Sequence record: MW749003.1 | Length of the DNA: 64,000 nucleotides | Reading direction: 5' to 3' (one strand) | Shown here: in pieces, positions 1 through 64,000 of the stretch | Numbering within the stretch: the first letter of the stretch is position 1 | Layout of the letters: each line of letters begins with the position of its first letter | Notes under the pieces: generated by a model | Told to the model about the DNA's origin: nothing | Seen by the model: only the letters and a program-made list of their open reading frames with translations | Databases searched by the model: none | Made by a program: the position numbers and the translations under genes

Positions 1-280
1 CTATATTTCCTTCATGTAATACCGAACCTAATGATGTAATCTTAAAAGGAATAGCTATAGAATTTTTGTTTTTAATATTAATACTACAGCTTATTACAGA
101 TGTTCCCCCAATCGTATTTAATATATTAGACATATTAAATATTTCAGTTAAATTTGTTATATTAGTAAAATCTTTAGTCTCACTTTTTGAGTTTACTGAT
201 AGGGAATTCTTTTGTAAGCTAAGAATATCTTCCTTAATAGTTTTACCAATGATACCTTTTATTTGATTCTGATTAATCAA
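1..280 (-). CDS. Hypothetical (probably virion) protein, N-terminal part; runs off the window start
   Basis: Hand-translated: RBS GGAGGTGA, TTG start at 280, MINQNQIKGIIGKTIKEDIL..., open to position 1; late motif TA-N6-TGTT at 298-309. Not in the ORF track. Confidence 0.6.
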   Translation of the reverse strand, partial: MINQNQIKGIIGKTIKEDILSLQKNSLSVNSKSETKDFTNITNLTEIFNMSNILNTIGGTSVISCSINIKNKNSIAIPFKITSLGSVLHEGNI

Positions 281-333
281 TAAGTTCACCTCCACTCTAA
301 ATAATTGTTTTTAATTTAGTAAAAATATAAAAA

Positions 334-366
334 ATAAGCATACCCTTTTTTTAGAGGTATGCTTAT
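334..366 (-). terminator. Hairpin terminator after the endolysin gene
   Basis: ATAAGCATACC / GGTATGCTTAT 11-bp stem with A/T runs flanking. Confidence 0.7.
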
Positions 367-379
367 CTTGTTTTTCCAA

Positions 380-1552
380 TTATTTGACTCTTAATTTTTG
401 CCCTACATAGATTTTATTAACATCAGCTAATTTATTCCATGATTTAATTTGATCAATTGAAGAGCCAAATTTCTTAGCAATAGCTGATACATTATCTCCT
501 GCTTTTACAGTATAATACTGTACAGATGAATTAGTGGAACTACCACTAGTAGGAATTTTAAGTGTTTGTCCTACAGAAATTTTATTTGGATCTTTAATTC
601 CATTAGCTGATGCGATAGCATTAACTGTAGAGCCAAATTTCTTAGCAATAGCAGTTAAATTATCTCCTGCTTTTACTTTATAAGTTGTAGAAGAACTAGA
701 TGTCTTAGTAGAACTTACTGATTTAGAATTACCGCTAAGTTTAAGAACTTGACCTACATAGATTTTATTTGGATCTTTAATTCCATTAATACTTTGAAGA
801 GTAGAAACAGAAACTCCAAATTTACTAGCAATTTTGGAAAGAACATCACCTTTTTGCACTGTGTACGTACCAGAAGGTTTACTTTCTTTTTTAGGTGCTG
901 ACACTGTAACTGGTTTTACAGCAGATTCTGTTTTAACAACTTTTTTAACTCCGCCAGTAAACCAAGTAAGTGATTTATCACCATTTAGTAAATTCATGTC
1001 AAGAGTACCGTTATACCATGATACTTTCCCATATTCGGTATATTGCCAGATGCAACAAGGGAAATCTGGTTTTTTATTAGCTGTACCATCATTACGACCA
1101 TAACGAGGAATCCATAAGAAGTCAGCATCAACTTTATTCAGTCCATAAGACATATAAAGATTGTGAGATACATAATAACCAGTCTTATAATCAGCTTTTC
1201 TACAAGTATCAATAAATGCTTGTGAGGCTTCTCTAAGATTAGCAGTTCCGCAAGATGCAACTGTATCATCCTCAACATCAAGAGCTAGAAATTTAGCATC
1301 TTTATCAATACGGCTTAGGAAATCATTTGCTTCAATAATAGCATCTTTAACTGATACATAGTGTCCATAAGCATAATGACCAAAAGGAATGCCGTATTTC
1401 TTACAATTAGCCACATGATTTTTGTATTCTCGGTCAATAGTCTTTGAACCATATTGAACACGAATAATCATAAGATCTACTTCTTTAGCCGCTCTTGCCC
1501 AATCAATTGCACTTGAAGGTTGGTGGTGAGAAATATCAATAATGTAACCCAT
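380..1552 (-). CDS. Endolysin: GH25 muramidase plus three LysM domains
   Basis: IDISHHQ, LALDVED, IWQYT motifs; three YTVxxGDxLxxIAxKFG repeats. Confidence 0.92.
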
Positions 1553-1580
1553 ATATAAAAGTTCCTCCTTTAATTAAGAT

Positions 1581-1592
1581 TAATAAAATGTT
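1581..1592 (-). promoter_or_regulatory. Late promoter of the endolysin
   Basis: AACA-N6-TA on the minus strand, 30 nt before the start codon. Confidence 0.6.
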
Positions 1593-1706
1593 ACTTTAAT
1601 AATGCGATAAAATAATATTAGACAGATATAGGTATATTATTAATATTTCTATCGTCTTCAAGCATCCAAGGCTTACCTTCATATAGACTATACTGCTAAA
1701 GAATTA

Positions 1707-2585
1707 TTAGGACATTATTACTACACGATATTGATTCAATGTAGGCGCTTGAGAGAAGCTAACAGTGATATTATTTTCATCTATTCTTACAATATCTGTA
1801 CTAATATTAGCGAATGTTTCATTATCGAATACTTGCACAATAACATCACGAGTATTAAAATTATGATTAACTGTAAAAGATGTAGCAGTTCCATCCCCAA
1901 TTGTTGATACAAATTTAGGATTTAAACTACCTACAATTTTTAGACCATCAGCATCTGTTGCTAAACGTGAATCATTTAATTTAACTTTTAAGCTACCATC
2001 AGTATTTTGCTCTAAACCAAGACCCGCTAAGTCTGTACCTAATTTAGTCTTAGTAATTGACTTATCAATTACCTCTAATTGATTCCCAACATTAAGACCG
2101 ATAGAGACATTATCAATTTTTACATTAAATGTATCATCAATATTTTCTAAACCTCTACCAGCATTAATTGTAGTTAGATCGGCGATTGACCAAGTACTAT
2201 TAGTATACTTGAAAAATTGTTTATCACTTTTGCTAAATAATAATACACCATCACCTTTAGATGAAACATCATAGGTAACAACAAATTTAGATCCATCATA
2301 TTGAACGATATCTCCAGCTTCTAAACCTTCAATTGTTCCAAATGATGAATCAAGTGTAGTTGGATCTTTAATTACATAACGATCTCCAACAACAGGAGAA
2401 TCAATTACCAATGTAGCATCAGATTGGATTGCTTTTACATCATTTTGAAAATCAAAATCAGCAATTGCTTTATCGATCTTATTTTCTACAAAGGATTTAC
2501 TTACTAAATCAGATCCTTCAGTCGGACTAGGTAAATTGACAATTTTAGCCACTCCACCCAAATCAATATTACTAAGAACTTTCAT
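1707..2585 (-). CDS. Putative tail/tail-fibre-associated virion protein
   Basis: GxGL repeats; C-terminal GDGTATSFTVNHN...V.VQV module; late-strand context. Confidence 0.5.
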   Translation of the reverse strand: MKVLSNIDLGGVAKIVNLPSPTEGSDLVSKSFVENKIDKAIADFDFQNDVKAIQSDATLVIDSPVVGDRYVIKDPTTLDSSFGTIEGLEAGDIVQYDGSKFVVTYDVSSKGDGVLLFSKSDKQFFKYTNSTWSIADLTTINAGRGLENIDDTFNVKIDNVSIGLNVGNQLEVIDKSITKTKLGTDLAGLGLEQNTDGSLKVKLNDSRLATDADGLKIVGSLNPKFVSTIGDGTATSFTVNHNFNTRDVIVQVFDNETFANISTDIVRIDENNITVSFSQAPTLNQYRVVIMS

Positions 2586-2625
2586 GACAACACCATCCTT
2601 TATACCAGAATAATTTTTTGTTCTA

Positions 2626-3105
2626 TCAATCGATTATCAAAGTGAATATTTCATCATCGTCTGTTGGAGTTTTTAATAAAATAGAATTAGTACTCTGGTC
2701 TTCTGTATAGTCAATATTTAAGTCTTGAAATACACCGTTCCTATATATTTTTAATGAACCACCAGTATTAAAACTAAAAGGTACTGTAAAAGATGATTGA
2801 CCTTTTAATGGGGTTATTGTTTCTCTTTTCTTACTATTAGAACCATCAGTTATAGGTTTAAATATTGAACCATTCCAAATATAAATTTTATAATTATCTT
2901 TTGTAAGATATAATTTATTTTGTATTTTTTCAGTTAAGGAATTTAATTCATCTTCACTTTCTACAACTATAAGATCTGATATTTTTAATTTTTGTCCATT
3001 ACTTCCTACTATATATAAATTTCTTTCATTAGTAAAAATAATAGTTCCTATAGTATTAATTGAATTTAATAATGATTCTTTAATAGCTCTAAATGATAAT
3101 TTCAA
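2626..3105 (-). CDS. Putative tail-associated small protein
   Basis: GQSSF...YRNGV...DYTE module typical of tail-fibre accessory domains. Confidence 0.45.
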   Translation of the reverse strand: MKLSFRAIKESLLNSINTIGTIIFTNERNLYIVGSNGQKLKISDLIVVESEDELNSLTEKIQNKLYLTKDNYKIYIWNGSIFKPITDGSNSKKRETITPLKGQSSFTVPFSFNTGGSLKIYRNGVFQDLNIDYTEDQSTNSILLKTPTDDDEIFTLIID

Positions 3106-3150
3106 TTATTTTACCTCCTTATTCTTTTAGTTAATAATTTTTTAAAAAAT

Positions 3151-3513
3151 TTATAAATTAAATTCTTCCCATTCAAGAGATACACTATCACTTGCAATAA
3201 ATTTTTCTTCTGCTAAAGAATATGATAGAATCGACTTATCTTTTATGTTTGTCATATCTACATCTGACATTTCAGATAATTTGGAAATAATTTTCTTTGC
3301 TTCCCATTTATTACTAACAGAATTGTAAGTTAGAACGAATCCATTCTCAATAGTTGGGTTAATACTAACATCAGATAGAGAAGAAAGGTTTAACTTACTT
3401 TCGATCTCTTGAATAATTCTATCAGGAGACCATGCATGATCGGTTCCAGTAGTATTATCATCTATAACAATACCGCTTACTTTATTTTGGTAAAATCTAG
3501 GCACTATAATCAC
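3151..3513 (-). CDS. Hypothetical protein with LSxLSDV repeats
   Basis: ORF; late motif at 3535-3546. Confidence 0.55.
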   Translation of the reverse strand: MIIVPRFYQNKVSGIVIDDNTTGTDHAWSPDRIIQEIESKLNLSSLSDVSINPTIENGFVLTYNSVSNKWEAKKIISKLSEMSDVDMTNIKDKSILSYSLAEEKFIASDSVSLEWEEFNL

Positions 3514-3636
3514 ATCCCTATATTATTTAGATTTTAATAAGTTGTTCTCGTTTGTTCTAATTATTATTAATTCTTTTTAAAATTTAAAAGAATAGATAAC
3601 AGTTATATAGTTTGGAGAAATTTCAAACTGAAAAAT

Positions 3637-3649
3637 AAATATATATTAT
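3637..3649 (+). promoter_or_regulatory. Early promoter 13-mer AAATATATATTAT
   Basis: Exact copy of the repeated intergenic motif, upstream of 3734. Confidence 0.7.
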
Positions 3650-3733
3650 TTTATTGAAAAATCTAAGATAATAGGTAACAAGCTATTACTTTAGATTAAA
3701 TAAAAATTACTTATATTACAGGAGGAATTTATC

Positions 3734-4474
3734 ATGGCATTGAAAAAGAAAGTAGTTCGCCCTAAAACATCTGGAGAGTTAGCGGCAGAAAAAGCAAAAG
3801 AGGAAGAAGTACAACAGCCAGTAGTAGAAACAACTGAGGAACCTAAAGTAGAAGCTAAAGAAGAAAAGAAAGCTACACCTAAGAAAAATGTTGCTAAAGC
3901 TACTAAAGAAGAAAAAGCTGAAGCTACATATACCGAAGAAAAACAAGAAGAGCCAGTAGAAGAAGTAGTTGAGGAACCTAAAGAAGAGAAAAAACCAGCA
4001 AGTAAAAAAGAAGCTAATAAAATTATTGCTCTTAAATCAGTTAATTCCTCAGAAGAAGAAAGTGATAACTCTGGTGGTCGTCGTGCTACTAGAAAATCTG
4101 TAATGAAACAAGTTCAAAAACATTTGGAAGATCAAGGAATTTCTATCACCCTAGACGCAGTTACAACTGTTGTAGGTGCTTTTGAAGAAGTTCTAGATGA
4201 AGTTACAAATCATAAAGATTTCAAATTCATGAACTCAATGATTAAACGTCAAGAGCGTTCTGGTCAAGTTTATAAATCTCCAAAAGCTGGGTATGACTCC
4301 TATAAAGCTGATCGTGTAGTAAAAACATTTACAAAAGATACAACTAATGTAGATAAGTTCCGTGGTCAATATCTGAAAGATGAAGGTAAATTTATTGCTG
4401 ATGGTAAATTCAACTATGATACTGGTGAATTCGACCCTGTAGAACTTGAAATTGAAGTTGGTAAGAAAAAATAA
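3734..4474 (+). CDS. HU/IHF-like DNA-binding protein with a long Glu/Lys-rich N-terminal extension
   Basis: Residues ~120-200 align by eye to HU (two helices, then RQERSG..KSPKAG arm); strong RBS. Confidence 0.6.
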   Translation: MALKKKVVRPKTSGELAAEKAKEEEVQQPVVETTEEPKVEAKEEKKATPKKNVAKATKEEKAEATYTEEKQEEPVEEVVEEPKEEKKPASKKEANKIIALKSVNSSEEESDNSGGRRATRKSVMKQVQKHLEDQGISITLDAVTTVVGAFEEVLDEVTNHKDFKFMNSMIKRQERSGQVYKSPKAGYDSYKADRVVKTFTKDTTNVDKFRGQYLKDEGKFIADGKFNYDTGEFDPVELEIEVGKKK

Positions 4475-4481
4475 TATAAGA

Positions 4482-4520
4482 TAATGAAGGTAAATGAGAT
4501 TATCTCATTTACCTTCATTA
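4482..4520 (+). terminator. 19-bp perfect inverted repeat (terminator or operator)
   Basis: TAATGAAGGTAAATGAGAT-T-ATCTCATTTACCTTCATTA. Confidence 0.6.
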
Positions 4521-4546
4521 ATATTGTAAGGGGAATTATTTTTTAG

Positions 4547-4879
4547 ATGAAGAAAATAAAAGTTAGAGATATCATTAATAACTCTCATAAATCAGCAAAT
4601 GATATAATTCTTGGTGTGGTAAGTTTAATTGAAGATGCAGAAGTCATTATAAAAGTTGATGACTTATTAAAAGAAAGAAATTTATCTCAAAAAGATTTAG
4701 CTCAAATGACTAATTTAAGAACTGCAACAATCTCTGAATTTATAAATGGAAAAGGAACAGTTTTAAATAAATCAAAATTATTAAGAATAATGGTAGCATT
4801 ACAAGTTACTAAGATAGATGACATAATTGAGATCAGGCTTCCAGAATCTATTAAAGAAAAATATATTCTAAACAAGTGA
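4547..4879 (+). CDS. XRE/Cro-C1 helix-turn-helix regulator
   Basis: LLKERNLSQKDLAQMTNLRTATISEFING. Confidence 0.85.
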   Translation: MKKIKVRDIINNSHKSANDIILGVVSLIEDAEVIIKVDDLLKERNLSQKDLAQMTNLRTATISEFINGKGTVLNKSKLLRIMVALQVTKIDDIIEIRLPESIKEKYILNK

Positions 4880-4967
4880 ACAATGGAAAAAGAAACGAGA
4901 AATTCCTTTTGAAGTTAAGGAAATGTATAGAAACAATAACCCAAAATAATAGATTAAGGGGATCTAT

Positions 4968-5465
4968 ATGAGACCAGATTTTACTGATAGAAATATTATC
5001 TATAATAAAAAAATTTACGGAATAGGATATTATGATAAAAAGAGAAAGAGATATGAATGGTTAGATGAAAAAGTAAATAATCTTCCGTTATTTACTTTTT
5101 CATTGAGAGATCTGATTAGACTAATTTCAAGAGATGAACAATCTAAATTAGACAATGGTTGGGAAATTTATCAAATGAAAGTAACTCTGGAGGATATTTC
5201 AAATATTTCGGGATCACCAACAGATCTAGAAAATTTAATGGTTAGTATGTCTAAAGAGATTTGTTTTCCAGTCATTAATAGAATCTATTTTACTATTTTT
5301 AATGGAGAAGGAGTTTATTGGACACTTGACTCATTAAGTAAAAATCTTGACAACCAGAAATTTGTTAAATTTGAAATTACTGAAATGCCTACACTAGTTG
5401 AGAGAACCAATGACCATCATATTACTTTAAATAATTGTAGTTATGATATAACTACTTTAAACTAA
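4968..5465 (+). CDS. Hypothetical early protein (N-domain paralogous to 5521-6471)
   Basis: ORF with RBS. Confidence 0.7.
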   Translation: MRPDFTDRNIIYNKKIYGIGYYDKKRKRYEWLDEKVNNLPLFTFSLRDLIRLISRDEQSKLDNGWEIYQMKVTLEDISNISGSPTDLENLMVSMSKEICFPVINRIYFTIFNGEGVYWTLDSLSKNLDNQKFVKFEITEMPTLVERTNDHHITLNNCSYDITTLN

Positions 5466-5520
5466 TTCTTAAAATGATTTAATAGATATATAAGATTTAT
5501 TTTTGGGAGGAAATATAACA

Positions 5521-6471
5521 ATGAAAAAGGTTTTATATGCAATAGGAACACCATTAGGAGGAAATGGTAAACTTAATTTTATATCTAATGCCAATAATGG
5601 CGGTCCAATGTTTGTTGAAGATAAAGAAAAATTGATTAAACTAATTTCAGATGATCCAGTAGCTTTTGATACATGGAATATATACGAATTTCCAGTGTTA
5701 GTGCATGACATAGTCTATTATAGTGATTTTAGAGAAAAATCTTCCATTACCTTAAGAAAAGATGAAAAATTTACCTGTTACTATAATAGTATTACTAAAG
5801 AGTTATTATGGAATTTTAAGCCTGATGAATTATTATGTGGAAAACCTGTTAGAATAACGATTTTAGATAATCCTAGAATTATTAATGATAAACTAATCAA
5901 TGACAATACCAATTATACTTCAAGAATTTCAGAAGATATTCTTGAATTTGACTTTGATTTATTTATGAAAGTACAAAGAGAAATTTATTTAAAATATGAA
6001 TTAAATACTAAAGATGAAGGAATTCACTTAACTGATAGATATTTTATGCAAATCTTTGAAGAGATTCATGAAGTAAAAAGAGAAGAAAATGATATGAAGG
6101 TAATAGAAGAAATATTAGATATTGTTATGTACCTCGGAAGTACATATTGCACATTTGATAAAAACCTAATTGATCATGGTAAAAAAGTTTTTGTCAAGAA
6201 AGGTTATGAATATGGTTTTACTAAAAAAGATATTCATGCTTTAATGGATAGAGTATCTTCTAGTTTAATGGTTGTAAGACGTTTGTATCCAGAAAGAAAA
6301 TGGCATAGAAAAAATAGTGATCCTATTGAAAACAGAGATAAGATTGCTATGGATACAATTAGAGAATTAATTTGGGAATTATTAGAGTATGTATTATTTA
6401 TTAACCTAAATGGATTTAATGGTGTTATTGATTCTATGATGATTACTAAGCAATTGAAAAATCTAAAATAA
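5521..6471 (+). CDS. Hypothetical early protein
   Basis: ORF; ATG at 5521 fits RBS GGGAGG. Confidence 0.7.
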   Translation: MKKVLYAIGTPLGGNGKLNFISNANNGGPMFVEDKEKLIKLISDDPVAFDTWNIYEFPVLVHDIVYYSDFREKSSITLRKDEKFTCYYNSITKELLWNFKPDELLCGKPVRITILDNPRIINDKLINDNTNYTSRISEDILEFDFDLFMKVQREIYLKYELNTKDEGIHLTDRYFMQIFEEIHEVKREENDMKVIEEILDIVMYLGSTYCTFDKNLIDHGKKVFVKKGYEYGFTKKDIHALMDRVSSSLMVVRRLYPERKWHRKNSDPIENRDKIAMDTIRELIWELLEYVLFINLNGFNGVIDSMMITKQLKNLK

Positions 6472-6497
6472 AAGTTGTTATAAAGGGAGAGACTAAG

Positions 6498-6854
6498 ATG
6501 GCTGAATATTTGAAAATACCTAGTAAATTTAATGAAATTATAGAATTATTAAATAAACATGAATATAAAGATATTACTTGGAGTACTACAAACGGATTTT
6601 ACATTAGAGACTGTGCTGGAATGTCTATTGATATTAGATTTAATTTTAATATTAATAGATTTCTCGTGACTATAAGAGGAAGAAATTATGAAAATATTAA
6701 TATTGATGAATTACAAAAATATATTGACGAATTAAATGAGACTAAAAATCTAATTGATAAGTTAAATAAACTCCTTGAAGTAGACGATATTCCTACTCCA
6801 GATCTAGATGTTGATATTCCTATTGAAAAAACTGAAGAAGGAAATGATTTTTAA
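6498..6854 (+). CDS. Hypothetical protein
   Basis: ORF with RBS AAGGGAG. Confidence 0.7.
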   Translation: MAEYLKIPSKFNEIIELLNKHEYKDITWSTTNGFYIRDCAGMSIDIRFNFNINRFLVTIRGRNYENINIDELQKYIDELNETKNLIDKLNKLLEVDDIPTPDLDVDIPIEKTEEGNDF

Positions 6855-7008
6855 TAATAACTATGGATAATCTTGAAATGGAAGTTAATAATCATTAATT
6901 TTAATGAAAATAATTAACAAAAAAATAATAATGGGTAATAAGGGTTATAATAATATAACTCTTATTATTCTATTATTAATATTAAAATATTAATTTTTTT
7001 ATTATATA

Positions 7009-7020
7009 AACAATATTATA
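7009..7020 (+). promoter_or_regulatory. Late promoter of the tape-measure operon
   Basis: AACA-ATATTA-TA in the AT-rich spacer before 7085. Confidence 0.6.
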
Positions 7021-7084
7021 AATATAATTTATAAATAATTATTTTTTTTTTTATTTATTTTATAAGTAAAGAAGGTGAAATAGT

Positions 7085-10000
7085 ATGCCAATGAGAGTAT
7101 TACCAAAATTCGTTAAGAATGTAGGTAAATCACTTGGAAGATCAACAGCTTCAGCATTTGGTGATATGATGCCTAGTATGAAGAATTCAGGTATTGATAG
7201 TAAAAATTATATTGCTGAAGTATATAATTCTTCCAGAGAAAAAGTAACTCCTAATGAAGTTAAACAGACCTACATTTATAAATCTGGTCAGCAATTAATT
7301 AATAATGCAATTAGAGATCTTAAATCAGGTAATTTCTATAATAAAGAAAGACAACAACAAGCATCTAATGATTCTTTCAAAGAGATGTTTGGTATTGATT
7401 TAGATAATCTTACTAATTTTGAAGATCAAAATAAAGAAACAACAAAAGAAAAAGATGGAAAAACTATTCACAATACCAGTAATAACACTCAACAAAATGT
7501 TTTTGTGAATAATAGTGATCCATCTACTTCTAAAAGCATTCAGCAATTAACAACTATTTCATCTTCAGCTATGAAGATGAGTCATTATAATTCTAGTGCT
7601 TTGAGTAAACAAATTTCTACATTAATTGAATTCCAGCATAATAACACTAACAGATTCTATACAGAGATGTCAAGTAAAATGGCTGATATTACAAGAGATG
7701 TTAGTCAGATGACCGGATTCCTTGGTGTGATGGCTGAGGTTTCAGTAGGTGGAACTAGAAGAACACAAGGCGAGTCTATGCTTGCAACATTATTAGGGTT
7801 AGAAGGATTTAGTGTTAGTGGAATGAAGGATATGTATAGGAAAAAATATTCTAATTCTACTGGTGGAATGAAGGATACATTTAATCTTGTTATTAAACCT
7901 TATATTGATGAAGTTGTTGCAAATCCAATTGGGGCTTTAACTAAAAATGCAATTAAGTTAGCTTTACCAAGAGCTTTAAAATCAGCTGTTGGTGATATGG
8001 ATCAAATGTTTAAATTTCTTCCTACTATGATTCAAGGAAAAGCTAAAGATTGGGAAGGTAGTGATAATGTCTTTAAGAGAAATGCCGCTAAAATATTTGG
8101 CATTGATCTAAAAGAAGATAAGGGATTTAACTTTTCTAATTATGAAAAAGGAAAGGTAGCATTTGATGGTGTAACTAGACGTTCTATTGTTAATGTAATT
8201 CCATCATTGTTATCTAAAATTTTGGCTAGTGTTAGCAATAATTCAACTCATAAAGAAGAACTTATCTATGATTATGATAAAGGAAAATTTACTACTAGAA
8301 AACGTGTAATAAAAGAAATGAATAGTGATATTAAAAACTTCACTATTGATAACTACGATCTTACTAATTATAAAGAACAGATTGCAAGAGAGAATCAATC
8401 TAAATTTTCAAGTAGTGAAGAATTATCTGCTTTTATGGAAAGAGTTGATAAAGCTCTTTTATCCATGGTTAAAAATAGCAAAATGATTCATGGTAATAGC
8501 AAGGCATCTGATATTTCGGAGGACGAAGATGTTGCTAATGCTATCTTAAATAACTTCAAGGGTCAAACAAATGCTAATAAGTCTAAATATCAATATGACC
8601 TACTAAGTGCTTCAAAAGCTTATTCTGATATTTATAGAAGAATTGAGCAAAATGAATCATTTAATAATGCCTTTGATATGACAAAAGAAGAAAGAATATT
8701 TGAGCCTGAAACTAATAAAGAAATGGCTAGAAGGGTAAAATCAAATATTGATAGATTCTTTGGTGTTGGTCAAGGACCAGTAGAAAATAATATGAGTAAA
8801 AAGAATCCTCTTTATTGGTTAACTGAAGGTATTAAGAGAGTTAATGGAAAAACTTCTGAATTTTTTTATGGTCAGGATAATAATGAATATGCATATACTA
8901 GACCTCAACAACCTTCTTCTAATCAGCAAAATACAGTAAATAGAGGATCTAAGATAAAAGATTTTGCTAGTAGAGTAGTAAATACAGGAAGTAATGCTAT
9001 TTCTAAATTAAATACAAGAAATGGTTTAATGCCTGAGAGAAGAACTTCGCCTTCAATTCCTGTTATTTCAAATACTGAGGATACTAGTAGTAATAATACA
9101 ACAAGAGAATTAAGTAATTTAAATCAAAATATTGAAGAAGTAAATAATGAAATTAGTGGAGATAGAGGTATCACCAGAAGCATCTTCCTGTTAAATAGAA
9201 ATATTGAACGTAATAATAGGATTATGGAAGGTAGAAATGATGAGAAAACATCCTCTTCTACTAATTCAACTGCCATTAGAACTACGAATGTACAAAACCC
9301 AGATCTTTCCATTCTCCCTAAGATTAATGATAATATTCTTCATATTATAACATTACTAGAAGCTAAATTTAGTGGAGATGGCTTACCAATAGGTAGGATT
9401 GGAAAATTCAAAAATATTATTGGTAGTTATAAGGATAAAACTCTTAATTTCTTTGAAAAGTTATTTGGAAGAGGAAGATCTAATTCAGGAGGTTTCTTCT
9501 CTAGAACAGCAGAAAAAGTTAAAGGCTTTATTGGAATGGTATTTGGTAATTCAGGTTCCAGAACTTCACTTTTATCTAAATTATTTGGTGGTGCAATGGA
9601 TTCTATTAGAGGTGCTAATGGAAGACAATCTATTACATCAAGACTTCTAGGAAGAGATGGCATTATCACCAAGTTTGTTTCTGGTACGTTAACAACTGTT
9701 TTGGATGTTGCGTCTAAAACAATTCCAAAAGCAACTAAATTTGCAGGAGAGGTAACAAAAGGATTTTTAAATTTTGGTAAAAGTGCTTTTTCACTAATAC
9801 TTGGAGCAGGTAAAAAAGGATTAGATAAAGCTAAAGAACTTCGATCAAATAGATCTGCAAGTAGAGCAAGAAGAAGCGGAAATAGAAATATTAAAGGAAT
9901 GAGAGGCTTACTTGGTCTTTTAACAAGTACTACTGGGAGTGTTATAGGAGGAGCAGGTAGCCTTATTGGTGGAAGCTTAAGCCTTGGTATGAGAGGCATT

Positions 10001-12850
10001 TCAAAAGTAGGAGATATCGCTTCAGGTATTGGTAATAAACTATCTGGTCGTAAAGGGCATAAAAAAAGTAAATCTTCTTCTAATAGAAGATCTTTTTCAA
10101 TGCCAGATATTTTAGATAGAGTATTTAATCGTAAAAGTGATTCACTGCATGTCTTTGTAGATGGCGGTTCTCTAGATAAAATCCGAGAAGTAGTTAAGGT
10201 TCAGACACATATTAGTGATGGAAACTCTGCAGTAGAACAAATTGCAGAATTTAAAAAAAGACGTCAAAATAATGAAAATAGCCTTCTTCAAAACTTAAAA
10301 GGTGGTAGAAAGAAAAGAAATAGAAATAACCTTACAGGTGAACAGTCTTCTGGTGGAGGTTTCTTAAGCGGAACACTAAGTAATATTGCAGGTGATATTA
10401 TTGGTGAGGTAATTGGAAATAAAATTGCTGGACGTGGAGGAAGAGATACTGGTACTAGAGCTGGAAGAAGAGCTGGACGGAGAGGAATCTTTGGTAGAAT
10501 TGGCGGTCTCTTTAATCGCAATAGAGGTGCATCTGAAGCTATTGAAGGAGCAACTGATCTAGCACAAAACTCTACTAGAATGGGAAGAAATCAAGCAACT
10601 GGACGAGGAATTAGAGGTATGTTCAGTCGAATTGGTGGAGGATTATCTCGTCTAGGTGGACGAGGAATGGCAGGAATTGGCGCTTTAGGTACTGGTGCTG
10701 GATTGGCATCTGGGGGTGCTGGTGTTGCTCAAGCCGCAACTACAGGAGCATCAGCGGCTACTACTGCGGCAGGTGCTAGTGGAGTAGCAGGAGCGGCTTC
10801 TGGAGGTGCTAAAGGACTTCTTAGAGGAGCTGGAACAGCACTTAGAGGGGCAGGTAGATTAGCAAAATTCATTCCAGGAGTAGGATTAGTTGCTACAGCA
10901 GGAATGGGTGTTATGGATGCTATTAATGGCGTTCAGAACGCTAACCAAATATTTGGAACTGAAAAAGCTACTTTGGGACAAAAAGTATCTGCAGGAGCAG
11001 GTAGTGTTATAAGTGGACTTACATTTGGTTTAGCTGATAAAGAAAAAGTTTCAAAAGGGATTTATGGATTTGGTAACAAGATTAAAGATTTTGGTTCAAA
11101 AGCATTAAGTACAGTTAAGAAAAATCCTTTATTGCTCGCCGGAGGTATTGGTGGAGGATTAGGATTAGGTGCTTTAGGACTTTCTAAGATGTTTGGAAAA
11201 AAAGAGGATGAAGATCAAAAAAGAGATGCTGAAAAGGGAGAAAACAGTAAGCAACCTATTAATAAAATCTCTGCTTGGGTCGAAAAACTAGGTAAATTCT
11301 TCTCAATTGGTGCTGGTGGTACATTCTTTAGTGGTATCTGGGGAATGATTACTGGTAAAACAGGTGGTATCTTTAATAAGATTGGTAACTGGTTTAAAGG
11401 CTTATTTGGTGGAGGAAAAGATGATAGTAATTCAGGTGGCGATTCTTATACTGGTAAAATTGGTTCTGGTATTGGAGCACTAGCCGCTAAATATGAGTCT
11501 AGTGGTAATGCTGGAACGGTAGCAAATAGTTCTGGTGATATTGGTGGGCAATCATTTGGTAAATATCAACTTGCAAGAAATACTGGGTCTTATAAATCTT
11601 TTATTAATAAGCTTAGTGATTATGGTCATGAAGACTGGGAAAAACAATTAAAAGCGGCTTATAATAGTACCTCTCAAAGTGCATCAGTATGGAAGAAGAT
11701 ATATAAGGAAAATCCAAAAGAATTTGAAAAAGTTCAGGATCAATATTTTGCAGATCAATATTTTAGACCAGCGGCAGGTAAAATCAAATCTGCAATTGGT
11801 TTAGATGTTGGTAAACGTTCTACGGCTGTTCAAGCGGCATTATTATCTACTGCTGTTCAACATGGAACTGCTGGTGCTGTTAATGTTTGGAAAAATGCAC
11901 TTGGTAGTAAAGCAAATGATATGTCTGATTCTGAGATTATCAATGCAGTCTATAAAGAGCGTGCGGCTAATAATGGTATGAAATATTTCCCTAGTTCTTC
12001 TGCCGCTATTCGTAAAGGCGTTGTGAACCGATTCTCAAGAGAGAAAAAAGATGCATTAGCAATGTTAGCTAAAGATGGTGGAGAAAAAGCAAATACTTCA
12101 TCTGATAGTGATAAAGATACAAAAGATTCTTCAACAACAGGTTCAACAGCGTCTAAGGTTATGAATGATCGCAGTCAATTTTACGATAATCCATTTAACT
12201 CAGCTTCTTCAGGTGGAGGCTATACAAATAGTACAGCAGGTTATGACTCAGCACCTTCTTCATCATATAAGAGTATTGGTGGATTTAGTCTTGGTTCATC
12301 TGCTGGAAAAGCATTAACTTCTGGTTCTGCATATGTGGCAAATTTACTTTCAACATCTGATAAAGCAATGGGAGACTTAAGATGGTCAATTGGAAATAAT
12401 ACTATTTCTAAAGCAAATAGTATTAAGAATAGCTATCTAAATTCCAATTCTTCAAGTAATCCATTTTCTGCATTAGGAATTGGTACTGGAACAACATCAA
12501 ATATTAAATCAACTGCATCAAGTTCATTAGTAAATCCATTAAGCTCTATTCCAAAACTTTCAAGTTCTTCTTCAGAAAGTAACACTGGAAGTACTATAAC
12601 TGGAAATGATTTTACTGAAATGCTTAAGAACTCTGATGAAATTGCTCAAATGCAAAGTATTCTTAAACAAATTAATGAGAACAGCAAACAAGGAAATAGT
12701 ATTCTGGCTAAGATGCTTGAAGCCATTATTGATATTAGAGATAATAAAAGTTTTGGTGGAACAACAGTAGTCAATAATACTTCTTCAGGTTCAAATTACA
12801 GTTCTTCAAGTATTTCTCCAGAGACAGATAGTATGTTAAAGGGTTATTAA
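7085..12850 (+). CDS. Tail tape-measure-like protein with a C-terminal lysozyme-like domain
   Basis: 1921 aa; Gly/Ala-rich hydrophobic stretch; KYESSG...GGQSFGKYQL...AVQHG muramidase-like motif. Confidence 0.75.
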   Translation: MPMRVLPKFVKNVGKSLGRSTASAFGDMMPSMKNSGIDSKNYIAEVYNSSREKVTPNEVKQTYIYKSGQQLINNAIRDLKSGNFYNKERQQQASNDSFKEMFGIDLDNLTNFEDQNKETTKEKDGKTIHNTSNNTQQNVFVNNSDPSTSKSIQQLTTISSSAMKMSHYNSSALSKQISTLIEFQHNNTNRFYTEMSSKMADITRDVSQMTGFLGVMAEVSVGGTRRTQGESMLATLLGLEGFSVSGMKDMYRKKYSNSTGGMKDTFNLVIKPYIDEVVANPIGALTKNAIKLALPRALKSAVGDMDQMFKFLPTMIQGKAKDWEGSDNVFKRNAAKIFGIDLKEDKGFNFSNYEKGKVAFDGVTRRSIVNVIPSLLSKILASVSNNSTHKEELIYDYDKGKFTTRKRVIKEMNSDIKNFTIDNYDLTNYKEQIARENQSKFSSSEELSAFMERVDKALLSMVKNSKMIHGNSKASDISEDEDVANAILNNFKGQTNANKSKYQYDLLSASKAYSDIYRRIEQNESFNNAFDMTKEERIFEPETNKEMARRVKSNIDRFFGVGQGPVENNMSKKNPLYWLTEGIKRVNGKTSEFFYGQDNNEYAYTRPQQPSSNQQNTVNRGSKIKDFASRVVNTGSNAISKLNTRNGLMPERRTSPSIPVISNTEDTSSNNTTRELSNLNQNIEEVNNEISGDRGITRSIFLLNRNIERNNRIMEGRNDEKTSSSTNSTAIRTTNVQNPDLSILPKINDNILHIITLLEAKFSGDGLPIGRIGKFKNIIGSYKDKTLNFFEKLFGRGRSNSGGFFSRTAEKVKGFIGMVFGNSGSRTSLLSKLFGGAMDSIRGANGRQSITSRLLGRDGIITKFVSGTLTTVLDVASKTIPKATKFAGEVTKGFLNFGKSAFSLILGAGKKGLDKAKELRSNRSASRARRSGNRNIKGMRGLLGLLTSTTGSVIGGAGSLIGGSLSLGMRGISKVGDIASGIGNKLSGRKGHKKSKSSSNRRSFSMPDILDRVFNRKSDSLHVFVDGGSLDKIREVVKVQTHISDGNSAVEQIAEFKKRRQNNENSLLQNLKGGRKKRNRNNLTGEQSSGGGFLSGTLSNIAGDIIGEVIGNKIAGRGGRDTGTRAGRRAGRRGIFGRIGGLFNRNRGASEAIEGATDLAQNSTRMGRNQATGRGIRGMFSRIGGGLSRLGGRGMAGIGALGTGAGLASGGAGVAQAATTGASAATTAAGASGVAGAASGGAKGLLRGAGTALRGAGRLAKFIPGVGLVATAGMGVMDAINGVQNANQIFGTEKATLGQKVSAGAGSVISGLTFGLADKEKVSKGIYGFGNKIKDFGSKALSTVKKNPLLLAGGIGGGLGLGALGLSKMFGKKEDEDQKRDAEKGENSKQPINKISAWVEKLGKFFSIGAGGTFFSGIWGMITGKTGGIFNKIGNWFKGLFGGGKDDSNSGGDSYTGKIGSGIGALAAKYESSGNAGTVANSSGDIGGQSFGKYQLARNTGSYKSFINKLSDYGHEDWEKQLKAAYNSTSQSASVWKKIYKENPKEFEKVQDQYFADQYFRPAAGKIKSAIGLDVGKRSTAVQAALLSTAVQHGTAGAVNVWKNALGSKANDMSDSEIINAVYKERAANNGMKYFPSSSAAIRKGVVNRFSREKKDALAMLAKDGGEKANTSSDSDKDTKDSSTTGSTASKVMNDRSQFYDNPFNSASSGGGYTNSTAGYDSAPSSSYKSIGGFSLGSSAGKALTSGSAYVANLLSTSDKAMGDLRWSIGNNTISKANSIKNSYLNSNSSSNPFSALGIGTGTTSNIKSTASSSLVNPLSSIPKLSSSSSESNTGSTITGNDFTEMLKNSDEIAQMQSILKQINENSKQGNSILAKMLEAIIDIRDNKSFGGTTVVNNTSSGSNYSSSSISPETDSMLKGY

Positions 12851-12867
12851 TAGAGAGGTGATTTATT

Positions 12868-15800
12868 ATGGCAGATGAACAGCAAAACGTTGATGAACAA
12901 CAGTCACAGATAATTGGAGATGAGTTTTTCCAAGAAGGTAACTCTAATTCAGATTCAAAAGGTGGATTTGGAACAAGTGTAGAATATACTGACGGTTTTG
13001 AAGCATTAATTGGATCTTCTAAGGGTGGTTCTGGTTCTTATGCTACACCTACATGGAATCCATATAAATCAGATAGTGTATTAGGCTTACCTTTATACTA
13101 TAATGATTTAGCGGATCCTTCGGGAAGAGTATATAATCAAACCATTATTCAAGATATTCCTAATATATACATGGTTCCCGGAATTCCATCTATTAATAGA
13201 AATATGATTGACGTAGCAGGAAAACGTATTATTCCTGCTACTCTTTCTCGTGCATTAATGGATTTTCAAAATAATCCAAATAGTATTTTTAATTTTGGAG
13301 TTAGAGGAGTAAAAAGTGGTAATGACCTTCGTTTCATAGGGTTTAAAGCAGATTATTCTGAATACTTTAAATATGTACAAACTATGTTAAGTACTATACA
13401 TTCATATATGGCAATGGATGGCATATTTGATTTATATAGATTCTCAGATGACTTTAATAATAGTTTTAAAAATTATGGATTATGTTTTTATGCAGATAAA
13501 TCTACAACTATTTCTGAGTCAGCTGATAATACTTATGCGGCTTCTAGAACAGCAGAAATGGTAAGTGAGAAAGCGGCTACTTTAAGGGAAGCAGATTTAT
13601 TATATCCTACAGGAAGTACAACATCTCGTATTGTTGACTCAATTAAAGCGGCTAATCCAATTGGTGTACTAGAATCATTAGGTTCATTTGATGGAATTAT
13701 CACTCGTACATCAAATGCTTTATTTCGTGTTGTAAATGGATCACAATTAATGTTCCCTGACTTTTGGCAAGATTCTAGATTTGATAAATCTTATAATATT
13801 AGTTTCAAATTTTATAGTCCTTATGGTGATAGAGAAAGTATATTTAGATATGTGTATGTACCTTTTATAGCACTATTAGCATTAGCATTGCCTTAAATGA
13901 CGGGGCAATTAAAACTCTTTTAACTGCTGGAACATCCTTAGAGCTTATTAGACTACAACGTGACTGGTGACAGTGAGCGTGAATGTTTAAAAACTAATAA
14001 GATTGGACAATCAGCAACTAGTTAAAACTTCCATCATCCCATTAAACATAGTATTAATGATTAATGAAGGCGGGATGATTTACTTGGTTAAAAGGAAAAC
14101 TAATGAGGAATTCTTAAAAGAAGTATCTGACAACTATAATGAAGAATACACTATTTTATCAGAATATAAAAATGCTAGGACAAAGATCTCTATTAGACAT
14201 GAAAAATGTGGTGAAGTATATGAAAGAAGACCAGACTCTATAAAAAATATCACATGTAAATCTTGTTCAAGGAGAAAATATACACATAGTGACATTATTA
14301 AAAGAATCAAAGATATTGTTAGTGATGAATATACTTTATTAGGTGAATATACAACAATGGAAAAACCTACTAAAATGATTCATAATCTTTGTAACTATGA
14401 GTGGAATGTAAAATTACATCATTTTATTAATAACGGTACAAGGTGTCCAAAATGTTTTGGTAATGTCAAGAGAAATACAGAGTCTTATAAAAAAGAAGTA
14501 TATGATCTTTATAAAGATGAATATTCTGTATTAGGAGAATATACTGATACACACTCGCCTATTAAAATGTATCATAATGTATGTAATTTAGAATTTGAAG
14601 TACGTCCTAGTGATTTTTTAGGTAGTCATATGCAAGGCTGTCCTAAGTGTAAAGCTTCTAAAGGCGAAAGACTAATAAGAAATTGGTTGTCAGAGAATAA
14701 TATTTCATTTGAAGAACAAGTTAAAATGGATGGACTTAGAAATAAGATTCCACTAACATTTGATTTTTTCTTACCTGATCATAACACTGCTATTGAATTT
14801 GATGGAATTCAGCACTTTAAACCTGTTAAAAGGTTTGGCGGTGAGGAAAGATTTAAAATTCAGCAGAAAAGAGATTCTATTAAGAATCAATTTTGTAAGG
14901 AAAATGAAATAAGGTTAATAAGAATACCATACTTTAAGATAAAAAATATTAGTTTAATCCTTTCTAATTTATTGGAAGTTACTAGCTCAACGACTATCGA
15001 AACCACATCATTTGATGGAAGGAAGTAGAGTACCCCACAAGCGTGGTTACATTTAGGCATAAATGTAAGTATAGTAAACTAATACTATATGGGAAACAAA
15101 GAGCATGATGAAGGCAAAAAGCTGGAGTGAAGATATAGTCTCAACTTCTATGGAAACATAGAGCAGTTCATAAGAGAACGCACTGAAGTAGCGACTCAGT
15201 GGAAGGTTATGCGTCAAGACGGTTTATTAGGATATCAGCAACCATTTTTTGTGAGAATGTCTCGTCCGGGTTAACTAAATAGCTCGGCTTATGAGTAATC
15301 ATAAGAAACAATCATTCTCTAATTGCTGGAAAGTCTTAACATGTTGTGATGAAGATAATCAGCAGCGAAGATTATTAGTTTTAGATTGTGTAATAAAAAA
15401 TTATATCAATAGTAAAATAAACAAAATAATAATTTATTATTTTGGAGTTGGTATGATGAAAGCACTTACACATAAAGAAGTAAAAGAATATATTTATACA
15501 GTAACTAATGGTGAATATGAATTAATTAATGAATATGTGAATGACAAAACATATATTACGCTAATTCATAATAAATGTGGAAAACAGTATAGTACGAGGT
15601 TTAGTTACTTTAAAAGAGGAGATCGACATACTTGTTGGAAGATCACTTGTGATGAAGATTTTGTTAATAAAGTTAAAAAACTTGTTGGAGATAAATATAC
15701 TTTTCTCTCCCCTTTTGAGAAATCCAGTATTAAAATTCCTTGTAGACATAATGATTGTGGGTACATTTGGGAAATTACACCTAATAATTTTATTTCAAAA

Positions 15801-16769
15801 GGATGTCGATGTCCTAAGTGCAAGTCAGCTATTCCTCGTGGAGAAAAAAATATAATTAAATGGTTAGAAAATAATCACTTTGACTATGAACACCAATTCT
15901 CTTTTAAAGATTCATCTATAAAAAATCTATCATTTGACTTTAGGGTAAAGTTAGACGATAATAAGTTTGTTCTAATTGAGTTTGATGGTGAACAACATTA
16001 TAAACCAAAATTCGGTGATGATGGAAGGGAATTTAAAAAACAATTAGAACGTGATAGAAATAAAAATAATTATTGTAAGATTAATAATATTCCACTTTTA
16101 AGAATACCATATAAATATAGGGATACTGTTGATATAATTCTAGAAGACTTCTTTACTAATAATAACGTTCAACGACTATCCGAAAGTAATCGTTAGATTA
16201 TGAGTAGCCTAAAAATAGGCAATAGGAGTACGGCTCAAGTGTTTGGAGTGGGTGAAAATCCCTTAAATGGAAACGGGAATCCCCTCTTTAGAGAGGGTGA
16301 AGATATAGTCTCATCTCTATGGAAACATAGAGCAGTTCATAAGAGAACGCATTAGATGTAGCGAATCTAGTGGAAGATAATGTATTTTGACATAGATATG
16401 GGAGTAGTAACAAGTTTGACTATTACTAAAGGCGGAGCTGATAGTCTTTGGACAGTTGACGGTCATCCGCAAATGATTGAAGTTAATATGAACGTAGTAG
16501 ATTTATATCCACAAATGATCCAAATTAAAGATATTGGTTTACTTGCATATAATCTGGGAATTGCATCATTCTTAGAAAACATGGCAGGAATAAGACCAGA
16601 CCAATTAAGTTTTCTTAAATTTAAATCATTAATTAATAGAAAACTATCAAATTCATTATTATTTACTACTTTCCTTGATGGAGGTTCAGGAATTAAAGAT
16701 AGAGTTGGTAACAAATTTGCTGACTTCTTCTATGAACTACAAGGTAAGTTTAATAATATATTAAGATAA
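12868..16769 (+). CDS. Spliced baseplate/tail-tube-fold virion protein, 490 aa; exons 12868-13893, 15212-15271, 16383-16769
   Basis: Joining the exons gives ...LLALALP|RQDGLLGYQQPFFVRMSRPG|YFDIDMGVVTSLTITKGG..., in frame with no stop. Confidence 0.85.
13894..15211 (+). mobile_element. Group I intron 1 (1318 nt)
   Basis: P1 with U13893-G13903 wobble; P10 TGACG pairs with exon-2 CGTCA; core AACTGCTGGAA, AATCAGCA, TCAACGACTA, AAGATATAGTC; terminal G15211. Confidence 0.92.
14075..15028 (+). CDS. Intron-encoded homing endonuclease (Zn-ribbon repeats plus Vsr/DUF559-like PD-(D/E)XK domain)
   Basis: HxxC..W...RCPKC repeats; LTFDFF..AIEFDGIQH; start codon uncertain. Confidence 0.8.
   Translation: MIYLVKRKTNEEFLKEVSDNYNEEYTILSEYKNARTKISIRHEKCGEVYERRPDSIKNITCKSCSRRKYTHSDIIKRIKDIVSDEYTLLGEYTTMEKPTKMIHNLCNYEWNVKLHHFINNGTRCPKCFGNVKRNTESYKKEVYDLYKDEYSVLGEYTDTHSPIKMYHNVCNLEFEVRPSDFLGSHMQGCPKCKASKGERLIRNWLSENNISFEEQVKMDGLRNKIPLTFDFFLPDHNTAIEFDGIQHFKPVKRFGGEERFKIQQKRDSIKNQFCKENEIRLIRIPYFKIKNISLILSNLLEVTSSTTIETTSFDGRK
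15272..16382 (+). mobile_element. Group I intron 2 (1111 nt)
   Basis: P1 CCGGGT/GCTCGG with U15271-G15282; P10 AAATA pairs with exon-3 TATTT; core AATTGCTGGAA, AATCAGCA, TCAACGACTA, AAGATATAGTC; terminal G16382. Confidence 0.92.
15453..16196 (+). CDS. Intron-encoded homing endonuclease, same family as in intron 1
   Basis: RBS GGAG at 15444; CRHNDCGYIW...RCPKC; LSFDF..LIEFDGEQH. Confidence 0.8.
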   Translation: MMKALTHKEVKEYIYTVTNGEYELINEYVNDKTYITLIHNKCGKQYSTRFSYFKRGDRHTCWKITCDEDFVNKVKKLVGDKYTFLSPFEKSSIKIPCRHNDCGYIWEITPNNFISKGCRCPKCKSAIPRGEKNIIKWLENNHFDYEHQFSFKDSSIKNLSFDFRVKLDDNKFVLIEFDGEQHYKPKFGDDGREFKKQLERDRNKNNYCKINNIPLLRIPYKYRDTVDIILEDFFTNNNVQRLSESNR

Positions 16770-16774
16770 ATTAA

Positions 16775-16803
16775 GAAAGAACCTTTATTTAGGTTCTTTC
16801 TTA
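16775..16803 (+). terminator. Terminator after the spliced gene
   Basis: AAGAAAGAACCT / AGGTTCTTTCTT stem. Confidence 0.65.
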
Positions 16804-16871
16804 ATTAATACAATTCTAAATTCCTAACTTTTAAAGAATATGCCTAACAGATTAATAGAAATTAAATCTGA

Positions 16872-17486
16872 TTGGAGGTAGAATTCTTGGCATTTAAAAA
16901 AGGTAGTATTTCACAAACTACCAAATCGCAAAAAAAGAAATTAGAAAAAATTAAAAATACTGAAATTGAGTTAATAATTAATGAATTAGATGATAATCAA
17001 GTAGTAGTTAATATTAACATGAATAGCATAATAGAACCATATGTAAGAAATAGATTGGCAGGTAATTCATCACATCTATATGATCCATTAAATACTTATA
17101 AGAAACAGATAAGACGAAAATTAAAAGAACAACTAGAAAATTATGAAAACTTTAAAATGGGAGAAGGTAAAATTACTTTCATTATTGATGTATATACTGT
17201 TCCACCTAAGTCATTTACAAAAAGACAGCTAGTATATGCTATATTTAAAAGAATTATAAGACCTATTGTTAAACCAGATTTAGATAATGTTGCTAAAACT
17301 GCAATGGATGTTTGTTCTAAATTATTTTGGAAAGATGATAATCAAGTAGTAGAACTCAAAGTGAGAAAATTTTATGGGGAAAACCAAGCAACTTATATTA
17401 AATTTTACATGGATTTAAAGCCAGATGAAATTCGGGGAAGAGCAAATGAGGAGGAAAATGAACTATGGAAAACGCTAAATCTTTAG
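16872..17486 (+). CDS. rusA: RusA-like Holliday junction resolvase
   Basis: KPDLDNVAK...FWKDDNQVV motif; true start may be TTG 16887; late motif 16846-16857. Confidence 0.85.
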   Translation: MEVEFLAFKKGSISQTTKSQKKKLEKIKNTEIELIINELDDNQVVVNINMNSIIEPYVRNRLAGNSSHLYDPLNTYKKQIRRKLKEQLENYENFKMGEGKITFIIDVYTVPPKSFTKRQLVYAIFKRIIRPIVKPDLDNVAKTAMDVCSKLFWKDDNQVVELKVRKFYGENQATYIKFYMDLKPDEIRGRANEEENELWKTLNL

Positions 17487-17971
17487 CGGATACATCAAAG
17501 TATCTCAACCAAAGTGATATTGAAAATATTGTGAAAGTAAATAAAATTAAAAAGGATATTACTAGTTTTTTTGATATGGATTTATTCATCAATAAGATGA
17601 GAGATATTATTGATGAATCTGAACATTTTGACTTTAGAAGTAAAACTTCACGATTATATATTGAAAAAGAAAGACCAAATTTTATTTTAAAATATGTATC
17701 AGATGAACTAACAAATAAAATTAATTCTGTACAAGGTTCTGATCCAGAAGAAACTGAGTCAATTCAAATTGATATTATTACTGAATACATCTTTAATGAT
17801 GTTATCTCTAAATTTTCTACTTTTGTTACTGATTGTATTAAAGACACAGAAAAATTAAATGATTTATTTTCAGATATTCCAGATGATATCAAAGATATTC
17901 TAATTTCAAATATTTATACAATTAGACCTGATATCAAGGGAAATAACATTCAAGTACTTTATTTTATTTAA
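17465..17971 (+). CDS. Hypothetical protein
   Basis: ORF overlapping the rusA stop. Confidence 0.65.
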   Translation: MENAKSLADTSKYLNQSDIENIVKVNKIKKDITSFFDMDLFINKMRDIIDESEHFDFRSKTSRLYIEKERPNFILKYVSDELTNKINSVQGSDPEETESIQIDIITEYIFNDVISKFSTFVTDCIKDTEKLNDLFSDIPDDIKDILISNIYTIRPDIKGNNIQVLYFI

Positions 17972-17998
17972 TAAAAAAGATTACAGGGGGTTTTCATA

Positions 17999-18418
17999 AT
18001 GTGGAAACAAGCATTAAAATTAAAAGGTACAAAAGATTTAATTGATGAAGAAATTATTAACTTAGATGATGTAATTCTAACAAAACCTGTTTACAATAAA
18101 GTAAAGAATACTATTGAAAAAGCAATTGCACGTAATGAATTAGTTACTACTAATTTAAAAGGAGTAGGAAAGACAACCGCTGTTATTAAATTAGCTAAGA
18201 AGTATGATCTGAGTGTAGTTACTCTTCATTCTGAAGTAGAAGAATTATCAGAAAAGTTTAATTATGGTAGAATTTATTCTTTACAGATGATAACTGGAAA
18301 TTTAGATGATTATAAAAACCATAAATTTATTGTAGACTGCGGAAGAAATACTGAGGGAGTAATTAATGCATTAAGAAATAATGGTCTTAATGTAATTTCA
18401 GGTGTTATATGTAATTAA
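17999..18418 (+). CDS. Small P-loop-like protein
   Basis: LKGVGKTTAVI Walker-A-like motif; only 139 aa. Confidence 0.5.
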   Translation: MWKQALKLKGTKDLIDEEIINLDDVILTKPVYNKVKNTIEKAIARNELVTTNLKGVGKTTAVIKLAKKYDLSVVTLHSEVEELSEKFNYGRIYSLQMITGNLDDYKNHKFIVDCGRNTEGVINALRNNGLNVISGVICN

Positions 18419-18420
18419 TA

Positions 18421-18460
18421 AAAACGATAAATCATATTATATAATATGATTTATCGTTTT
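18421..18460. terminator. Perfect 40-bp palindrome between convergent genes (bidirectional terminator)
   Basis: AAAACGATAAATCATATTAT|ATAATATGATTTATCGTTTT. Confidence 0.75.
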
Positions 18461-18463
18461 ACT

Positions 18464-19303
18464 CTATTTATTAAAGAATCTAGGAAGGGCTTTTCTTAAT
18501 TGTTCTCCATCAAATTCTACTAATCTTAGAGTATTTAGTGTTTCCAATAGAGTATAATCAAATAGGCTTTCAGCCATTGCTTGTTCAAGAATTTCCTGAT
18601 CTACTTCAGTCTTTTCATTCTCTTTTAAAGCCATTTTAACATTTTGAACCTGAAGATTTTTAAATAGAGTATCTTTTGGTTTAATTGGGCTTTCAGATTC
18701 ACTAATAGCTACAGCAATATCTCTTTCAGTTTTAACAACATTAACTACTTTATTGGTAATTACCTCGGATACATACTCAACATACGTTTTAATATCCTTA
18801 TTAAATGATTCACTAACGATTTTTACATCCTCTTCATTATCTTTAACTGGGAACATTTTTTCAATATGATATTCAATTGACTCCATAACACTTTGCATTG
18901 TAGTACTTTTAACCATTTCAAAAGTTCCATTTGAAATAAGATTATCAGTAATTCCTTTAACTTGTTTAGTCATATATTCTTTGTTTAATTTTTTAACATC
19001 TTCATCAAGAGGTAGAGCGTTATATACTACACTAGATAAAAAATGTTCAAGTAATTCTTTAGACTGTTGACTTTCAAATTGTTTCTTTTCAATAAGTCTA
19101 GCTCTCTTTTGTCTAGCACGCTTATTACCAGCTAGGAAGGCAACTTCATTATTTGTCGCTTCAATATTATTTATAACGCTCTCATTAAATACTTCTTCCT
19201 GTTTTTTACCTTCAGATAAAACTTCAGAAAATCCAAGTGATTGATTAAACCGTCTCTTTCTAAACTTTGTATTTTTACTGGAAAATGTTTCCATTAAGTT
19301 CAC
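18464..19303 (-). CDS. Putative virion (head) protein
   Basis: ORF in structural operon; many xxE-S motifs resembling protease-processed head proteins. Confidence 0.5.
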   Translation of the reverse strand: MNLMETFSSKNTKFRKRRFNQSLGFSEVLSEGKKQEEVFNESVINNIEATNNEVAFLAGNKRARQKRARLIEKKQFESQQSKELLEHFLSSVVYNALPLDEDVKKLNKEYMTKQVKGITDNLISNGTFEMVKSTTMQSVMESIEYHIEKMFPVKDNEEDVKIVSESFNKDIKTYVEYVSEVITNKVVNVVKTERDIAVAISESESPIKPKDTLFKNLQVQNVKMALKENEKTEVDQEILEQAMAESLFDYTLLETLNTLRLVEFDGEQLRKALPRFFNK

Positions 19304-19310
19304 CCTCTTT

Positions 19311-22025
19311 TTAGATATAATTAATTGTTATCGTATGTGTATAATACTGTTCAACACCCAAATCAGTATTATTTGAAGATAATTGCTTTCTTAGGTTTAA
19401 ATATTCAGGTACATAATCAATAATTTCTTGTTTAGTCATATCTAAGAATGATGAATGACTAGATTCAATCTTTTGTACAACTTTATCATTAATTGAATTA
19501 AACTCAATATATCTTATGATATCAAAATTCTCTTCTAATCGTCTGATTAAATTAGAAATAGGGAAAATTTCTTCATCATTACAGCTTTCTACAAAATCTG
19601 AAATATAGCTTTTAATTGCAATATCTGTTTCACTTGTAACGGCATTATTAGCGTATATAGTGAGATTAAGGTCAAGATCAATTCTATCCAGACCCTTTAA
19701 TACATACTTATTCTGAGTACTATCCCAAACTTTTCCTGTATCATACCAAGATGATTTACCATAAGTGTTATAAAATTTAACATCAATACTTGTATTATTC
19801 TCAAGTTTATCCATATTGTCCGTTAGAGATAAAATAAATTTATCCATTAAATCATAGACTAACGGATAATTATATTGAAAATAAGTATATTCAATTAATG
19901 GAATCGATTTTAATTTAAAACCACTTTCAGTTGGAAATATATTACTCTCAATTACATTAGACATATTTGAGAATAGATTTATAGGATCATCATTTCTTAG
20001 TAGGCATACTACACCAAAGTCTGTCATATCTGGCATTTTTAATACGTCTGTAGTCTTTTCAGTACTAAAATCATTTTTATAGAGAATTACAACATCAAGA
20101 TTAACATCACTATCAATAAATGCATTTTTAACAGTAGTCATCCCTTCATTATCCAAAATAGGGCTTGAATCAAGAGTATAAAGACTATTATAAATATTCA
20201 ATTTGTTATTGCTAATTGAATTCCACTTTTCTGTTGCTAGATATCCTTCATATAATAACTCTGTATCACTAGTTCTATTGAAATCAAAATAGCCATATAT
20301 TTCCCCATTAGTTGATTTGAGTATCCCTCGTATCTTAACATTATCATCAAAATTGTCATCAATTAAGTTTGTTACAAGTGATAGATTAAATTTATATACA
20401 TCTTCTGACATATTATCTCTGGTTAAATCAAAAGATGATACCATAAATTGATAAGGAATACTTGGATTAATATAATTATAGGATAAGCTAACATCTTTAT
20501 TTGCATGAGTTTTATAGTAAATGGATGATAAAACAGGATCCTTTTCTACTTTAATAAGATAAGGAATTGCATATACTAAATATTTTGGATTATTAAGATA
20601 TTCTTCTACCTCTAATTTGTGCCAAACTATAAAATAGATATCATTTTCAATATCATAAATTACTGCACTATTTTCTGGAATAATATAATTATTATTTGAC
20701 ATTTCATTATTACTAATAAATAATGAAGGAATAGTTGTTGTTGGCATCACCATATTCTCATTGTTTCTCAAAAGAATATATGAATTCCATAGTCTCTTAA
20801 TTGCATCATTTCTCTTTTTAATGAACTTAATCTTACTGTTATTTATCTTATCAGAAGAATTAATCTTATTGAAGTATAAGTCTAGGTCATAATCTGTAAT
20901 AAGATTATCTCTCACTAAATAATCTTCAATTAATTTATTTTTAATATCAGCATAAGAAGGTTTATCAGCACCTCCAGAAGCATCAGTAATAGGTTGAATA
21001 TAAATAGGTATTCTACCCATTTCAGTATCATTTAGATAGTTGATAAGAATTTCTCCACTAAATGAGAAATTAGCAGTTGATCCGTCAGTAGTAAATATTT
21101 CTACTTCTAAAGTTGAATTAAAACGTGGTCTGAAATTATTTGGTAAGGCAGAAAATGATATTTCGATTTTATTGTCATCTATAAAAGTATAATAACAATA
21201 CTTTTCATCTTCAGGAGGTGTATAAGTGTTATTAAAGTAAGTTTTTAATAATTCACGTTCTCCATTATATGTGTAGTATACATTAAAATAGGCAAGTTGT
21301 CCTTGATAATTAATATCATAAAATAAATTTTCCGATATATCTTCTGATGAGACAGTGATTGAACTAGTATCTTTTTCCATTTGATAAATATCTACACCCA
21401 TGAAAATATATTTCTCACCATTATAGTTGGCTTCCCATAGTTTTAGATAGGGATTCTTAACTGTAAAAAATGGAAAAGTAGATTCATCGTACATGTATCT
21501 AGCGATTACACTATAATCATTATTAACATTATTTGCCTTAAAGATTAATTGAATTGGAAATGGAATCATGAAATTATAATCCCCAACACTAAGCAAATAA
21601 TCATTATTTATGATAAACTCATAAGCACTATCAGAATCTGATAGATTCTCATCTGAATCAATTTTTCTAAATTTTGTACTATTTATAACATCACTTTTCT
21701 TTACACTAAAGTTAATCTTCATATGTGATGGTGTTGCCATAGAGATCTGTGAATTTTGTACTTTAGCAAAATTATAAATAGATTTTGGAATAGATGCTGT
21801 GTTTAGGAAATGTTCATCATACAGGATATTTCTATGATAAATATTATTCTTTATCTCATTAGACATAACTTCATTATTATATCCAAATAAACCTGCTTTA
21901 AGTAAACTAATACTCACTTCATCATTATCATCAATTCCAAAATATTTTTTAGCGATTTCTAGCCATTTATCCTCAATGCTATAAGATGTATTATTGACTG
22001 TTATAATACTATTCTCTTCTGCCAT
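19311..22025 (-). CDS. Baseplate wedge protein (T4 gp6 / baseplate J-like)
   Basis: TDASGGADKPS...RDNLITDYD motif; 904 aa. Confidence 0.7.
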   Translation of the reverse strand: MAEENSIITVNNTSYSIEDKWLEIAKKYFGIDDNDEVSISLLKAGLFGYNNEVMSNEIKNNIYHRNILYDEHFLNTASIPKSIYNFAKVQNSQISMATPSHMKINFSVKKSDVINSTKFRKIDSDENLSDSDSAYEFIINNDYLLSVGDYNFMIPFPIQLIFKANNVNNDYSVIARYMYDESTFPFFTVKNPYLKLWEANYNGEKYIFMGVDIYQMEKDTSSITVSSEDISENLFYDINYQGQLAYFNVYYTYNGERELLKTYFNNTYTPPEDEKYCYYTFIDDNKIEISFSALPNNFRPRFNSTLEVEIFTTDGSTANFSFSGEILINYLNDTEMGRIPIYIQPITDASGGADKPSYADIKNKLIEDYLVRDNLITDYDLDLYFNKINSSDKINNSKIKFIKKRNDAIKRLWNSYILLRNNENMVMPTTTIPSLFISNNEMSNNNYIIPENSAVIYDIENDIYFIVWHKLEVEEYLNNPKYLVYAIPYLIKVEKDPVLSSIYYKTHANKDVSLSYNYINPSIPYQFMVSSFDLTRDNMSEDVYKFNLSLVTNLIDDNFDDNVKIRGILKSTNGEIYGYFDFNRTSDTELLYEGYLATEKWNSISNNKLNIYNSLYTLDSSPILDNEGMTTVKNAFIDSDVNLDVVILYKNDFSTEKTTDVLKMPDMTDFGVVCLLRNDDPINLFSNMSNVIESNIFPTESGFKLKSIPLIEYTYFQYNYPLVYDLMDKFILSLTDNMDKLENNTSIDVKFYNTYGKSSWYDTGKVWDSTQNKYVLKGLDRIDLDLNLTIYANNAVTSETDIAIKSYISDFVESCNDEEIFPISNLIRRLEENFDIIRYIEFNSINDKVVQKIESSHSSFLDMTKQEIIDYVPEYLNLRKQLSSNNTDLGVEQYYTHTITINYI

Positions 22026-22036
22026 TGTGTCTCCTC

Positions 22037-22969
22037 CTATTTAAAGAATTTAAGTTTAAATGTTGTCTTTGGATGTAGAGAATCATTTTCATAAGGATCA
22101 GTTTTAACAACAAGAACTTTAGTTGCTTTCACATTAGATTCAGTAAAGTTATAAGGTAATAAATCATTCGTTGTATAGGGAATAACACCTTTATTAGAAC
22201 CTTCAGTTGAATATCTTAACGCTTCAGAATCTAATGTTGCTACTTTATTAAAGTCCATAAGGATTGCTGGATCTAGATCTTCTTTGAACGAGTAACTATA
22301 TTCTACTGATATTTCTGGAATATCATGATCCTTGCCATCAGTTGCTAGGTTAGCATAGGGAACTGAAATAGGAACTGCACCAGTATATTTAGAGAAATAT
22401 AAAATAGTCTCACCATCAAAATCTAAAAGAAAGTAGTAAATTGAACTCACATAGTCTAAATATCTCTTTTTTATAGCATCTTTTGAAGGTGAAAATGTAC
22501 CACGTCTTACATTTTCAGTATATTCTACCCATGCCTTATGTAACTTAATAATGGGTAGACTTTTATATTCCTCAAATTTAACAGTAGTAGTATCACCAAC
22601 TAGACTATCTACAAGTGAAATTGGTAAAGTTTGTTTATATCCATAGAATGTTTCTCCAACATCAATTGTCCTTGCCGCTAAATCCTTACCATCCATTCCT
22701 CTAAATGCATTTGTTAAAATTTTAATAAATGGACTAACTGTTTTTCCATTAGTAGTTAGTGCATTAAAAAGATCAGGTTCTAATGTTTCTAAATACATTA
22801 GAAAACTATCTCTTCGAGTGTTAAGTTTATCTAGATTTAATTTTGGTGTAGTAATAAAAATGTATGGTATACCTTTTACTAATACATCATGATCTTTTGG
22901 ATCTCCTCTTCTATATACATCATATTCTTTGATTATATCAATATGAGGATATAAGTTGAACTCAGACAT
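22037..22969 (-). CDS. Tail-tube-fold virion protein
   Basis: AWVEY...YTGAVPISVP...ISVEYSY pattern; late motif 22996-23007. Confidence 0.55.
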   Translation of the reverse strand: MSEFNLYPHIDIIKEYDVYRRGDPKDHDVLVKGIPYIFITTPKLNLDKLNTRRDSFLMYLETLEPDLFNALTTNGKTVSPFIKILTNAFRGMDGKDLAARTIDVGETFYGYKQTLPISLVDSLVGDTTTVKFEEYKSLPIIKLHKAWVEYTENVRRGTFSPSKDAIKKRYLDYVSSIYYFLLDFDGETILYFSKYTGAVPISVPYANLATDGKDHDIPEISVEYSYSFKEDLDPAILMDFNKVATLDSEALRYSTEGSNKGVIPYTTNDLLPYNFTESNVKATKVLVVKTDPYENDSLHPKTTFKLKFFK

Positions 22970-23032
22970 TTATAAACCTCCTAAAAGCGAATCTTTATTT
23001 AATTGTTCTAAGTAAAAGAAAACTCATTTTTC

Positions 23033-23045
23033 AAATATATATTAT
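23033..23045 (+). promoter_or_regulatory. Early promoter 13-mer
   Basis: Exact AAATATATATTAT. Confidence 0.7.
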
Positions 23046-23170
23046 AAGAATGTTGAAGTAAGTAAATATCAGAGTATATAGACCTTAATAAATCTCTAAA
23101 TAGGAAGCATACAACCACCTTGATGACGCTTCCGCTTCTTCAACATATAAAGATGGAGGAAGATAAACTC

Positions 23171-23218
23171 ATGTTTAAGGCATTAAGAACAGTATTGTCA
23201 ATCATTGGATTACAATAA
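23171..23218 (+). CDS. 15-aa micro-peptide MFKALRTVLSIIGLQ
   Basis: GGAGGA RBS 10 nt before ATG, downstream of an early promoter; not in the ORF track. Confidence 0.5.
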   Translation: MFKALRTVLSIIGLQ

Positions 23219-23392
23219 ATTGGGAACCCTAAAACTAGGTTTATATACTATAACGCCATTAGCGATTAAGTTCGCTAATGGCAAATAGGTGGTTATATTT
23301 TTTTATTTTTTTCTTTTCCTCCTTTGTTAACAAATAATTAATGCTAAATAAATATCATTTAATAATGATAGAAAGGAAAGGTTGAGAAACGA

Positions 23393-24655
23393 ATGGATAT
23401 TAATACACTAATGAATTTTATCTCTGCTTTCGGTTTCGGAAAAGATTTAAATAAAGATAAATCACCGAGAACTAAAGATTGGGAGACTGCGGCTGAAATT
23501 CTTGGCGCTACAGCTACTGCAAGAAGAGGTAGTATTAAATATAGAGCAAAAGATTTAATTGCTCACTATCCTGTTTTATTTTCTGATAATCTTACTTCTC
23601 ATTCAGTACAGCTTGTAAATCGTGCATTAGAGCATGAATATGTAAATATGTTAAAGCTACTTATTCAAAATGATGGTGCAGACGGTTTTGAAAATACTGC
23701 ATCGTATTTAAAAGGATACCATCAAAATATTAGCCATGATGCAAATCTTGATTCTCATTTATCTAAAAGTACAGATGAACTAGAAAGAAGATTTTCAGAG
23801 TCTGTAATTACTGAAAATGATTTAAGAGATGCTAATAAAAAATTACTTGAAAGTTTTAGTGATGATTTAAACCTTCAAGTATTAAATGATTCTACTGTTA
23901 GTAAAGAATATAAAAATTTATTAGAAGATAAAAAAGATGATTCAAATAACAAAAAAGTTGAAAAAGAATTATCTGCAAAACCAAAAATTGATAATACAGA
24001 AATTAAAAAAGCAAATGAATTAACTCCAACTAATGTTTCTGTGGATATTGATTATGAAACTAATAATGGAACAGTTCATAAAACTATCTCTTTTGGAGTT
24101 AAATGTGTTGCTCACCTTCTTGATTCTCAAGATATCGAGTATTTTCTCCCAAATGCTGTAATTACTAAAACACCAATCATGCGTATGATTCAATGGACAT
24201 CAGGGGAGATTAAATTCTTTAAAGATTTCTTATTTTCTATTGATGAAATTAAAAGAACTGCTGTTAAATCAAATGATAAAAATAGCTTCTGGTGGAGAAA
24301 ACTACAAACAATCTCAAAAGTAGCTCATGCTCGTCCTTCTTTATTTGCATTAAGTAAAGGAAGAAAACTAGGAAAAGCCCCAATTCCTACTTCTACAATG
24401 GTAATTAGTAAAGAAAACGTAGACAATATTCGTCATAAACATGGTATTGATCTTCTTGCAAAACCTTCATTTGTTAAGAAAATTATGAAAAATTTCTTCT
24501 TAATGACTTTTATCATTGTTGATGAAAGTATTGAAACAGTGTATATCTTTAATGAAGATACTGGTGATTTCAGTCATTATTCTTTCAAATCATTAGAAGG
24601 CTTTTCAAAACAAAAAAATATTGATATAAAAGATATTTATAGTCTTTTAAAATAA
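23393..24655 (+). CDS. Putative virion head protein
   Basis: 420-aa ORF; late motif 23329-23340. Confidence 0.55.
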   Translation: MDINTLMNFISAFGFGKDLNKDKSPRTKDWETAAEILGATATARRGSIKYRAKDLIAHYPVLFSDNLTSHSVQLVNRALEHEYVNMLKLLIQNDGADGFENTASYLKGYHQNISHDANLDSHLSKSTDELERRFSESVITENDLRDANKKLLESFSDDLNLQVLNDSTVSKEYKNLLEDKKDDSNNKKVEKELSAKPKIDNTEIKKANELTPTNVSVDIDYETNNGTVHKTISFGVKCVAHLLDSQDIEYFLPNAVITKTPIMRMIQWTSGEIKFFKDFLFSIDEIKRTAVKSNDKNSFWWRKLQTISKVAHARPSLFALSKGRKLGKAPIPTSTMVISKENVDNIRHKHGIDLLAKPSFVKKIMKNFFLMTFIIVDESIETVYIFNEDTGDFSHYSFKSLEGFSKQKNIDIKDIYSLLK

Positions 24656-24670
24656 GAGAGGTGAATAAAA

Positions 24671-25705
24671 TTGTTTGAGAAGAAGTTAACTTTATTAGAG
24701 CAGGCTGATGAATTTTTAAGTAATGCAATAGTCCGTAAAGAAACGAATTGGAGTCCTTATAAAATCAAAGTATTAGACGAAGAAGTAAAAACCACTATGG
24801 TTGATAATATTGTAAGTTATATGTTCAATGATGTAAGACAAAAAGCACTTGCCGTTGATTTTGCTATTATAGACAAATCCAAAGGTGATGTAACTACATT
24901 AAGAAACTTTGATACAATTGAAAGAGCAATTTATTTTATTAAGGTAAAAGGAACTTTTAGACAAAAAGATAATGCGGAAATTGTTAGAGCTGTAAATGAA
25001 CTAGATTATGCTTTAAAAACTTTAATTAAATATAAAAGTGATTTTAAACGTGGATTTGCTCTGAATGATTCTCTTTCTCGTTATCTCTATAACTCTATTG
25101 TAATTGCAATTATTCAAGGTTCGTCTTATCTAGTTGCGGAAACTATTGAACTTATGAAGAGCATGCATGGTTATCAAATAAGAGCAAACGACCAAAAAAC
25201 TTTATTTAAAAATAATCATATTAAATCAATTAGTCAATTTAACCAGATGGAAAGAAATGGTCAATTGTCTAAATTATTTAAAGAATCACACAATCTTGCT
25301 GAAAATGCCCTTTTAAATGTTGGTAAGGATGTTGCTAAACGTCTAGGAACTCTTAGTGGTGTTACTAAATGGATTGCTGTTCTTGGTCTAGTTGGATTTT
25401 CACTTACATTTATTAGAAGTATTATTTTCTTGTATTTTAATTCAAGAGTTAAACTATCTCAATATCTCTTACATTTAAAAGAATTTGTAGAAATGAATGC
25501 ATCAACTATTGAATCAGATGGAAAGAAAGTAAAAGAAAAACAAGAAAAGATTGCTCAAACTCTTGGAAAATTATCAGATCGTATTAGAGTTGACCAAAAT
25601 GTTGCAAATGATAGAGCAAACAATCAACTTGAAGATTCAAATAGAATTATTGCATTAGATACTAAAGATTCAGATGATAGTACTAGCAGTTTAAATTTAT
25701 ACTAA
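24671..25705 (+). CDS. Putative virion protein with a hydrophobic segment
   Basis: ORF with RBS GAGGTGA; WIAVLGLVGFSLTFIRSIIFLYF. Confidence 0.55.
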   Translation: MFEKKLTLLEQADEFLSNAIVRKETNWSPYKIKVLDEEVKTTMVDNIVSYMFNDVRQKALAVDFAIIDKSKGDVTTLRNFDTIERAIYFIKVKGTFRQKDNAEIVRAVNELDYALKTLIKYKSDFKRGFALNDSLSRYLYNSIVIAIIQGSSYLVAETIELMKSMHGYQIRANDQKTLFKNNHIKSISQFNQMERNGQLSKLFKESHNLAENALLNVGKDVAKRLGTLSGVTKWIAVLGLVGFSLTFIRSIIFLYFNSRVKLSQYLLHLKEFVEMNASTIESDGKKVKEKQEKIAQTLGKLSDRIRVDQNVANDRANNQLEDSNRIIALDTKDSDDSTSSLNLY

Positions 25706-25778
25706 AAAATTGTCTATAAATAAACATATAATTAGTAAAATTAAATAATAACCTAATTCCGAAGGGAGAAAATAAATA

Positions 25779-26885
25779 ATGAAAAATCTGTTTCTATTAG
25801 AAGATGTTGAGTTGGATGAAACAAAAGAAGAGGAAAAAGAAGTTGTAACTGAAGCGGTTATTGAAGATAAAACTGGTCTTATTGCTCTTACTCTTGAGGC
25901 TGAAATGAGCTGGAATAACCTTCATACTGAAATCGTCAAAGAAGAATTCCAAGCAATCATGACAGAAGATGAAGAACAGGCAACTAAAAGTCGTTCAGAA
26001 TTCTTTAAGAAAGCAATTGCTTTCTTCCAAGAATTATGGAAAAAATTTGTACAAGTTGTTCGAAATCTAGTATCTCGTCTTCAAGTACAGTTTACTAATG
26101 GGGAAAAATTCTTAGCTTCTCGTAAGGAAAAATTAGCTCGTTATCAAGGTGATAAAACTGTTTCTATCTACAATTGGAAAGTTAAAGGAATGCTTGGAAT
26201 TGCTAAAGAATTCCCAACTAATCGTTTAGGTGGCAGTCTTGTAGGAGCTATTAATCAAGCCGCTAAGAGTGGAAAAGCTGTTTCAGCTGATGAAATTGCT
26301 AAAGGATTAGGTTTTGAATCCTTCTCTGCCATTGATAAAGGTGTAGTTGCTAAAGCTCGTGGAAATGAAAAAGTTGAAGTTAAAGTTAGTCCACAAGTTC
26401 TTTCATCTGCGGCTAATGATGTCAAATCTGCTAAACAAATTCTAGGTATTGTTAACCAACTTGGAAAACAATCTCAAGGAATCATCCAAGAAGGACGTAA
26501 AGCGGCTACTGCTGGCTTAAATGCAAAAGATCCTCAAGATCAACAAAAACAAAGTGCGGCTGTTCAAACTGCAAAAGCGGCTCAATCAGTTCTTAACAAA
26601 GTACTAAATGTATTTGTTAAACTTGAAGTTGAGCGTTATGGAGATTCTATGCGTATTGTTTCTGCGGCTACTTCTGGTGGAAGTGCAGGAATGAAAGCTG
26701 ATAAAAAGGCTTCTAAAAATGCGGCTAAAGGAAAACGTGGAAACGAACTAGTAGTAAGTGAAGATTTTGAACTTGATGAAGAACAACCAATTCTTACTCT
26801 TGAAGATTTTGAAGAAGATGAAGAAGAGATTGCACTAGAAGATCTAGAGGATCTTAATCTTGAAGATCTAGAAGAAATTGAATAA
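25779..26885 (+). CDS. Internal head protein-like, acidic termini
   Basis: LLED/VTEA N-terminus, LED repeats at C-terminus; late motif 25723-25734. Confidence 0.55.
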   Translation: MKNLFLLEDVELDETKEEEKEVVTEAVIEDKTGLIALTLEAEMSWNNLHTEIVKEEFQAIMTEDEEQATKSRSEFFKKAIAFFQELWKKFVQVVRNLVSRLQVQFTNGEKFLASRKEKLARYQGDKTVSIYNWKVKGMLGIAKEFPTNRLGGSLVGAINQAAKSGKAVSADEIAKGLGFESFSAIDKGVVAKARGNEKVEVKVSPQVLSSAANDVKSAKQILGIVNQLGKQSQGIIQEGRKAATAGLNAKDPQDQQKQSAAVQTAKAAQSVLNKVLNVFVKLEVERYGDSMRIVSAATSGGSAGMKADKKASKNAAKGKRGNELVVSEDFELDEEQPILTLEDFEEDEEEIALEDLEDLNLEDLEEIE

Positions 26886-26952
26886 TATAAATAAGGATAC
26901 GATTCTAATATGAATCGTATCCTTTTTAATAAAGTATAAGGGGGAATTATTA

Positions 26953-27843
26953 ATGGAATTTTTAAATGACTCAATAATGACAACTGATATATTAGAAGCA
27001 GAAATGAATTTTAATAATATCTATCATGAACTTTTATCTGAGGAAATTAGTTTATTTCTAAATGAGGATGACCCTATTAATCACAATCCAAATCCTACTG
27101 ACTATAAAATGAGGATAAAAGAAGTTGCAAATAAATTGTTGCAAGCCATAATAGATATTTGGATTGCTTTTATATCTAGAATTAAAGATGTAGTAAATAA
27201 AATTATTATCCATATGAAATTAGCAGATAAATTTATGGATCAAAATAGAAAATATCTCCAAGAGTTTGAAAAGACAAACATGTATTTTTCAGATAAAAAG
27301 ATTAAAGTAAGTCCACTATTATTTGATCGTCGAAGATTTGATACCGTAATGAATGCTGTTAGATCAGTTAAGATTGTTTCTGATGATATTATGAAGGTAA
27401 AAATTAGACCAGAGGATATTAGTAAGGATACCATTCAGAAAGAATTAAGTATGAAATTAAGTAATGCTAAAAAAGAAATCAATAAAATGATTGTTGAAAA
27501 AGAAGAAGTAACACCAAATAAAGATTTATATGAAAAAAGTAAATTATTCTTACTTAAAGGTTATGATAGTTTAGTAGCTGAATTTAGTAAAATGTATAAG
27601 ACTACAGATTCAATTATTAGAACTAGTAAAAATAATTTTATAAGTAAATTTAATGTTGATACTTCTACAAGAGATGGAAAATTAGCTGTTAATGGTTATA
27701 TTGAAATCTCAAGAATGTGTGTTTCAACTGTTATTGAATGTTATTCTAGAATGCTTAGCCTCTTAAATCAATTATATACTGATTCATTTACAGTATGTAG
27801 GATGACAGTAGCTGAAGTTAAAAAAAGAAGAAATAATGACTAA
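26953..27843 (+). CDS. Internal head protein-like paralog of 25779-26885
   Basis: Shared LEAEMx(W/F)NN motif. Confidence 0.55.
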   Translation: MEFLNDSIMTTDILEAEMNFNNIYHELLSEEISLFLNEDDPINHNPNPTDYKMRIKEVANKLLQAIIDIWIAFISRIKDVVNKIIIHMKLADKFMDQNRKYLQEFEKTNMYFSDKKIKVSPLLFDRRRFDTVMNAVRSVKIVSDDIMKVKIRPEDISKDTIQKELSMKLSNAKKEINKMIVEKEEVTPNKDLYEKSKLFLLKGYDSLVAEFSKMYKTTDSIIRTSKNNFISKFNVDTSTRDGKLAVNGYIEISRMCVSTVIECYSRMLSLLNQLYTDSFTVCRMTVAEVKKRRNND

Positions 27844-27848
27844 TGTCA

Positions 27849-29039
27849 TTATTTCTTTTTAAAGTATAATTTAGTCTGTAAGTCTGAATACCCATTACTT
27901 CCTACATTAAATATAGAACTAGATTTTAGAATATGATATTCCCCACTATAGTTACTGTAGTTATTAGCGGCAAAATTAAAATAAAATTGGTTATTACATG
28001 ATATAGCATCTATATCAATGGCGTCTAAAGTGCATGTCAAAAAAATTCCTTTTTTAGAATTTGTTACAATTTCCTTTTCTTTATGTTTATTATTATACCT
28101 ATTATAATAAACTCTTGTTTTAATTTCATTAGTACCATAATCATTTCTCACAATATCGCTGTTACTTTGAGAAATAATAATATTATGAGTACCAAGGAAT
28201 TCTTTTCTAGAATCAGAATAGTTTATAAATTTTATATTAGAGATATGAACTTTAGCTGAGTAGAAATCCCCAGATTCTGTTACTGTATCATTATAGAATA
28301 ATGAATCTCCTTCAGCAGTATCACTAACAACCTTTATATGAGTATTTTTATATTTACCTTCTAATACAGGTAAATTAGAATTATCATGTTTATTAATAAT
28401 ATAATATGCATTAAAATCTAAGAATATTCTTAGTCCATAATTATATATTCCATAAACAGTATCAAGATATTTCATTGATCTAATAATATTATTAGGAGGT
28501 AGTATAATTTGATCATATATAATTTGATTATCTGGTTTTTCAAATATAATTGGTTTTGATGGAAATTTTTGTGCAAGATATAAAATTGTACTCTCAATAT
28601 CAGAGTCTTTTAAAACTGTGTTAACTAGTCTTTTATTATTCGATAAATCTTCTTCACTCATTAATAAAAAAGTAGTTCTTAAACTAGGAATCTGATCAGT
28701 AGTACTATTTAAACCTTCAGGCATATTAATTGGAGAAATATCCTTATCAACTGGTATAAAAATTTTATTTTTCATATAATACGTAAAGATAGTTGTATCA
28801 TTACTCTCCAAATTCTCATGTTTGTATTTTTTAATGGTTATTGAGAATTTACATGAATCATTTTTCTGAATTAGATAATAACTTTCAAAATCTAATTCTA
28901 TATTTAATCTTAAAATAGGAAATACATTATTATCATAATCATTAATTATTTCTATGCTCCTAAACATACTGTCTAATACTATTGGATTATCAATTCCGTC
29001 AATAGCAACAAATCCTTCTATTAAATAAGAAGTATCCAT
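27849..29039 (-). CDS. Hypothetical, possibly baseplate hub-like virion protein
   Basis: 396-aa ORF with RBS GGAGG. Confidence 0.5.
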   Translation of the reverse strand: MDTSYLIEGFVAIDGIDNPIVLDSMFRSIEIINDYDNNVFPILRLNIELDFESYYLIQKNDSCKFSITIKKYKHENLESNDTTIFTYYMKNKIFIPVDKDISPINMPEGLNSTTDQIPSLRTTFLLMSEEDLSNNKRLVNTVLKDSDIESTILYLAQKFPSKPIIFEKPDNQIIYDQIILPPNNIIRSMKYLDTVYGIYNYGLRIFLDFNAYYIINKHDNSNLPVLEGKYKNTHIKVVSDTAEGDSLFYNDTVTESGDFYSAKVHISNIKFINYSDSRKEFLGTHNIIISQSNSDIVRNDYGTNEIKTRVYYNRYNNKHKEKEIVTNSKKGIFLTCTLDAIDIDAISCNNQFYFNFAANNYSNYSGEYHILKSSSIFNVGSNGYSDLQTKLYFKKK

Positions 29040-29076
29040 TATAATTACCTCCTTATAAAAAAAAAGATAGCAAACG

Positions 29077-29259
29077 CTATCTTTTTAAACATTTACAATC
29101 TTTATCACATAGTGAATGTAAACTATGATTTTCTTCTCTTAATTTATCTCTCTCTTTTTTAATATTAGAAAAATGAAATAAATGAAGAAATATTAACATT
29201 AAAATCAGGATTGTAATAAAACGAATTACAATATATTTCATAATACTATTATTATTCAT
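29077..29259 (-). CDS. Small membrane-anchored protein
   Basis: RBS GAAGGGGA before ATG 29259; one TM helix plus short coiled coil. Confidence 0.55.
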   Translation of the reverse strand: MNNNSIMKYIVIRFITILILMLIFLHLFHFSNIKKERDKLREENHSLHSLCDKDCKCLKR

Positions 29260-30385
29260 ACTTTTCCCCTTCAAAAACATACTCCAATAAGATTGGATAT
29301 CTGTCAAAATATTTACTATTTACAAATTTAACTGATTCTGCATCTATACGATCGAATAATTGTGATTCAATATTGATTATATCTTTGTTACTAAAATTAT
29401 AAAGATTATTATTTAATAGTTGCATATTCTTATATAATTCTTTTAAATTTTCCTCACCTAATTCATCTCTTAGACCATTCAATAGGTCTGTATTATTATA
29501 TTCAATATTCTTTAATATATTATTATCAATACATTTTTGAATAAAATTAAGAGCCTTAATATTTCCCATTTTCTTAATACTACTGATATCATAGTCTTTA
29601 TATCCTGTAAGAGAAACCAATAATGAATACATATCTGGGAGAATAGAGAAATAATAATCCTTTTTACTTTTTTCTAGGAGGATATCAATAATATCTTCTG
29701 ATGCTACAAATCTTGATTTTTCTTTTCCTCTAAGTTCTAATTGAAGAATTCTGTCTTGTAAGTTTAAATCTTGATAATGAATTTTTTCATTTGAAATAAT
29801 TATATTCATATCATTTTTATTAATAATATTTTGTTTAAGTCTTGAATTTTCAGATAAGAATAAATGTGGTACTAATCTTGGATCCATTTCATCTGTTTTG
29901 ATAAAGTAGGCATGTGGTACATATTCACAAAATAATTTAATAATATGAACATTTTTCTTAACCATATTATTAAATAAACCAAAAGTCTGATTTTTATCAT
30001 CTAATCTTTTTTCATAAAAAGAACTTCTATAGTTTTTATCAATATTAGTTAATCTTGTATCCCTCTTATCAGAATAATAGAAGACAAAGTTAGTATACAT
30101 TTTTAATCTGGAATAAAAGAAATGTCTATAATGCCCAATAATATTAATAACTTCTGAAGCAATCATAAATCTTTCTCTCTGTTTTAATGAATTCATTGTT
30201 TCTAGAGTTTGTGGATTGTATAATGACTTAACTATATCCCAAAAATCAATAAAAATATTAACAGTATTATATTCTCTATCAGTACCAGTTATAATTGTTT
30301 TATTATTAATATATGGTTTGACTAAAGGCATTAAAGTGTCATAGCTTAATTTCTTGGAATGAAGAATTTTTTCTAATAATAACAT
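29252..30385 (-). CDS. 5'-3' exonuclease/flap endonuclease-like protein with degenerate active site
   Basis: IFIDFW, TDEMD, ISNEKIHYQ, LTGYKDYDISSIKKMGNIKA map onto FEN/T4 RNase H motifs. Confidence 0.55.
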   Translation of the reverse strand: MLLLEKILHSKKLSYDTLMPLVKPYINNKTIITGTDREYNTVNIFIDFWDIVKSLYNPQTLETMNSLKQRERFMIASEVINIIGHYRHFFYSRLKMYTNFVFYYSDKRDTRLTNIDKNYRSSFYEKRLDDKNQTFGLFNNMVKKNVHIIKLFCEYVPHAYFIKTDEMDPRLVPHLFLSENSRLKQNIINKNDMNIIISNEKIHYQDLNLQDRILQLELRGKEKSRFVASEDIIDILLEKSKKDYYFSILPDMYSLLVSLTGYKDYDISSIKKMGNIKALNFIQKCIDNNILKNIEYNNTDLLNGLRDELGEENLKELYKNMQLLNNNLYNFSNKDIINIESQLFDRIDAESVKFVNSKYFDRYPILLEYVFEGEKYE

Positions 30386-30387
30386 TT

Positions 30388-30918
30388 TTATTCTCCTTTA
30401 TTATTGATGTTAATTACTTCTACATCATGATTCTCCAATAGTTTCAGTGTTTCATTAAAGCCATCATATTCTTTATCAAATACAATATGTTTAATTCCAT
30501 GTGTTATTAATTGTTTAGCACAATTAAAACAAGGTGAATATGTAATATAAGCTGTTGCTCCTTCAATTGAAACACCATTCTTATGTGCTTTTGCAATGGC
30601 ATTCATCTCAGCGTGAATTTCATGAATCAAAGACCACTTATGATGTTCTTCTTGATCTTCACATAATTCCCATCCCCAAGGATCAAATATATTTTTCATC
30701 CCTTTACCTAAAGTAGAATGTTTTTTATACCATTTTCCATCTCTTTTCATAAATTTATCACAACAATTTTCTTTTCCAGAAGCAGTTCCATTTATACCTA
30801 CTGCTAGAATATTAGTATCTTTTTCAATAATACAGCCAACCTGTTTAGCAGCACATTTAGATTCAATTGCAACTCTTTTTGCTATGTCCATATACATTAA
30901 ATCCCATTTGTTTGTCAT
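30388..30918 (-). CDS. cd: dCMP deaminase (T4 cd type)
   Basis: ESKC, NCCD, EIHAEMNAI, SPCFNC. Confidence 0.9.
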   Translation of the reverse strand: MTNKWDLMYMDIAKRVAIESKCAAKQVGCIIEKDTNILAVGINGTASGKENCCDKFMKRDGKWYKKHSTLGKGMKNIFDPWGWELCEDQEEHHKWSLIHEIHAEMNAIAKAHKNGVSIEGATAYITYSPCFNCAKQLITHGIKHIVFDKEYDGFNETLKLLENHDVEVININNKGE

Positions 30919-31010
30919 TTTATTTCCTCCATATTAAAATATACTTGTTTGTTCTTAATTCTTTAAAATACATAAGGAAAACCAGATATTATTCTGGTTT
31001 TCCTTTTTAA

Positions 31011-32060
31011 TTAACTTTCAGAGAGTTCATTAAGTTCAGACATTAAGTCTACATCTAAGCGATCAATTTTAAATGTTTCTTTTGTAATAGGAGTTACATT
31101 TAGTGCTTTAGTATAACCATTTCCTTTTACTGAGAAGAAATCATGGTTTTTAGTAGTTGTATTAAGTCCATTTTCTACAACTGGATTAATGTCTTCATCT
31201 TCGAATAAATGATCAAAACCTAAGTTGTCAAATGCATTATTAGCATTATAACATAGGAATGCATTTACTTCTTCAACTAGTCCTATTTTAGAATAGATTT
31301 CTTCAGTATATTCTAGTTCGTTTTTATAAAGATCCATTAATAGTTCATTTGCCCATTGAACTAATTCTTTTTGTTTAGTAGTATCAAATTTTTCAAATAG
31401 TTCCTGAGCTAATAATCCCATATATTGACCATGAACTGATTCATCACGGATAATTAAGTTAATAATTTCACCACTGGCTACCATTTTGCCTTGTCCAGCT
31501 AGGTATAACGGATAGAAGAATCCAGAATAGAATAAGAATGATTCTAGCATTACACTGGCTACCATTGCTTTATATAACATTTCATCTGTAATATCTTTAG
31601 TAAAAATAGCATCATAATATTTAACAATTTTTTCGGCTTTATACTGAAGATTCTTTTGTTCTTCTCCCCATTTAAAAATCTCATCAATTAGACTCATAGA
31701 ACAAAGTGTTGAGAAAATAGCTGAATATGATTTAGCATGTACATGTTCCATTGCACCACTAAAAGCAATAACGGCACTCTTTTGTTCATCTTTAATATGA
31801 AGGGAAATTAATGGCATTCCTGCATTTCCTTGTTCAGTATCCAATTTTGTTAAACCAACAAGTACTTTGTAGTATGCTTCTTGTTCATCCTTACTAAGTA
31901 CTTTATTCCAAGTAACAATATCTCCAGTTAAATCAATCTCTTTTTCTAACCAAAATTGGGAAGTATTAATATCCCAAAAATCAATAGTATATTCATCAGT
32001 AAGGCGGTTCCAGTTAACCGCCTTATGAACGATGGGTACAATTTTACTCTCTGTTGTCAT
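31011..32060 (-). CDS. nrdF: Class Ib ribonucleotide reductase beta subunit
   Basis: EHVHAKSYS, RDESVHG, NHDFFSVKGNGY. Confidence 0.95.
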   Translation of the reverse strand: MTTESKIVPIVHKAVNWNRLTDEYTIDFWDINTSQFWLEKEIDLTGDIVTWNKVLSKDEQEAYYKVLVGLTKLDTEQGNAGMPLISLHIKDEQKSAVIAFSGAMEHVHAKSYSAIFSTLCSMSLIDEIFKWGEEQKNLQYKAEKIVKYYDAIFTKDITDEMLYKAMVASVMLESFLFYSGFFYPLYLAGQGKMVASGEIINLIIRDESVHGQYMGLLAQELFEKFDTTKQKELVQWANELLMDLYKNELEYTEEIYSKIGLVEEVNAFLCYNANNAFDNLGFDHLFEDEDINPVVENGLNTTTKNHDFFSVKGNGYTKALNVTPITKETFKIDRLDVDLMSELNELSES

Positions 32061-32086
32061 TTTATCTAGTCCTCTCCTCTTTTAAA

Positions 32087-34183
32087 TCAAACTGCACAAG
32101 ATTCGCAGATGTCATCTCCTGATTTACTTCTATTACGTACATAGTAAAGACTCTTTAAACCACGTTTATTAGCATAATACATATGACCAACTAATTGGTC
32201 TGTAGGGATATCGCTATTAACAAATAAAGTAGTGGAAATACCCTGATCAATATGTTGTTGGATTACTGCAACCATGTCAATAATTTTATTTTGATCCATA
32301 TCATATGCTGATTTGTAAGACCATTGAGTTCTACCATCTAAATATGGCATTGGATAGTATGTTGTAGAATCATGGTAAGTTCTATTTTCAATTCGACTCA
32401 CAACAGGCATAATGGATTGAGTTGAGTTCTGTACATAGCTAATTGATTGTGTAGGTGCAATAGCAAGTCTATAAGCATGGTATAAACCATTTTCTTTTAC
32501 TTGTTCTGCTAATTCAGTCCAATCTTCTTTTGTTGGAACAAAGATTCCCTCAAATAATTCTTTTACTTTTTGACTTCTAGGTGTATAATCATTTTCGATA
32601 TAACGTTTAAAATAATTACCATTAGCATATTCAGAATCTTCAAAACGATGGAATTTTTTATTTTTCTCAATAGCAATTTCCATACTTCGTCTAATACTAT
32701 GGAAATTCATAATTGCAAAGAATACATTGGCAAAATCTCTAGCTACAGCACTTTCATATGAAATACTATTTTTAGCAAGGAAACCATGTAAGTTCATTGC
32801 GCCTAAACCAACTGAATGGAATAGAGCATTTGCCTTTCTTATAGATGGTGCATTTTTGATATCACTCTTATCTGTTACAGATGTTAAAATATCCATTGCA
32901 ATATCTACAGAATCTTTAAATTTTTTAGTCTCCATTACATTAACGATATTTAATGATGCAAGGTTACAACTGATTCCCAATCCTAATTCATCTTCTTCTC
33001 CATAATCATTAATTACTGATACTGAACTTAACTGCATAATTTCAGTACAAAGGTTAGAGAATTTAATTTCACCAATTGCTTTTAAAGCATGTTCTTTATT
33101 AGCATTTGTTTTGAAGAACAGATAAGGGTATCCTGATTCTAATTGAGTCATTGCAATTTGATTCATTAGTTTCATTGGTGATAATTCACATACAAATTTT
33201 TTAATATTTGGATTATTAACTAATTCATCATACATTACATCTAAATCCATCTCATCTAAAGGAATTCCATATTCTTTTTCGACACTATAAGGAGAGAATG
33301 TATAGAACTCTTCTTCTCCTGATTCTAGCAATTGAATAAATTTATCAGGAACAATAATTCCAGTTGAAAGTGTTTTCATACGAATGCTATCGTCAGCATT
33401 GATTTTTTTAGTATTTAGGAAATGAATAATATCTCCATGAAAAATATTAAGATAAACGGCTCCTGAACCTTTGCGCTGACCCATCTGATCAGCATAAGAG
33501 AAACTTTGTTCCAATAATTTCATTACAGGAATAACACCTTTAGCGGCATTTTCTTCACCATTTACTGGATCACCAAGCATTCTTAATTTAGAAACATTTG
33601 TTGAAACTCCTCCACCAATTTTAGAAAGTTGTTTCGATTGACCTTCAATATGACTAATTGAGTTTAATGTATCGTCCATTTCATCTAAGAAACAAGATAC
33701 AAGTTCTCCTCTTCTTGCTTTTCCAGCATTAAGAAATGTTGGTGTAGCAGGTTGAACTCTTTGTTCAATCATTGCAATTGCCGCTTGAATTGCTTTATCT
33801 AAATTACCATCAAATAAATAGAGTGCAACAATAGCAATTCTATCTTGGTAAGTTTCTAAGTAATATTTTTTATCTGTAGTTTTTAAGGCATAAGTGCTGT
33901 AGAATTTGGAAATAGCCATAAATGATTGGAAACTAAATGGTACTTTTTTAATTGCATTATAAACTTCTTCAATTTGTGATAAACTATAATCTTGAAATAC
34001 ATTATAATAATAATTATTCCCAATCAACCAATTAAGACGTTCAAGTAAATTTGGAAACTTAATAGAATATTCATCAATTTCTTCTGCAAAAGAAGAAATA
34101 GCTAATTTGTCATTTTCTAACTGCCAAAAACCATTGTCACCTTTTTTAGTGATACTGTTGTTGTATTTGAGATAATCCTTCAT
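32087..34183 (-). CDS. nrdE: Class Ib ribonucleotide reductase alpha subunit, uninterrupted
   Basis: PATPTFLNAG, SCF, FSNLCTEI, IAPTQSIS, C-terminal CESC. Confidence 0.95.
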   Translation of the reverse strand: MKDYLKYNNSITKKGDNGFWQLENDKLAISSFAEEIDEYSIKFPNLLERLNWLIGNNYYYNVFQDYSLSQIEEVYNAIKKVPFSFQSFMAISKFYSTYALKTTDKKYYLETYQDRIAIVALYLFDGNLDKAIQAAIAMIEQRVQPATPTFLNAGKARRGELVSCFLDEMDDTLNSISHIEGQSKQLSKIGGGVSTNVSKLRMLGDPVNGEENAAKGVIPVMKLLEQSFSYADQMGQRKGSGAVYLNIFHGDIIHFLNTKKINADDSIRMKTLSTGIIVPDKFIQLLESGEEEFYTFSPYSVEKEYGIPLDEMDLDVMYDELVNNPNIKKFVCELSPMKLMNQIAMTQLESGYPYLFFKTNANKEHALKAIGEIKFSNLCTEIMQLSSVSVINDYGEEDELGLGISCNLASLNIVNVMETKKFKDSVDIAMDILTSVTDKSDIKNAPSIRKANALFHSVGLGAMNLHGFLAKNSISYESAVARDFANVFFAIMNFHSIRRSMEIAIEKNKKFHRFEDSEYANGNYFKRYIENDYTPRSQKVKELFEGIFVPTKEDWTELAEQVKENGLYHAYRLAIAPTQSISYVQNSTQSIMPVVSRIENRTYHDSTTYYPMPYLDGRTQWSYKSAYDMDQNKIIDMVAVIQQHIDQGISTTLFVNSDIPTDQLVGHMYYANKRGLKSLYYVRNRSKSGDDICESCAV

Positions 34184-34565
34184 CTAATAATTCCACTCCT
34201 TTTATAAATACACTTCTATCTCTCTCTGTTCCTCGTTTTTGGAATTTACATATAAGCTTTGCGTTATTATACCTTTCACATATATAATCAGCGCTTTTAG
34301 CAAAATTTTCTTTTCCCCAGTTTCTATCACCACTTGCGGCAACTCCTACAAGGTATTCACCATTATGCTTTAGAAATTCCATAGTTGAGGTTGGAGGTAG
34401 TCCATTTTGTTTTACTCCATCAATCCTTAAGGTAGTTGTATAAGTTACTAATACAAATGGCTCTTCTACAATTAGATCCTTACTTATACGTTTAGCGTTA
34501 GTAAAACCACAATCCTTTACAAAAGATCTGGTGCTACCAGTTCTGGTATCATATATGATTAACAT
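34146..34565 (-). CDS. nrdI: Flavodoxin-like NrdI
   Basis: YDTRTGST, GVAASGDRNWG. Confidence 0.9.
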   Translation of the reverse strand: MLIIYDTRTGSTRSFVKDCGFTNAKRISKDLIVEEPFVLVTYTTTLRIDGVKQNGLPPTSTMEFLKHNGEYLVGVAASGDRNWGKENFAKSADYICERYNNAKLICKFQKRGTERDRSVFIKGVELLDEGLSQIQQQYH

Positions 34566-34578
34566 ATAATTCCTCCTA

Positions 34579-35619
34579 TTAAGGAAGTGTTATTCCTTTT
34601 GTTAATTCAATTTTAGATTTTTCTACCCCATAATCTTTTACTATCTTATTGTAAAAGATATTAAGACCATTAAATCTTGCAAGCCTATTATTCTTAATAA
34701 TATACTTATAAAAATCTAAGGTAACATCTTTATCTGAATATATTTCAATATCCACATTCAAGAGTGATAATGATGCTAGGTGATCTAAAACAAGTAAAAA
34801 GGATGTTCCATTACCAGAAACGTATAAAGGTTTGTCGTCTTTGTTATAGATATGATTGTTTACCCCAATCAAATCTATGATTCCCTCAGTCATGATAATT
34901 TTATGTTCTGATTCAGACAAGTCTAATTTTTTCTTTAAAGCATATAGCTTTTTTGATTCTACCATATCAGGAAACAATGAAAAATTATGATAACGAAATC
35001 CAGTAATTTTTGGATCAAGACTTCTACAAATAATAGTATTTTTATCTGCTGTTAAAAAACCTATAGAATGTTCTTGTACCTTTTTAAATAAGTTCTTTTG
35101 TTTATCATTTTTAATTCTCTTTGTAATATCAATATTATTATTCTTGAAGAAATCAATTGGATTTAAGACAATTTTGTATTTCTCTAGATCACTCTCAATA
35201 AAATCAATTTTTAATCTATCAGAAAGATATCGTATTTTCTTATTCTCCAATTCTGTATACTGATTAGGATAGAAATTTATTATTCTATCATTATTAAAAT
35301 AATTAATTTCGCTACCATACTTATATGATAATTTCTTTTTATAAGATATATTAGCCTCATTAATGTGGCTTATTAAATTATAATCAGCAATTTTAAGTCT
35401 GCTTAGGAAATTTGATGTTATAATTCCACTAGAATGACACTTCTGACAGTAATATTTATATGGCGCTCTATTCATTATGTAAAAGTGAGCACTATTTGGA
35501 TCTTTAGTACTGTCTCCACAGAAAATACACCTAATAAAAATCTCATCTTTTTTTCCTGATAAGCCACAAACACGTAGTTTAGATTTTAGATGTGAATACA
35601 AGAGGTTATTGTTCATCAA
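34579..35619 (-). CDS. DNA primase (T4 gp61-like: Zn finger plus TOPRIM)
   Basis: RCIFCGDS...CQKC; MTEGIID; SDKD. Confidence 0.8.
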   Translation of the reverse strand: MMNNNLLYSHLKSKLRVCGLSGKKDEIFIRCIFCGDSTKDPNSAHFYIMNRAPYKYYCQKCHSSGIITSNFLSRLKIADYNLISHINEANISYKKKLSYKYGSEINYFNNDRIINFYPNQYTELENKKIRYLSDRLKIDFIESDLEKYKIVLNPIDFFKNNNIDITKRIKNDKQKNLFKKVQEHSIGFLTADKNTIICRSLDPKITGFRYHNFSLFPDMVESKKLYALKKKLDLSESEHKIIMTEGIIDLIGVNNHIYNKDDKPLYVSGNGTSFLLVLDHLASLSLLNVDIEIYSDKDVTLDFYKYIIKNNRLARFNGLNIFYNKIVKDYGVEKSKIELTKGITLP

Positions 35620-35729
35620 ATCCTTCTCCCATAGTTTAGTACTAAAAAACTGTTAAATTATCTCTTTAAAAGATCTTCAAAATAAAAAATTTAAAAGGAC
35701 AATACCAACTAAAGGTATTGTCCTTTTAA

Positions 35730-37124
35730 TTAGATGCACAATAGCATATCAAGAACTTCTTCTGCTAAATGATCCGTAGAGAAATCTACTTCTTTATTTT
35801 CTTTATTCATAAACTTAGCATTTTTAATTGTCATTAACTGAAGGATAACGTTATTTTTATCCAAGATATTTTTAATAGGAAGATAACTCTTAAGAAGATA
35901 AGAATATTTATCAGAATGAATAATTTTATCAACAAGCTTTTTACGATTATTCATTTTTCTAACATTTGGTGCAATAGCACAACTTAGAATTTCTGGAATA
36001 ATACTAAAATTCATTTCCCCAAGTTCTCTCGTCATTCCATATAATAAATAAAAGATATCATTCTTATTAGAATTTACTTTAAATTTATTAGAATAATAAA
36101 TCTTAACTAAATAAATCTGAATAGAGTTTAATTCTCTTCCATTAATAAATTCTTTCATTACTTCATCAGTTACATTATATTTCTTTTTAATTTTTGCAAT
36201 TTCCTGTTTAATACTACATTCATTAATTATAGAATTACCTTGATCATTTCTAAGCAAGTTAATTTCCATACGTTCTTGTTCTGATAGTTCCTCATCATCA
36301 GTTGTTTCTGCTTTAAGAGGTTTATAACTGATTGGATATTTAAATGTAAATAAGTATTTTAGTTTTTGCTTAATAACTACATCAAGATATGATATAACAG
36401 AACTATTATGTTTTAATTTAGGGAAGATTTTCTTAATAATTACTTTAAAATAATCTTTTACAATGATCATTAAGTCAGTAGACATATTCTTTAAATAAGT
36501 CCAAATAACTACATCTGAATACTTAGTTTCAAATACTCGACTGTAAATAATCTTATATAATTTATTGAGTGCATTCTTTTTACCATCATCAAAACTCTTA
36601 ATGACTTCTTTAAAAATATCATAAACTAAAACTTCGTTAATGTCATCGTCACAATTAAAGTCACAGAGTATTGGTATTAAAATTCTCATCAATACTGAAC
36701 TCTTAAGATAAATCTTATTAAGATTATCTGTTACTTGAAGTTCAATATTAATTTTCTTTCCTTTACTTGCTTGGTTGAGATCAAGATCATATTCTTCTTC
36801 TACAATATCTGAGATGACATTTAATAATTTCTCATTCTTAATAAATAATCTTTCAATGTCACTATAAAATTCCATATGAGTATAATTTTCTTTTGTAGCC
36901 ATATTATACCGAATTTCTAATAATGAATATGCTAAGTCATTATATTTATTAAGTACTAAATTTAGATCATCACTAATCTGGTCTAAACAGTTATAGTATG
37001 ATCTCTTATTAATTGAGAAATTATTCATGTGAGAGATGTCATCCCTCCCAAATAATTTATCAAACGCAATATTAATGTCTCTTGCTTGTTCATCAAAGCT
37101 TACATAATTCTCCAAAATGTCCAT
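35730..37124 (-). CDS. Promoter-specificity subunit of the non-virion RNA polymerase (AR9 gp226 ortholog)
   Basis: 464 aa; sequence recognised from memory, V206 and Y246 counted at the positions described for gp226; two genes from the chaperonin. Confidence 0.85.
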   Translation of the reverse strand: MDILENYVSFDEQARDINIAFDKLFGRDDISHMNNFSINKRSYYNCLDQISDDLNLVLNKYNDLAYSLLEIRYNMATKENYTHMEFYSDIERLFIKNEKLLNVISDIVEEEYDLDLNQASKGKKINIELQVTDNLNKIYLKSSVLMRILIPILCDFNCDDDINEVLVYDIFKEVIKSFDDGKKNALNKLYKIIYSRVFETKYSDVVIWTYLKNMSTDLMIIVKDYFKVIIKKIFPKLKHNSSVISYLDVVIKQKLKYLFTFKYPISYKPLKAETTDDEELSEQERMEINLLRNDQGNSIINECSIKQEIAKIKKKYNVTDEVMKEFINGRELNSIQIYLVKIYYSNKFKVNSNKNDIFYLLYGMTRELGEMNFSIIPEILSCAIAPNVRKMNNRKKLVDKIIHSDKYSYLLKSYLPIKNILDKNNVILQLMTIKNAKFMNKENKEVDFSTDHLAEEVLDMLLCI

Positions 37125-37161
37125 ACCTCCTATATTATTTCATGATGTGAGAATCTTTTTT

Positions 37162-37174
37162 ATAATATATATTT
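37162..37174 (-). promoter_or_regulatory. Early promoter 13-mer upstream of the gp226-like gene
   Basis: Exact reverse complement ATAATATATATTT. Confidence 0.7.
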
Positions 37175-37185
37175 AAAGTGCTATA

Positions 37186-38010
37186 TTACTTTTTCTTCTT
37201 TCTAACACTCATATTTTTCTTCATGTCTCTTTTCATGTTAGGACGTTTATTTCTTTCTTGAGGATTTTTCTTAAGAGACTTTCTAGTTGTAGGACGACTA
37301 TTAGATTTCTGAGAGTCTTCCTTCAAAGTTTTTCTCACTTCTCCATTATAACTATTTTTCTCTTTCTTCGCAACTCTTTTTTGAGATTTCTTCTTAGACA
37401 TTTCATTGTTCTTAACTCTATTATATTGCTTTAACTTTTCGTCAGTTGAATCAACTGCTTTAAGTAAAAGATTCTTAGAGAATTTTTTAATATTATTAGT
37501 GTTAATAACAGACTTAACATTAAATCTTCTATGCTTGATATATAATAATGCAAAATAAACACTTTTTTCAAATCCATAAGATTGAATTGGATTTCGTGTA
37601 TTAGGAGGTTCATTCAAAGCTTTATCAGATATTTTTTTCTTAAGGAAATCAATCAGAATTCCATCTTGATTATATACATAGGCATACGTAAATAAAAAAT
37701 TAGGTGCATTACTAAATAATCTTACACTATAGTTATTGAAAGTAAAATCTGAGTTAGCCTGATCATTTATTGGAGAAAATTGTAATACAACATCATAAAA
37801 TAATTTTTCATATGTTTCTGATGGTATTTTAAAATAAAAATAATAAATATCTTTATCTTTCATTATTTCTAATTTAAAGTCTTTATGTTGCTTCATCATT
37901 TCATAAAATCTATCTTTTAGGTTTTGAATAGTGATATCCCTTCTTGCAAAGTAAGCTGAATATTTACCAGAAGGATTTTGTAATAATTGATTCATCGTTA
38001 CAATCGCCAC
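37186..38010 (-). CDS. Hypothetical protein with a very basic C-terminal tail
   Basis: 274-aa ORF with RBS GGAGG. Confidence 0.7.
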   Translation of the reverse strand: MAIVTMNQLLQNPSGKYSAYFARRDITIQNLKDRFYEMMKQHKDFKLEIMKDKDIYYFYFKIPSETYEKLFYDVVLQFSPINDQANSDFTFNNYSVRLFSNAPNFLFTYAYVYNQDGILIDFLKKKISDKALNEPPNTRNPIQSYGFEKSVYFALLYIKHRRFNVKSVINTNNIKKFSKNLLLKAVDSTDEKLKQYNRVKNNEMSKKKSQKRVAKKEKNSYNGEVRKTLKEDSQKSNSRPTTRKSLKKNPQERNKRPNMKRDMKKNMSVRKKKK

Positions 38011-38081
38011 TATATTTCCTCCTTTAGAAAATATATTGATTAGACATTATAAATGTTTTATAATGTCTAATCAATTTAAGA

Positions 38082-39770
38082 TTATTGCTGATACTGAACA
38101 GAAACAAATTGGTTACTAGTAACTAAAAGACCAATGATACTAAAAGTAGCTTTCATTATCTCAATATCAGTCTGTGTTGAGTTAATAATTTTAGTATTAT
38201 TAATATCTTCAAATTCATCAGTCTTAAGATTGTAAATTTTATCATTAACAATACACTCAGAAATAATATCATCAATTAGATTTTCATTATCTTCAAACTT
38301 ATTCATTAAAACAGTTTCAAAAGAATTTCTGAATGCTTGTTTGATCTTGATACTAAATTCTTTAATAAAATTATATTTTTCACCATCATTAAAATATCTA
38401 AATAATGATTTGTCAGAAATAATTTTTTCAATAATATTATCTAGATTCTTATCAATAATTCTAGGAATAATTAAATTCCCACCAGAGATATAACCATTAC
38501 GCAAAGCTGAACGGCATGCAAAGACTGCATCTTCCATAAGAAATTTACGAGTTTCTTTTTCTAATTCTGTACTTCCACCGATAAAGAGGTTAGCAATAGA
38601 ACAATTCAAATCTGCAATTCTCTTTTTAATTTTATACTCATCTTCTGTAGTATCAATATATTTTTCACGTTTACTAATTTCTTCTAATCGTGTATTTAAA
38701 TACTCAATTCGCTCTTTAATCGCTTGAGGATCTCCTTGTCCTTCAATAAGCTTTGTTGTATTTTCATTAACTGTCACTTTATTGCATTTTCCTAGTTTAT
38801 CAATATCAAACTTATCTAATTGACCCATTTCAAACTTATCATAAATAGTAGCTCCCAAATAAATGGCAAGATCTTCAAATGATTCGCGATGATGATCATT
38901 AGCAAGAGCATAATCAATTGCCACCATGTCTTCTAGTCCATCTCTTCTATGATTGATTCTTAACATATTGGCTATTTCTGAAGAATATCCTTTGGATATA
39001 ATAACTAATGGTTTATGTCTATCAAACATAACACTTCCCATTAAGTCGCCAATTAGATCTGAATCATCTGCATCTAAAGTTTGATTGGACATAAATACTA
39101 AAGCATCTTTAAATTCAGTAGTTACTTTATCCACCTGATTGGCAAAATCATTGGTAATATAACCTCTATTTAATTCAATTCCTTTTGTTACAGTATAACT
39201 ATCTACTACGTCATCAGATAATTCTAAGTTAATGAATCCATCAGCACCAATCTCTTTATAAATATCATATATAATTTGACCAGCTTTTTCATCATTATTA
39301 TTAGATACTGTAGCAATCTCTTTAATAATATCAAAATTTTCTTCTGTGATTTCAGTTGCTTCTTTTTTAATAAATTCTACTAATACTTCTTCAAATTTAG
39401 CCAACGTGTCAATAATATCTTTACGAGGTACTTTAAATTCAGAGATCAATGAGTCTAATTCTTTAAATAGAGAATTTGATACTACAATAGCAGAAGTTGA
39501 ACCATCTCCTACTTCACGTACTAAACTTCTGCTAATTTTCTTTACAATATCTAAAATTGTTGAAGCAATTTCATTATCAAATTTAATCTTATTTAGAATA
39601 CTATATCCATCTTTTGTAATAGCATGGTTTACAGTTAATTTATCTTGAATAATAGAAGTTGAACCATATGGTCCAAGACTATTAGAAAGAATAGTTGTAA
39701 GAACATTTAAGGTTTCTGTTATTACTTCTTTTGTCTTAATTTGATTTGCTACATTTGAATTAACTGACAT
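38082..39770 (-). CDS. groEL: GroEL-like phage chaperonin (AR9 gp228-type)
   Basis: LGPYG, ITKDGYSI, VGDGSTSA, EDAV...GGN; no GGM tail, no adjacent groES. Confidence 0.92.
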   Translation of the reverse strand: MSVNSNVANQIKTKEVITETLNVLTTILSNSLGPYGSTSIIQDKLTVNHAITKDGYSILNKIKFDNEIASTILDIVKKISRSLVREVGDGSTSAIVVSNSLFKELDSLISEFKVPRKDIIDTLAKFEEVLVEFIKKEATEITEENFDIIKEIATVSNNNDEKAGQIIYDIYKEIGADGFINLELSDDVVDSYTVTKGIELNRGYITNDFANQVDKVTTEFKDALVFMSNQTLDADDSDLIGDLMGSVMFDRHKPLVIISKGYSSEIANMLRINHRRDGLEDMVAIDYALANDHHRESFEDLAIYLGATIYDKFEMGQLDKFDIDKLGKCNKVTVNENTTKLIEGQGDPQAIKERIEYLNTRLEEISKREKYIDTTEDEYKIKKRIADLNCSIANLFIGGSTELEKETRKFLMEDAVFACRSALRNGYISGGNLIIPRIIDKNLDNIIEKIISDKSLFRYFNDGEKYNFIKEFSIKIKQAFRNSFETVLMNKFEDNENLIDDIISECIVNDKIYNLKTDEFEDINNTKIINSTQTDIEIMKATFSIIGLLVTSNQFVSVQYQQ

Positions 39771-39819
39771 ATTATATTTCCCCCTGATTTATCTCTCTTT
39801 TGATTTGGATCATAGAAAA

Positions 39820-40152
39820 TTATTTTAGTGCAAATACTATTTCATTTTCCGATAATAATTTTAATTCTTCTACATACTTATGATTATTAATAAATTCTAT
39901 AATTTTTTCTTTATTTTCATCTGACAATAATTTAATATGACAATTTTTAAAAGTATTGATTGAATTATCATCAGAGAGGTTCTCACATAGAAAACCTCTT
40001 ACAATTTTATAACATTCTATACCATCTAGTATTTCAATAATTTTTAGAGCATTTTCTCTATATTCTAAACCTTTAAAAAAATTCTCTGATTTATATTTTT
40101 CATTATTTGTTTTAGTTAATTCACCATAGATGATATAATTTTCATTGTTCAT
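39820..40152 (-). CDS. Hypothetical protein
   Basis: ORF with RBS. Confidence 0.6.
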   Translation of the reverse strand: MNNENYIIYGELTKTNNEKYKSENFFKGLEYRENALKIIEILDGIECYKIVRGFLCENLSDDNSINTFKNCHIKLLSDENKEKIIEFINNHKYVEELKLLSENEIVFALK

Positions 40153-40204
40153 CTTTCCCTCTACCTTTCTTTCCCCTCATGAGAGTAAAAGAAGAACATA
40201 TATA

Positions 40205-40507
40205 CTATTTTTTGTTAGTAATAGTTTTAGGTTTTTCTTTTGAATCTTGTTGAGCCTTCATTATTTTTTTAGCTTCTTTTTCTACTTGTTTTGCTTTTTC
40301 CTTCTCCAGACTGATTAGCATTGATAGATCCATATTGATCATTTCGCTGATACTTATTTTACCATCAAATAAGTCCAAAAGGTATAACTGGTATTTAGCA
40401 TCCAGTTCAGTCTTTCGTTTAAGACCACCTTTTAATCCTCCTGAAGAAGACGATGAAAAAGCATTTCTTCCATATCGATCTCGATATCTCCTAACTGTTC
40501 TCCACAA
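40205..40507 (-). CDS. T4 gp51-like / tail-chaperone C-terminal segment, probably reached by -1 frameshift from 40432-41625
   Basis: No RBS-supported start; KISISEMINMD motif; overlaps the upstream gene in the -1 frame. Confidence 0.45.
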   Translation of the reverse strand: MWRTVRRYRDRYGRNAFSSSSSGGLKGGLKRKTELDAKYQLYLLDLFDGKISISEMINMDLSMLISLEKEKAKQVEKEAKKIMKAQQDSKEKPKTITNKK

Positions 40508-41625
40508 TTACTACATTTATGAGTTTTAATTTTATAATCAATAGCATATTTTTCTGAACGATCAGAAATTGCTTGCGCTAATGCTTTAACATCTTCCACT
40601 TCAAGATTCTTAATGATTTGGAAGATTGACTCTTTATCATCAATTTTTACATATTTTACTTTATTATTAGCTTTAAGTTGTTGAATGTCAATTACATAAA
40701 GGTTTTTAATAAACATCATTGTTGTTAAGATTTGCTCATTTTCTTGTAGCATCTCTGGATTTACTGAGCCGATCAATTCTAAATGGTCATACAATGAAGG
40801 TGTTTGAATATCTAATAAAATCTTATCATGCGGTAATACAATACGGTTAAATTTATTAACAAGTGATTTTTCTAGCAACTCATCTACATTACTAACATTC
40901 CCAATAATCTCATGTAACTTAGCAAAAGTTTCTTCATCTTTTACGTCCACTAATGTTTCATTATTAACGATAACAGTATTAGTTCCTTGGCAATGACCGC
41001 AACTAATTTCAAATGTACTATCAGTTGGGTAAGTTTGACAATAGATGCCATAAAGTAAAGTATTAAAATCATAGAATGAAGTAATTTTTAACCAATCTTT
41101 ATAACTAATTTTTCCTAAAGATGTTGCATTAATTTTACTATATACAATCTTATAAAGTTTTTGTCTAGAAGCAGAAGGAGACATAGTGGAATTTACAATA
41201 GAATTAATATCAGCCATTCTAATTGATTCCATATGTGCGATATATGCCGATTGATTGGCAACAACTTGGAAAGTAGGTTTTCCATTTAGAATAAAATCAA
41301 TATCAGATGTACTTTCTAATGGACTCTTTTCAGAAAATTCAATATTTGATACATCAATAGTAATACCACTAAGGATATCTCTTATATCTGAATTATCTGA
41401 TGTTTTCTTTTTAGTACTTTTCTTTTTCGTTTGTGTTGATGTTTTCTTTTTAGTACTTTTCTTTTTAGGTTTTTCTTCTACAATTTCTTCTTCAATATTT
41501 TCTTCCTCATCTTCGACAATACCTAGTTCTTCATGTAGATCTTCAATTTCCTCTTCACTTTTTAAACCAAAATCTTTAATCTCTTTTTCAGAAAGTTTTT
41601 TCATAACTTCTTGTCTTTTACTCAT
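40432..41625 (-). CDS. Baseplate hub/tail assembly chaperone (T4 gp26-like) with two CxxC motifs
   Basis: CGHCQGTN, CSNCG; acidic/basic N-terminus; next to gp25-like gene. Confidence 0.55.
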   Translation of the reverse strand: MSKRQEVMKKLSEKEIKDFGLKSEEEIEDLHEELGIVEDEEENIEEEIVEEKPKKKSTKKKTSTQTKKKSTKKKTSDNSDIRDILSGITIDVSNIEFSEKSPLESTSDIDFILNGKPTFQVVANQSAYIAHMESIRMADINSIVNSTMSPSASRQKLYKIVYSKINATSLGKISYKDWLKITSFYDFNTLLYGIYCQTYPTDSTFEISCGHCQGTNTVIVNNETLVDVKDEETFAKLHEIIGNVSNVDELLEKSLVNKFNRIVLPHDKILLDIQTPSLYDHLELIGSVNPEMLQENEQILTTMMFIKNLYVIDIQQLKANNKVKYVKIDDKESIFQIIKNLEVEDVKALAQAISDRSEKYAIDYKIKTHKCSNCGEQLGDIEIDMEEMLFHRLLQED

Positions 41626-41639
41626 TATTTTGTCCTCCG

Positions 41640-42065
41640 TTATAAAATAATTTTAGATATAACTTTTTTATTACTTTGCCTACCAAATATAATAGTAATT
41701 TGATCAGGATCATTAGTAGTCTGAATATCTCTTGAAACAATAAAGGTAAAAACAAGTATTTTAGATCCTCTATCATTATCTACTGTATCCAAATCAAATT
41801 GTATTCCTATATTGGTTGGTATAAATTTACTTATTTGATTATCAACTTTCTCTTTTAATTCTTGTTTTAATTGATCATCAATAAATTCAAATTGATAATT
41901 TTCGATACCTACGCCTAATTCTGGTTGATTAGGATATGTACCTTGTTCAATTATCATTAAGTTTTGAATAGTCTGTGCTAATGCTTCTAAATCTTTCCTC
42001 TCAGCATTAGTGTTATATATACTCTTTTCCAAAAGGAGTTCACTCTTAAATATATCATCAGCCAC
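41640..42065 (-). CDS. Baseplate wedge gp25/GPW-like protein
   Basis: IQNLMIIEQGTYPNQPELGVG. Confidence 0.75.
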   Translation of the reverse strand: MADDIFKSELLLEKSIYNTNAERKDLEALAQTIQNLMIIEQGTYPNQPELGVGIENYQFEFIDDQLKQELKEKVDNQISKFIPTNIGIQFDLDTVDNDRGSKILVFTFIVSRDIQTTNDPDQITIIFGRQSNKKVISKIIL

Positions 42066-42187
42066 TATAGTTCTAAGACCTCCTCCATTATTTCAGGTAA
42101 TATTGAAATGTTAACAATTCTCCAAATTATAAAAAATAATAAACAATATTTTATAAGACATAATAATGGGAAAGACGGTGAAAAATA

Positions 42188-42904
42188 ATGAAAATAGAAA
42201 AATGTCCATTTTGTTCTAATAAGTATAAAGACAAATCTTTTCTTTGTAATCATTTAGAAAATAAACATAAAGAACAGCTGAATGGTCTTTCTCCAGCACA
42301 GGTATATTTTAATTTTAAATATAATAAAACTGGTGGAAAATGTATTATATGTAGAAAGTCTACTAAATGGAATGAAAGTACCAATAGATATGAAAGAATT
42401 TGTGATCGTAAAGAGACTAATTGTAGAGAGAAATATAGAGAAATGTTTAAAAAACGTATGATGGGTAAGTATGGTAAAACTACATTACTTGATGAACCAG
42501 AAATGCAAAAGAAAATGCTTGATTCTAGAAAGATATCTGGTGAATATACTTGGACAAATAAAAAAGGTAAGACTAAATATACTGGTACTTATGAAAAAGA
42601 TTTTTTAGAATTTTTAGATGTATTTTTACATTTTGAACCAAGTGATGTTATTAGTCCTGCCCCACAAGTTTTTTACTATGAATTTAATGGTAAAAAACAC
42701 TTTTATATGCCAGATTTTTATATTACATCAATTAATACCATCATAGAGATAAAAGCTTTTGATAATAAACATTATAGAGCTAGAGATATAGAACAAGAAA
42801 AAGCAAAGGATAAAGCAGTATTAAAAAGTAATTTTAATTATATTAAAATTCATGATAAAGAATATGATGAATTTTTTGATTATCTTTTAAAATTTAAAGA
42901 ATAA
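42188..42904 (+). CDS. C2H2 Zn finger plus PD-(D/E)XK (TnsA-like) endonuclease
   Basis: CPFC..H..H; YEKDF; YMPDFY...IIEIK. Confidence 0.65.
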   Translation: MKIEKCPFCSNKYKDKSFLCNHLENKHKEQLNGLSPAQVYFNFKYNKTGGKCIICRKSTKWNESTNRYERICDRKETNCREKYREMFKKRMMGKYGKTTLLDEPEMQKKMLDSRKISGEYTWTNKKGKTKYTGTYEKDFLEFLDVFLHFEPSDVISPAPQVFYYEFNGKKHFYMPDFYITSINTIIEIKAFDNKHYRARDIEQEKAKDKAVLKSNFNYIKIHDKEYDEFFDYLLKFKE

Positions 42905-43017
42905 AGAAATAATAAATTAATAGGGTAAGTTAAAAAATAAAGATAACTTTTTCTTAATAGAATTAGTTATCTTTATTAAATTTATTATTTTTAATAACCG
43001 TATTAAAATATTAAAAG

Positions 43018-43030
43018 AAATATATATTAT
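43018..43030 (+). promoter_or_regulatory. Early promoter 13-mer
   Basis: Exact AAATATATATTAT. Confidence 0.7.
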
Positions 43031-43069
43031 ATAATTGAATAAATAGGAGAACTAGGGGGTTCAATTATT

Positions 43070-43852
43070 ATGAAAATTATACTGGGGAATTATAACAAAG
43101 ATAGGGGTACTACTATTTCATCTACTGAAGGAAAGTATTTCTATCAAGATGTATCAAATGATCAACAAGTATTTGAGGTTTATAAGAAATTTATAGATGT
43201 AGCTGAAATTGTTGGATTTGATGTATTACAGGCACATACACATTTTAAAGATACTAGTGATATTTGGGAAATTATACAGATTGAATTAATTAGAGATGGT
43301 ATTATTGAGGAATTTAATTATGATGAAGAGAATTATTGTACTTTTCCTGAGATACGAGACATTATTGATGTATCAAAAATGCTTATTATGGATAAGCTAG
43401 TAAAATTACCTATGTATCATTATTGGGAAGGACAAGTACATATTGGGAAAACCATAGAAGAAGATCCAAGTAGACTTAAATTAGCTATTAATGAAATTCT
43501 TATTAAACCAAAAACAAGAATACTTGAGATGAGTGTATATATTTACATTTATATTGATGGACAAAGGAAAATTATCGACCTCCTAGAAGATTTTACATTA
43601 GATTTTAATTATATTAGAGATAAAAATAGAAAATTATTTAATTATATTAATAGAGTTATTGATTATGCAAGAAATAATGTTGATTTCCCAGTGAACTTTG
43701 TGAGATTTCAAATTTCTAATGATAACATTATACGCAATATGAAAATTAGTGATCGAAATGCTGAAATGCTTGAATGTCTTTATATGAAAGTGCAAAATGA
43801 CAAATATGAAAATAAATATATACTACCTCTGTATAATATAAAAGGAGAATAA
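43070..43852 (+). CDS. Hypothetical early protein (paralog of the next gene)
   Basis: ORF with RBS. Confidence 0.7.
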   Translation: MKIILGNYNKDRGTTISSTEGKYFYQDVSNDQQVFEVYKKFIDVAEIVGFDVLQAHTHFKDTSDIWEIIQIELIRDGIIEEFNYDEENYCTFPEIRDIIDVSKMLIMDKLVKLPMYHYWEGQVHIGKTIEEDPSRLKLAINEILIKPKTRILEMSVYIYIYIDGQRKIIDLLEDFTLDFNYIRDKNRKLFNYINRVIDYARNNVDFPVNFVRFQISNDNIIRNMKISDRNAEMLECLYMKVQNDKYENKYILPLYNIKGE

Positions 43853-43857
43853 TAACA

Positions 43858-44583
43858 ATGCATCATTCTTTATTCCAAATAAAATCTAAAGAAAATAATA
43901 AGATTTATAATGTACTAAAGATCATCAAGAATCAATACATAGTTATGGAAGTTAGCTTATCAAATATTAATGATATAAGTATGAATTATTTTAAAAAATT
44001 TATTGATTTAATAGATTATTTAGGTATTGAAAATATATCTAAATTAGATAACGATAATGGATTAGTGTTTATTCAAGAGATAATCAATAATAACTATTTT
44101 AAAGTCATTAATAAAGGAGACTATTCTTATATTACTTTGCCTTTTATTAATGAATTGGAAGTTGTAATGTATAAGCTGTTATCTACAAATAAGAATATAA
44201 AAGATCCAAGTAGTTATACTATAAATAGATTTCAAGTTAATAAAAATCCTAAACAAACAGCAATTCAAGGAGTATTATCATGTGAATTATATTCTTTTAA
44301 TGAGAAAGTAAGTGAGATAGTCGTTCATATTGAAATGAGAGATCTAAGAAAAGAAAATAGGGAGTTATTTAATGATATTAAACGGTTAATTTTATTTACA
44401 GAAAGAAAATTGAATTATAGATTAACAGAAATGAGCCTAGAAATTATGCTAGGTTCATTTCTAACTACCATTTCTAAAAATAATAATCGTCTTGAGTTTA
44501 GGGATATTATTGATACTATATTTCTTGAAGTAAAAGGTGCTACTTCTACACAGTTTAATAGTATATTGCCTATTTCAAAATAA
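43858..44583 (+). CDS. Hypothetical early protein
   Basis: ORF with RBS AAGGAG. Confidence 0.7.
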   Translation: MHHSLFQIKSKENNKIYNVLKIIKNQYIVMEVSLSNINDISMNYFKKFIDLIDYLGIENISKLDNDNGLVFIQEIINNNYFKVINKGDYSYITLPFINELEVVMYKLLSTNKNIKDPSSYTINRFQVNKNPKQTAIQGVLSCELYSFNEKVSEIVVHIEMRDLRKENRELFNDIKRLILFTERKLNYRLTEMSLEIMLGSFLTTISKNNNRLEFRDIIDTIFLEVKGATSTQFNSILPISK

Positions 44584-44599
44584 TATTGGAGGAATAAAA

Positions 44600-45322
44600 A
44601 TGTTTAGAGGAAATGTATTTTTAATTGATATTTTATATGTAAAACATACAGGATATGAAGAAAAAATTGAATATCATTTCAAAGAAAATGAGTCAATTTT
44701 TGATTTTGCTCGTATACTACCTATGACTGTAATTGTTGAAAGAGCCACTAATGTTTTAATTCGTCATGAAGTAAAAGATGGTTTTATTTATATTCCATCA
44801 GTTATAAAAGAACAGAATAATATATTTGATCTATCTAAATATGAGCTATTTAATATTCCATTGAATGACAAAAAATTAGATATAGAAATACCTAGCTATA
44901 CAATAATCGACAGTTCAAGGGTTAAAAAGAATGGAATAAAACTCATTGAAAAAGTCACTAAACAGATTTTTTCTAATAGAAATAATTATATAAGTAATGA
45001 AGAGTTAAAAGTCATCTTAGACGGAATTAAACAGGAAGAATTTAATCGTATATGCAATTTATCTAATGAAGAGAGTCGTTATGAATTAATATTTGGTAGC
45101 TTAAAGTCTACGACTGGAAAAGATGAATATATTAACATGAAAAGTAGTTTTGGAAACTTTATTTTCCCATCTATTGATAAAGAAACTATTAATATTATTA
45201 AAAAAGAATTTTCTAATAAAATTTTAATAATAGATAGCGAAAGAATTAATAAAGTAATCAATAATATAATAGACTTTAAACTACTTATCAATTTAAAAAA
45301 ACAAATAAATAACTCCCTTTAG
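44600..45322 (+). CDS. Hypothetical early protein
   Basis: ATG 44600 fits RBS GGAGG; followed by hairpin terminator near 45308-45331. Confidence 0.7.
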   Translation: MFRGNVFLIDILYVKHTGYEEKIEYHFKENESIFDFARILPMTVIVERATNVLIRHEVKDGFIYIPSVIKEQNNIFDLSKYELFNIPLNDKKLDIEIPSYTIIDSSRVKKNGIKLIEKVTKQIFSNRNNYISNEELKVILDGIKQEEFNRICNLSNEESRYELIFGSLKSTTGKDEYINMKSSFGNFIFPSIDKETINIIKKEFSNKILIIDSERINKVINNIIDFKLLINLKKQINNSL

Positions 45323-45370
45323 GGAGTTATTTTTTTTTATATTTTTTAAGTAAAATTAAAATATTATAAC

Positions 45371-45383
45371 AAATATATATTAT
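45371..45383 (+). promoter_or_regulatory. Early promoter 13-mer, overlapping a late motif at 45368-45379
   Basis: Exact AAATATATATTAT preceded by AAC. Confidence 0.7.
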
Positions 45384-45406
45384 ATAATTGATGGAGGTTT
45401 AAGAAA

Positions 45407-45790
45407 ATGAGTGAAGAAAAAGTTTTAGAAAATCAAGAAGAAGAAGTAGTAGAAAAAGAGGAAGTTGGAGAAAGTGAACAACCTCAATTAGAAGGTGATA
45501 TTGTACAATTTACAGTTGGAATTAATTCTAATCAAACGTATAACGTTAGATCAACAGTTGAAACTGGATTAGATCTAAGAGAATATATGCAAGCTATCGC
45601 AACTATTAAACTTAATACAATTATTAGCATCTTAAGTGGAAATGAAAAGAAATATGATAATTTGAAAATTTTTAAAGAATTTGAGAAAGAAACTTTATCA
45701 ATGGCTATTGATAAAATCTTGGAAGGTTTCTCTGAAAAAGAAATTCCTGATATTGAGAAAAAACAAATTAAAAAATTATTTGCTGAATAA
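45407..45790 (+). CDS. Hypothetical early protein with acidic N-terminus
   Basis: 127 aa, RBS GGAGG. Confidence 0.75.
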   Translation: MSEEKVLENQEEEVVEKEEVGESEQPQLEGDIVQFTVGINSNQTYNVRSTVETGLDLREYMQAIATIKLNTIISILSGNEKKYDNLKIFKEFEKETLSMAIDKILEGFSEKEIPDIEKKQIKKLFAE

Positions 45791-45970
45791 CATAAAATAT
45801 CAAGTATGGACAACAGTTCATACTTGATATTACTTAAACCTCCATTAAAATAAGTATAGCGGATATACTTATTTTATCTTTGTTAATTTCCAATACATCT
45901 GTCACTAATTATCTAAAATTTTTAGTAAATTAGTAACAAAAGATTGACTTATACTCAGGAGGTTAACATA

Positions 45971-46492
45971 ATGAAAAAGAGATTATTAGTTATTGCTGGA
46001 CCATCAGGCTGTGGAAAGAATTATATCACTGATTTATTAATTGGTACTTATCCAGAATTATTTCAACAGCTTCCACAATATACTACTAGGGAGAAGAGAA
46101 CACCAGATGAGAATACTTATCACTTTATTAGTAAGTCTCATTATGATGTAATTGAACATGCATTAATTGCTAAAACTGAAATTAATGGATACCATTACGG
46201 GACAGTTCCAAGCTTTGAAGAAAATAAAATCGGTATTATTATTGCTAATAAAAAAGGAATTGAGAGTTTGAGAGAATACCTTTCTAATAACACTGATAAT
46301 GTAGAGGTATTTTATTTGGGAATTGATTCGGAGCAACCAAAAGAGAGAGATGAAAGAACTAAAGAATATGTCGCAAATGAAAGAAAAGAATTAAAACCAA
46401 TTATTAATGATTGGTTAGTCAATATTCCACCCTATAATTATATTACTGCGGAAGATGTTTATCAATACTTAGAGAATAAAAAGTTTATTTAA
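45971..46492 (+). CDS. Guanylate-kinase-like NMP kinase
   Basis: IAGPSGCGK, YTTREKR, YHFIS, GYHYGT. Confidence 0.8.
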   Translation: MKKRLLVIAGPSGCGKNYITDLLIGTYPELFQQLPQYTTREKRTPDENTYHFISKSHYDVIEHALIAKTEINGYHYGTVPSFEENKIGIIIANKKGIESLREYLSNNTDNVEVFYLGIDSEQPKERDERTKEYVANERKELKPIINDWLVNIPPYNYITAEDVYQYLENKKFI

Positions 46493-46559
46493 ACATAAAC
46501 AATCGATTATAGGTTTATTCCTATAATCGATTTAGTTTGTCATAGGGGGAGGTTGGATT

Positions 46560-47327
46560 ATGACAAACAATTTATACCAAAAACATAATTATCTAAATAA
46601 AAGAATTAGTTATCTCAAAAATAATATTATAAGAGAATATGATATGACCAATGCTGGAGTCAATATTCTACGGAAAAATAATGTTATTACAGAAGAAGAA
46701 TATCAACATTTAAATTCAATGGAAAAATTAAAAAAGAATAAAACAGTTGGCTTATTCTTAAAAAAGAATCCTGATATTAGTGAAGCATTGATCAATGAGT
46801 TTGTTTTAATTAGGAAAGAGTTATTTGAGAAGAATAATATTGATGATGATGATATCTTATCAATTAAAAAAGATGCAGTTTTTATCATTAATAAAAAGTT
46901 AACCAATTTAGAATTAAACGAATATTATAAATTCCAAGAAAAGAATAGGTATATTAGTTATATTAGTATTGATAATAAAGAGTTTTATTATAAATCAGAT
47001 AGAACTCTAGATATTAAGGGTTATAGTAAGGAAATAAAGGAATTCCATAAGGATTACTTATTTAAAGATTTAGAAGAACTTCTTTTCCTAGATACACATA
47101 ATGAAGAAAATGCACTATTTGAGAAATTAATACAACTTAAATATAATTTCGTAACCAGAGAATTACCTTATCAGTACTATCTAGATTTAATTTATGGTAA
47201 ATATTTATATGGTATTTTAAATCATATGTATTACTTGGACGAAATAACAGAAGATTTAAAAAAATATGTTCTAATCAATAACAACCTTAATTTCTTACTT
47301 AGAGTGATAAATATTCTATTAAAATGA
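46560..47327 (+). CDS. Stand-alone family-B-like polymerase palm domain protein
   Basis: REYDMTNAGVNIL (motif A-like) and ILSIKKDAVFII (motif C-like). Confidence 0.5.
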   Translation: MTNNLYQKHNYLNKRISYLKNNIIREYDMTNAGVNILRKNNVITEEEYQHLNSMEKLKKNKTVGLFLKKNPDISEALINEFVLIRKELFEKNNIDDDDILSIKKDAVFIINKKLTNLELNEYYKFQEKNRYISYISIDNKEFYYKSDRTLDIKGYSKEIKEFHKDYLFKDLEELLFLDTHNEENALFEKLIQLKYNFVTRELPYQYYLDLIYGKYLYGILNHMYYLDEITEDLKKYVLINNNLNFLLRVINILLK

Positions 47328-47368
47328 TTAAAACAGTAGACTGAAACTCTACTGTTTTAATCGTTATA

Positions 47369-47824
47369 TTATTTTACTTTTTTTATAGTTGTTCTATTAA
47401 GTTCCACTGTAATCTCAGCAATTCGATTATATACCAAAACAGTAACGAAATCAGTTAAATCCCGAATATAGACACTTAAACTTTCTTTATAAGGTTCTGA
47501 TAGTTGTTGCATTACACTATGAGTAGTCTCAGCAGTTATTTTTATAAGAATATCATCATTTAATAAAGATAGACTAGTAGATCTTCTTTGATATGGGATT
47601 AATTTTAAATCTCTAGATTTGTTACAAAAATAATCTACTAAAAACATTAGATATTTAGTATCTGACTCAAAATCTTTATTAGCTAATTTTTTTTCTATGT
47701 TCCCATTAATAGAATTTAATCCCTTACTTTTATCTAAAGTACCTACAATCTTAATCATAAATTTAGCGAAAAAAAGAATAACAAAAAGGTTTAACAGTAC
47801 AATTAAAGCAATTAATAGTTCCAT
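47369..47824 (-). CDS. Membrane-anchored hypothetical protein
   Basis: RBS GGAGG before ATG 47824; N-terminal TM helix. Confidence 0.65.
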   Translation of the reverse strand: MELLIALIVLLNLFVILFFAKFMIKIVGTLDKSKGLNSINGNIEKKLANKDFESDTKYLMFLVDYFCNKSRDLKLIPYQRRSTSLSLLNDDILIKITAETTHSVMQQLSEPYKESLSVYIRDLTDFVTVLVYNRIAEITVELNRTTIKKVK

Positions 47825-47865
47825 TGATATTCCTCCTATAAAAAAAGAAGGACTCAATGTCCTTC

Positions 47866-48399
47866 TTATTCTCCATTTCTTATTTTTAAAGCACGTTCTT
47901 TATATTCAACGGCAAGACTATCTGCCATTTCTTGGTAGTAAGTATATGGATCATCTTTTAATGTAATGTTCTTTCCTTTGTGACCTCTCAACCAATTAAA
48001 CTGTAATATGATACGTTTCCTGGCAAAATAAATTTTATATTCATTTAATAATTTCCATAAATCTAGATTTTTTATTTCCCCAGAAGAATTTCTCCATCCA
48101 TTTTTAATCCATTTATTTAATCTATCTCTAGCCCCTAGTATAGTATATTCTGAATCTGATATAATTTCAATGACTCCTATTTCATTAGGATTCTTTTCAA
48201 CAAAATCTTTCATTTCTTTTAACCCTAAAATTACACCCATTAATTCATTATAATTATTTGTTGATTTATCAAAAGCTTTTAATCGTTTACCTATTAATTT
48301 AAATTCTTCATTTACAAATAATGTTGCACATGTACCAAGAGCATCTGGTTTACCATTATGAAATGAAGCGGCATCTGAGAAAATATAAATCTTTTTCAT
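47866..48399 (-). CDS. rnhA: Ribonuclease HI
   Basis: FSDAAS, TNNYNELMG, SDSEY, NLDLW, WLRGH, MADSLA; start reassigned to ATG 48399. Confidence 0.9.
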   Translation of the reverse strand: MKKIYIFSDAASFHNGKPDALGTCATLFVNEEFKLIGKRLKAFDKSTNNYNELMGVILGLKEMKDFVEKNPNEIGVIEIISDSEYTILGARDRLNKWIKNGWRNSSGEIKNLDLWKLLNEYKIYFARKRIILQFNWLRGHKGKNITLKDDPYTYYQEMADSLAVEYKERALKIRNGE

Positions 48400-48433
48400 A
48401 TGAATCTCCTCCCAAAAATATGTATTCATTATA

Positions 48434-48446
48434 ATAATATATATTT
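48434..48446 (-). promoter_or_regulatory. Early promoter 13-mer upstream of RNase H
   Basis: Exact reverse complement. Confidence 0.7.
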
Positions 48447-48524
48447 GAAACATGTATATGTTATTAATAATAATTAAAATAAACAATATAATATTTCATA
48501 ATACTATAAGGATGGTGAGAAAAA

Positions 48525-49229
48525 ATGTTAGTACCAAAGATGAATAATCCAAGTCTTATAAATGAAGATGAGTCTTATGAAGTTGTAATTGATTCTATTG
48601 ATGATCGTGCAGACTTTTTTAATTTTGAAATTACTTCTAATGAGAAGGAAAGACTAAAATTTATCAAACGAATTGAAAAGATAATTAGACGTTCATTTGA
48701 ATATAAAACTTATATTGGCTTTTTAAAAAATGAACTAGATTTGACAAAATGTACTTTCCTTCCAATGGTAGATACAAAGGAAATTAAAAAAGTTGGTTTA
48801 GAATTCCATCACTACCCTTTTACTCTTTTTGATATTGTAAGCATAGTACTAGATGAACATATTCTTGTTAATGGAGAAAAAAGAATTAATCCATTTGATA
48901 TTGCTGAAGAAGTCATGGAATTACATTATCAGAATTATATAGGGTTAGTTCCACTTACAAAAACTGTTCATGAGCTAGTACACTCTGGAAAGATTTATGT
49001 AAACCTTAACTATGTATTTGGTAACTACACTAAGTTTATTAATAAGTATGAGTCAGCCAATACTGAAAATTTCCAAGTATTATTAGGTAATTTAGAACAA
49101 CTTAGTCAGAAAGAAGATAGAGAAGGAAGTATTAATGGTGATATCCTAGACAAGAGTCTATTAAAACTTAATATTAAAGATATTGAAAATCCTAATAAGA
49201 TTGAAGTAGAAGATGAACTTCTTGCATAA
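48525..49229 (+). CDS. HNH/His-Me-finger-like protein (paralog of 60278-60943)
   Basis: C...LEFHHYPFT...GLVPLTKTVHELVH; late motif 48482-48493. Confidence 0.55.
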   Translation: MLVPKMNNPSLINEDESYEVVIDSIDDRADFFNFEITSNEKERLKFIKRIEKIIRRSFEYKTYIGFLKNELDLTKCTFLPMVDTKEIKKVGLEFHHYPFTLFDIVSIVLDEHILVNGEKRINPFDIAEEVMELHYQNYIGLVPLTKTVHELVHSGKIYVNLNYVFGNYTKFINKYESANTENFQVLLGNLEQLSQKEDREGSINGDILDKSLLKLNIKDIENPNKIEVEDELLA

Positions 49230-49299
49230 ATATTAAGTTTTAAAAAATTTATTTCTCTTTTTTATTTTAAAAATTACCCTGCATTTCAAACAATTTAAT

Positions 49300-49560
49300 A
49301 CGTGTGAGAGTAGCATCCTTTCACGATGTTCACACGGAAGGAGATAGTGAGAGGTCTCCTTCTTACTCAACTGTTCGCAATGTGATTTCTCCATTTAGTA
49401 CTCTGTGCATACCTCTATAGGTAAACTCTTTATGGGATGATCTTTGTCATTGGTTTTTGTTTCACCTCCGCATTAGTCACTGAGAGGTTTACCGATCCTC
49501 TTGGTGACAATGTGACTGTTCTAGTTGTTAATGTTGGTGCAATTCCAACAACAGTCACCA
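49300..49560 (+). ncRNA. Candidate late non-coding RNA ending in a tRNA-like minihelix with CCA
   Basis: Late motif AACA-ATTTAA-TA at 49289-49300; 110/260 GC (42%) by hand count; several stems and pseudoknots; T-arm, acceptor stem and ACCA at the 3' end. Confidence 0.6.
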
Positions 49561-49789
49561 AATCTAAAATATAAAATTAGCTTTTCATTGGCGGAAAACA
49601 CTTTTTTATATTTAAGAAAATATAACCATCAAACGTTTCTATTCCCTATTAATAGTTAGATGATAACGATCTTTCTATTACATCCAATCCGATACTCCTT
49701 CTAATTTTTATCGGTCTAATCAATTCTGTTCGCCATTGATTTAACTAATAAGATTTAGAAGGGGTAAATTATTGAAAGGAATGATTTAA

Positions 49790-50149
49790 ATGAATATAGT
49801 ACTTGAAGCTTTGCTTCTAAAAAAGTTTGAAAAAGAAATTGATGCATTACATACACATTTAAAAGCTGAAATAGAAAGAGCTATTAATATTTATAAAAAT
49901 TTAGCTATTGAAGAACTCTTAGATTATAATAAAAATTATGAACTACAAGAAGAATTCTCTTCTCCGTTTAAAAGCAAGTGGATTAAGAGTATTGAATATC
50001 TTACACATTTAAAAAGATCTATGAATTTTGGTCAATTTAATATTATTAAAGCAGATTTAGATGAGTTAGATAACCATCTTTCCCATCCAAAATTAAATAG
50101 AGACAAGACTATTATTCGTTCTTTAATTGATGAAATATTAAAATTTTAA
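49790..50149 (+). CDS. Hypothetical protein
   Basis: ORF with RBS GAAAGGA. Confidence 0.65.
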   Translation: MNIVLEALLLKKFEKEIDALHTHLKAEIERAINIYKNLAIEELLDYNKNYELQEEFSSPFKSKWIKSIEYLTHLKRSMNFGQFNIIKADLDELDNHLSHPKLNRDKTIIRSLIDEILKF

Positions 50150-50286
50150 TTTCATCATTTTTTATAAAAATAATCCTACACTTAACATATAAATATAAGG
50201 ACGACATATTTTAAAAATTTGTCTATGGACTTGTTAAGTATGGCAGTATTTAACAAGTCTAAAAATTTTATTCTTCTAGATTTTAT

Positions 50287-50359
50287 TGGGATATAGCCAA
50301 GTGGTAAGGCAGCATGCTGTTAACATGCCTATTCGTATGTTCGAATCATACTATCCCAG
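50287..50359 (+). tRNA. tRNA-Asn (GTT), CCA not encoded
   Basis: Acceptor TGGGATA/TATCCCA; anticodon arm GCATG-CTGTTAA-CATGC; T loop TTCGAAT; late motif 50184-50195. Confidence 0.9.
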
Positions 50360-50402
50360 TAAAGTCTAGAAGGGTTTTTACTGCCTATTTAGGAGGTCTA
50401 TA

Positions 50403-50543
50403 ATGTTTAATTTTTTAATAATCTTATTTGATATATTTATAATATTATGTATGTTACCGTTTCTATTTTTATTTAATTCAATGGGAAAAATGATCCTGCT
50501 AAAAAATAGGGAGGTGAAAAATATAGATGTTAAAAAAGATTAG
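50403..50543 (+). CDS. Small hydrophobic protein (46 aa)
   Basis: AGGAGG RBS; MFNFLIILFDIFIILCMLPFLFLF...; not in the ORF track. Confidence 0.4.
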   Translation: MFNFLIILFDIFIILCMLPFLFLFNSMGKMILLKNREVKNIDVKKD

Positions 50544-50856
50544 ATATTTTATTAAATCAGATGTAGAGTTACATTGTCGTAATATTTGGGAAGATGGAGT
50601 TAAAAGGATTGATGGTTTTAATTTTATAAGTAAGAAACCATTTTCTAATAGTTATCAGTATCATGCACCTCTAACTCTTGAATGTACCTATAGAATGTTA
50701 AAACTGATTCAAAGATCTATAAAAGAAAATAAGAGATCATTAACTTTTAAAATTAATCATGGTATGTCATGTAGTGAATCTATTACTATATGGAAAGGTA
50801 GTTTTAAAAAAGCTGAAAAATTAATGTTTGATTTAATAGAAAATATTCAAAAATAA
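50527..50856 (+). CDS. Hypothetical protein
   Basis: ORF with RBS GGAGGTG. Confidence 0.65.
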   Translation: MLKKIRYFIKSDVELHCRNIWEDGVKRIDGFNFISKKPFSNSYQYHAPLTLECTYRMLKLIQRSIKENKRSLTFKINHGMSCSESITIWKGSFKKAEKLMFDLIENIQK

Positions 50857-50944
50857 TATTAATTTTCAAATTAAAAACTAAAATAAGTAAACTAGATATT
50901 AGATAATCTAGTTTACTTATTAAATAATGGAGTGAGGAGTATAA

Positions 50945-51721
50945 ATGACAATGTTAACGGTTAAACAGAGAATCGGAAATCTACATGATAATATCAATAA
51001 TGCAAGAAGTAATATAGTAAGTCTCTCAGACAATATTAATGAAATTAAAGAAATCTACAAGGAAATAAATTCTTCTAAATCATTTTTACAAGATGTTGAA
51101 CAATTATTGGCTACAAAATATAATAATGAGATTAAGAAGATTTTAGAAAGTATTTTTATTTTTGATAATAAAACTTTAACAGGTTTCCATGAAAATACTG
51201 AAACTAATGTAGTTAATGTAAGTCTAAATTTATTTGATAAAATAACAAAAGATATTGATGAAGAATTTTTTGATATTAATATATTGGAAATTTTATCTTC
51301 ACAGAGAATTGAAATTGACTTTGATTCTAGAATTATTGAGAATGTTTCAATGAAATCAACTTTGGAATTCATATCTAGTATTATTAGACAAAAGATAGAA
51401 TCAAAAGAAGTATTAAATATTAGACTAAATCATAATTTAAAAAGACTAGATAAGAGTATTAAGATCACAAAAAAATCAAGAGAAATCAATCAAGAATCCA
51501 AGAATAAAATAAATGAGCAAATTATTGCCAATGAAATTTATATCACAAAGGCAAATAACTTTATTAAAGATCCACAGTTAAATATTTATATCCAAAAACT
51601 AGAGAAAGAAATAGAATCTAGTATGGAAAAAATAAAGAACTACTTAGATAGTTATTTTGGAATTGAATTTTTTATTCAAAGTAAAAATAATAGATTAAGT
51701 GAGTCATTATCCTCTAATTAG
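50945..51721 (+). CDS. Coiled-coil hypothetical protein
   Basis: Heptad-rich ORF with RBS. Confidence 0.6.
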   Translation: MTMLTVKQRIGNLHDNINNARSNIVSLSDNINEIKEIYKEINSSKSFLQDVEQLLATKYNNEIKKILESIFIFDNKTLTGFHENTETNVVNVSLNLFDKITKDIDEEFFDINILEILSSQRIEIDFDSRIIENVSMKSTLEFISSIIRQKIESKEVLNIRLNHNLKRLDKSIKITKKSREINQESKNKINEQIIANEIYITKANNFIKDPQLNIYIQKLEKEIESSMEKIKNYLDSYFGIEFFIQSKNNRLSESLSSN

Positions 51722-51760
51722 TTTATAACAATAAATTAAATAAATAAAGGAGGGTTATTA

Positions 51761-52180
51761 ATGACACCTGAACTTATGAATTTAATTTATTGTGTTATTC
51801 TAGCAGTAGTTGTATTAGCTGGAGGTTTTGGAGTTAGTGTCTTCCTAAAAAGACATAAAGAACTAGCTCCAGTCCTTCAAGAAGTAACTAATGCTCTCCC
51901 AACTGTATTAGGGGTACTAAAGGCTATTGTGACTAAGGGTGTTTCACAACATCCTGCGGCTCATGCTTTTGATGTTTTACAAAAAGTGGCTGAAGTTGCC
52001 GCTAAAGGTGTAGAGCAAGTGAGTCAAGGTACAGAGTTGCAATCTGAAGAAAAATTAAAGTTGGCTAAAGAAAACTTCCATGCTATTGCTGAAGGTATTG
52101 GTCTTAAGCCATCTGAACTTGATGAGAAGGCTGTTGAAACTCTCATTGAGAATGTAGTATTTCATTTCAACAAAAAATAA
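51761..52180 (+). CDS. Holin (LL-H-like)
   Basis: N-terminal TM; AAKGVEQ...SEEKLKLA...IENVV. Confidence 0.65.
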   Translation: MTPELMNLIYCVILAVVVLAGGFGVSVFLKRHKELAPVLQEVTNALPTVLGVLKAIVTKGVSQHPAAHAFDVLQKVAEVAAKGVEQVSQGTELQSEEKLKLAKENFHAIAEGIGLKPSELDEKAVETLIENVVFHFNKK

Positions 52181-52220
52181 TAAATTGCTCCTATAATCCT
52201 AAAAGATTATAGGAGTTTTT

Positions 52221-52233
52221 AAATATATATTAT
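52221..52233 (+). promoter_or_regulatory. Early promoter 13-mer
   Basis: Exact AAATATATATTAT just after a terminator hairpin. Confidence 0.7.
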
Positions 52234-52272
52234 TTCTTTGTAATTAGATAACAAAAATTAAGGGGGAATAAT

Positions 52273-52380
52273 ATGAATTATTCAGTACATATTGCGTATA
52301 AAGATTATAATGATGCTATTTCAAAAATGCAGTTATGGAAGGAAAACAAATACTATCTATCAAAGTTTATTAAGGAGTAA
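52273..52380 (+). CDS. 35-aa early protein
   Basis: RBS AAGGGGGA; MNYSVHIAYKDYND...; not in the ORF track. Confidence 0.55.
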   Translation: MNYSVHIAYKDYNDAISKMQLWKENKYYLSKFIKE

Positions 52381-52385
52381 AGTTA

Positions 52386-52565
52386 ATGGCTGTTAGTGAT
52401 ACTTTAGGAATGATTATGGGTGTATTATTCATATTCATATTTACTTATGGACTAGTTACTGTTAAAACTAAATTAGAGAAAGCTATATTCTCAATATTTG
52501 CATTGTTATTTATTGGATTCTTTATTTTTAATATTACTATGTTAGTATTAGAAACAACAAGATAA
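52386..52565 (+). CDS. 59-aa two-TM membrane protein
   Basis: RBS AAGGAG; MAVSDTLGMIMGVLFIFIFTYGL...; not in the ORF track. Confidence 0.6.
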   Translation: MAVSDTLGMIMGVLFIFIFTYGLVTVKTKLEKAIFSIFALLFIGFFIFNITMLVLETTR

Positions 52566-52584
52566 AATAAAGGAGTGATTAATA

Positions 52585-52953
52585 ATGGAACATTCATTTT
52601 GTCCAGAGTGTTATGAGATGAGAGATTTTAATGAAGTTTTTAAAAGTGATACATTTAATTTCTATGGACAAGAAATTGAAATTACTAGTCGTTTTCTAGA
52701 ATGTACAATATGTGGGGAAGAGATTACTGATCCAAAGAGAATTGATGAAAATTTTATTAAAGCTTATACTAAGTATAGGAATGAAAATAACCTTCTTCAT
52801 TCAGAAGAGATAAAAAATATTAGAGAAAAGAAAAACTTATCTCAAGAAGAATTTGCAGAAATACTTGGTTGCTCTAAAAGAACTATTCAAAGAATTGAAA
52901 CAGGAGCTTTACAAACTAAAGAACAAGATAAAAAAATAAGAGAATTAGTTTAA
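52585..52953 (+). CDS. MqsA-like protein (Zn ribbon plus Cro/C1 HTH)
   Basis: CPEC...CTICGEE, then IKNIREKKNLSQEEFAEILGCSKRTIQRIETG. Confidence 0.8.
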   Translation: MEHSFCPECYEMRDFNEVFKSDTFNFYGQEIEITSRFLECTICGEEITDPKRIDENFIKAYTKYRNENNLLHSEEIKNIREKKNLSQEEFAEILGCSKRTIQRIETGALQTKEQDKKIRELV

Positions 52954-52981
52954 ATAACTAATTAATTGGGAGAGAAAACAA

Positions 52982-53470
52982 ATGGCAATGACAGCGCAAA
53001 CAGAGGAATTAATGAAAATGAGAAATTTACGTTCTAGAGACATTCAAGGTAGAAAGGCAATCCTAACTGAAGATGTTGCATTCTTTACTTCTGTTTCTAG
53101 AAATGATAATAGTCTTGTTGTATTTGAAAAAGGAACAGAGGTTACTGGTGTTTATAGAATGACCAATACTGATTTATATATCTTTAGATTTAATGGTCTA
53201 TATAATTTTCCTATTAGATCATATAAATTTGAATGGAAAGACGAAAGAGAAGATGATAATTTATATAATGGGGGAAAAGACTTTACCTACTGTACTGAAT
53301 GTAATGAAGTTCTTAATAGTGAAGATGACTTATATCCAGATATGTGTAATGAATGTGGTACAGAAAAATCATATAATTTTAGAAAACCAATGAAATTTAG
53401 TAATGATAATGATGAATTTTACGAAATTACCAATTATGAACCAGTAGGATATTCAATTGATAATGACTAA
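52982..53470 (+). CDS. Hypothetical early protein with C-terminal Zn ribbon
   Basis: CTEC...CNECG. Confidence 0.65.
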   Translation: MAMTAQTEELMKMRNLRSRDIQGRKAILTEDVAFFTSVSRNDNSLVVFEKGTEVTGVYRMTNTDLYIFRFNGLYNFPIRSYKFEWKDEREDDNLYNGGKDFTYCTECNEVLNSEDDLYPDMCNECGTEKSYNFRKPMKFSNDNDEFYEITNYEPVGYSIDND

Positions 53471-53495
53471 GTAGATAATTCATGGGGAATTTAAA

Positions 53496-53540
53496 ATAAG
53501 AACAATCTTATATAGAGGTTGTTCTTATTTTTTTTTTTAT
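53496..53540 (+). terminator. Terminator hairpin with an embedded late promoter (53501-53512)
   Basis: 13-14-bp stem plus T run; AACA-ATCTTA-TA in left arm and loop. Confidence 0.65.
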
Positions 53541-53574
53541 ATGTTTAAAAATTATTTAATGGGGAGAATTATAA

Positions 53575-54825
53575 ATGAGAGAATCTAGAATAGTGGCGTG
53601 TAAAATATCAACATCTATTTCTTCTTTAATTGGAAATATTACTGGTTATGCTAGATATTTTTTATCTACAAAGTTTCCTCCTGATTTTTTTAAAGATACT
53701 CATATTAGTGGTGCTTTAAATGAAATAAGAATGGAAAATGTAGATATTGCAAAATTAAGAAAACCTACTCTAATTATGACACCTGAATACAATGGTGAAA
53801 CAGGATTTATGGAATTGTTACCGAACTGGCATACAACACAATATTTTACTTTTAAGAATCCAAGAAAGAAATACAATGGTGTACTATACGATAATAAAAA
53901 TGATATTTATATATACTCAATACCTGATAGAATTAAGGTAAACTTCAATATTAAAATAAAGTTACCATCTGAATTATATGCTTATGATGTATTACATTAT
54001 GTAAAACAAACATTTGAAACTGGTGGTTATTTCTATTTAAATGATGTAAGTTTACAAACAGAGTTACCAAAGATGTATACTAAAATTATAGAAAAAAAAT
54101 TAAATTTAGATCCATCTAAACCAGATGATAGAGAGAAGTTAGAGGAATACTACTTAGCTAACTCTTATAATGGGATCACAGAAAAAATTAATCAGTCTTC
54201 TGGCAATAGCCAGTATGCATACACTTATAAAACTAATATTCTTGTAAATATTCCTGAATTACCTACCTATGAGAAAAATGAGAATGGATTAATTACAGAT
54301 AGTACTACTGTAAATTTTCCTTTTTCATTTGAATTATGGTCTCATTCAAACTATATAATGGAAACTAAAGATGATCCAATAATAGATACAATTAGTAGTG
54401 AACCAACTATTGAGGGAAGAACTATGAAATACGATTTTTTCCTACCTACTCATTTTATAAAAGAACAATATGATAGTATGCATCTAATTGTGCATAAACA
54501 ATTCCTTCCAGATATTAATACAGAAGTTGACATACTAGATTTTAGTCCACTCATTAACTCCGAGTTAAGAGGAGTTATAGAGGAAGCACTAAAGCAAAAA
54601 TTAGATATGTCAAAACTCTTGAAAGCCAGAGTATTAGTAGATAACAAAGAGATTTATGAGGAACTCTTTAATGTGGATTGGAAGACTCTTAACTTAATAA
54701 CGAAAGAACCAATGTATAATATGACTTATACGCTAATGATTTATGGTGATTTAAAAATTTTAAACCTCATAAGTAAGTATATTGCGGAGGGCACAAAGGA
54801 GAAGATATCTGAAATAGAACTATAA
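53575..54825 (+). CDS. Putative virion structural protein
   Basis: 416-aa ORF under a late motif. Confidence 0.5.
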   Translation: MRESRIVACKISTSISSLIGNITGYARYFLSTKFPPDFFKDTHISGALNEIRMENVDIAKLRKPTLIMTPEYNGETGFMELLPNWHTTQYFTFKNPRKKYNGVLYDNKNDIYIYSIPDRIKVNFNIKIKLPSELYAYDVLHYVKQTFETGGYFYLNDVSLQTELPKMYTKIIEKKLNLDPSKPDDREKLEEYYLANSYNGITEKINQSSGNSQYAYTYKTNILVNIPELPTYEKNENGLITDSTTVNFPFSFELWSHSNYIMETKDDPIIDTISSEPTIEGRTMKYDFFLPTHFIKEQYDSMHLIVHKQFLPDINTEVDILDFSPLINSELRGVIEEALKQKLDMSKLLKARVLVDNKEIYEELFNVDWKTLNLITKEPMYNMTYTLMIYGDLKILNLISKYIAEGTKEKISEIEL

Positions 54826-54847
54826 AAATTAGAAAGATGGGATTCAC

Positions 54848-55132
54848 ATGAAATTAGAAGAGCTTTATCAGACACTTAAAAATGAATATCTTTCAGGTAA
54901 ATTTTATATTGAAGATAATAAAATTAATTGGATTTACAGTACTGAAGGTGTAAAAAGTGCTGAAGAAGCTGAAGACAGATGGCTTTCCTTTCTAGGTGCA
55001 AAAATTACCGCCGAGAATATCATTGAGGGAACAAACTTTGAAATTATTCAAAAGTTTGAAAGTAATAATAAGATTGGTTTTTCAATTAGAGAAAAACTAG
55101 TCAAAAAGAAACAAGAATGTTTCTACTATTAA
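54848..55132 (+). CDS. Hypothetical protein
   Basis: ORF. Confidence 0.6.
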   Translation: MKLEELYQTLKNEYLSGKFYIEDNKINWIYSTEGVKSAEEAEDRWLSFLGAKITAENIIEGTNFEIIQKFESNNKIGFSIREKLVKKKQECFYY

Positions 55133-55195
55133 AAAGGATAAAATATCTCCTATTTGGAGATATTTTATCTTCATACCGTATTATAGTAATATTTC

Positions 55196-55208
55196 AAATA
55201 TATATTAT
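55196..55208 (+). promoter_or_regulatory. Early promoter 13-mer
   Basis: Exact AAATATATATTAT. Confidence 0.7.
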
Positions 55209-55333
55209 ATTAATGTTAATAATAGGGATTAGCTAAGAGAAAGGAGAAACAGTATTAATGAATAAATTATATTTAAAATTACATAATATTAAAACATAAA
55301 ATATGGAAAAGAAGTGCATAAGGAGAGAATAAA

Positions 55334-55570
55334 ATGAGATCACAACTATTTAAAGATTTATTAAAAAAGTATAAAGAAGATAATGAGAATTTTAAATTAA
55401 GTGTTTGTGGCAGAGAGTATCGAATAACAGATGTTGTTAATGCTATTGAGATTTTTAGAGATGTTATTTTGGGAACTAAGTTTGATTGTAATTTTAGTGT
55501 ATCACAAGATGGAAGTATAATTACTGCTGAAATTTCTATATTTAAGATTGAAGACAAGGAAGTAATCTAA
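55334..55570 (+). CDS. Hypothetical early protein
   Basis: ORF with RBS AAGGAG. Confidence 0.65.
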   Translation: MRSQLFKDLLKKYKEDNENFKLSVCGREYRITDVVNAIEIFRDVILGTKFDCNFSVSQDGSIITAEISIFKIEDKEVI

Positions 55571-55596
55571 AGAGATAATATTGGGGGAATATAATA

Positions 55597-56052
55597 ATGT
55601 ACAGAGCAGATAAAGAATTCTATTCAAAGAAAATCGATAAAATGATATCTAATGTAATTGATGATTATACTGATGAGCCGTATTATGAATTCTTTGATAA
55701 AGGAATTAGTATTGAAAGTCTAATAAGAGAAGAGAATAGAAATAATCCTGTTGAAAAATCATTTTTAGAAGCATTAAAAGAGTTCAATATTAAATTAGAT
55801 GTTCCAATGTTTGCTCATCTAAAAGATAGAAATGATCCTTTTGATTTACTTAATGTATTTCTATTAAAAGAATATGTAGTGATATTGAGTTATTATTCAA
55901 TCGGAAGTGTAGTTGATACAGCATCAATTTATAAACTAAATGATCCTAAAGGTTATTTTAAAGAAGAATCCTTGGATGTTGAACCTGAATCAATTGATAT
56001 TCTATTTGAAAGAAAAAGAAATGAAGAATCAAAATTAATTAGTGTGGAATAA
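55597..56052 (+). CDS. Hypothetical early protein
   Basis: ORF with RBS. Confidence 0.65.
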   Translation: MYRADKEFYSKKIDKMISNVIDDYTDEPYYEFFDKGISIESLIREENRNNPVEKSFLEALKEFNIKLDVPMFAHLKDRNDPFDLLNVFLLKEYVVILSYYSIGSVVDTASIYKLNDPKGYFKEESLDVEPESIDILFERKRNEESKLISVE

Positions 56053-56112
56053 TAATGGATAAGTAAGGAATATTCCTTACTTATCCATCCTATTCTATTT
56101 GGAGGTATAATA

Positions 56113-56439
56113 ATGATAAAAATAGAAACAAAAAATGATACTGCAATGATTAAAGATGAATCTCTTAGGAAATCAACCGAAGAAGTATTAAATTATTATT
56201 TAAGTGCACTAGGAGTAGAAGACCTAAAGAATAATGAAACAGTTACTATTTATGCTATCAGGGAATCTGGTAAATTAGAAGATCATGTTGTTGCAATGGA
56301 AATTGAATATATTGAGAGACAAATTGGGAATGTTGTTTCAATAAATGTTATAGACCATGATAAAGATCATAATATCATCTATATAATCGATTATAACAAT
56401 ATTGTAGATCCAGAAATTAAATCAATAAGAATAGAATAG
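56113..56439 (+). CDS. Hypothetical protein
   Basis: ORF with RBS GGAGG. Confidence 0.65.
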   Translation: MIKIETKNDTAMIKDESLRKSTEEVLNYYLSALGVEDLKNNETVTIYAIRESGKLEDHVVAMEIEYIERQIGNVVSINVIDHDKDHNIIYIIDYNNIVDPEIKSIRIE

Positions 56440-56451
56440 GAGTTACTATAA

Positions 56452-56952
56452 ATGGTACAAATCCTTAATTTAAGTGAAGGATCAGCAAATGATAAAATAA
56501 AAGCAGTTGAAAGATTAAGAGATAAATTTGATAATAATAGTTTTACCTTATATACTATGGAAACTAAGATAATGGGAGTTGAAGATAGAATAACGAGAAT
56601 CTATCTAGGTGACTTATTATTAATGCATGCATCTAATCACCTTATTGTACCTGATAAAATGGGAAATCCTATGCAATCCAGCAATGGTGTAACGGTATTT
56701 AATGGATCTAGAGAACAACAAAGAATATTAGAAGTTGGTATTGGTGGATGGGATGCATTTAAATTCTGGATTTCCAATACTACCTTCTTATATGCATTTA
56801 GATGTAAAAATTTTAGAGATTTGTTAAATGGTTCAAAGCAAATTGATCCAATGATTAATAGTATCTTTTATAAATTTTTTAAAAATCCAGATGTTAGAGA
56901 ACAATTTAATCGTGTTTTAAATGAAGCTCGAATTAATATTAAGGAGAATTAA
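56452..56952 (+). CDS. Hypothetical protein
   Basis: ORF with RBS AGGAG. Confidence 0.65.
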   Translation: MVQILNLSEGSANDKIKAVERLRDKFDNNSFTLYTMETKIMGVEDRITRIYLGDLLLMHASNHLIVPDKMGNPMQSSNGVTVFNGSREQQRILEVGIGGWDAFKFWISNTTFLYAFRCKNFRDLLNGSKQIDPMINSIFYKFFKNPDVREQFNRVLNEARINIKEN

Positions 56953-57015
56953 TAGCTAAATATCTCTTTTAAAATAAAAAAAGAGTTACAAAAAAGAAAA
57001 TAAGAGGTAAAATAG

Positions 57016-57177
57016 ATGATCAAAGATTTAAAAACTATTGCTCTATGTTTAGTTGGGTTTATTATTATATTCTTTATAATTAAAACATTTATGTATTCTA
57101 ATGAGGAAGAAGAATGTTTAAAAAGAGATCATTATGTAGATGACTCTAAATGGGAAGAATATTGTAAAAATAAATAG
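57016..57177 (+). CDS. 53-aa membrane-anchored protein
   Basis: RBS GAGG; MIKDLKTIALCLVGFIIIFFII...; not in the ORF track. Confidence 0.55.
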   Translation: MIKDLKTIALCLVGFIIIFFIIKTFMYSNEEEECLKRDHYVDDSKWEEYCKNK

Positions 57178-57219
57178 AGAGAATAATCCTATATCATGCG
57201 ATATAGGATTATTTTTTTT

Positions 57220-57954
57220 TTATGCATAGATAAGATATTCAATTAATACTGTTTTAGTAAGAGAAGTAAGTGACTCTGAGTCAAAAGTTACTCTTGAAAA
57301 TAGCTCAGTATCTTTATAGGTATTATTAGCTTCATCATACTCAGCAAATACTAAGCCTAGTTCATTAATGAGATATCCTCTAGTTTCATCTGCATTAATT
57401 TTAAGCATAATCTTTTGATAAACTTCATTATTTTCTTTACTGAATACCCATTGAGGTTCTACTTCAAAAACTTTACCATAATATTCAGTAGTTCCATCAG
57501 ATCTTACTTCAGGCAGATAATAACGTTTTCTTTGTTCTTCTGAAAGTTCCTCAATAATAGAAGGATTATTTTCTTTTTCAGGAGTTTCATGCTTTGCTGG
57601 ATCCTGAACAACAAATGGAACTGGCTTTGCTAGATCTTCGTCACTATACAATGGTGCAAAAGGTTGGAAAGGTGCAGATTCAATATCAGCGCCACCTGAA
57701 CCTACTTTAAATAAGCAAATACTTCTATTTAAGTTAACTTTATAACCTGAAGCTTCTGCATCAATCGGTTTACCAAATAAACGCTCCAAAGCATATGTTC
57801 TTCCACGTAGTACAATTAGATTATCTTTTTCTAAAATTGTATTTCCAAATTCATCCATTACTTTTACTTTACCTTTTAATCCCATGCCAGAACTTGGCTG
57901 AGAAGTTTTATCTCCAATATTAATCCCATCATTGAATTTCAATTTTTCAGTCAT
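57220..57954 (-). CDS. Baseplate/tail-fibre attachment-like protein
   Basis: FKVGSGGAD...INELGL...LFSRVTF; ATG 57954 fits RBS GGAGG. Confidence 0.55.
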   Translation of the reverse strand: MTEKLKFNDGINIGDKTSQPSSGMGLKGKVKVMDEFGNTILEKDNLIVLRGRTYALERLFGKPIDAEASGYKVNLNRSICLFKVGSGGADIESAPFQPFAPLYSDEDLAKPVPFVVQDPAKHETPEKENNPSIIEELSEEQRKRYYLPEVRSDGTTEYYGKVFEVEPQWVFSKENNEVYQKIMLKINADETRGYLINELGLVFAEYDEANNTYKDTELFSRVTFDSESLTSLTKTVLIEYLIYA

Positions 57955-58003
57955 TATTGAAACCTCCAATTTATTATATTTACAAATAAATGTTTACTAT
58001 TCT

Positions 58004-60220
58004 TTAAACTTCCTCATAAATAACCTTATCTTCTTGATTCTCTTCAGATACAGTTATTTTTACTGACTCTTTCAATAACATAGTATCATTATTGTTTAAA
58101 CTAGACTCATAATTAAAGCGATCAGATAATTTATAGATATCATGTTGATTTATTTGAATATCTGAAATTTTATATTGATCATGATAACCTATACCTTCTA
58201 TTGGTGAGTGAATTGTATGAACTATTCGATCATCATTGAGAACCATATTAGAATCATCTTTATACAATTGAGATTGCCACCACATTACATCTCTTATATT
58301 TAATGGTACTTTGATATTAAGATTAGTATCTAAGATATTAGAAATATCTAATAGATCGATAGTGCTTGCAAAACTATGATCTGTTGTTGCACTAAAATCA
58401 TCAAATAATTTAAGAGTATTAAATGTTTTATCATCAAATGAAAATACAATATTAGCTGATAAAAGATCAATAGTGTATGATTTAAAAATACTAATAATTG
58501 TATAAAGATATTTTTCTATATATGAACTTAGTCCAATAAAATTATTATTTGTAAAATATCTTCTTACTTTCGGATCGCTAATATAGTTTCCAATTGATTC
58601 AGTTAATTCAAATACTCTGTCTTTATAAAAATTAGCTAATAATTTCTCACTATCTTTAATAGTATCTGGTACTTGAATATATTTATATAGATCATAATTT
58701 CTTGTTTTAATGTAATCACTAAATGTTTCACTATCACCATAAATAGAATTGCTGATTTTAGTCCTCATTTCAATATCCCATATCTCTTGAAGTTTTCTAT
58801 AGATATGATAGTTGTCAGTTTCTATAATCATATCTTCTAGATATTTTCGCATTTTCTCATTTGTATTAAAAACCTCTAAGAAATCTTCGATAGAATATTT
58901 TTCTTTCTCAAAACCTGTCATTTTAAAATTCTCAGTAAATTCAATAATTTCTTTATAATTATTGATTCTAGAAACATTTTTAATAGCTATCTCTTTAATT
59001 TCACTCATTATACTACTAATATCTATACTATTTTCTATGTCCCGATAGCCATAAATATAATTAATAACATCTGGATTCTTACTTATAGTATCCCTATAAC
59101 CATGACTTCTAATAACTAAAGATTGCAGAGCTACTATAGCATCATATATCTTGACTATATTTTCAGAAATACTTCCATTAATAAATCCAAAGTCAATACC
59201 TTCTTTTTGACTATAATCTAATTGAAACTTATTTAATATTGACATGAAATAAGCTAACCCAATTGTTTCATTCATAGCATCTATTGTAGTATCAACACTC
59301 ATATATTTTGAATTAATAAAATTAAAAGGAATACTCTTTACTTCATCTTCTGATGCTTGCCAATAAGGATCATTTGAAACAATTGAATTATAATCTAGAA
59401 TAATATCTTTTTTAAAATCAACTTCTTTATCAGCAGGTGTTTTAAAAAACATTAGATAAGGATCATTATAGTTTAATTTCCCAGTTCTTGGATCTGTACT
59501 ATAACCTTTTGCCAATACATATCTATATATCTCTATATTATCAAAACCAAATAAATTGATAATTTCAAGAATAGCCTGATTAGTTCCTTTATGAGATAAT
59601 AATGTATTAATCATTTTTAATAATCTTCTTTGATAATTAATTGGCATATCCTCAAAATAATCAAGACCAACTGAAATAAATGCATTTTTAAGAGTCCTCA
59701 TATCATAAACATCTATATTAAAGAAATTTTCCATCTTTCTAGTTAGATATCTCTGGACGGTAGAGAATATTAAGAACAATTTAATAAATCCTCTATACAT
59801 ATCTTGGTTTTTAAATGCCTTAGTAGAGGTAACTTTATTATGATAATTTAGTACTTCATAGTAGCACTCATAAAATAGATTCATTTCTTCTCTTGATAAA
59901 GTAGGTCTTGTGGCTAATAAAATATGAAGATCTTTGGCAGTTCTAGAAGTTAAATAGTCTATTCCCCAGTTATCATACAATTCTTTATAGTAACTATTTA
60001 ACTCAGTATAACCATCAATTATTTTTTTCTTAGTTTCTTCATCTACATCATATAAACCTAAACGTATATTTATGAATTCATTAGACAAACGATAAGAATT
60101 TGTAGTTTCCAAGGAATCAGCTAATTCAGTATCTTTTAGAATGAGACCATTGGCGAACTCAAGGACGCTTTCAATCTCATTTATATCCCCTTGTGAGAGG
60201 ACACTATAATTGCTTCCCAA
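58004..60220 (-). CDS. Baseplate wedge protein (T4 gp7 / P2 gpI-like)
   Basis: LSHKGTNQAILEIINLFG motif. Confidence 0.6.
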   Translation of the reverse strand: MGSNYSVLSQGDINEIESVLEFANGLILKDTELADSLETTNSYRLSNEFINIRLGLYDVDEETKKKIIDGYTELNSYYKELYDNWGIDYLTSRTAKDLHILLATRPTLSREEMNLFYECYYEVLNYHNKVTSTKAFKNQDMYRGFIKLFLIFSTVQRYLTRKMENFFNIDVYDMRTLKNAFISVGLDYFEDMPINYQRRLLKMINTLLSHKGTNQAILEIINLFGFDNIEIYRYVLAKGYSTDPRTGKLNYNDPYLMFFKTPADKEVDFKKDIILDYNSIVSNDPYWQASEDEVKSIPFNFINSKYMSVDTTIDAMNETIGLAYFMSILNKFQLDYSQKEGIDFGFINGSISENIVKIYDAIVALQSLVIRSHGYRDTISKNPDVINYIYGYRDIENSIDISSIMSEIKEIAIKNVSRINNYKEIIEFTENFKMTGFEKEKYSIEDFLEVFNTNEKMRKYLEDMIIETDNYHIYRKLQEIWDIEMRTKISNSIYGDSETFSDYIKTRNYDLYKYIQVPDTIKDSEKLLANFYKDRVFELTESIGNYISDPKVRRYFTNNNFIGLSSYIEKYLYTIISIFKSYTIDLLSANIVFSFDDKTFNTLKLFDDFSATTDHSFASTIDLLDISNILDTNLNIKVPLNIRDVMWWQSQLYKDDSNMVLNDDRIVHTIHSPIEGIGYHDQYKISDIQINQHDIYKLSDRFNYESSLNNNDTMLLKESVKITVSEENQEDKVIYEEV

Positions 60221-60277
60221 TCGTGTTCACCTCGCTTATTATTTATCTTTATGTTCAGAAATGGAGGAAATGTGAAA

Positions 60278-60943
60278 ATGATAAAAAAAATTAATAGTCC
60301 TGCTAAAGTCAATAATATTGTAAATATTCAAAGCGTTCAGAATAACGATAATATTTTATTAAAGAATATGGATGGCTACTTCCAAGAGAAATTTTATTAT
60401 ACTGATATTTATGATGATACTAAAATGAAAAAACTAGTTGGATCAATTAAGAGTCAAATTAGATCAAGTGATGAGTATTCTCACTATATTGGCTTTCTTA
60501 AAAACGAATTAGGATTATCTCATTGTGCTGTTTTAGGAAATGTATCAGCAGAAGATGCGTCATTAGAGTTTCACCATTATCCTTTTACTATACATGACAT
60601 AATTAATCTGTCAATTAGTAGACATATTCTTCTAGGAAAAAAATTTAATTCTTTTACTATTATTAAAGAAGTATTAGATGATCATTATAATAATATAATA
60701 GGTTTAGTACCATTATCATTAACTGTTCATGAATTAGTACATGCTGGTGAAATATTTGTTAATTTGAACCAAGTTTATGGTGATATAAATGAATTTAATA
60801 AAAAATACTCGTTTGCTATGACTGATGATATGATTGAAAAATTTAATAAATTAATAGAACTAAGCGAGAGTAATGCACCATATAGTGAAAATAATATTCT
60901 TAAAAAAATATATGATAATAATGAAGATAACGATAGAACTTAA
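60278..60943 (+). CDS. HNH/His-Me-finger-like protein (paralog of 48525-49229)
   Basis: LEFHHYPFT...GLVPLSLTVHELVH. Confidence 0.55.
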   Translation: MIKKINSPAKVNNIVNIQSVQNNDNILLKNMDGYFQEKFYYTDIYDDTKMKKLVGSIKSQIRSSDEYSHYIGFLKNELGLSHCAVLGNVSAEDASLEFHHYPFTIHDIINLSISRHILLGKKFNSFTIIKEVLDDHYNNIIGLVPLSLTVHELVHAGEIFVNLNQVYGDINEFNKKYSFAMTDDMIEKFNKLIELSESNAPYSENNILKKIYDNNEDNDRT

Positions 60944-60966
60944 TCTATCGTTATCTTCATTATCTA

Positions 60967-61239
60967 TTAACTAATGAAAGTTTTCCATTCATTTCCTTTA
61001 TCATCTAGAATTTTACTTTCTGTCGTTCCACTATCATACATTGACCAATCGTGAAACCTTTCAGCTGATTCATGAGAATCTTTATCACATAATGCTTCAT
61101 AATATAAAGTTTTATCATCATCATATACACGTACTCTTTCTACGTTTTTACCTTTATAATCATCTGTGACTTTTTCCAAAACATCTGATTCTCTATTTCT
61201 TTTTTCTGATAGAAAGTCTCTTACTACTTTAAATCCCAT
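60967..61239 (-). CDS. Hypothetical early protein
   Basis: ORF with RBS GGAG. Confidence 0.6.
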   Translation of the reverse strand: MGFKVVRDFLSEKRNRESDVLEKVTDDYKGKNVERVRVYDDDKTLYYEALCDKDSHESAERFHDWSMYDSGTTESKILDDKGNEWKTFIS

Positions 61240-61299
61240 TTTAAATCATCTCCATAATAATATTATTACTTTAATTTTCCGAATATTAAGAATCTCTAT

Positions 61300-61705
61300 T
61301 TATCTAAATATTGTCCAGCAATACGTCCTCCTTCCTTTAAAATACGTTTCAGCAATCTTCTTATATGTCCAGTCTGGGAGTTCTTTAATAAGCTTTTCTA
61401 ATTTTTCAATATCCTGGATTTTTACTTTTGTAATTTATATTTTTTACTTTAATATAATAATGGACTCCTGCTTTGGTAACATTTAGTTCCTTGGCAAGTT
61501 TATCAAGAGTCCAGTCTGGATGTTCTTTAATAAGTTTCTTTAATCTTTCAATATCAATTGCTGGATTTTTACTTTTGTAATTTATATTTTTTGTTTTAAT
61601 ATAATAATGGACTGCTGCTGTAGTGACATTTAGTTCCTTGGCAAGTTTATCAAGAGTCCAGTCTGGGTGTTCTTTAATAAGCTTTTTTAATTTTTCACCG
61701 TCAAT
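61300..61705 (-). repeat. Tandem 147-bp repeat (2 intact units plus 1 frameshifted unit)
   Basis: 49-aa unit LKKLIKEHPDWTLDKLAKELNVT..VHYYIK.KNINYKSKNP. Confidence 0.85.
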
Positions 61706-61711
61706 TTTCAT
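61406..61711 (-). CDS. Tandem helix-turn-helix protein
   Basis: PDWTLDKLAKELNVTxAxVHYYIK twice. Confidence 0.75.
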   Translation of the reverse strand: MKIDGEKLKKLIKEHPDWTLDKLAKELNVTTAAVHYYIKTKNINYKSKNPAIDIERLKKLIKEHPDWTLDKLAKELNVTKAGVHYYIKVKNINYKSKNPGY

Positions 61712-62261
61712 TTACTTTCTCCTTAGCAAGTGTTTTAAGTTTCAATAGACATTTTTCTTTCCTTCTTTGCTCTTTTAACATTTCATCAATAACTCGTTTT
61801 TCACGTTCAAGATAAATTTCATAATACTCATTAATTAAATCAAAACTAAAATTAACTTGTGGATAATATTGTTTCATTTCTCTTTCAAAGATTACAGCTG
61901 GAACCGTAGTATTTCTAAATCCTTCAAGGGCTTTCCCAATCGCCTTTAATCTATTACAATCACCATCTACTCTCTCAAAATTAACATAATCCATTTCTTG
62001 TCCAAACTCTTCTGCTAAATTACTAGTAAAACCAATAAGTATCTCAATATCCCTTTTTAATTCTCGAATATCAATATAATATGAATTATTTTTTTCTTGA
62101 TCCCCCAATTGATAATTACTACCTTTATGTCTCAATGTCCTATTAGTATCATCAATAACAATGGGTCTCAATTTACCAAATATATTTGCATCATTTAACT
62201 CCTTTACTAAATTCTCTAATGCTTCTAATGTAATATCTTTTCCCAAGTGAAAAACCTCCAT
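61701..62261 (-). CDS. Hypothetical early protein
   Basis: ORF downstream of an early motif. Confidence 0.65.
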   Translation of the reverse strand: MEVFHLGKDITLEALENLVKELNDANIFGKLRPIVIDDTNRTLRHKGSNYQLGDQEKNNSYYIDIRELKRDIEILIGFTSNLAEEFGQEMDYVNFERVDGDCNRLKAIGKALEGFRNTTVPAVIFEREMKQYYPQVNFSFDLINEYYEIYLEREKRVIDEMLKEQRRKEKCLLKLKTLAKEKVNEN

Positions 62262-62284
62262 AATAATAAAACTTTATCATTAAT

Positions 62285-62297
62285 ATAATATATATTT
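62285..62297 (-). promoter_or_regulatory. Early promoter 13-mer
   Basis: Exact reverse complement. Confidence 0.7.
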
Positions 62298-62365
62298 AAA
62301 ATTTATATTTACATTTACTATGAACAATAGAATAGAGACATATTGAGATATGGAGGTTGAATTAA

Positions 62366-63571
62366 TTGGAAAAAGTACAAAAACCAATATCTATTTCAGA
62401 TAAAGATAAAGACTTTTTATTTTCTCTTTCTGAGGAAGATATTACATTAGAAATGCTAGAAAAACTTTTCGCTAATAAAAAGAATACAAAAGCTATGTTC
62501 AAGCCAAATGATATATTTGTATTACCAAAGGGTAGATTATACAATGATAAGAGTATGACAACAACTGTTGGAAGATATATCTTTAATTTATTCATGTTAT
62601 CTCCTAAAATTATTCAATTAGTAGGATATCAAAATATTTCATTTGATGATGGTAATATTGGTGGATTGGAAAATACTCTTTCTGAATATTTGATTGAAGA
62701 TAAAATTACAGTGCAAGAATTTGCAGATTATATTGACAAATTACAATGGCTTGGATTTATTACTGCAAAATTCTTAAATGCGTCACTAACTTATGATCTA
62801 TTAGAGATACCTAAAGAAACGGATGCTTTGAAAAAGAAATTAATTCAAGAGCATAAAAAAGCATTGGAATCTGGTGATTTAATTGCTATTAATAAAATTG
62901 AAAAACAGTTAGTAGCTGATGCAAAAGGAAGAGTATCTGATATTCCTGACTATCAAATTTATGCTAGTGGTGCTCGTGGAAGTTTTGGTAACAACTATAA
63001 GAATACTACATTACTTCGTGGAGCTATTAAAAATTTAGCAAATCCTGATCAAGTTCATATTTCAGATGCGTCATTAATGGAAGGAATACCACCAGAAGAA
63101 ATTCAATACTATTCAGATATTATCACCCAAGCATCATACAGTCGTGCTGTTGGTACTAGGGAAGGTGGATATGAATCCAAGAAGCTTAGTGCTGCTTTCC
63201 AAAACATTGTTTTAGATGATGAAGGTTCTGATTGTCATACTAAAAAGACTGTAACAGTTGAACTTAATAAGGGTAATGCAAATATGTTTATGTATAGATA
63301 TATTGTAGAAAATAATAAACTAGTATTATTAACTTCGGATAATATCAATAATTATATTGGTAAAATAGTTAAAGTCAGAAGTCCTCTATACTGCTTAAGT
63401 AAACAATACTGTAGTAAATGTGCTGGCGAACTCTACTATCGTTTAGGTATTAGGAACGTTGGAATTATTTCCAACCGTATTGGGACTTCTTTACTTAATT
63501 CTTCATTAAAGGCGTTTCATGACATGACTTTAAAAGTTGTAAATCTTGATATAGACAAATATATTGAGTGA
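62366..63571 (+). CDS. rpoC: RNA polymerase beta-prime C-terminal subunit (split; probably the virion enzyme)
   Basis: SGARG, bridge helix GTREGGYESKKL, Zn cysteines SDC / RSPLYC / CSKC, trigger-loop-like SLKAFH; late motif 62323-62334. Confidence 0.88.
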   Translation: MEKVQKPISISDKDKDFLFSLSEEDITLEMLEKLFANKKNTKAMFKPNDIFVLPKGRLYNDKSMTTTVGRYIFNLFMLSPKIIQLVGYQNISFDDGNIGGLENTLSEYLIEDKITVQEFADYIDKLQWLGFITAKFLNASLTYDLLEIPKETDALKKKLIQEHKKALESGDLIAINKIEKQLVADAKGRVSDIPDYQIYASGARGSFGNNYKNTTLLRGAIKNLANPDQVHISDASLMEGIPPEEIQYYSDIITQASYSRAVGTREGGYESKKLSAAFQNIVLDDEGSDCHTKKTVTVELNKGNANMFMYRYIVENNKLVLLTSDNINNYIGKIVKVRSPLYCLSKQYCSKCAGELYYRLGIRNVGIISNRIGTSLLNSSLKAFHDMTLKVVNLDIDKYIE

Positions 63572-63601
63572 TTTTTAGAAATAAATTAAAAAAATACACA
63601 G

Positions 63602-63637
63602 GTTCCTAACATTAGATTATTAACTAATGTTAGGAGC
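63602..63637 (+). promoter_or_regulatory. Hairpin covering the RBS of the next gene, with a late promoter inside
   Basis: TCCTAACATTAG/CTAATGTTAGGA stem; AACA-TTAGAT-TA at 63608-63619; AGGAG at 63632-63636. Confidence 0.65.
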
Positions 63638-63643
63638 TTATTA

Positions 63644-64000
63644 ATGCCAAGAAAAAATAAATATATTCCCAAATCCAATGATAAGATTAATAAATACAAT
63701 TACAATGACTTATTAAAATTAGAAACTGATGGAAAATATGAATTTCTTGAAAATTATATTAAATCAACAACACCAATAGAATGTAAACATTTAGATTGTG
63801 GAAATATCTGGAGAGTAGCACCTTATGAAATAATTAAAAGAGGATCAAGATGTCCTTTATGCGCTAATAAAATTAGGGCAGAAAAAGAGAAGTCAAATAT
63901 TGACGAATTGAATAATTTGCTTTTTGAATCATATGGTTATTATCCATATAATTTTATAGGAGAATATATTAACCATTCAACACCTATAAGAGTAAAATGT
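63644..64000 (+). CDS. Zn-ribbon-repeat homing endonuclease, N-terminal part; runs off the window end
   Basis: Hand-translated MPRKNKY...CKHLDCGNIW...GSRCPLC; same repeat as the intron endonucleases. Confidence 0.7.
   Translation, partial: MPRKNKYIPKSNDKINKYNYNDLLKLETDGKYEFLENYIKSTTPIECKHLDCGNIWRVAPYEIIKRGSRCPLCANKIRAEKEKSNIDELNNLLFESYGYYPYNFIGEYINHSTPIRVKC

Follow-up and report, generated by a model that had tools for sequence, protein, structure and literature searches.

The 64,000-nt stretch of DNA analysed here (the window) comes from the genome of Bacillus phage vB_BspM_Internexus, an AR9/PBS1-like jumbo phage, being 100% identical to MW749003.1. Directly 3' of its gene for a 1921-aa tail lysin or tape-measure-like protein, the open reading frame listing shows four pieces (12868-13896, 14003-15028, 15291-16196 and 16380-16769), raising the question of whether these are separate genes or parts of a single interrupted one. 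Our analysis indicates that the locus (12868..16769, plus strand) is very probably one virion gene, the orthologue of AR9 gp204, composed of three exons separated by two group I introns and encoding a protein of the baseplate centre; it would be expressed late in infection, and its transcript would have to be spliced.

Exons and joined product

Exon 1 (12868..13893, plus strand) comprises 1026 nt or 342 codons and matches positions 1-340 of the PHROG 20401 profile. It is directly followed by an in-frame UAA (13894-13896), with which intron 1 begins. Exon 2, a mini-exon of 60 nt or 20 codons (15212..15271, plus strand), fills the gap of 20 profile positions (341-360) left between the matches of exons 1 and 3. 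Exon 3 (16383..16769, plus strand) has 387 nt, that is 128 codons and a stop. Intron 2 also opens with an in-frame UAA, and the ATG from which ORF callers start exon 3 (16380-16382) is formed by the last three bases of this intron. All exons are in phase 0, and when joined they encode 490 residues with one terminal stop only. The size of 490 aa proposed in a preliminary description of this DNA is borne out by AR9 gp204, to which the joined protein is identical at all 490 residues (0 differences). About 30 uninterrupted homologues (445-522 aa) run colinearly across both intron sites, and homologues P0003, P0007, P0008 and P0013 stop at the very residue where exon 1 ends. A simple frameshift or pseudogene reading was rejected, as the frame remains in phase 0 without any frameshift.

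The end of the stop codon overlaps a perfect 16-bp hairpin (16769..16806, plus strand; -20.4 kcal/mol, z = -5.9), which is likely to be a transcript-end structure. The AR9 early-promoter consensus was not found in the region with 0 or 1 mismatch, and its single match with 2 mismatches lies inside the nuclease gene of intron 2 (15547-15559). A scan for sigma-70 promoters and terminators is uninformative here because the phage uses its own RNA polymerases.

The split structure itself is already known: the RefSeq CDS of AR9 gp204 (YP_009283109.1, BI022_gp204) is a three-piece join. AR9-type phages have many split genes, and in AR9 the mature mRNAs of split genes have been determined experimentally (10.1101/2020.12.14.422802). 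The suggestion that introns are unusual in a structural gene is for this reason only partly fair. In the AR9 rows covered here of the supplementary list of PMC11878797 on intron-bearing phage genes, gp204 is not mentioned.

Splice sites and ribozyme cores

Intron 1 (13894..15211, plus strand) is 1318 nt long and intron 2 (15272..16382, plus strand) 1111 nt, and each carries an ORF in its P6a loop. The P1 and internal guide of intron 1 (13888..13908, plus strand) pair exon bases UUGCCU (13888-13893) with GGGCAA (13903-13908) at 6/6 positions, with a U.G pair at the splice site, while UGACG at 13898-13902, the adjoining part of the guide, forms a P10 of 5/5 pairs with CGUCA at the start of exon 2 (15212-15216). 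The base preceding the intron is U (13893) and its last base is G (15211). Intron 2 has the same features: a P1 of 6/6 pairs (CCGGGU/GCUCGG) with a U.G pair at the splice site, a P10 of 5/5 pairs (AAAUA/UAUUU), U at 15271 and a terminal G at 16382. Since a T follows both of its junctions, this intron could at the DNA level also be shifted rightward by one base; only the placement 15272-16382 gives both the U before the 5' site and the terminal G.

Covariance searches with the Rfam model Intron_gpI (RF00028) in a 4.7-kb sub-scan matched both introns, at 14956-15163 (36.8 bits, E 6.5e-7) and 16073-16332 (45.7 bits, E 1.4e-9), with scores below the gathering score of 50 for this model. We attribute these low scores to the long ORF insertions: the ORF-less AR9 orthologue of intron 1 reaches 56.1 bits and exceeds the gathering score, while that of intron 2 (47.7 bits, E 8.6e-10) stays slightly under it even so. 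When the whole window was searched with Rfam at the gathering threshold or an E-value threshold, neither intron was detected, an outcome of search filters and ORF inserts rather than of intron absence. The core helices P3, P4, P6 and P7 occur in canonical order and are complementary in both introns. Full complementarity extends to P5a, P6a and P9 in intron 1, and to P1, P2, P5, P6a, P8 and P9 in intron 2, although this check in part restates the Rfam match, from whose alignment the helices were initially taken. The peripheral helices of both introns are of the subgroup IA kind.

Comparisons among relatives bear on the same helices. Intron 1 orthologues of 71-75% identity show compensatory changes in P1, P5a and P9, and in L010 a two-sided G-C to A-U change keeps the pairing of P1. 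Goe21 retains CGUCA despite differences in exon 2 located 1 and 4 bases further downstream. The two Internexus introns have identical P7 strands and share an 81-nt 3' block at 91% identity; no further copies of either were found within the window. A non-canonical consensus obtained with RNAalifold from three sequences was rejected, having misaligned intron 2 with intron 1. Group II intron and intein readings were likewise rejected, as both ends of each insert are those of a group I intron.

Allelic states in related phages

The intron boundaries can also be read from relatives in which the introns are missing. Goe21 lacks exactly 15272-16382, and in a metagenomic contig (L006) both introns are exactly absent, the three exons being contiguous and read straight through. 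The same protein is thus read across both sites from intron-less alleles (the intron 2 site in Goe21 and both sites in L006). Together with the Rfam matches and the P1 and P10 pairings, these exact absences sustain the proposal of two group I introns around a 60-nt mini-exon, and the exon and intron coordinates given in the preliminary description hold to the base, fitting both the intervals absent from relatives and the features of the splice sites.

Goe21 and a second contig (L007) carry the same ORF-bearing intron 1 as Internexus. AR9 and PBS1 have kept both introns, only 14038-14972 (935 nt, intron 1) and 15432-16059 (628 nt, intron 2) being missing; both deletions fall within P6a loops and leave no intact nuclease gene. 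The same 60-nt stretch is therefore found in four states among near-identical phages: empty at both sites; with intron 1 and its nuclease beside an empty second site; with both introns and their nucleases; and with both introns from which the nucleases have been deleted.

Differences between L006 and Internexus cluster around the site of intron 1: 6 of 20 lie at most 9 nt from it (P about 2e-8), and these six are bases that pair in P1 or P10 or stand immediately beside them. A seventh difference affects the final position of exon 2. Each of these seven is silent: the two translations agree throughout exon 2 and, at the junctions, over 15 codons to either side.

Putative intron-encoded nucleases

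The intron 1 ORF, HEG1 (14075..15028, plus strand), starts at the ATG at 14075, within a frame open from 14003, and encodes 317 aa; its last 18 codons and stop overlap the 3' strands of P6a, P6 and P3 and the 5' strand of P7. HEG2, in intron 2 (15453..16196, plus strand), starts at the ATG at 15453, within a frame open from 15291, and encodes 247 aa; its product is paralogous to that of HEG1 (34% identity, E 1e-32), and MW749003 lists it as 'putative homing endonuclease'. Both intron ORFs match PHROG families of homing or intron nucleases (E 1e-20 to 1e-88). HEG1 has three H/C..CxxC zinc modules followed by a C-terminal Vsr-like nuclease domain. In the N-terminal repeats, H and C residues are invariant or nearly so, and weak Pfam matches to treble-clef and zinc-ribbon families were obtained.

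The structure model of HEG1 (pLDDT 88.9) was matched by Foldseek to E. coli Vsr (1cw0_A, probability 1.00, TM 0.51 on the target; 1vsr, probability 0.99, TM 0.55), with weak E-values (0.016-0.058) owing to the use of the whole protein as query. Across 28 relatives, D230, E241, H247 and D267 are invariant and E198 nearly so, as read from the alignment rather than from a superposition of active sites. Other searches with the intron ORFs were less productive: Pfam gave, apart from the repeats, only weak DUF2726 matches (E 0.007-0.0095), NCBIfam nothing useful, and neither single-sequence searches nor those with a 28-sequence profile found a nuclease among PDB sequences, I-Bth0305I included. The structure of the latter (3R3P) is also absent from the best 50 fold matches of the HEG1 model. 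HEG1 and HEG2 are predicted site-specific nucleases combining tandem zinc modules with a Vsr-like PD-(D/E)xK domain.

This architecture partly recalls that of I-Bth0305I (EDxHD type), which is likewise encoded by an intron in a Bacillus phage and ends in a Vsr-like domain (PMC3239194); its acidic and histidine residues may have counterparts in D230, E241, H247, D267 and E198 of HEG1. I-Bth0305I differs in having a NUMOD/helix-turn-helix N-terminus in place of tandem zinc modules, and its ORF interrupts P5, whereas HEG1 and HEG2 are in P6a (PMC3239194).

The interrupted protein

A profile built from 30 homologues matched, among PDB sequences, gp182 of phiKZ (PHIKZ182; 9xqs_K, E 1.8e-22), a 'tail tube initiator complex protein gp203' (11lx_H, E 6.7e-21) and, in third place, an entry named 'capsid decorator gp77' (36za). 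In phiKZ, gp182 forms a hexameric beta-barrel 'spacer' ring below the tube initiator (PMC13250141). The alignment with gp182 covers residues 210-413 and is colinear over both intron sites without a gap. As in Internexus, the phiKZ gene adjoins that of a giant tail lysin; its product is longer (664 aa), with an N-terminal part that does not align, and we found no report of introns in it.

The model of the 490-aa protein is of low confidence overall (pLDDT 56.5), reaching 74-86 over most of residues 310-400 and 62 over 341-350. Foldseek placed 9xqs_L and 9xqs_K at the head of its matches and, after these, chains from the tube initiators of injection systems, P1 and T4; a BFVD search returned many 'baseplate tail tube cap / gp48' matches. 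The AR9 and PBS1 records name the product 'virion structural protein'. The tail-tube-type fold and baseplate role foreseen earlier agree with both the gp182 profile match and the T4 gp48-like tube-cap matches, and the profile and model together mark the 490-aa product as homologous to the spacer-ring protein gp182 of phiKZ and as resembling T4 gp48-like tube caps in fold.

The mini-exon encodes the most conserved residues of this protein, including six of the 38 that are invariant in the family (Q344, Y350, P353, F354, P361 and G362; 30 homologues). The predicted beta-sheet domain is built with strands from all three exons (304-316, 355-360, 364-378 and 393-402).

Alternative readings of the locus

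The pieces might be separate unspliced genes, that is free-standing nuclease cassettes between ORFs whose 342-aa and 129-aa products assemble non-covalently. This is how they are entered, as separate CDSs with no splice, in the Internexus, Goe21 and PBS1 records, and an in-frame AUG does occur at the end of each intron, that at 15209 being preceded at 5 nt by GGAAGG, so that the downstream pieces resemble ORFs with starts of their own. Such a reading nevertheless leaves unexplained the group I core matches, the P1 and P10 pairings, the U.G pairs and the terminal G. It could accommodate the 20 residues of the mini-exon, six of them invariant, only as a detached 21-aa peptide started at 15209, would divide one predicted beta-sheet domain among its products, and conflicts with the single chains encoded by intron-less alleles and by distant homologues. 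We consider it highly improbable. No more credible is the idea that the introns are real and one or both splice inefficiently in Internexus, for example on account of the large ORF inserts, leaving the gene impaired or dependent on a helper. The Internexus introns do score lower with Rfam than the ORF-less AR9 forms, and some phage introns are excised in infected cells only and not in vitro, according to the account in PMC11878797. Against this, the core segments are 99.0-99.6% identical to those of AR9, all checked helices are intact, and intron 1 occurs with the same ORF in Goe21 and L007; the isolated phage, moreover, was viable, and the protein belongs to the conserved parts of the baseplate core. 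Mobile group I introns ordinarily carry their ORFs in peripheral loops.

Exon skipping, if used, would be compatible with the preferred reading of one gene spliced at two introns. A hybrid core, with its 5' half supplied by intron 1 and its 3' half by intron 2, would join exon 1 to exon 3, yielding a shorter isoform or some tuning at the protein level. The identical P7 strands and the shared 3' block of the two introns would suit such a hybrid, every junction is in phase 0, and the in-frame size of 470 aa calculated earlier for the skip product is arithmetically correct. The idea derives from the tail tube protein gene orf142 of Twort, which contains three group I introns and for which exon skipping has been reported (Landthaler & Shub 1999, as cited in PMC11878797); skipping is also reported for a SIOphi gene in the account given there. 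Twort, a large Firmicute myovirus, thus likewise has several closely spaced group I introns in a tail-structure gene, for which the rows of the PMC11878797 supplementary table covering orf142 list no endonuclease. The gene and phage family are different, however, and skipping is experimental in Twort and only conjectural here. Skipping in Internexus would remove a predicted beta-strand together with the six invariant residues of exon 2, and the P10 guide of intron 1 makes only 3/5 pairs with the start of exon 3 as against 5/5 with its own exon. We regard its use as improbable, and a working 470-aa isoform is unlikely because 6/38 family-invariant residues would be missing. It would be speculation, and improbable too, to suppose that the hybrid core skips exon 2 in a sizeable share of transcripts, that the ratio of full-length to skipped product sets the amount of working spacer, and that the exon-specific P10 helices restrain skipping.

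Gain, decay and loss of the introns

With the coding sequence broken at two codons that are highly conserved and separated by 60 nt, expression of the protein would proceed as follows. After transcription each intron would fold, its internal guide pairing with the last bases of the upstream exon to form P1, with the U.G pair, and with the first bases of the downstream exon to form P10, and two transesterifications would remove the intron and join the exons; in Internexus this would be self-splicing. The UAA that forms the first codon of each intron would halt ribosomes on unspliced RNA. The nucleases encoded in the P6a loops presumably cut intron-less alleles in co-infecting relatives, and repair of the cut would copy the intron into the allele that lacked it. 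The grouping of silent differences around the intron 1 site of the empty allele (L006) is indirect evidence of such cleavage.

The AR9 and PBS1 orthologues show what may become of such introns. The gene, both insertion sites and the 60-nt mini-exon are the same, but in AR9 only ORFs of 144 nt and 156 nt are annotated inside intron 2, where Internexus has an intact HEG2. The first of these opens at the same ATG as the Internexus frame at 15291, and judging from this correspondence at least that ORF looks like a remnant of the nuclease frame. A comparable range of ORF-bearing, internally deleted ORF-less and empty-site forms exists across related phages for the lysin intron of Streptococcus thermophilus phages and its deletion derivatives (Foley et al. 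2000, in the account of PMC11878797); there the gene, the host and the nuclease are others, and one intron is present instead of two at a distance of 60 nt.

As a gene structure the locus is of small significance, the same three-exon gene being in RefSeq for AR9. For annotation, the Internexus, Goe21 and PBS1 records hold disconnected 'hypothetical proteins' and miss the mini-exon, with the consequence that protein databases represent a conserved baseplate protein by truncated entries of 342 aa and 129 aa. Two points are new: Internexus retains its two nuclease genes, and the locus exists in four allelic states, which provide a compact natural series for the independent gain, decay and loss of two neighbouring mobile introns.

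A gene split by two introns

The virion gene at 12868-16769 (+) of vB_BspM_Internexus, a Bacillus phage of the genus Takahashivirus (AR9/PBS1 group of jumbo phages), is interrupted twice; its 3902 bases match MW749003.1 at 100% identity. Its exons lie at 12868-13893, 15212-15271 and 16383-16769 (1026 + 60 + 387 nt, all phase 0) and together encode 490 residues with a single, terminal stop. The exons, phase 0 junctions, 60-nt exon 2 and 490-aa product proposed in the preliminary description were borne out when the exons were translated joined as they stand, and an ORF scan reproduced the ORF pieces it had listed at the locus. In MW749003.1 (window position = record position - 62000), the region is annotated as four separate CDSs (genes 85, 86, 87 and 88, gene 87 being labelled 'putative homing endonuclease'), with no splice. 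The first codon of each intron is an in-frame UAA and the last an in-frame AUG, which is why gene callers show an ORF that runs to the very end of the exon and, further on, a 'gene' starting 3 bases early. The observation of a gene with two introns is confirmed, and its main interpretation, group I introns in a baseplate gene, is supported. AR9 had already revealed this gene structure: the spliced protein equals AR9 gp204 (YP_009283109.1, 'virion structural protein') at 490/490 residues, and the RefSeq CDS of the latter is a three-piece join.

Each intron is preceded by U and ends in G. Intron 1 (13894-15211, 1318 nt) has a P1 of UUGCCU/GGGCAA with a U.G pair and a P10 of UGACG/CGUCA, while intron 2 (15272-16382, 1111 nt) has a P1 of CCGGGU/GCUCGG and a P10 of AAAUA/UAUUU. 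Rfam searches at the gathering threshold and over the whole window gave no intron match (the sole RNA family at that threshold in the window is a tRNA gene, 50287-50359, 60.6 bits); a scan of 12500-17200 returned Intron_gpI at 14956-15163 (36.8 bits, E 6.5e-7) and 16073-16332 (45.7 bits, E 1.4e-9). These scores are low because of the long ORF inside each intron. The AR9 orthologues, which naturally have no ORF, align with the model over its whole length from P1 on; intron 1 reaches 56.1 bits, exceeding the gathering score of 50, and intron 2 reaches 47.7 bits. Helices were taken from these Rfam alignments and then verified on the window, where P3, P4, P6, P6a, P7 and P9 are fully complementary in both introns; the same holds for P5a of intron 1 and for P2, P5 and P8 of intron 2. 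In the intron 1 orthologues of two metagenomic contigs (71-75% identical), P1, P5a and P9 are kept through changes on both strands. The preliminary description of two group I introns, with its intron coordinates, U-G at the 5' sites and both P10 pairings, holds on the window sequence. The additional hairpins that lie between P7 and P3' point to subgroup IA for both introns, the usual kind among phage introns.

The J8/7-P7-P9 block of both introns (15127-15180 and 16297-16350) has 35-57-nt matches of 88-100% identity in unrelated Staphylococcus, Enterococcus, Vibrio and Pseudaeromonas phages, which looks like a widespread intron core motif rather than common ancestry of those phages.

The spliced product

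Some 30 uninterrupted homologues (445-522 aa, among them Bp8pS_264 of Bacillus phage BpSp) are colinear with the spliced protein over both intron sites. In PHROG 20401, exon 1 covers profile positions 1-340 and exon 3 positions 361-472; the 20 positions missing between them are the mini-exon, which encodes 6 of the 38 invariant family residues. Pfam and NCBIfam searches of the spliced protein found no match. The family profile matched phiKZ gp182 in the PDB (9xqs_K, E 1.8e-22) and 11lx_H, a chain named 'tail tube initiator complex protein gp203'. The gp182 protein is described as the 'spacer' that separates the hub from the tube initiator ring; it is present in six copies, whose beta-sheet domains make a barrel of 24 strands (PMC13250141). 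An AlphaFold model of the spliced protein is of low confidence overall (pLDDT 56.5), the beta domain being better, and with it Foldseek ranked phiKZ gp182 top, ahead of tube-initiator chains from contractile systems and from T4; there were also many matches to viral models that bear the name baseplate tail tube cap or gp48. A 1921-aa tail lysin or tape-measure-like gene directly precedes the split gene. The earlier reading of a tail-tube-fold baseplate protein is supported.

Another homologous chain, 36za_rp (E 5.9e-21), carries the name 'Capsid decorator gp77'. The other two chains have baseplate names, and the disagreement may be a naming issue in the PDB entry of 36za_rp.

Introns in a structural gene had been described as unusual, and such introns are indeed a minority in phages (PMC11878797, PMC12908238), but there are precedents: the intron-bearing orf142 of Twort encodes a tail tube protein (PMC11878797), and split genes are numerous in AR9-type phages (10.1101/2020.12.14.422802). 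The P7 strands of the two introns are identical and an 81-nt 3' block is 91% identical. Skipping of exon 2 would be geometrically possible. Between the intron 1 guide and exon 3, only 3 of 5 positions pair. The skipped product would be without the segment that is conserved best and without one predicted strand, and would at best be a by-product.

Intron presence and absence in relatives

Goe21 carries intron 1 with its ORF and lacks exactly 15272-16382, its exons 2 and 3 forming a single 450-nt ORF. AR9 and both PBS1 records keep two introns, minus 14038-14972 and 15432-16059, deletions which fall within the two P6a loops. AR9 intron 2 retains some 90 nt of 3' coding sequence from the nuclease gene, outside every core helix, which argues for a deletion origin of the ORF-less forms. 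In PBS1 NC_043027, 2669-3187 corresponds to window 14973-15431 and intron 1 is about 60 nt longer than in AR9 and PBS1 LC680884; the BLAST alignments overlap and cover window 15088-15165 two times, suggesting that the intron core region either holds a short tandem duplication or was assembled differently.

The three exons are contiguous in L006, a Logan contig (SRR29716578) whose exon 1 is 99% identical to that of Internexus. The two differ at 20 of 1362 nt, 17 of these differences being silent. Six of the 20 are no more than 9 nt away from the intron 1 site (P about 2e-8), at or beside bases pairing in P1 or P10, and a seventh is the final base of exon 2, which is A in Goe21 too; all seven are silent, and the translations are equal around both junctions. 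Either the intron carried in its own exon flanks, or the empty allele drifted or was selected away from the nuclease site. Flank co-transfer and divergence of the empty allele are both classical explanations.

Four homologues at a greater distance (61-71% identity) stop precisely where exon 1 does. Among their contigs, L007 has an ORF-bearing intron, L010 an ORF-less 406-nt intron without intron 2, and L008 a 47-bit Rfam match; occupation of the intron 1 site therefore extends over a wide group. Among the relatives compared, only AR9 and PBS1 were seen to share intron 2 with Internexus. In L010, the gene at 8506-8892, which follows a RusA-like resolvase gene, has a Pfam Acb2_Tad1_hairpin domain (anti-CBASS / anti-Thoeris sponge fold); the same position in the window holds a 168-aa ORF (17465-17971).

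Predicted intron-encoded nucleases

The intron ORFs HEG1 (14075-15028 (+), 317 aa, intron 1) and HEG2 (15453-16196 (+), 247 aa, intron 2) are paralogous (34% identity, E 1e-32), and each has matches to PHROG families that carry the label HNH, homing or intron-encoded nuclease. The final 18 codons and stop of HEG1 overlap strands of P6a, P6, P7 and P3. The HEG1 family comprises 32,017 cluster representatives (E up to 0.001), of which the best 150 are 318 to 1041 aa long with 1 to 9 matched stretches each; these sequences suggest that the number of repeated modules varies across the family. Invariant or near-invariant in 28 relatives are H and C pairs in the N-terminal repeated modules, and E198, D230, E241, H247, D267 and K270 in the C-terminal domain. 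In a confident structure model of HEG1 (pLDDT 88.9), the closest folds to this domain include E. coli Vsr (probability 0.99-1.00), alongside further nucleases of Vsr-like or PD-(D/E)xK type. There is a resemblance here to the EDxHD family defined by I-Bth0305I (PMC3239194), but the DNA-binding part differs, and PDB searches with single sequences and with a profile of the 28 relatives gave no sequence match to I-Bth0305I. For these two reasons we call them Vsr-like intron nucleases rather than EDxHD members.

The AR9 late-promoter motif, AACA-N6-TA (PMC5312081), occurs at 14045-14056, 19 nt upstream of where HEG1 probably starts, and at 15420-15431, 22 nt upstream of the probable HEG2 start. 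It is not enriched window-wide (108 found vs 119 expected), and that the nuclease genes might have their own promoters is only a hint. The 13-nt AR9 early-promoter consensus (PMC5312081) has nine exact copies in the window, none within the split gene region: 3637, 23033, 43018, 45371, 52221 and 55196 (listed without strand sign), and 37162, 48434 and 62285 (-).

What is new at this locus is that both Internexus introns carry intact nuclease genes, that the splice is unannotated in three records, and that four allelic states exist among near-identical phages.

Follow-up and report, generated by a model that had tools for sequence, protein, structure and literature searches.

The window analysed here is a stretch of 64,000 nucleotides from sequence record MW749003.1. 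Over positions 22000-24700, it matched Bacillus phage vB_BspM_Internexus at 100% identity and AR9, PBS1, and Goe21 at 98.5-98.7%, the 98.6% figure stemming from the far half of g214. The window belongs to the Bacillus jumbo phage Internexus, a member of the AR9/PBS1 group, and AR9 coordinates were converted into window coordinates by subtracting 158672. Jumbo phages of this group begin infection with a polymerase carried in the virion, and most of their early products have no assigned function.

The element under study sits in a 423-bp gap that separates two divergently transcribed virion genes, the g213 homolog on the minus strand (22037-22969) and the g214 homolog on the plus strand (23393-24655). 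We noticed that the former is labelled merely "virion protein" or "hypothetical"; the Pfam family PF23971 (Phage_TTP_15) found in its relatives points to a probable tail tube protein. The AR9 dRNA-seq tables place the start site of g213 at window 22997/8 on the minus strand and give g214 a late start site of its own (AR9 182012, window 23340). In the AR9 tables, expression of g214 was 0.69, 20.7, and 1427 at 5, 20, and 40 min, that is, purely late. Besides the early start described below, they list no further start site between the starts of g213 and g214. The late promoter of g214, AACA-N6-TA, was retained in 11 of the 13 copies of the locus that we compared and was altered in L115 and L116, the two most divergent loci (L numbers are used where loci have to be told apart). 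As a side observation, the whole promoter block TAACAAATAATTA (23330-23340) was near-invariant in 11/13 homologs, the identity of the g214 protein going down to 38%. All features that a sequence-only reading of this stretch had named are present where it placed them.

An early RNA of about 240 nucleotides

The element opens with a promoter for the virion RNA polymerase, AAATATATATTAT, at 23033-23045 on the plus strand. It agrees with the early consensus published for AR9, AAATATATATTAT-N6-G, the AR9 record carries it as an annotation, and the motif was retained in 13/13 homologs. Transcription starts at the G at 23052, six bases downstream of the promoter. Indeed, Lavysh et al. 2017 mapped a primary 5' end by dRNA-seq at AR9 181724, which is window 23052, and its TEX enrichment of 3.87 is the top value among the early start sites (PMC5312081, Table S2). 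The early promoter proposed from the letters alone was thus borne out by the consensus, by the AR9 annotation, and by a mapped start. The same table assigned this start site to g214, as a 340-nt UTR (PMC5312081, Table S2).

The read evidence consisted of assembled contigs, which carry no strand information except at poly(A) junctions and cannot prove the absence of a transcript. In an early-looking run of the 2017 RNA-seq study, one contig covered 23122-23291 at a depth of 629, and short contigs with a depth of up to 1375 stopped at 23291 or 23293 and then continued with 23-24 non-templated A. Depth was 0 over g214 and about 8 over g213, and from these values we infer that the run is an early sample of the AR9 data set. 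In the Sharma dRNA-seq protocol, RNA is reportedly tailed with poly(A). The AR9 paper used this protocol (PMC5312081), so the poly(A) junctions at 23291 and 23293 mark 3' ends of plus-strand RNA. Taken together, the contig ends and the zero coverage of g214 indicated a separate early RNA of 240-242 nt (23052-23293, plus strand), and not a 340-nt leader of g214. An independent early structured RNA, as first read from the sequence, is therefore upheld: its ends are mapped, the early promoter is used, and g214 is not entered.

In a late-looking run of the same study, g214 had a depth of 137 and nothing was seen over 23027-23254, a gap that contigs cannot turn into proof of absence. We noticed in this run contigs that begin near 23266, inside the hairpin called P4 below, cross a T-rich run and the late start at 23340, and enter g214; these could reflect late read-through, a decay fragment, or an extra late start. 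Two food-fermentation metatranscriptomes each yielded separate, mismatch-free contigs at 23061/67-23227, and the coverage gaps on either side of them ruled out plain DNA carry-over. The contigs of these two independent data sets both end at 23227, 9 nt past the stop codon of the reading frame described below, which might reflect RNA processing at this point or a break in the assembly at the strongly paired 3' domain. Incidentally, the contig of depth 629 has a C at window 23161, the second base after GGAGG, where the window and the AR9 GenBank record have an A. A variant in the phage stock, a mistake in the assembly, or base modification could account for this; L114 naturally carries a C at the matching position.

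A covarying fold with two pseudoknots

Beyond the window, we found 12 syntenic homologs, that is, 13 copies in total. One is in the B. pumilus phage BpSp, whose g214 is 56% identical, and the others are in metagenomic relatives, namely one JGI metagenome contig and ten contigs reached via protein relatives of g214 with 79% down to 38% identity. The g213/g214 arrangement was preserved in all 13 copies. The element measured 244-260 nt up to the T-rich run, and 304 and 333 nt in the two most distant copies, and its nucleotide identity was at least that of the neighbouring gene in 10 of 12 comparisons. It was also 100% identical across seven sequenced isolates, an observation that we rejected as evidence of constraint because g213 is nearly identical too (1 difference in 933 nt). 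In DNA pattern scans of IMG/VR, AR9 alone matched both patterns, and a scan of a genome collection with the g214 alignment gave no match. Searched with a covariance model of the RNA, the window and the AR9 genome each proved to contain one copy only, and neither Listeria phage LPJP1 nor any of nine distant IMG/VR relatives gave a match. Searching Rfam at a permissive threshold returned only sub-threshold matches on the wrong strand, the best being CyaR, whose 27.5 bits fell short of the gathering threshold of 47. The RNA family and the family of peptides that it encodes are both new and are unannotated in all seven sequenced genomes.

Comparing the copies revealed five helices, all on the plus strand (RNA positions are window coordinates minus 23051). 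P1 pairs 23052-23058 with 23138-23144 (RNA 1-7 with 87-93) and thus opens at the first transcribed base; 94.8% of alignment cells paired and 5 of its 7 pairs were changed on both sides. A slightly longer 5' helix, 23050-58 with 23138-46, had been claimed. It is real and shows compensatory changes, but only 23052-58/23138-44 lies inside the RNA. P2, a 13-bp long-range helix that the earlier reading had not described, joins 23073-23085 to 23237-23249 (RNA 22-34 with 186-198), with 93.5% of cells paired and 8/13 pairs double-changed. The P3 hairpin (23103-23133) has a 6-bp stem, 23103-08/23128-33 (RNA 52-57 with 77-82), and a 19-nt loop; five of the six pairs were double-changed. Here, 65-77% of cells paired, the lower value coming from alignment shifts, and direct reading together with a script found the stem intact in Internexus, BpSp, L107, L116, and L117. 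The helix PK joins the P3 loop to the 3' tail, 23113-23120 with 23287-23294 (RNA 62-69 with 236-243), its strands in the window being AACCACCT and AGGTGGTT; 95.5% of cells paired and 5/8 pairs were double-changed. In L117, it was wholly different in sequence yet still paired, GACCGTTGG with CCAACGGTC. Last, the P4 hairpin (23255-23282) has an 11-bp stem, 23255-65/23272-82 (RNA 204-214 with 221-231), with 99.2% of cells paired and 7/11 pairs double-changed, and its loop, TTAAGT, is conserved. The P3 stem, the loop-tail pairing, and the 11-bp stem had each been called from one sequence, and each showed compensatory changes in homologs. Covariation in relatives, which that reading had named as a check, was found across 11-13 homologs.

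These figures did not depend on one alignment. In a plain MAFFT alignment of 11 copies, 91.8% of 487 cells were standard pairs, and only 36-41% were when partners were slid by 1-3 columns. Both sides had changed in 30 of the 45 pairs, and compensatory cells numbered 64 versus 18.1 +/- 3.5 after shuffling, none of 500 shuffles reaching as high. In a model-based alignment, 93.3% of cells paired. The covariance model behind it held P2, P3, and P4 only, and P1 and PK, which lay outside it, paired nonetheless (94.8% and 95.5%, with five double-changed pairs each). Across both alignments, slid controls gave 36-42% of cells paired versus 92-93% for the five helices. The two most distant copies had all five at matching positions. 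A blind scan of all column pairs recovered P1, P2, PK, and P4 and no other substantial helix; it missed P3 through alignment shifts and showed no conserved structure over the Shine-Dalgarno (SD) and ORF stretch. We also observed G-U pairs, for instance at one P2 position in six copies, which would be A-C mismatches on the opposite strand. Since they suit the plus strand only, they indicated that the plus strand is the functional one.

The five helices share no nucleotides and are thus mutually compatible. Both P1 and PK cross P2, and PK also closes the P3 loop, so that two pseudoknots arise. Both RNA ends are predicted to be base-paired, the 5' end in P1 and the 3' end in PK, and the only long unpaired stretch is RNA 94-185, which holds the SD and the ORF. 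Folding programs that ignore pseudoknots picked different helix subsets in different species, and single-sequence folding gave z-scores of about -4.6 for either strand. Two unpaired motifs were near-invariant, namely the P4 loop (TTAAGT-like) and an A-rich TAATAAA after P2. Three further ideas were rejected. Mimicry of the 16S anti-SD and SD by the loop and tail did not hold, for the BpSp (GGCGG) and L117 sequences are unrelated there. A tertiary contact between the P4 loop and the CUUAA that follows P2, judged by reading, fitted 3-4 copies and failed in others. Retention of the purine-rich 5' strand of P3, which might have made it a functional SD mimic, was equally well explained by transition-only covariation.

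The T-rich run (23296-23311, plus strand) lies directly after the PK strand and is probably part of the termination signal. It was present in 13/13 homologs, 0-10 nt past PK. A scan of 22900-23450 for a canonical intrinsic terminator, that is, a GC-rich hairpin with a T-run within 0-2 nt, found none: the run is 13 nt away from P4. By reading of the 3' ends, it is the PK helix that lies within about 3 nt of the T-run in 8 of 13 copies. The mapped 3' ends fall 9-11 nt past P4 and within the PK strand, positions that P4 could also have set on its own. The 3' end has two readings, either termination at the T-run followed by trimming back to the fold, or release set by P4 and PK.

A conserved micropeptide frame and its proposed control

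An SD sequence, GGAGG (23155-23159), stands 11 nt before the ATG of a plus-strand ORF of 15 codons plus stop (23171-23218). An SD-like site was present in 13/13 copies, with a spacer of 7-11 nt to an ATG or TTG, and the ORF had 14-16 codons in 12 of them and 20 codons in L117. Examples of the peptides are MFKALRTVLSIIGLQ in the window, MFKLVRIIVSLING in BpSp, MRKLIEAIIIALSLR in L111, and MRKLIKTLLLLLSY in L114. The mean pairwise BLOSUM62 score per site was +1.20 in frame versus -1.30 and -0.97 in the other frames, which contained 31 and 17 stops versus none in frame, and none of 2000 column shuffles reached the observed coding score. Comparing the window with BpSp, we found synonymous codon swaps involving several bases (Arg AGA/CGT, Ser TCA/AGT). 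Codon position 2 was the most conserved and was T in 58% of cases. The claimed ribosome-binding site and 15-codon ORF therefore recur in all 13 copies with a coding signature.

A Lys or Arg at peptide position 3 was invariant, and a Ser-Leu/Tyr-Arg/Gln ending was common. GRAVY values of the peptides were 0.8-1.6, and their net charges lay between +1 and +3. The helical hydrophobic moment exceeded that of shuffles in about 4 of 13 peptides only, so the family is hydrophobic and cationic, and the description of the peptide as amphipathic does not hold. Fifteen residues is short for a membrane-spanning helix. Peptides of 14-16 residues are also too short for protein search tools; Pfam and PHROGs searches were made with the 20-residue homolog and returned no family. 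A second candidate ORF, which extends across P2 and P4 and has 27 codons in the window, was discarded, as reading of the intergenic sequences showed its frame to be lost in L110.

The RNA had been proposed to act as a switch, two anti-SD elements masking the ribosome-binding site. The column-pair scan of the alignment found no conserved helix involving the SD site, and the predicted partners of the SD varied from copy to copy. The first element, 23135-41, overlaps the 3' strand of P1 and showed no conserved pairing. The second, TTCCTCC at 23316-22, occurs in 1 of 13 copies, lies beyond the mapped 3' end, and is part of neither the early nor the late RNA. With neither element conserved and one of them outside the RNA, the switch finds no support. 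A late promoter on the minus strand, producing an antisense RNA that would shut the gene off late, had also been suggested. The motif, AACA-N6-TR, was seen in 3/13 copies, solely where the ORF starts with ATG-TTT. These codons generate the motif on the opposite strand, so it is a by-product, and the dRNA-seq tables contain no minus-strand start site between AR9 181670 and 182012. Both the antisense promoter and the antisense shut-off thus lose their basis.

These results bear on a type I toxin-antitoxin-like module, in which a toxic membrane peptide would be silenced by the fold and by a late antisense RNA. Some peptides of the family seem to recall in style the very short Ibs toxins of E. coli, and a small hydrophobic peptide on a structured RNA with long-range end pairing fits such a module. 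Type I toxins are described as small hydrophobic peptides of under 60 aa with an alpha-helical transmembrane domain (PMC6562991). The likeness to type I toxin mRNAs (hok, aapA1, tisB; bsrG and bsrE in B. subtilis) lies in a short hydrophobic peptide on a compact structured RNA whose 5' and 3' regions are tied together. In contrast with these mRNAs, the peptide here has only 14-16 residues, too short for a standard membrane span, and belongs to an immediate-early gene of a lytic jumbo phage, transcribed by a virion RNA polymerase into an RNA with two pseudoknots. Against the module itself stand the lack of any minus-strand start in AR9 181670-182012, the presence of the late motif in only 3/13 homologs, and the lack of a conserved anti-SD helix. 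Hence, the type I organisation first proposed found loose support as regards a structured RNA with its ends tied by long-range pairing, and fell as regards an antitoxin, which was not found at the locus, and the occlusion of the ribosome-binding site. Because no antitoxin RNA was found at the locus, type I membership is not shown, and we judge it improbable.

Another possibility was a long 5' leader of g214, that is, an attenuator in which translation of a leader peptide controls read-through into the virion genes. The Leu/Ile/Val-rich peptide does resemble some attenuator leader peptides. The 340-nt UTR assignment of Table S2 (PMC5312081) also speaks for this reading. However, a conserved late promoter of its own serves g214, which is silent at 5 min, and the RNA stops at 23291/93 with nothing downstream in the early-looking run. 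Moreover, the spacing between the stop codon and the following helix is not fixed, homologs having anywhere from about 17 to about 97 nt there, and in L115 g214 is separated from the element by an extra early promoter and a 154-residue gene. Attenuators are recognised by alternative pairings and conditional read-through, and we found neither a conserved alternative pairing with the ORF nor early read-through. We therefore regard a leader role as very improbable indeed.

What the RNA and its peptide may do

The account that we find moderately likely is that of an end-protected early mRNA for a probably membrane-directed micropeptide. The virion RNA polymerase starts at 23052 and yields, from a separate immediate-early unit, an RNA of 240-242 nt ending at 23291/23293, which would take one compact five-helix fold with P3 within the P1 domain. 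P2 would join this 5' domain to the stretch downstream of the ORF, giving a pseudoknot with P1, and the tail of the RNA would pair with the P3 loop, giving the second. Such a fold may mainly shield the message from removal of the 5' pyrophosphate, from 5' exonuclease, and from 3' exonucleases, and it may assist non-canonical 3' end formation. The TEX value of 3.87, the highest of the early starts in Table S2, fits a 5' triphosphate shielded by P1. The finding of no RNA body in the late-looking run sits uneasily with extreme stability, contigs being unable to show absence.

If translated, the ORF would give a hydrophobic, cationic peptide of 14-16 residues, as predicted from its codons. It would most likely insert into or lie on the host membrane, or bind a host membrane protein, a targeting suggested by GRAVY values of 0.8-1.6 and a net charge of +1 to +3. 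The peptide might then serve as an early take-over, exclusion, or anti-defence factor.

The fold has parallels in the 5'-terminal stem-loop stabilisers and 3' terminator hairpins of Bacillus and phage mRNAs, as a helix from the first base and a structured 3' end should block decay that depends on the 5' end as well as 3' exonucleases. Here, however, a loop-tail pseudoknot takes the place of a simple terminator in holding the 3' end, and a 13-bp long-range helix links the two end domains.

The complexity and conservation of the fold also go far beyond the apparent needs of a 45-nt coding region, and the P4 loop and the TAATAAA after P2 are near-invariant. This raised the possibility of a bifunctional or purely regulatory RNA, wherein the scaffold itself acts, for example on a protein or RNA of the host or the phage that it binds or titrates, and the ORF is secondary or untranslated. 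RNAIII/hld and SR1/SR1P are precedents for the union of coding and regulatory roles. Dual-function sRNAs such as S. aureus RNAIII/delta-toxin and psm-mec, SR1/SR1P, and E. coli SgrS/SgrT likewise consist of a structured RNA of a few hundred bases with a tiny ORF, here predicted to be translated, and the products of RNAIII and psm-mec are small membrane-active peptides. Unlike in these sRNAs, the peptide here is shorter, the element is encoded by a phage, and there is no relationship in sequence or in Rfam. An untranslated ORF is opposed by the codon swaps, by the lack of in-frame stops in 13/13 copies, by an SD in 13/13, and by the conserved length, and a regulatory RNA is opposed by the lack of an Rfam match. 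We thus hold this explanation to be possible but doubtful.

A further reading, which we put forward tentatively and consider unlikely, is that the knotted RNA is itself an effector, such as a decoy or platform for a host RNase, a ribosome component, or a defence sensor in the first minutes of infection, and in addition encodes the shortest conserved phage-encoded membrane peptide known. If this were true, it would be a bifunctional immediate-early RNA, of a kind not described in phages.

Whichever applies, the locus contributes a conserved two-pseudoknot RNA fold and a conserved 15-residue peptide at a start site that the sole paper noting it had filed as a leader. It offers a tractable case for the survival of phage messages in Bacillus given paired ends, for 3' end formation by a non-canonical RNA polymerase without a standard terminator, and for what so short a peptide can do to a host cell. 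The thirteen diverged copies are a ready design for compensatory-mutation tests.

Finally, we noticed other cargo in the same slot. In Staphylococcus phage S6 (L119:900-1440), an unrelated early unit with the same early promoter consensus lies upstream of the g214 homolog; in it, a hairpin begins at the first transcribed base, the ORF is hydrophilic and has 44 residues, and the terminator is of the hairpin-plus-T type. Listeria phage LPJP1 (L014:1939-2420) has an early-promoter-like site, followed from the second base by a 12-bp helix (1954-65/2172-83), and, immediately ahead of a strong terminator, a possible hydrophobic ORF of 12 codons (MKALIGLFIKDY); this unit, which the covariance model does not detect, may be a distant analogue of the element. 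In the metagenomic relative L115 (860-1500), a second early promoter and the 154-residue ORF follow the element before g214, which indicated that the slot can take further early cargo. The slot appears to be older than its content.

Follow-up and report, generated by a model that had tools for sequence, protein, structure and literature searches.

Can a phage mRNA mask its own ribosome-binding site (RBS) by means of an exact antisense copy carried in its 3' UTR? This question is raised by a small gene in the stretch of 64,000 nucleotides that we analysed here, called the window in the following, which comes from Bacillus phage vB_BspM_Internexus, a member of the PBS1/AR9 group of giant (jumbo) phages. 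Phages of the PBS1 group have uracil DNA and encode two multisubunit RNA polymerases of their own, and at the locus in question the window is 99-100% identical to PBS1, AR9, and Goe21 (genus Takahashivirus). The ORF at 45407-45790 (+) is the homolog of AR9 g237, a "hypothetical protein" of the AR9 annotation, which also marks an "early promoter" immediately 5' of the gene; we therefore refer to it as g237 and to the guanylate kinase gene behind it as g238. AR9 coordinates were transferred to the window via a locus alignment of the AR9 record, and the resulting features are compiled in Table 1. Taken together, they describe g237 as a monocistronic unit in which early and late promoters overlap, the leader of 17 or 28 nt contains a strong SD, and the 3' UTR is composite and about 90 nt long.

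Table 1. Features of the g237 locus in window coordinates.
Feature	Position	Strand	Details
Late (non-virion RNAP) promoter AACA-N6-TA	45368..45379	+	Start A45379, 28-nt leader; AR9 Table S3 TSS 204058; consensus PMC5312081
Early (virion RNAP) promoter AAATATATATTAT-N6-G	45371..45390	+	Start G45390, 17-nt leader; AR9 annotation and Table S2 TSS 204069
5' arm of the predicted long-range helix = ribosome-binding site	45388..45403	+	Perfect 13-mer 45391-45403; GGAGG core 45393-45397
g237 homolog, 127 aa	45407..45790	+	ATG 45407; ORF translation, AR9 annotation, phrog_29179
Hairpin 1	45796..45831	+	16 bp including one G-U, loop AACA, -19.0 kcal/mol, without U-tract
3'-UTR anti-SD	45833..45845	+	Exact complement of 45391-45403; CCTCC 45839-45843; pairing runs to 45848
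Hairpin 2 and U-rich tail	45846..45890	+	Hairpin 45846-45876, 13 bp, -10.3 kcal/mol, one G-C pair
Third inverted repeat, overlapping the g238 late promoter	45900..45938	+	19-nt arms, 84%; hairpin in the predicted fold of the read-through RNA
g238 late promoter AACA-N6-TG	45935..45946	+	Start G45946; AR9 Table S3 TSS 204622
g238 (guanylate kinase) SD	45958..45964	+	ATG 45971; alternative partner of the anti-SD core, 7 bp, -12.1 kcal/mol

The sequence ATGGAGGTTTAAG at 45391-45403 has its exact reverse complement, CTTAAACCTCCAT, at 45833-45845, as found by sequence reading and by a repeat finder. This confirms the central observation of the initial annotation, and the same applies to the claimed extension with one G-U: the helix grows to 16 contiguous bp (45388-45403 with 45833-45848) by the pair G45390-U45846 and the A-U pairs 45389/45847 and 45388/45848. 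Beyond these 16 bp follow an A/A mismatch and then two more A-U pairs, which compete with hairpin 1. The copy was also correctly placed between two hairpins, whose size was underestimated at 12 bp each (Table 1). The 14 nt that link them consist almost entirely of the anti-SD and are unpaired at P 0.5-1.0 when the isolated 3' UTR is folded. Hairpin 1 contains four G-C pairs and lacks a U-tract, whereas hairpin 2 has only one G-C pair and a U-rich tail, and hairpin 2 is the more terminator-like of the two. Neither passes a terminator scan, which is designed for the intrinsic rho-independent type and may not fit the phage RNA polymerases. An origin of the two hairpins by tandem duplication was considered and rejected, as their similarity is not significant (p 0.25). 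Similarly, a promoter for a separate sRNA from the 3' UTR was rejected, because the 3' UTR contains neither a match to AACA-N6-TA/G nor a listed TSS. No Rfam family matches the RNA of the g237 locus. On the minus strand no ATG, GTG, or TTG lies 5-10 nt past the GGAGG copy, in agreement with the initial annotation; the first ATG follows only after 17 nt, and the copy is therefore not the RBS of a minus-strand gene.

How unusual is such a match? The 13-mer pair is restricted to these two sites in the window, and likewise in the complete AR9 genome. Perfect inverted repeats of this length are as such not rare in DNA with 28% GC: about 14 independent cases, spaced 50-1500 nt, were counted in the 64 kb, nearly all of them pure A/T. 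As a control, the RBS of each gene (-28 to +3) was compared with the 130 nt after the stop codons of other genes, that is, with non-self pairs. Runs of at least 13 turned up once among 4160 control pairs of the window and six times among 11441 of AR9, which corresponds to 0.15 expected among 287 self pairs. With the further demand that the run include the SD core, 2 control pairs out of 82,082 were left (2.4e-5 per gene), corresponding to 0.007 expected per genome. g237 is the sole SD-covering self match among the 287 AR9 genes, and its RBS/3'-UTR duplex of -23.3 kcal/mol lies in the 0.1% tail of the controls. Only five of these genes carry a sense-strand CCTCC in the first 100 nt behind the stop codon. 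As a class, the AR9 self pairs are no stronger than the controls (Mann-Whitney p 0.71, 287 genes). With 120-nt upstream windows one further strong self match was found at AR9 225738-226292. We rejected it as a second case, since there an HNH endonuclease ORF is closed by a 14-bp helix with structured and G+C-richer flanks, and this helix is probably an intron feature. The g237 match is thus real and uncommon, with the degree of its rarity hanging on the SD condition, which is post hoc, and being weighed down by the scan of many windows, which favours rare coincidences.

A locus at 23 kb had been taken together with g237 as a sign of a recurring RNA timer for early, possibly toxic genes. This locus comprises a very short hydrophobic ORF (23172-23218), a hairpin, the motif CCTCC at 23318-23322, and, at 23033-23045, an early promoter with G23052 as predicted start. 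Folding predicts that its SD is bound by CUUCUUC of the upstream leader and not by the downstream CCUCC, and the locus was therefore rejected as a second g237-type design, the predicted SD partner being local and upstream. As g237 stands alone among 287 genes, the self pairs are unshifted, and the 23-kb locus is predicted to fold otherwise, the idea of a recurring timer is not supported.

The transcription of g237 can be read from AR9, where early promoters have the form AAATATATATTAT-N6-G and late promoters the form AACA-N6-TA/G, the last base being the start (PMC5312081). Both motifs overlap 5' of g237. The early start, AR9 204069, is G45390 of the window, one nucleotide 5' of the 13-mer, and is listed as "secondary" with a step height of 3, whereas the late start, AR9 204058 or A45379, is "primary" with a step height of 3550 (Lavysh et al., 2017, PMC5312081). 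During AR9 infection the FPKM of g237 climbs from 129 at 5 min to 2210 at 20 min and 18724 at 40 min, the latter being the fourth highest protein-coding value in the part of the expression table that runs through g289 (PMC5312081); since the AR9 libraries are strongly 5'-biased, FPKM values of short genes are inflated, that of g237 included. Consequently, g237 is not the early gene it was initially taken for, it is a continuously expressed, late-dominated gene, and its RNA is among the most abundant late mRNAs. The adjacent g238 has a late start at AR9 204622, which is G45946 of the window, and no early promoter, and its FPKM of 237 at 5 min exceeds the 129 of g237 (PMC5312081). This implies early read-through across the 3' UTR of g237. 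g238 transcripts that begin at the late promoter are free of the anti-SD, because their start site is downstream of it.

In folding predictions for the late transcript (45379-45882) the 5'/3' helix is part of both the MFE and the centroid structure. Pair probabilities of 45391-45403 in the full-length RNA are 0.96-1.0 with the early or the late 5' end, and barring the linker from pairing costs 16 kcal/mol of ensemble energy with both 5' ends. The initial claim that the finished mRNA folds back on its own SD is thus supported as a prediction with a probability of about 1, and the silencing that was derived from it would be a consequence of this fold. In an RNA ending at 45838, the G's 45393-94 of the SD are unpaired (P 0.83-0.96), and the other bases of the RBS are engaged only with 45606-45613 of the coding sequence, in a weak A-U helix that ribosomes would open. 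For a read-through RNA of 1.1 kb the probability of the g237 helix falls to 0.53, because AACCUCC also pairs with the g238 SD; accordingly, in the fold of 45785-46010 the nucleotides 45837-45843 pair with 45958-45964 in MFE and centroid, with 7 bp and -12.1 kcal/mol compared to 16 bp and -23.1 kcal/mol for the g237 arms. A mechanism can be assumed from these predictions as follows. In transcripts that continue beyond hairpin 1, the linker would pair with 45388-45403, and the resulting 16-bp helix would stack between the hairpins, close the mRNA into a panhandle, and bury GGAGG. As this helix (-23 kcal/mol) is far stronger than a 6-bp SD/16S contact, binding of the 30S subunit to the finished RNA should drop, and since the helix is located at or near the 5' end, it should also alter how 5'-dependent RNases reach the RNA. 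If the 3' end lies right behind hairpin 1, either from the outset or through trimming, the RNA would be open and translatable, and in read-through RNA the anti-SD would be split between the SDs of g237 and g238.

The RNA data from AR9 infections are assembled contigs of the 2017 AR9 libraries and not reads, so the depths given here do not quantify 3' ends. In library X1 a single contig (45609-46105, depth 597) runs across the element, which is also covered by a contig of library X2 (45809-46377). In X2, the assembly graph breaks at 45809/45838 with a decrease in depth from 537 to 191 (2.8-fold), and there is no break past hairpin 2. Since the libraries were poly(A)-tailed, the branch at 45838 fits RNA 3' ends at 45835-45838, which is after hairpin 1 and inside the anti-SD, and many g237 RNAs may therefore end past hairpin 1 without the CCUCC core. 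A-tailed ends were also found at 45407 (true end 45403-45407), at the edge of the 5' arm, and the two groups of ends, 45403-45407 and 45835-45838, are at the contig level within one nucleotide of a 2-nt staggered cut of the helix. The break in X2 and the A-tailed ends could reflect RNAs that are terminated or trimmed at hairpin 1, or a helix that is cleaved.

To what extent is the element shared by relatives? Word-based searches matched the PBS1 group alone, and a metagenome scan with the g237 protein for covariation gave no further sequences. An exhaustive HMMER search identified eight distinct distant homologs of 117-194 aa with 27-40% amino acid identity, encoded on contigs from AR9-like phages (L003-L013). 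Several of these loci share the gene order DUF7487 gene, g237-like gene, guanylate kinase, RNase H, and the overlapping promoter motif AACAAATATATATTAT recurs 5' of the homologs in L003, L005, and L006. All eight homolog 3' UTRs have a single hairpin 3-10 nt past the stop codon followed by a T-run, and the anti-SD or any CCTCC is absent from all of them; the duplexes between their RBS and 3' UTR range from -4 to -14 kcal/mol, compared to a control mean of -10.6. Hairpin 1 of g237 occupies the position of the relatives' terminator and is similar to the hairpin of L003 (shuffle p 0.02), with the T-run lost. As hairpin 1 is at the ancestral terminator site and the U-rich tail is found on hairpin 2, the linker together with hairpin 2 can be regarded as a novelty of the PBS1 lineage. 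Within the PBS1 group we compared nine sequences, which are about 99% identical. Both arms are identical in AR9, PBS1, Internexus, and four food-fermentation metagenome contigs; with all carriers ~99% identical, this conservation says little and covariation has no power. A metatranscriptome contig diverging at 45762 (L034) was excluded as possibly chimeric. Goe21 has seven substitutions in 70 nt (45791-45860), compared to ~1% divergence elsewhere. Three of them are in loops, one converts a G-U pair of hairpin 1 into A-U, one affects its outermost base (45796), one is just past the stop codon (45791), and C45833 to A cuts the perfect match to 12 nt and is uncompensated. Judged from these sequences the hairpin stems look constrained, and the uncompensated change at its edge indicates that the anti-SD is not preserved beyond the level of the surrounding sequence.

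Two natural mRNAs and one engineered system offer themselves for comparison. [quoted passage not shown] However, the g237 3' UTR is much shorter, its perfect 13-mer is located between two hairpins, the mRNA is that of a phage and made by phage RNA polymerases, and an effect of the pairing is predicted only. In hbs of B. subtilis, 14 nt of full complementarity between 5' and 3' UTR (-19 kcal/mol) are located just 5' of the terminator, and the interaction was confirmed by compensatory mutations (PMC5737220). The layout of g237 is of the hbs type: the mRNA is small and very abundant in the same host cell, and about 14 nt of leader/3'-UTR complementarity lie beside a putative terminator hairpin, the 3' arm 45833-45848 abutting hairpin 2. 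The 5' arm of hbs overlaps an RNase Y site 5' of the SD and modulates decay, whereas the 5' arm of g237 (45388-45403) is the SD itself. Of an hbs-like influence on RNase Y or RNase J1 at the g237 leader, the A-tailed ends near 45403-45407 and 45835-45838 give a hint at most. Gill et al. (2025) showed that in B. subtilis engineered 8- to 12-mer anti-SD-like sequences more than 450 nt away pair with the RBS in vivo, reduce the mRNA half-life from 11.2 to 1.7 min, and lower the protein level, with one 3'-UTR site being effective, and that natural genes are depleted of distal anti-SD-like sequences; in the aprE 3' UTR of their reporter, anti-RBS 8-mers were without effect when a hairpin stood on either side (PMC12697547). 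g237 resembles this system in its predicted SD/anti-SD pairing across several hundred nucleotides of one mRNA; in contrast, the sequences of Gill et al. were engineered 8- to 12-mers, and the 8-mer without effect has the g237 layout. With distal anti-SDs effective and the two-hairpin 8-mer null, this precedent cuts both ways.

It had been suggested that the fold-back is an inhibition of the hok/aapA type and serves a possibly toxic early gene. In the type I toxin-antitoxin systems hok/Sok and aapA/IsoA, a 3' element pairs with the translation-initiation region and 3' trimming opens the mRNA. As a type I toxin module, g237 would withhold translation of a toxic early product up to the moment of 3' processing. 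It resembles these systems in the predicted 5'/3' pairing, which would hide the SD in the full-length RNA, and in the possible 3' ends just past hairpin 1, which would remove the anti-SD. However, the predicted gp237 (127 aa, pI 4.55, GRAVY -0.59) has a maximum 19-aa hydropathy of 1.05 and no membrane segment, and by its sequence is soluble, acidic, and hydrophilic. Its model comprises a disordered, acidic N-terminus of 32 residues, a beta-hairpin, and three helices, with a pLDDT of ~90 for residues 60-127. Pfam gave nothing for gp237, PHROGs the unknown-function family phrog_29179, a PDB profile search only a spurious designer-repeat match, and the Atlas only unnamed viral clusters. Moreover, g237 lacks a small (<60 aa) hydrophobic toxin and a leader ORF, its RNA is late-dominated and highly abundant, the gene is kept beside guanylate kinase and is syntenic with nucleotide-metabolism genes in the relatives, there is no second case in the AR9 genome, and g237 is not among the genes listed with antisense RNAs in the AR9 dRNA-seq study (PMC5312081). 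Nothing points to a toxin, and a toxin module is very improbable. Slightly less probable still is an element acting at the DNA level, either as the terminal inverted repeats of a cassette that moves or inverts, or as the relic RBS of a minus-strand gene. The 19-bp arms that flank g237 (17 of 19 identical as DNA) would suit such a cassette; against it, distant relatives have the gene at the same syntenic place without the repeat, flanking direct repeats are missing, the orientation is the same in 9 of 9 PBS1-group sequences, and the minus strand has no start codon at RBS distance. A better candidate, although also unlikely, is g238 as the main target, whereby AACCUCC would pair with the g238 SD in early polycistronic read-through RNA and g238 would be translated chiefly from the transcripts starting at 45946. 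The early read-through of the 3' UTR, the pairing with the g238 SD in MFE and centroid, and the decrease of the g237 helix to P 0.53 in the 1.1-kb RNA are in favour of this. However, the 7 bp are far weaker than the 16 bp with the g237 RBS, the eight flanking matches to the g237 RBS are left unexplained, and relatives with the g237-gmk synteny do not have the element.

The best reading is in our view that g237 belongs to the class of icaR-type cis-acting 3'-UTR anti-SDs with an hbs layout, and that its element arose only in the PBS1 lineage. We tentatively favour, with somewhat less than even confidence, that this lineage-specific element masks the RBS of those transcripts that reach hairpin 2. 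The match and its rarity, the predicted energies, the starts mapped in AR9, and the RNA coverage of the element stand as results, while a helix in vivo and an effect on translation or decay would follow from the model. Nearly as likely is that the match is neutral, a coincidence or a by-product of mutation in a 3' UTR that evolves fast, generated by chance or by template-switch-like copying, shielded and costless, and without selected function. In favour of this, and against a conserved mechanism, are the lack of the element at the eight distant homologous loci, its occurrence in just one of 287 genes, and the inert two-hairpin 8-mers of B. subtilis (PMC12697547). A neutral origin is also favoured by the 0.15 cases expected per genome without the post hoc SD condition, by the frequency of perfect 13-mer inverted repeats in A/T-rich DNA, by the substitution hot spot in the Goe21 3' UTR, where the anti-SD is not spared, and by the picking of rare coincidences in a many-window scan. 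On the other hand, the SD-conditioned control rate is as low as 2.4e-5 per gene, the match fills the linker exactly, the g237 helix has 13-16 bp instead of the 8 nt of the reporter, its 3' arm is 430 nt from the RBS instead of 997 nt, and the hbs interaction beside a terminator hairpin does form in vivo (PMC5737220). The very high abundance of late g237 RNA sits poorly with decay driven by the anti-SD. It is further conceivable, though with low probability, that the two hairpins are a switch point: RNAs with a 3' end right behind hairpin 1, formed by termination, trimming, or cleavage, would be open and translated, whereas those reaching hairpin 2 would close into the panhandle, be masked, and perhaps be cut by RNase III. 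The 3' end, chosen by the RNA polymerase type or by processing, would then determine how much g237 protein is made from this highly abundant late mRNA, which would be a hok-like activation by 3' processing outside of toxin-antitoxin systems.

A narrow literature search on transcription, promoters, and terminators of AR9/PBS1 gave no description of the g237 3' UTR. If the helix forms in vivo, it would, as far as we found, be without a described precedent as an anti-SD in the 3' UTR of a tailed-phage mRNA and, with icaR and hbs as its only forerunners, the third natural interaction between 5' and 3' UTR in mRNAs of the Firmicute type. The host is tractable, as decay enzymes and reporter methods already exist. 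In g237 a very abundant mRNA keeps a perfect anti-SD in the one context, between two hairpins, that was reported to be harmless. If the element is neutral, it would be a calibration case, showing that a 13-nt perfect complement of an RBS can persist in a 3' UTR without function; if the helix forms, g237 would provide a natural test of the avoidance of distal anti-SDs in B. subtilis (PMC12697547).

In the 3' UTR of g237, the gene of the 127-aa acidic protein (ORF 45407-45790), Goe21 differs from the window at seven of 70 nucleotides (45791-45860), compared with two of 384 in the ORF, which makes this 3' UTR a substitution hot spot of Goe21, where the stems are preserved and the loops have changed most. 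An RNA contig from a food-fermentation metatranscriptome (L034) is near-identical to g237 along its alignment to window 45405-45761, past which it is divergent and then carries an ORF resembling a methyltransferase gene; either the assembly of this contig is chimeric, or the g237 3' UTR is absent from a natural variant. At the other end of the transcript, the first ~100 nt (window 45379-45487) reach 30-100 times the depth of the gene body in the AR9 libraries, and A-tailed RNA 3' ends lie at 45407, 45421, 45436, and 45457 in these libraries; depth and ends together are explained by short 5' fragments or else by a bias of the libraries.

Three further loci are of note (see table). Between two virion-protein genes, an early-promoter motif drives a unit of ~270 nt (window 23033-23345) that also contains T-runs and in whose predicted fold an upstream CUUCUUC is the partner of the SD. 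This unit could represent an early gene for a small peptide or RNA, one that lacks a CDS annotation. Downstream of g237, the inverted repeat at the promoter of the guanylate kinase gene g238 may be a DNA site for a regulator or an RNA hairpin formed upon read-through. In the AR9 genome piece L029, a perfect 14-bp complement brackets the ORF of an HNH-type endonuclease, lying 32 nt before its start and 4 nt after its stop, and the flanks of the ORF are structured and G+C-richer; the complement looks like an intron helix that closes an ORF-bearing loop.

Features at 23 kb, at the g238 promoter and at the AR9 HNH locus
Feature	Position	Details
Early-promoter motif	23033-23045	predicted start G23052; promoter annotated here in AR9
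Leader of 23-kb unit		~120 nt
SD GGAGG of 23-kb unit	23156-60	
Hydrophobic ORF of 23-kb unit	23172-23218	15 aa
Hairpin of 23-kb unit	23253-23283	
Sense CCTCC of 23-kb unit	23318-22	
Inverted repeat	45900-45938	19-nt arms (84%); overlaps g238 late promoter
g238 late promoter	AACA 45935-38	start G45946
HNH-type endonuclease ORF	L029 5738-6292 (AR9 225738-226292)	minus strand; outside window

Table S3 of AR9 lists a secondary late start at window 45311 (AR9 203990), where AACA-N6-TA is found at the end of the preceding gene g236. Since this start falls within the g236 terminator region, some g237 transcripts may have a ~95-nt leader with part of the g236 terminator hairpin. Directly upstream of g237, the late and early motifs overlap, with AACA fused to AAATATATATTAT (window 45368-45390). 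This overlapping arrangement is kept 5' of the g237 homologs in four contigs of distant metagenomic AR9-like phages (L003, L005, L006, and L009), and this conservation of the motifs suggests that dual early/late expression is of old standing in the g237 family.

What the first reader, a model, noticed from the sequence alone, without database searches (positions are those of the whole stretch)
49289..49560. Candidate new ncRNA: pseudoknot-rich body ending in an armless tRNA-like minihelix with CCA
A late motif places +1 at about 49300, and the next 260 nt are 42% GC with no credible ORF. Helices seen: 49301-07/49330-36; 49337-44/49355-62; loop pairing 49308-13/49363-68; a 12-bp stem 49476-87/49497-508 whose loop pairs with 49420-25. 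The 3' end reads GACTGTT (49514-20), a 12-nt linker, T-arm GTTGG-TGCAATT-CCAAC, AACAGTC, A, CCA (49560). That is an acceptor stem plus T-arm in exact tRNA register, with no D or anticodon arm. It could be a substrate or decoy for RNase P, CCA enzyme, synthetases or anti-phage tRNA nucleases, or a built-in processing signal for a larger RNA. It lies about 700 nt from the real tRNA.
Basis: partly seen in the sequence, partly recalled or inferred. Interest (0 to 1): 0.85.

Follow-up and report, generated by a model that had tools for sequence, protein, structure and literature searches.

The report
Phage late RNA ending in tRNA-like minihelix
A Bacillus jumbo phage (PBS1/AR9 group) makes, late in infection, a 261-base GC-rich folded RNA whose last 47 bases copy the acceptor stem and T-arm of a tRNA, most likely as a built-in cutting and end-protection signal; it is real and unannotated, but it occurs in only one phage species, so its fold and function remain unproven.

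Summary
The start at 49300 is a published late, TEX-enriched 5' end of phage AR9, which is identical here. An unbiased composition scan delimits a GC island at 49301-49559 (42.5% GC against 27.8%), which runs from that start to the CCA.

The 3' module has a 7-bp stem, a 12-nt linker, a 5-bp/7-nt T-arm, then A and CCA, in exact tRNA register. Its 17-nt T-arm is identical to T-arms of many real phage tRNAs. The full motif is expected about 0.0003 times per genome.

It matches no Rfam family: not tRNA, tmRNA, YrlA, GOLLD, ROOL or group I intron. It has no homologue outside four near-identical genomes, so no covariation test is possible. The pseudoknots are only complementarities, with borderline statistics.

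In related phages the same locus is the tRNA island, once with a GOLLD RNA. No terminator separates the RNA from ORFan g243.

Best reading: a lineage-specific late RNA or leader with a tRNA-derived processing and end-forming module. RNase P would cut at 49513/49514. Novelty: new variant of a known kind. Interest is moderate.

The parts
49289..49300 (+). AR9-type late promoter AACAATTTAATA. The last A (49300) is the transcription start.
   Evidence: Identical to the AR9 sequence upstream of the late TSS at AR9 207979, which is TEX-enriched 2.02x with step height 73 (PMC5312081 Table S3). Coordinate mapping.
49301..49368 (+). 5' domain. P1 is 49301-07/49330-36. The inner hairpin P1a is 49313-17/49325-29 with loop CUUUCAC. 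P2 is 49337-45/49354-62 with loop AGUGAGAG. There are two candidate tertiary pairings: loop-loop 49318-24/49347-53 (7 bp) and 49308-13/49363-68 (6 bp).
   Evidence: Searches give pair probabilities 0.9, 0.94 and 0.59. Loop-loop complementarity of at least 7 bp has p = 0.0055. P1 plus P1a also has 7+5 bp/7-nt-loop minihelix geometry.
49369..49469 (+). Central region with a low-confidence fold. It contains CACCUCC (49463-69) and the site of the 4-nt deletion in phage Goe21 (49427-30).
   Evidence: The unpaired probability of CACCUCC is about 0.2-0.8.
49470..49513 (+). Long hairpin P5: 12 bp at 49476-87/49497-508, with a possible extension 49470-75/49509-14. It would be the 3'-terminal hairpin of the 214-nt body after a cut at 49513/49514.
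   Evidence: Pair probability 1.0 for the 12 bp. The extension appears in the MFE and centroid structures but has low probability.
49514..49560 (+). Armless tRNA-like minihelix: acceptor 49514-20/49550-56, linker 49521-32 (CUAGUUGUUAAU), T-arm 49533-37/49545-49 with loop UGCAAUU, discriminator A49557, and CCA 49558-60. The predicted RNase P site is between U49513 and G49514.
   Evidence: it is the only acceptor+T-arm+NCCA match in the window; z = -3.3; the strict T-arm motif occurs only here and in tRNA-Asn in the 252-kb genome; the full motif is expected about 0.0003 times per genome; the 17-mer equals T-arms of real phage tRNAs; the PBS1 change A49551G turns U-A into U-G.
49561..49789 (+). 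AT-rich remainder of the intergenic region, the leader of g243. It has a roughly 30-bp imperfect hairpin at 49693-49765 just before the g243 ribosome-binding site, and no intrinsic terminator.
   Evidence: z = -3.4; no terminator; 26.6% GC.
49790..50149 (+). g243, a 119-aa ORFan, probably co-transcribed from the 49300 start.
   Evidence: No homologue outside the species. Late expression and no TSS of its own in Table S3.
50286..50360 (+). tRNA-Asn (GUU), the only canonical tRNA of the phage. CCA is not encoded. It has its own strong late TSS near 50195.

Best explanation
Window 49300-49560 is a discrete, late-transcribed, structured RNA of the PBS1/AR9 phage species. It sits in what is the tRNA island in related jumbo phages.

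Its last 47 nt are a tRNA-derived acceptor-stem/T-arm minihelix that serves as a processing and end-forming signal. The proposed steps are:
1. Host RNase P recognises the 12-bp coaxial acceptor/T stack with U(-1), G+1:C72 and A73-CCA, and cuts between U49513 and G49514.
2. This releases a 214-nt body RNA that ends at the foot of the very stable P5 hairpin.
3. The minihelix 3' end is trimmed to, or kept at, CCA like a CCA-encoding pre-tRNA. This separates both pieces from the downstream g243 message, which has no terminator in front of it.

Shown: the TSS; the GC island limits; the helices; the tRNA register; the T-arm identity with real tRNAs; the absence of a terminator; and the tRNA-island context.

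Inferred: RNase P cleavage, the 3' end at CCA, and any function of the 214-nt body. The body may fold compactly or self-associate through its complementary loops.
For: - The TSS at 49300 is published and TEX-enriched.
- The maximal GC-rich segment is 49301-49559, at 42.5% GC against 27.8% for the window. The flanks are 14% and 26.6% GC.
- Apart from three unexamined stretches (record 76974-77288, 78218-78470 and 54792-55201), every other non-coding GC island in the 252-kb genome lies between the annotated pieces of a split gene (terminase, DnaB, topoisomerase IV, RNA polymerase beta); two of them coincide with Rfam group I intron matches, which were sought only in record 50001-62100.
- The + strand folds better than the - strand.
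- The minihelix is the only acceptor+T-arm+NCCA match in the window.
- The strict T-arm motif occurs twice in the whole genome, in tRNA-Asn and here.
- The composite motif is expected about 0.0003 times per genome.
- The T-arm 17-mer is identical to T-arms of ARAGORN-called phage tRNAs.
- The single substitution in PBS1 keeps the pair as U-G.
- No intrinsic terminator lies between 49300 and g243.
- In relatives, the slot after the g242 homologue holds tRNA clusters. In L012 a GOLLD RNA ends 6 nt before tRNA-Ser, the same 'structured RNA followed by an RNase P site' layout.
- Seventeen unrelated phage contexts with the same T-arm have short-linker outer stems, against 2.8 expected. Some sit directly before a ribosome-binding site or a U-tract.
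- Precedent: plant mitochondrial t-elements are cut by RNase P and RNase Z to form mRNA ends (PMC1920247).
Against: - No 3'-end or cleavage data are available.
- The TSS step height is modest (73, against 2101 for the tRNA promoter), so this is not a very abundant RNA.
- The outer stem can extend by 2 bp into -1/-2 and A73/C74, which partly buries the RCCA end.
- The T-loop has G where tRNAs normally have U55, and there is no D-loop partner, so the elbow that RNase P reads may be imperfect.
- The RNA exists in one species only, so there is no covariation.
- Local substitution density is not significantly below that of the flanks: 1 SNP plus 1 indel in 261 nt, against about 1 per 80 nt.
- The z-score ranks only 49th of 492 windows.
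- The body's function is unknown.
Confidence: 0.45

Rival explanations
1. It is simply the structured 5' leader of g243, a 490-nt UTR. On this reading it acts in cis on g243 translation or stability, and the tRNA-like hairpin is just a stable stem or protein-binding site, not a cleavage signal.
For: - g243 has no TSS of its own in Table S3 and is expressed late.
- No terminator lies between 49300 and g243.
- The rest of the leader is also structured, with a roughly 30-bp hairpin just before the g243 ribosome-binding site.
- The AR9 authors note long UTRs of up to 491 nt.
- In other phages the same T-arm minihelix sits directly before a ribosome-binding site.
Against: - The GC island stops sharply at the CCA, 229 nt before the start codon.
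- The exact tRNA register plus A-CCA is unnecessary for a mere stem.
- The other long AR9 leader in the window (start 59786) is unstructured, with z = +0.3.
Confidence: 0.2
2. It is a decaying relic of a once larger tRNA/ncRNA island. On this reading the minihelix is a tRNA gene that lost its D and anticodon arms, is still transcribed, and has no function.
For: - Relatives carry 3-10 tRNAs at this locus, whereas AR9/PBS1 keep one.
- The T-arm is identical to real tRNA T-arms.
- Relatives also carry irregular tRNA-like units that ARAGORN does not call.
- There is no significant excess conservation.
- The RNA is lineage-restricted.
Against: - A 42% GC segment with intact perfect helices, intact 7+5 register and an intact CCA is unexpected for neutral decay in a 28% GC uracil-DNA genome.
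- The body (49300-49513) shows no tRNA similarity.
- It has a dedicated late promoter with a primary, TEX-enriched 5' end.
Confidence: 0.15
3. It is a tRNA mimic acting in trans. It could be a decoy for enzymes that act on tRNA acceptor ends (defence nucleases or nucleotidyltransferase toxins, the CCA-adding enzyme, 3' exonucleases). Alternatively the minihelix could be a retained 3' 'telomere' that keeps the whole 261-nt RNA repaired and stable.
For: - The ACCA end is encoded, unlike the phage's own tRNA-Asn.
- The GC island includes the minihelix up to the CCA.
- Phage tRNA islands are linked to counter-defence (general knowledge, not tested here).
Against: - There is no anticodon arm, so anticodon nucleases, the best-known tRNA-targeting defences, cannot be decoyed.
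- Abundance is moderate.
- No partner gene is evident. g242 and g243 have no recognisable domains.
Confidence: 0.1
4. The region encodes one or more small proteins: 38 aa at 49304-49420, or 45 aa at 49437-49574 with a hydrophobic N-terminus.
For: The open frames exist. The 45-aa ORF begins with a membrane-like stretch.
Against: - Neither ORF has a Shine-Dalgarno sequence, whereas neighbouring genes have strong ones.
- The first ORF starts 4 nt after the TSS.
- GC content and + strand G-U-dependent folding are typical of RNA genes.
- The PBS1 change is non-synonymous in the 45-aa frame.
Confidence: 0.03

Closest known systems
t-elements of plant mitochondria and the MALAT1/mascRNA arrangement (tRNA-like processing signals inside longer transcripts)
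   Same: A partial tRNA mimic with an acceptor-like stem and a conserved T-arm is embedded in a longer transcript. RNase P is predicted to make the 3' end of the upstream RNA, and the small tRNA-like piece carries a CCA end (PMC1920247; mascRNA from general knowledge).
   Different: This one is in a bacteriophage. The CCA is genome-encoded. There is no D or anticodon arm at all, only a 12-nt linker. Cleavage has not been shown.
GOLLD and ROOL RNAs (large structured phage RNAs near tRNA islands)
   Same: Phage-encoded and of unknown function. They lie in or next to tRNA islands and are sometimes covalently linked to tRNAs (bioRxiv 10.1101/2024.12.08.627333). A related phage has GOLLD at the equivalent locus. 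GOLLD expression rises during phage lysis, and this RNA has a late promoter.
   Different: There is no Rfam match. This RNA is 261 nt, against about 580-800 nt. There is no detectable sequence or structural homology, and no evidence of multimerisation.
tmRNA tRNA-like domain
   Same: It has an acceptor stem, a T-arm and an unstemmed D-loop-like linker without an anticodon arm, and it sits in a pseudoknot-bearing RNA ending in CCA.
   Different: In tmRNA the acceptor stem is made from the 5' and 3' ends of the whole molecule, and there is a tag reading frame. Here the stem is local, there is no tag ORF, and neither ARAGORN nor Rfam calls a tmRNA.
Acceptor/T-arm minihelix model substrates, and the RNase P-processed C4 RNA precursor of phages P1/P7 (general knowledge)
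   Same: It has the same minimal architecture known to be enough for RNase P, the CCA-adding enzyme and some synthetases. C4 RNA is a precedent for a phage regulatory RNA matured by RNase P.
   Different: The model substrates are laboratory constructs, and C4 RNA belongs to an unrelated E. coli phage. No sequence relationship exists.

Membership tests
tRNA (RF00005) | Cloverleaf with acceptor, D, anticodon and T arms; called by ARAGORN or by Rfam at 29 bits or more | tested here: not met
   ARAGORN calls only tRNA-Asn. Rfam gives 11.6 bits for the T-arm plus the 3' acceptor half only. The D and anticodon arms are replaced by a 12-nt linker.
tRNA (RF00005) | T-arm of 5 bp with a 7-nt loop, G53-C61, T54, C56 and A58, stacked on a 7-bp acceptor stem, then a discriminator and CCA | tested here: met
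   Position 55 is G rather than U, as in a class of real phage tRNAs.
tmRNA (RF00023) | tRNA-like domain formed by the molecule's two ends, a tag reading frame, and a model match | tested here: not met
   No ARAGORN tmRNA. No Rfam hit at E up to 10. The 5' end does not pair with the 3' end.
YrlA / Y RNA-like (RF02553) | Match to the covariance model (tRNA-like module plus Ro-binding stem) | tested here: not met
   No hit in the window at E up to 10. A sub-threshold hit (34.5 bits against a cut-off of 69) exists only in relative L014.
GOLLD (RF02032) / ROOL | Match to the covariance model; length about 580-800 nt | tested here: not met
   No hit. As a positive control, GOLLD scores 226.8 bits in relative L012.
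GOLLD (RF02032) / ROOL | Phage-encoded and adjacent to a tRNA island | tested here: met
   literature.
Group I intron (RF00028) | Model match; interrupts a gene | tested here: not met
   No hit here. Five introns are detected elsewhere in the same genome as a positive control. The flanking genes g242 and g243 are intact.
tRNA-like processing element (t-element / mascRNA type) | Acceptor-like stem plus conserved T-arm embedded in a longer primary transcript | tested here: met
   The TSS lies 214 nt upstream. Structure. No terminator before g243.
tRNA-like processing element (t-element / mascRNA type) | Mature RNA ends coincide with the element's ends; cleavage by RNase P and/or RNase Z | not testable with these tools
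   This needs the raw reads of PMC5312081, RACE or Northern blots, or an RNase P assay. Only indirect support exists: the GC island ends at the CCA.
Intrinsic terminator | GC-rich hairpin followed by a U-tract | tested here: not met
   The scan finds none between 49300 and 49790. The minihelix is followed by AAAUCUAAAA.

The most novel reading that the evidence does not exclude
The 261-nt RNA may be a compact functional counterpart of GOLLD/ROOL: a late phage RNA of the tRNA island that self-assembles. The RNA would carry a covalently attached tRNA-like handle.

In addition, the handle may belong to a wider, undescribed class of armless T-arm minihelices (T-loop UGCAAUU, linker of about 9-19 nt) that phages use as RNA punctuation marks before genes and at transcript ends.
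Probability: 0.12. Interest if true: 0.85.

Novelty: new variant of a known kind. Interest (0 to 1): 0.55.

Why it matters
If the minihelix is cut by RNase P, it would be a clear bacterial-virus example of the strategy used by plant mitochondrial t-elements and MALAT1: a piece of tRNA is borrowed to make RNA ends without a terminator. Here the polymerase is the AR9 non-virion RNA polymerase, whose termination signals are poorly known.

It also marks the PBS1/AR9 tRNA island as a place where unrelated structured RNAs replace one another: GOLLD in one relative, tRNA arrays in others, and this RNA here. That offers a small, genetically tractable B. subtilis system for asking what tRNA-island RNAs do.

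The same T-arm recurs in short-linker minihelices of unrelated phages, which hints at a broader motif worth a dedicated search.

Tried and rejected
1. Homologue search. All of the following found only AR9, PBS1, Goe21 and Internexus:
- blastn 'distant' against phages and plasmids;
- blastn and nhmmer against 16 loci from relatives and against the rest of the genome;
- exact and gapped patterns in IMG/VR, GTDB genomes and JGI metagenomes.

2. Synteny route. g242 homologues at 39-73% identity never have this RNA next to them. g243 has no homologues at all.

3. BpSp has a late-promoter-like motif and about 100 non-coding nt after its g242 homologue, and it shares CACCTCC, GCATTA and TAGTGAGA with the window. 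Alignment and k-mer sharing are at chance level, so I dropped both the homology idea and the anti-Shine-Dalgarno 'seed' idea.

4. Purifying selection. SNP density in the RNA is lower than in the flanks but not significantly so.

5. Genome-wide z-score. The region is in the top 10% only, because terminator hairpins dominate the ranking (the first attempt timed out).

6. Group I intron, tmRNA, YrlA, GOLLD and ROOL are all excluded by Rfam, with positive controls.

7. Host-derived DNA: no match found.

8. The phage 'ribonuclease Z' annotation could have been a dedicated processing enzyme. The protein fits the Apyc1 anti-Pycsar phosphodiesterase family better.

9. The other long late leader, which starts at 59786, is unstructured and antisense to a gene.

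10. I did not build covariance models. With one effective sequence they would add little.

Full report
IDENTITY OF THE WINDOW. The region is 100% identical to Bacillus phage vB_BspM_Internexus and 99.2-99.8% identical to AR9, PBS1 and Goe21 (genus Takahashivirus). These are uracil-DNA jumbo phages with two multisubunit RNA polymerases. Window 49200 corresponds to AR9 207879. None of the records annotates anything between g242 (48525-49229) and g243 (49790-50149).

THE OBSERVATION. The nested ones are thermodynamically robust: P1 0.9, inner hairpin 0.94, P2 0.59, the 12-bp stem 1.0, acceptor 0.67, T-arm 0.75. The + strand folds to -76.9 kcal/mol (z = -2.8). The - strand reaches only z = -1.5, as expected if G-U pairs matter. 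The motif AACA-N6-TA is not itself enriched in the window. However, Lavysh et al. (PMC5312081, Table S3) mapped a late primary 5' end at AR9 207979, which is window 49300. It has the upstream sequence found here, step height 73, step factor 37.5 and TEX enrichment 2.02, and it is oddly labelled 'tRNA'. So the +1 is experimental.

A DISCRETE GC ISLAND. The window is 27.8% GC (sd 4.6% for 261-nt windows). The RNA is 42.1% GC, like tRNA-Asn at 42.7%. The promoter stretch is 14% and the downstream leader 26.6%. A maximal-segment scan, blind to the finding, returns 49301-49559. Across the 252-kb genome, the other GC islands outside long ORFs lie mostly between the annotated pieces of split genes (terminase, RNA polymerase beta, DnaB, topoisomerase IV). 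Rfam detects group I introns in the one stretch where I looked, record 50001-62100. This is therefore the one GC-rich non-coding island that I found no known RNA family to explain. By z-score it ranks only 49th of 492 windows, because terminator hairpins dominate. By raw MFE it ranks second.

THE tRNA-LIKE END. A scan for a 7-bp stem, a linker, a 5-bp/7-nt-loop hairpin, the in-register 3' strand and N-CCA finds one hit in the window, at 49514-49560. A strict T-arm motif (G53-C61, loop T[TG]C[AG]AN[CT]) occurs only twice in the whole genome, in tRNA-Asn and here. About 0.9 chance T-arms are expected per genome. Only 4.4% of such hairpins have an in-register 7-bp outer stem, and CCA has probability 0.007, which gives about 0.0003 for the whole motif.

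The exact 17-mer GTTGGTGCAATTCCAAC occurs in 99 IMG/VR stretches. Many are bona fide tRNAs (Met, Cys, Tyr, Phe, Asn). Of the 18 that ARAGORN calls, 17 have AG instead of GG in the D-loop. So UGCAAUU is a genuine T-loop variant in phage tRNAs.

The element also has U at -1, a G+1:C72 pair, A73 and CCA, which are the features of a good RNase P substrate (sequence; general knowledge). Two caveats apply. The stem can extend by 2 bp into -2/-1 and A73/C74. There is no D-loop partner, although the linker contains an AG, as do most of the other short-linker elements.

The only substitution in the RNA among the four genomes, A49551G in PBS1, converts U-A to U-G in the acceptor stem. Goe21 has a 4-nt deletion in a poorly paired stretch.

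THE BODY. No Rfam family matches at E up to 10. Overall, matches of at least 6 bp among unpaired segments are only marginally enriched (6 against 2.2 expected, 26 of 500 shuffles).

The whole 7-nt loop of the inner 5' hairpin (CUUUCAC, 49318-24) is complementary to the loop of the adjacent hairpin (GUGAGAG, 49347-53), with p = 0.0055. P1 and P2 abut without a spacer, so this pairing could be intermolecular. That is inference only.

The CACCUCC motif looked like an anti-Shine-Dalgarno seed, but there is no support beyond its presence.

COMPARATIVE DATA. There is no homologue outside the species in any searched collection. g243 is an ORFan. g242 belongs to a widespread jumbo-phage family (phrog_12252). 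Covariation analysis is therefore impossible, and SNP density gives no significant signal.

The locus itself is informative. In metagenomic relatives with 57-73% identical g242, the space downstream holds the tRNA cluster:
- L016 and L010 carry 8-10 tRNAs each.
- L014 carries 7-8 tRNAs plus a sub-threshold YrlA-like hit.
- L011 carries tRNAs plus irregular tRNA-like units.
- L012 carries a GOLLD RNA (226.8 bits) that ends 6 nt before tRNA-Ser.
GOLLD and ROOL are described as phage RNAs of unknown function near tRNA islands, sometimes with linked tRNAs.

TRANSCRIPT ARCHITECTURE. No intrinsic terminator lies between 49300 and g243. g243 has no TSS of its own in Table S3 and is expressed late. 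The 229-nt AT-rich remainder is also structured (z = -3.4), with a long hairpin before the g243 ribosome-binding site. The primary transcript therefore probably runs into g243. The GC-rich RNA is either a leader domain or is cut out.

A cut at 49513/49514 would leave the 214-nt body ending at the base of the strongest hairpin, which is a natural exonuclease block.

The same T-arm occurs in 17 short-linker (9-19 nt) minihelix contexts in unrelated phage contigs, against 2.8 expected (maximum 9 in 200 shuffles). One group sits between a terminator and the ribosome-binding site of a conserved 121-aa ORF, with compensatory changes in the outer stem. Others are followed by a U-tract.

CONCLUSION. 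The interpretation as a new ncRNA is partly supported. The most likely mechanism is a tRNA-derived processing and end-forming module on a lineage-specific late RNA (confidence 0.45). The rivals are a plain cis-acting leader (0.2), a relic of tRNA-island decay (0.15), a trans-acting tRNA mimic (0.1) and small proteins (0.03). It is not a member of any known RNA family. It works most like t-elements and mascRNA, and it occupies the niche of GOLLD and ROOL.

Noticed in passing
L012 4825-5269 (+) (Logan SRR12632055_905): A GOLLD RNA (RF02032, 226.8 bits, E 2e-63) lies in a related 198-kb jumbo phage, downstream of the g242 homologue. It ends 6 nt before tRNA-Ser, and a late-promoter-like AACATATAAATA sits about 390 nt upstream.
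   Followed up: partly
window 50197-50360: tRNA-Asn exists as two very different alleles. The window and PBS1 share one; AR9 and Goe21 share the other. They differ by dozens of partly compensatory changes, including the acceptor stem. A 61-nt indel (50200-50260) carrying a 16-bp hairpin is present only in the window and PBS1.
   Followed up: partly
L021-L119 (IMG/VR contigs): The T-arm GTTGG-UGCAAUU-CCAAC marks a class of phage tRNAs with G at position 55. Of the 18 that ARAGORN calls, 17 have AG instead of the universal GG in the D-loop, which suggests a covarying 18:55 tertiary pair. Many others with this T-arm look like tRNAs but are not called by ARAGORN.
   Followed up: partly
L027 about 8030-8095, L030 about 11797-11850, L032, L053, L085, L094, L105 about 3660-3720, L115 about 555-615: An armless minihelix lies between a terminator hairpin and the ribosome-binding site of a conserved ORF of about 121 aa (MIKKLESLEKYVITPNVRFYGG...). 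It has a 6-7-bp stem, a 10-12-nt A-rich linker and the same 17-nt T-arm. The outer stem shows compensatory changes between contigs. There is no Rfam or PHROG match. Similar elements followed by U-tracts occur in L068 and L104.
   Followed up: partly
L011 4340-4462, 4568-4653 and 4740-4825; L014 6485-6615 and 6940-7025: Irregular tRNA-like units occur in the tRNA islands of relatives. They have a good T-arm and acceptor stem, with an oversized or missing anticodon arm. One gives a weak tmRNA-clan hit and one a sub-threshold YrlA hit (34.5 bits against a cut-off of 69).
   Followed up: partly
L123 45922-46644 (Internexus record 171821-172543, outside the window): The gene annotated 'putative ribonuclease Z' passes the Pfam threshold for the Apyc1 anti-Pycsar family (51.6 bits against 50). 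It is far below the NCBIfam RNase Z cut-offs (about 49 bits against 252-293). It is more likely a cyclic-nucleotide phosphodiesterase.
   Followed up: yes
L126 2801-6243 (Internexus record about 52800-56240, outside the window): Five group I intron matches (45-104 bits) lie within 3.5 kb on the - strand, among fragments of RNA polymerase beta-subunit genes. These account for several of the genome's non-coding GC islands.
   Followed up: partly
L007 4742-4895 (phage BpSp): Directly after the g242 homologue come a late-promoter-like AACAATTTATTA, about 100 non-coding nt with a 10-bp stem, and then a strong bidirectional terminator hairpin. The promoter position is conserved, but the cargo is unrelated to the window RNA.
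   Followed up: yes
window 49693-49765: A roughly 30-bp imperfect hairpin (CUCCUUCUAAU...AUUUAGAAGGGG) lies immediately upstream of the g243 ribosome-binding site. The 250-nt stretch has z = -3.4. It may be an RNase III site or a translational control element.
   Followed up: no
window 10330-11549: This is the strongest GC-rich segment of the window: 42% GC over 1.2 kb, with a local peak of 54%. It lies inside a 1921-aa ORF (7085-12850), and its cause is unknown.
   Followed up: no
window about 49227 (- strand): PMC5312081 lists a late antisense TSS at AR9 207906 (-). It starts in the promoter-proximal AT-rich spacer and runs antisense into g242.
   Followed up: no
L010 4598-5149, L011 5020-5571, L013 4221-4784: In several relatives a 2H-phosphoesterase / LigT-like gene (2',5' RNA ligase superfamily, with a weak Acb1 match) lies next to the g242 homologue or the tRNA island. 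AR9/PBS1 have no such gene at this locus.
   Followed up: partly
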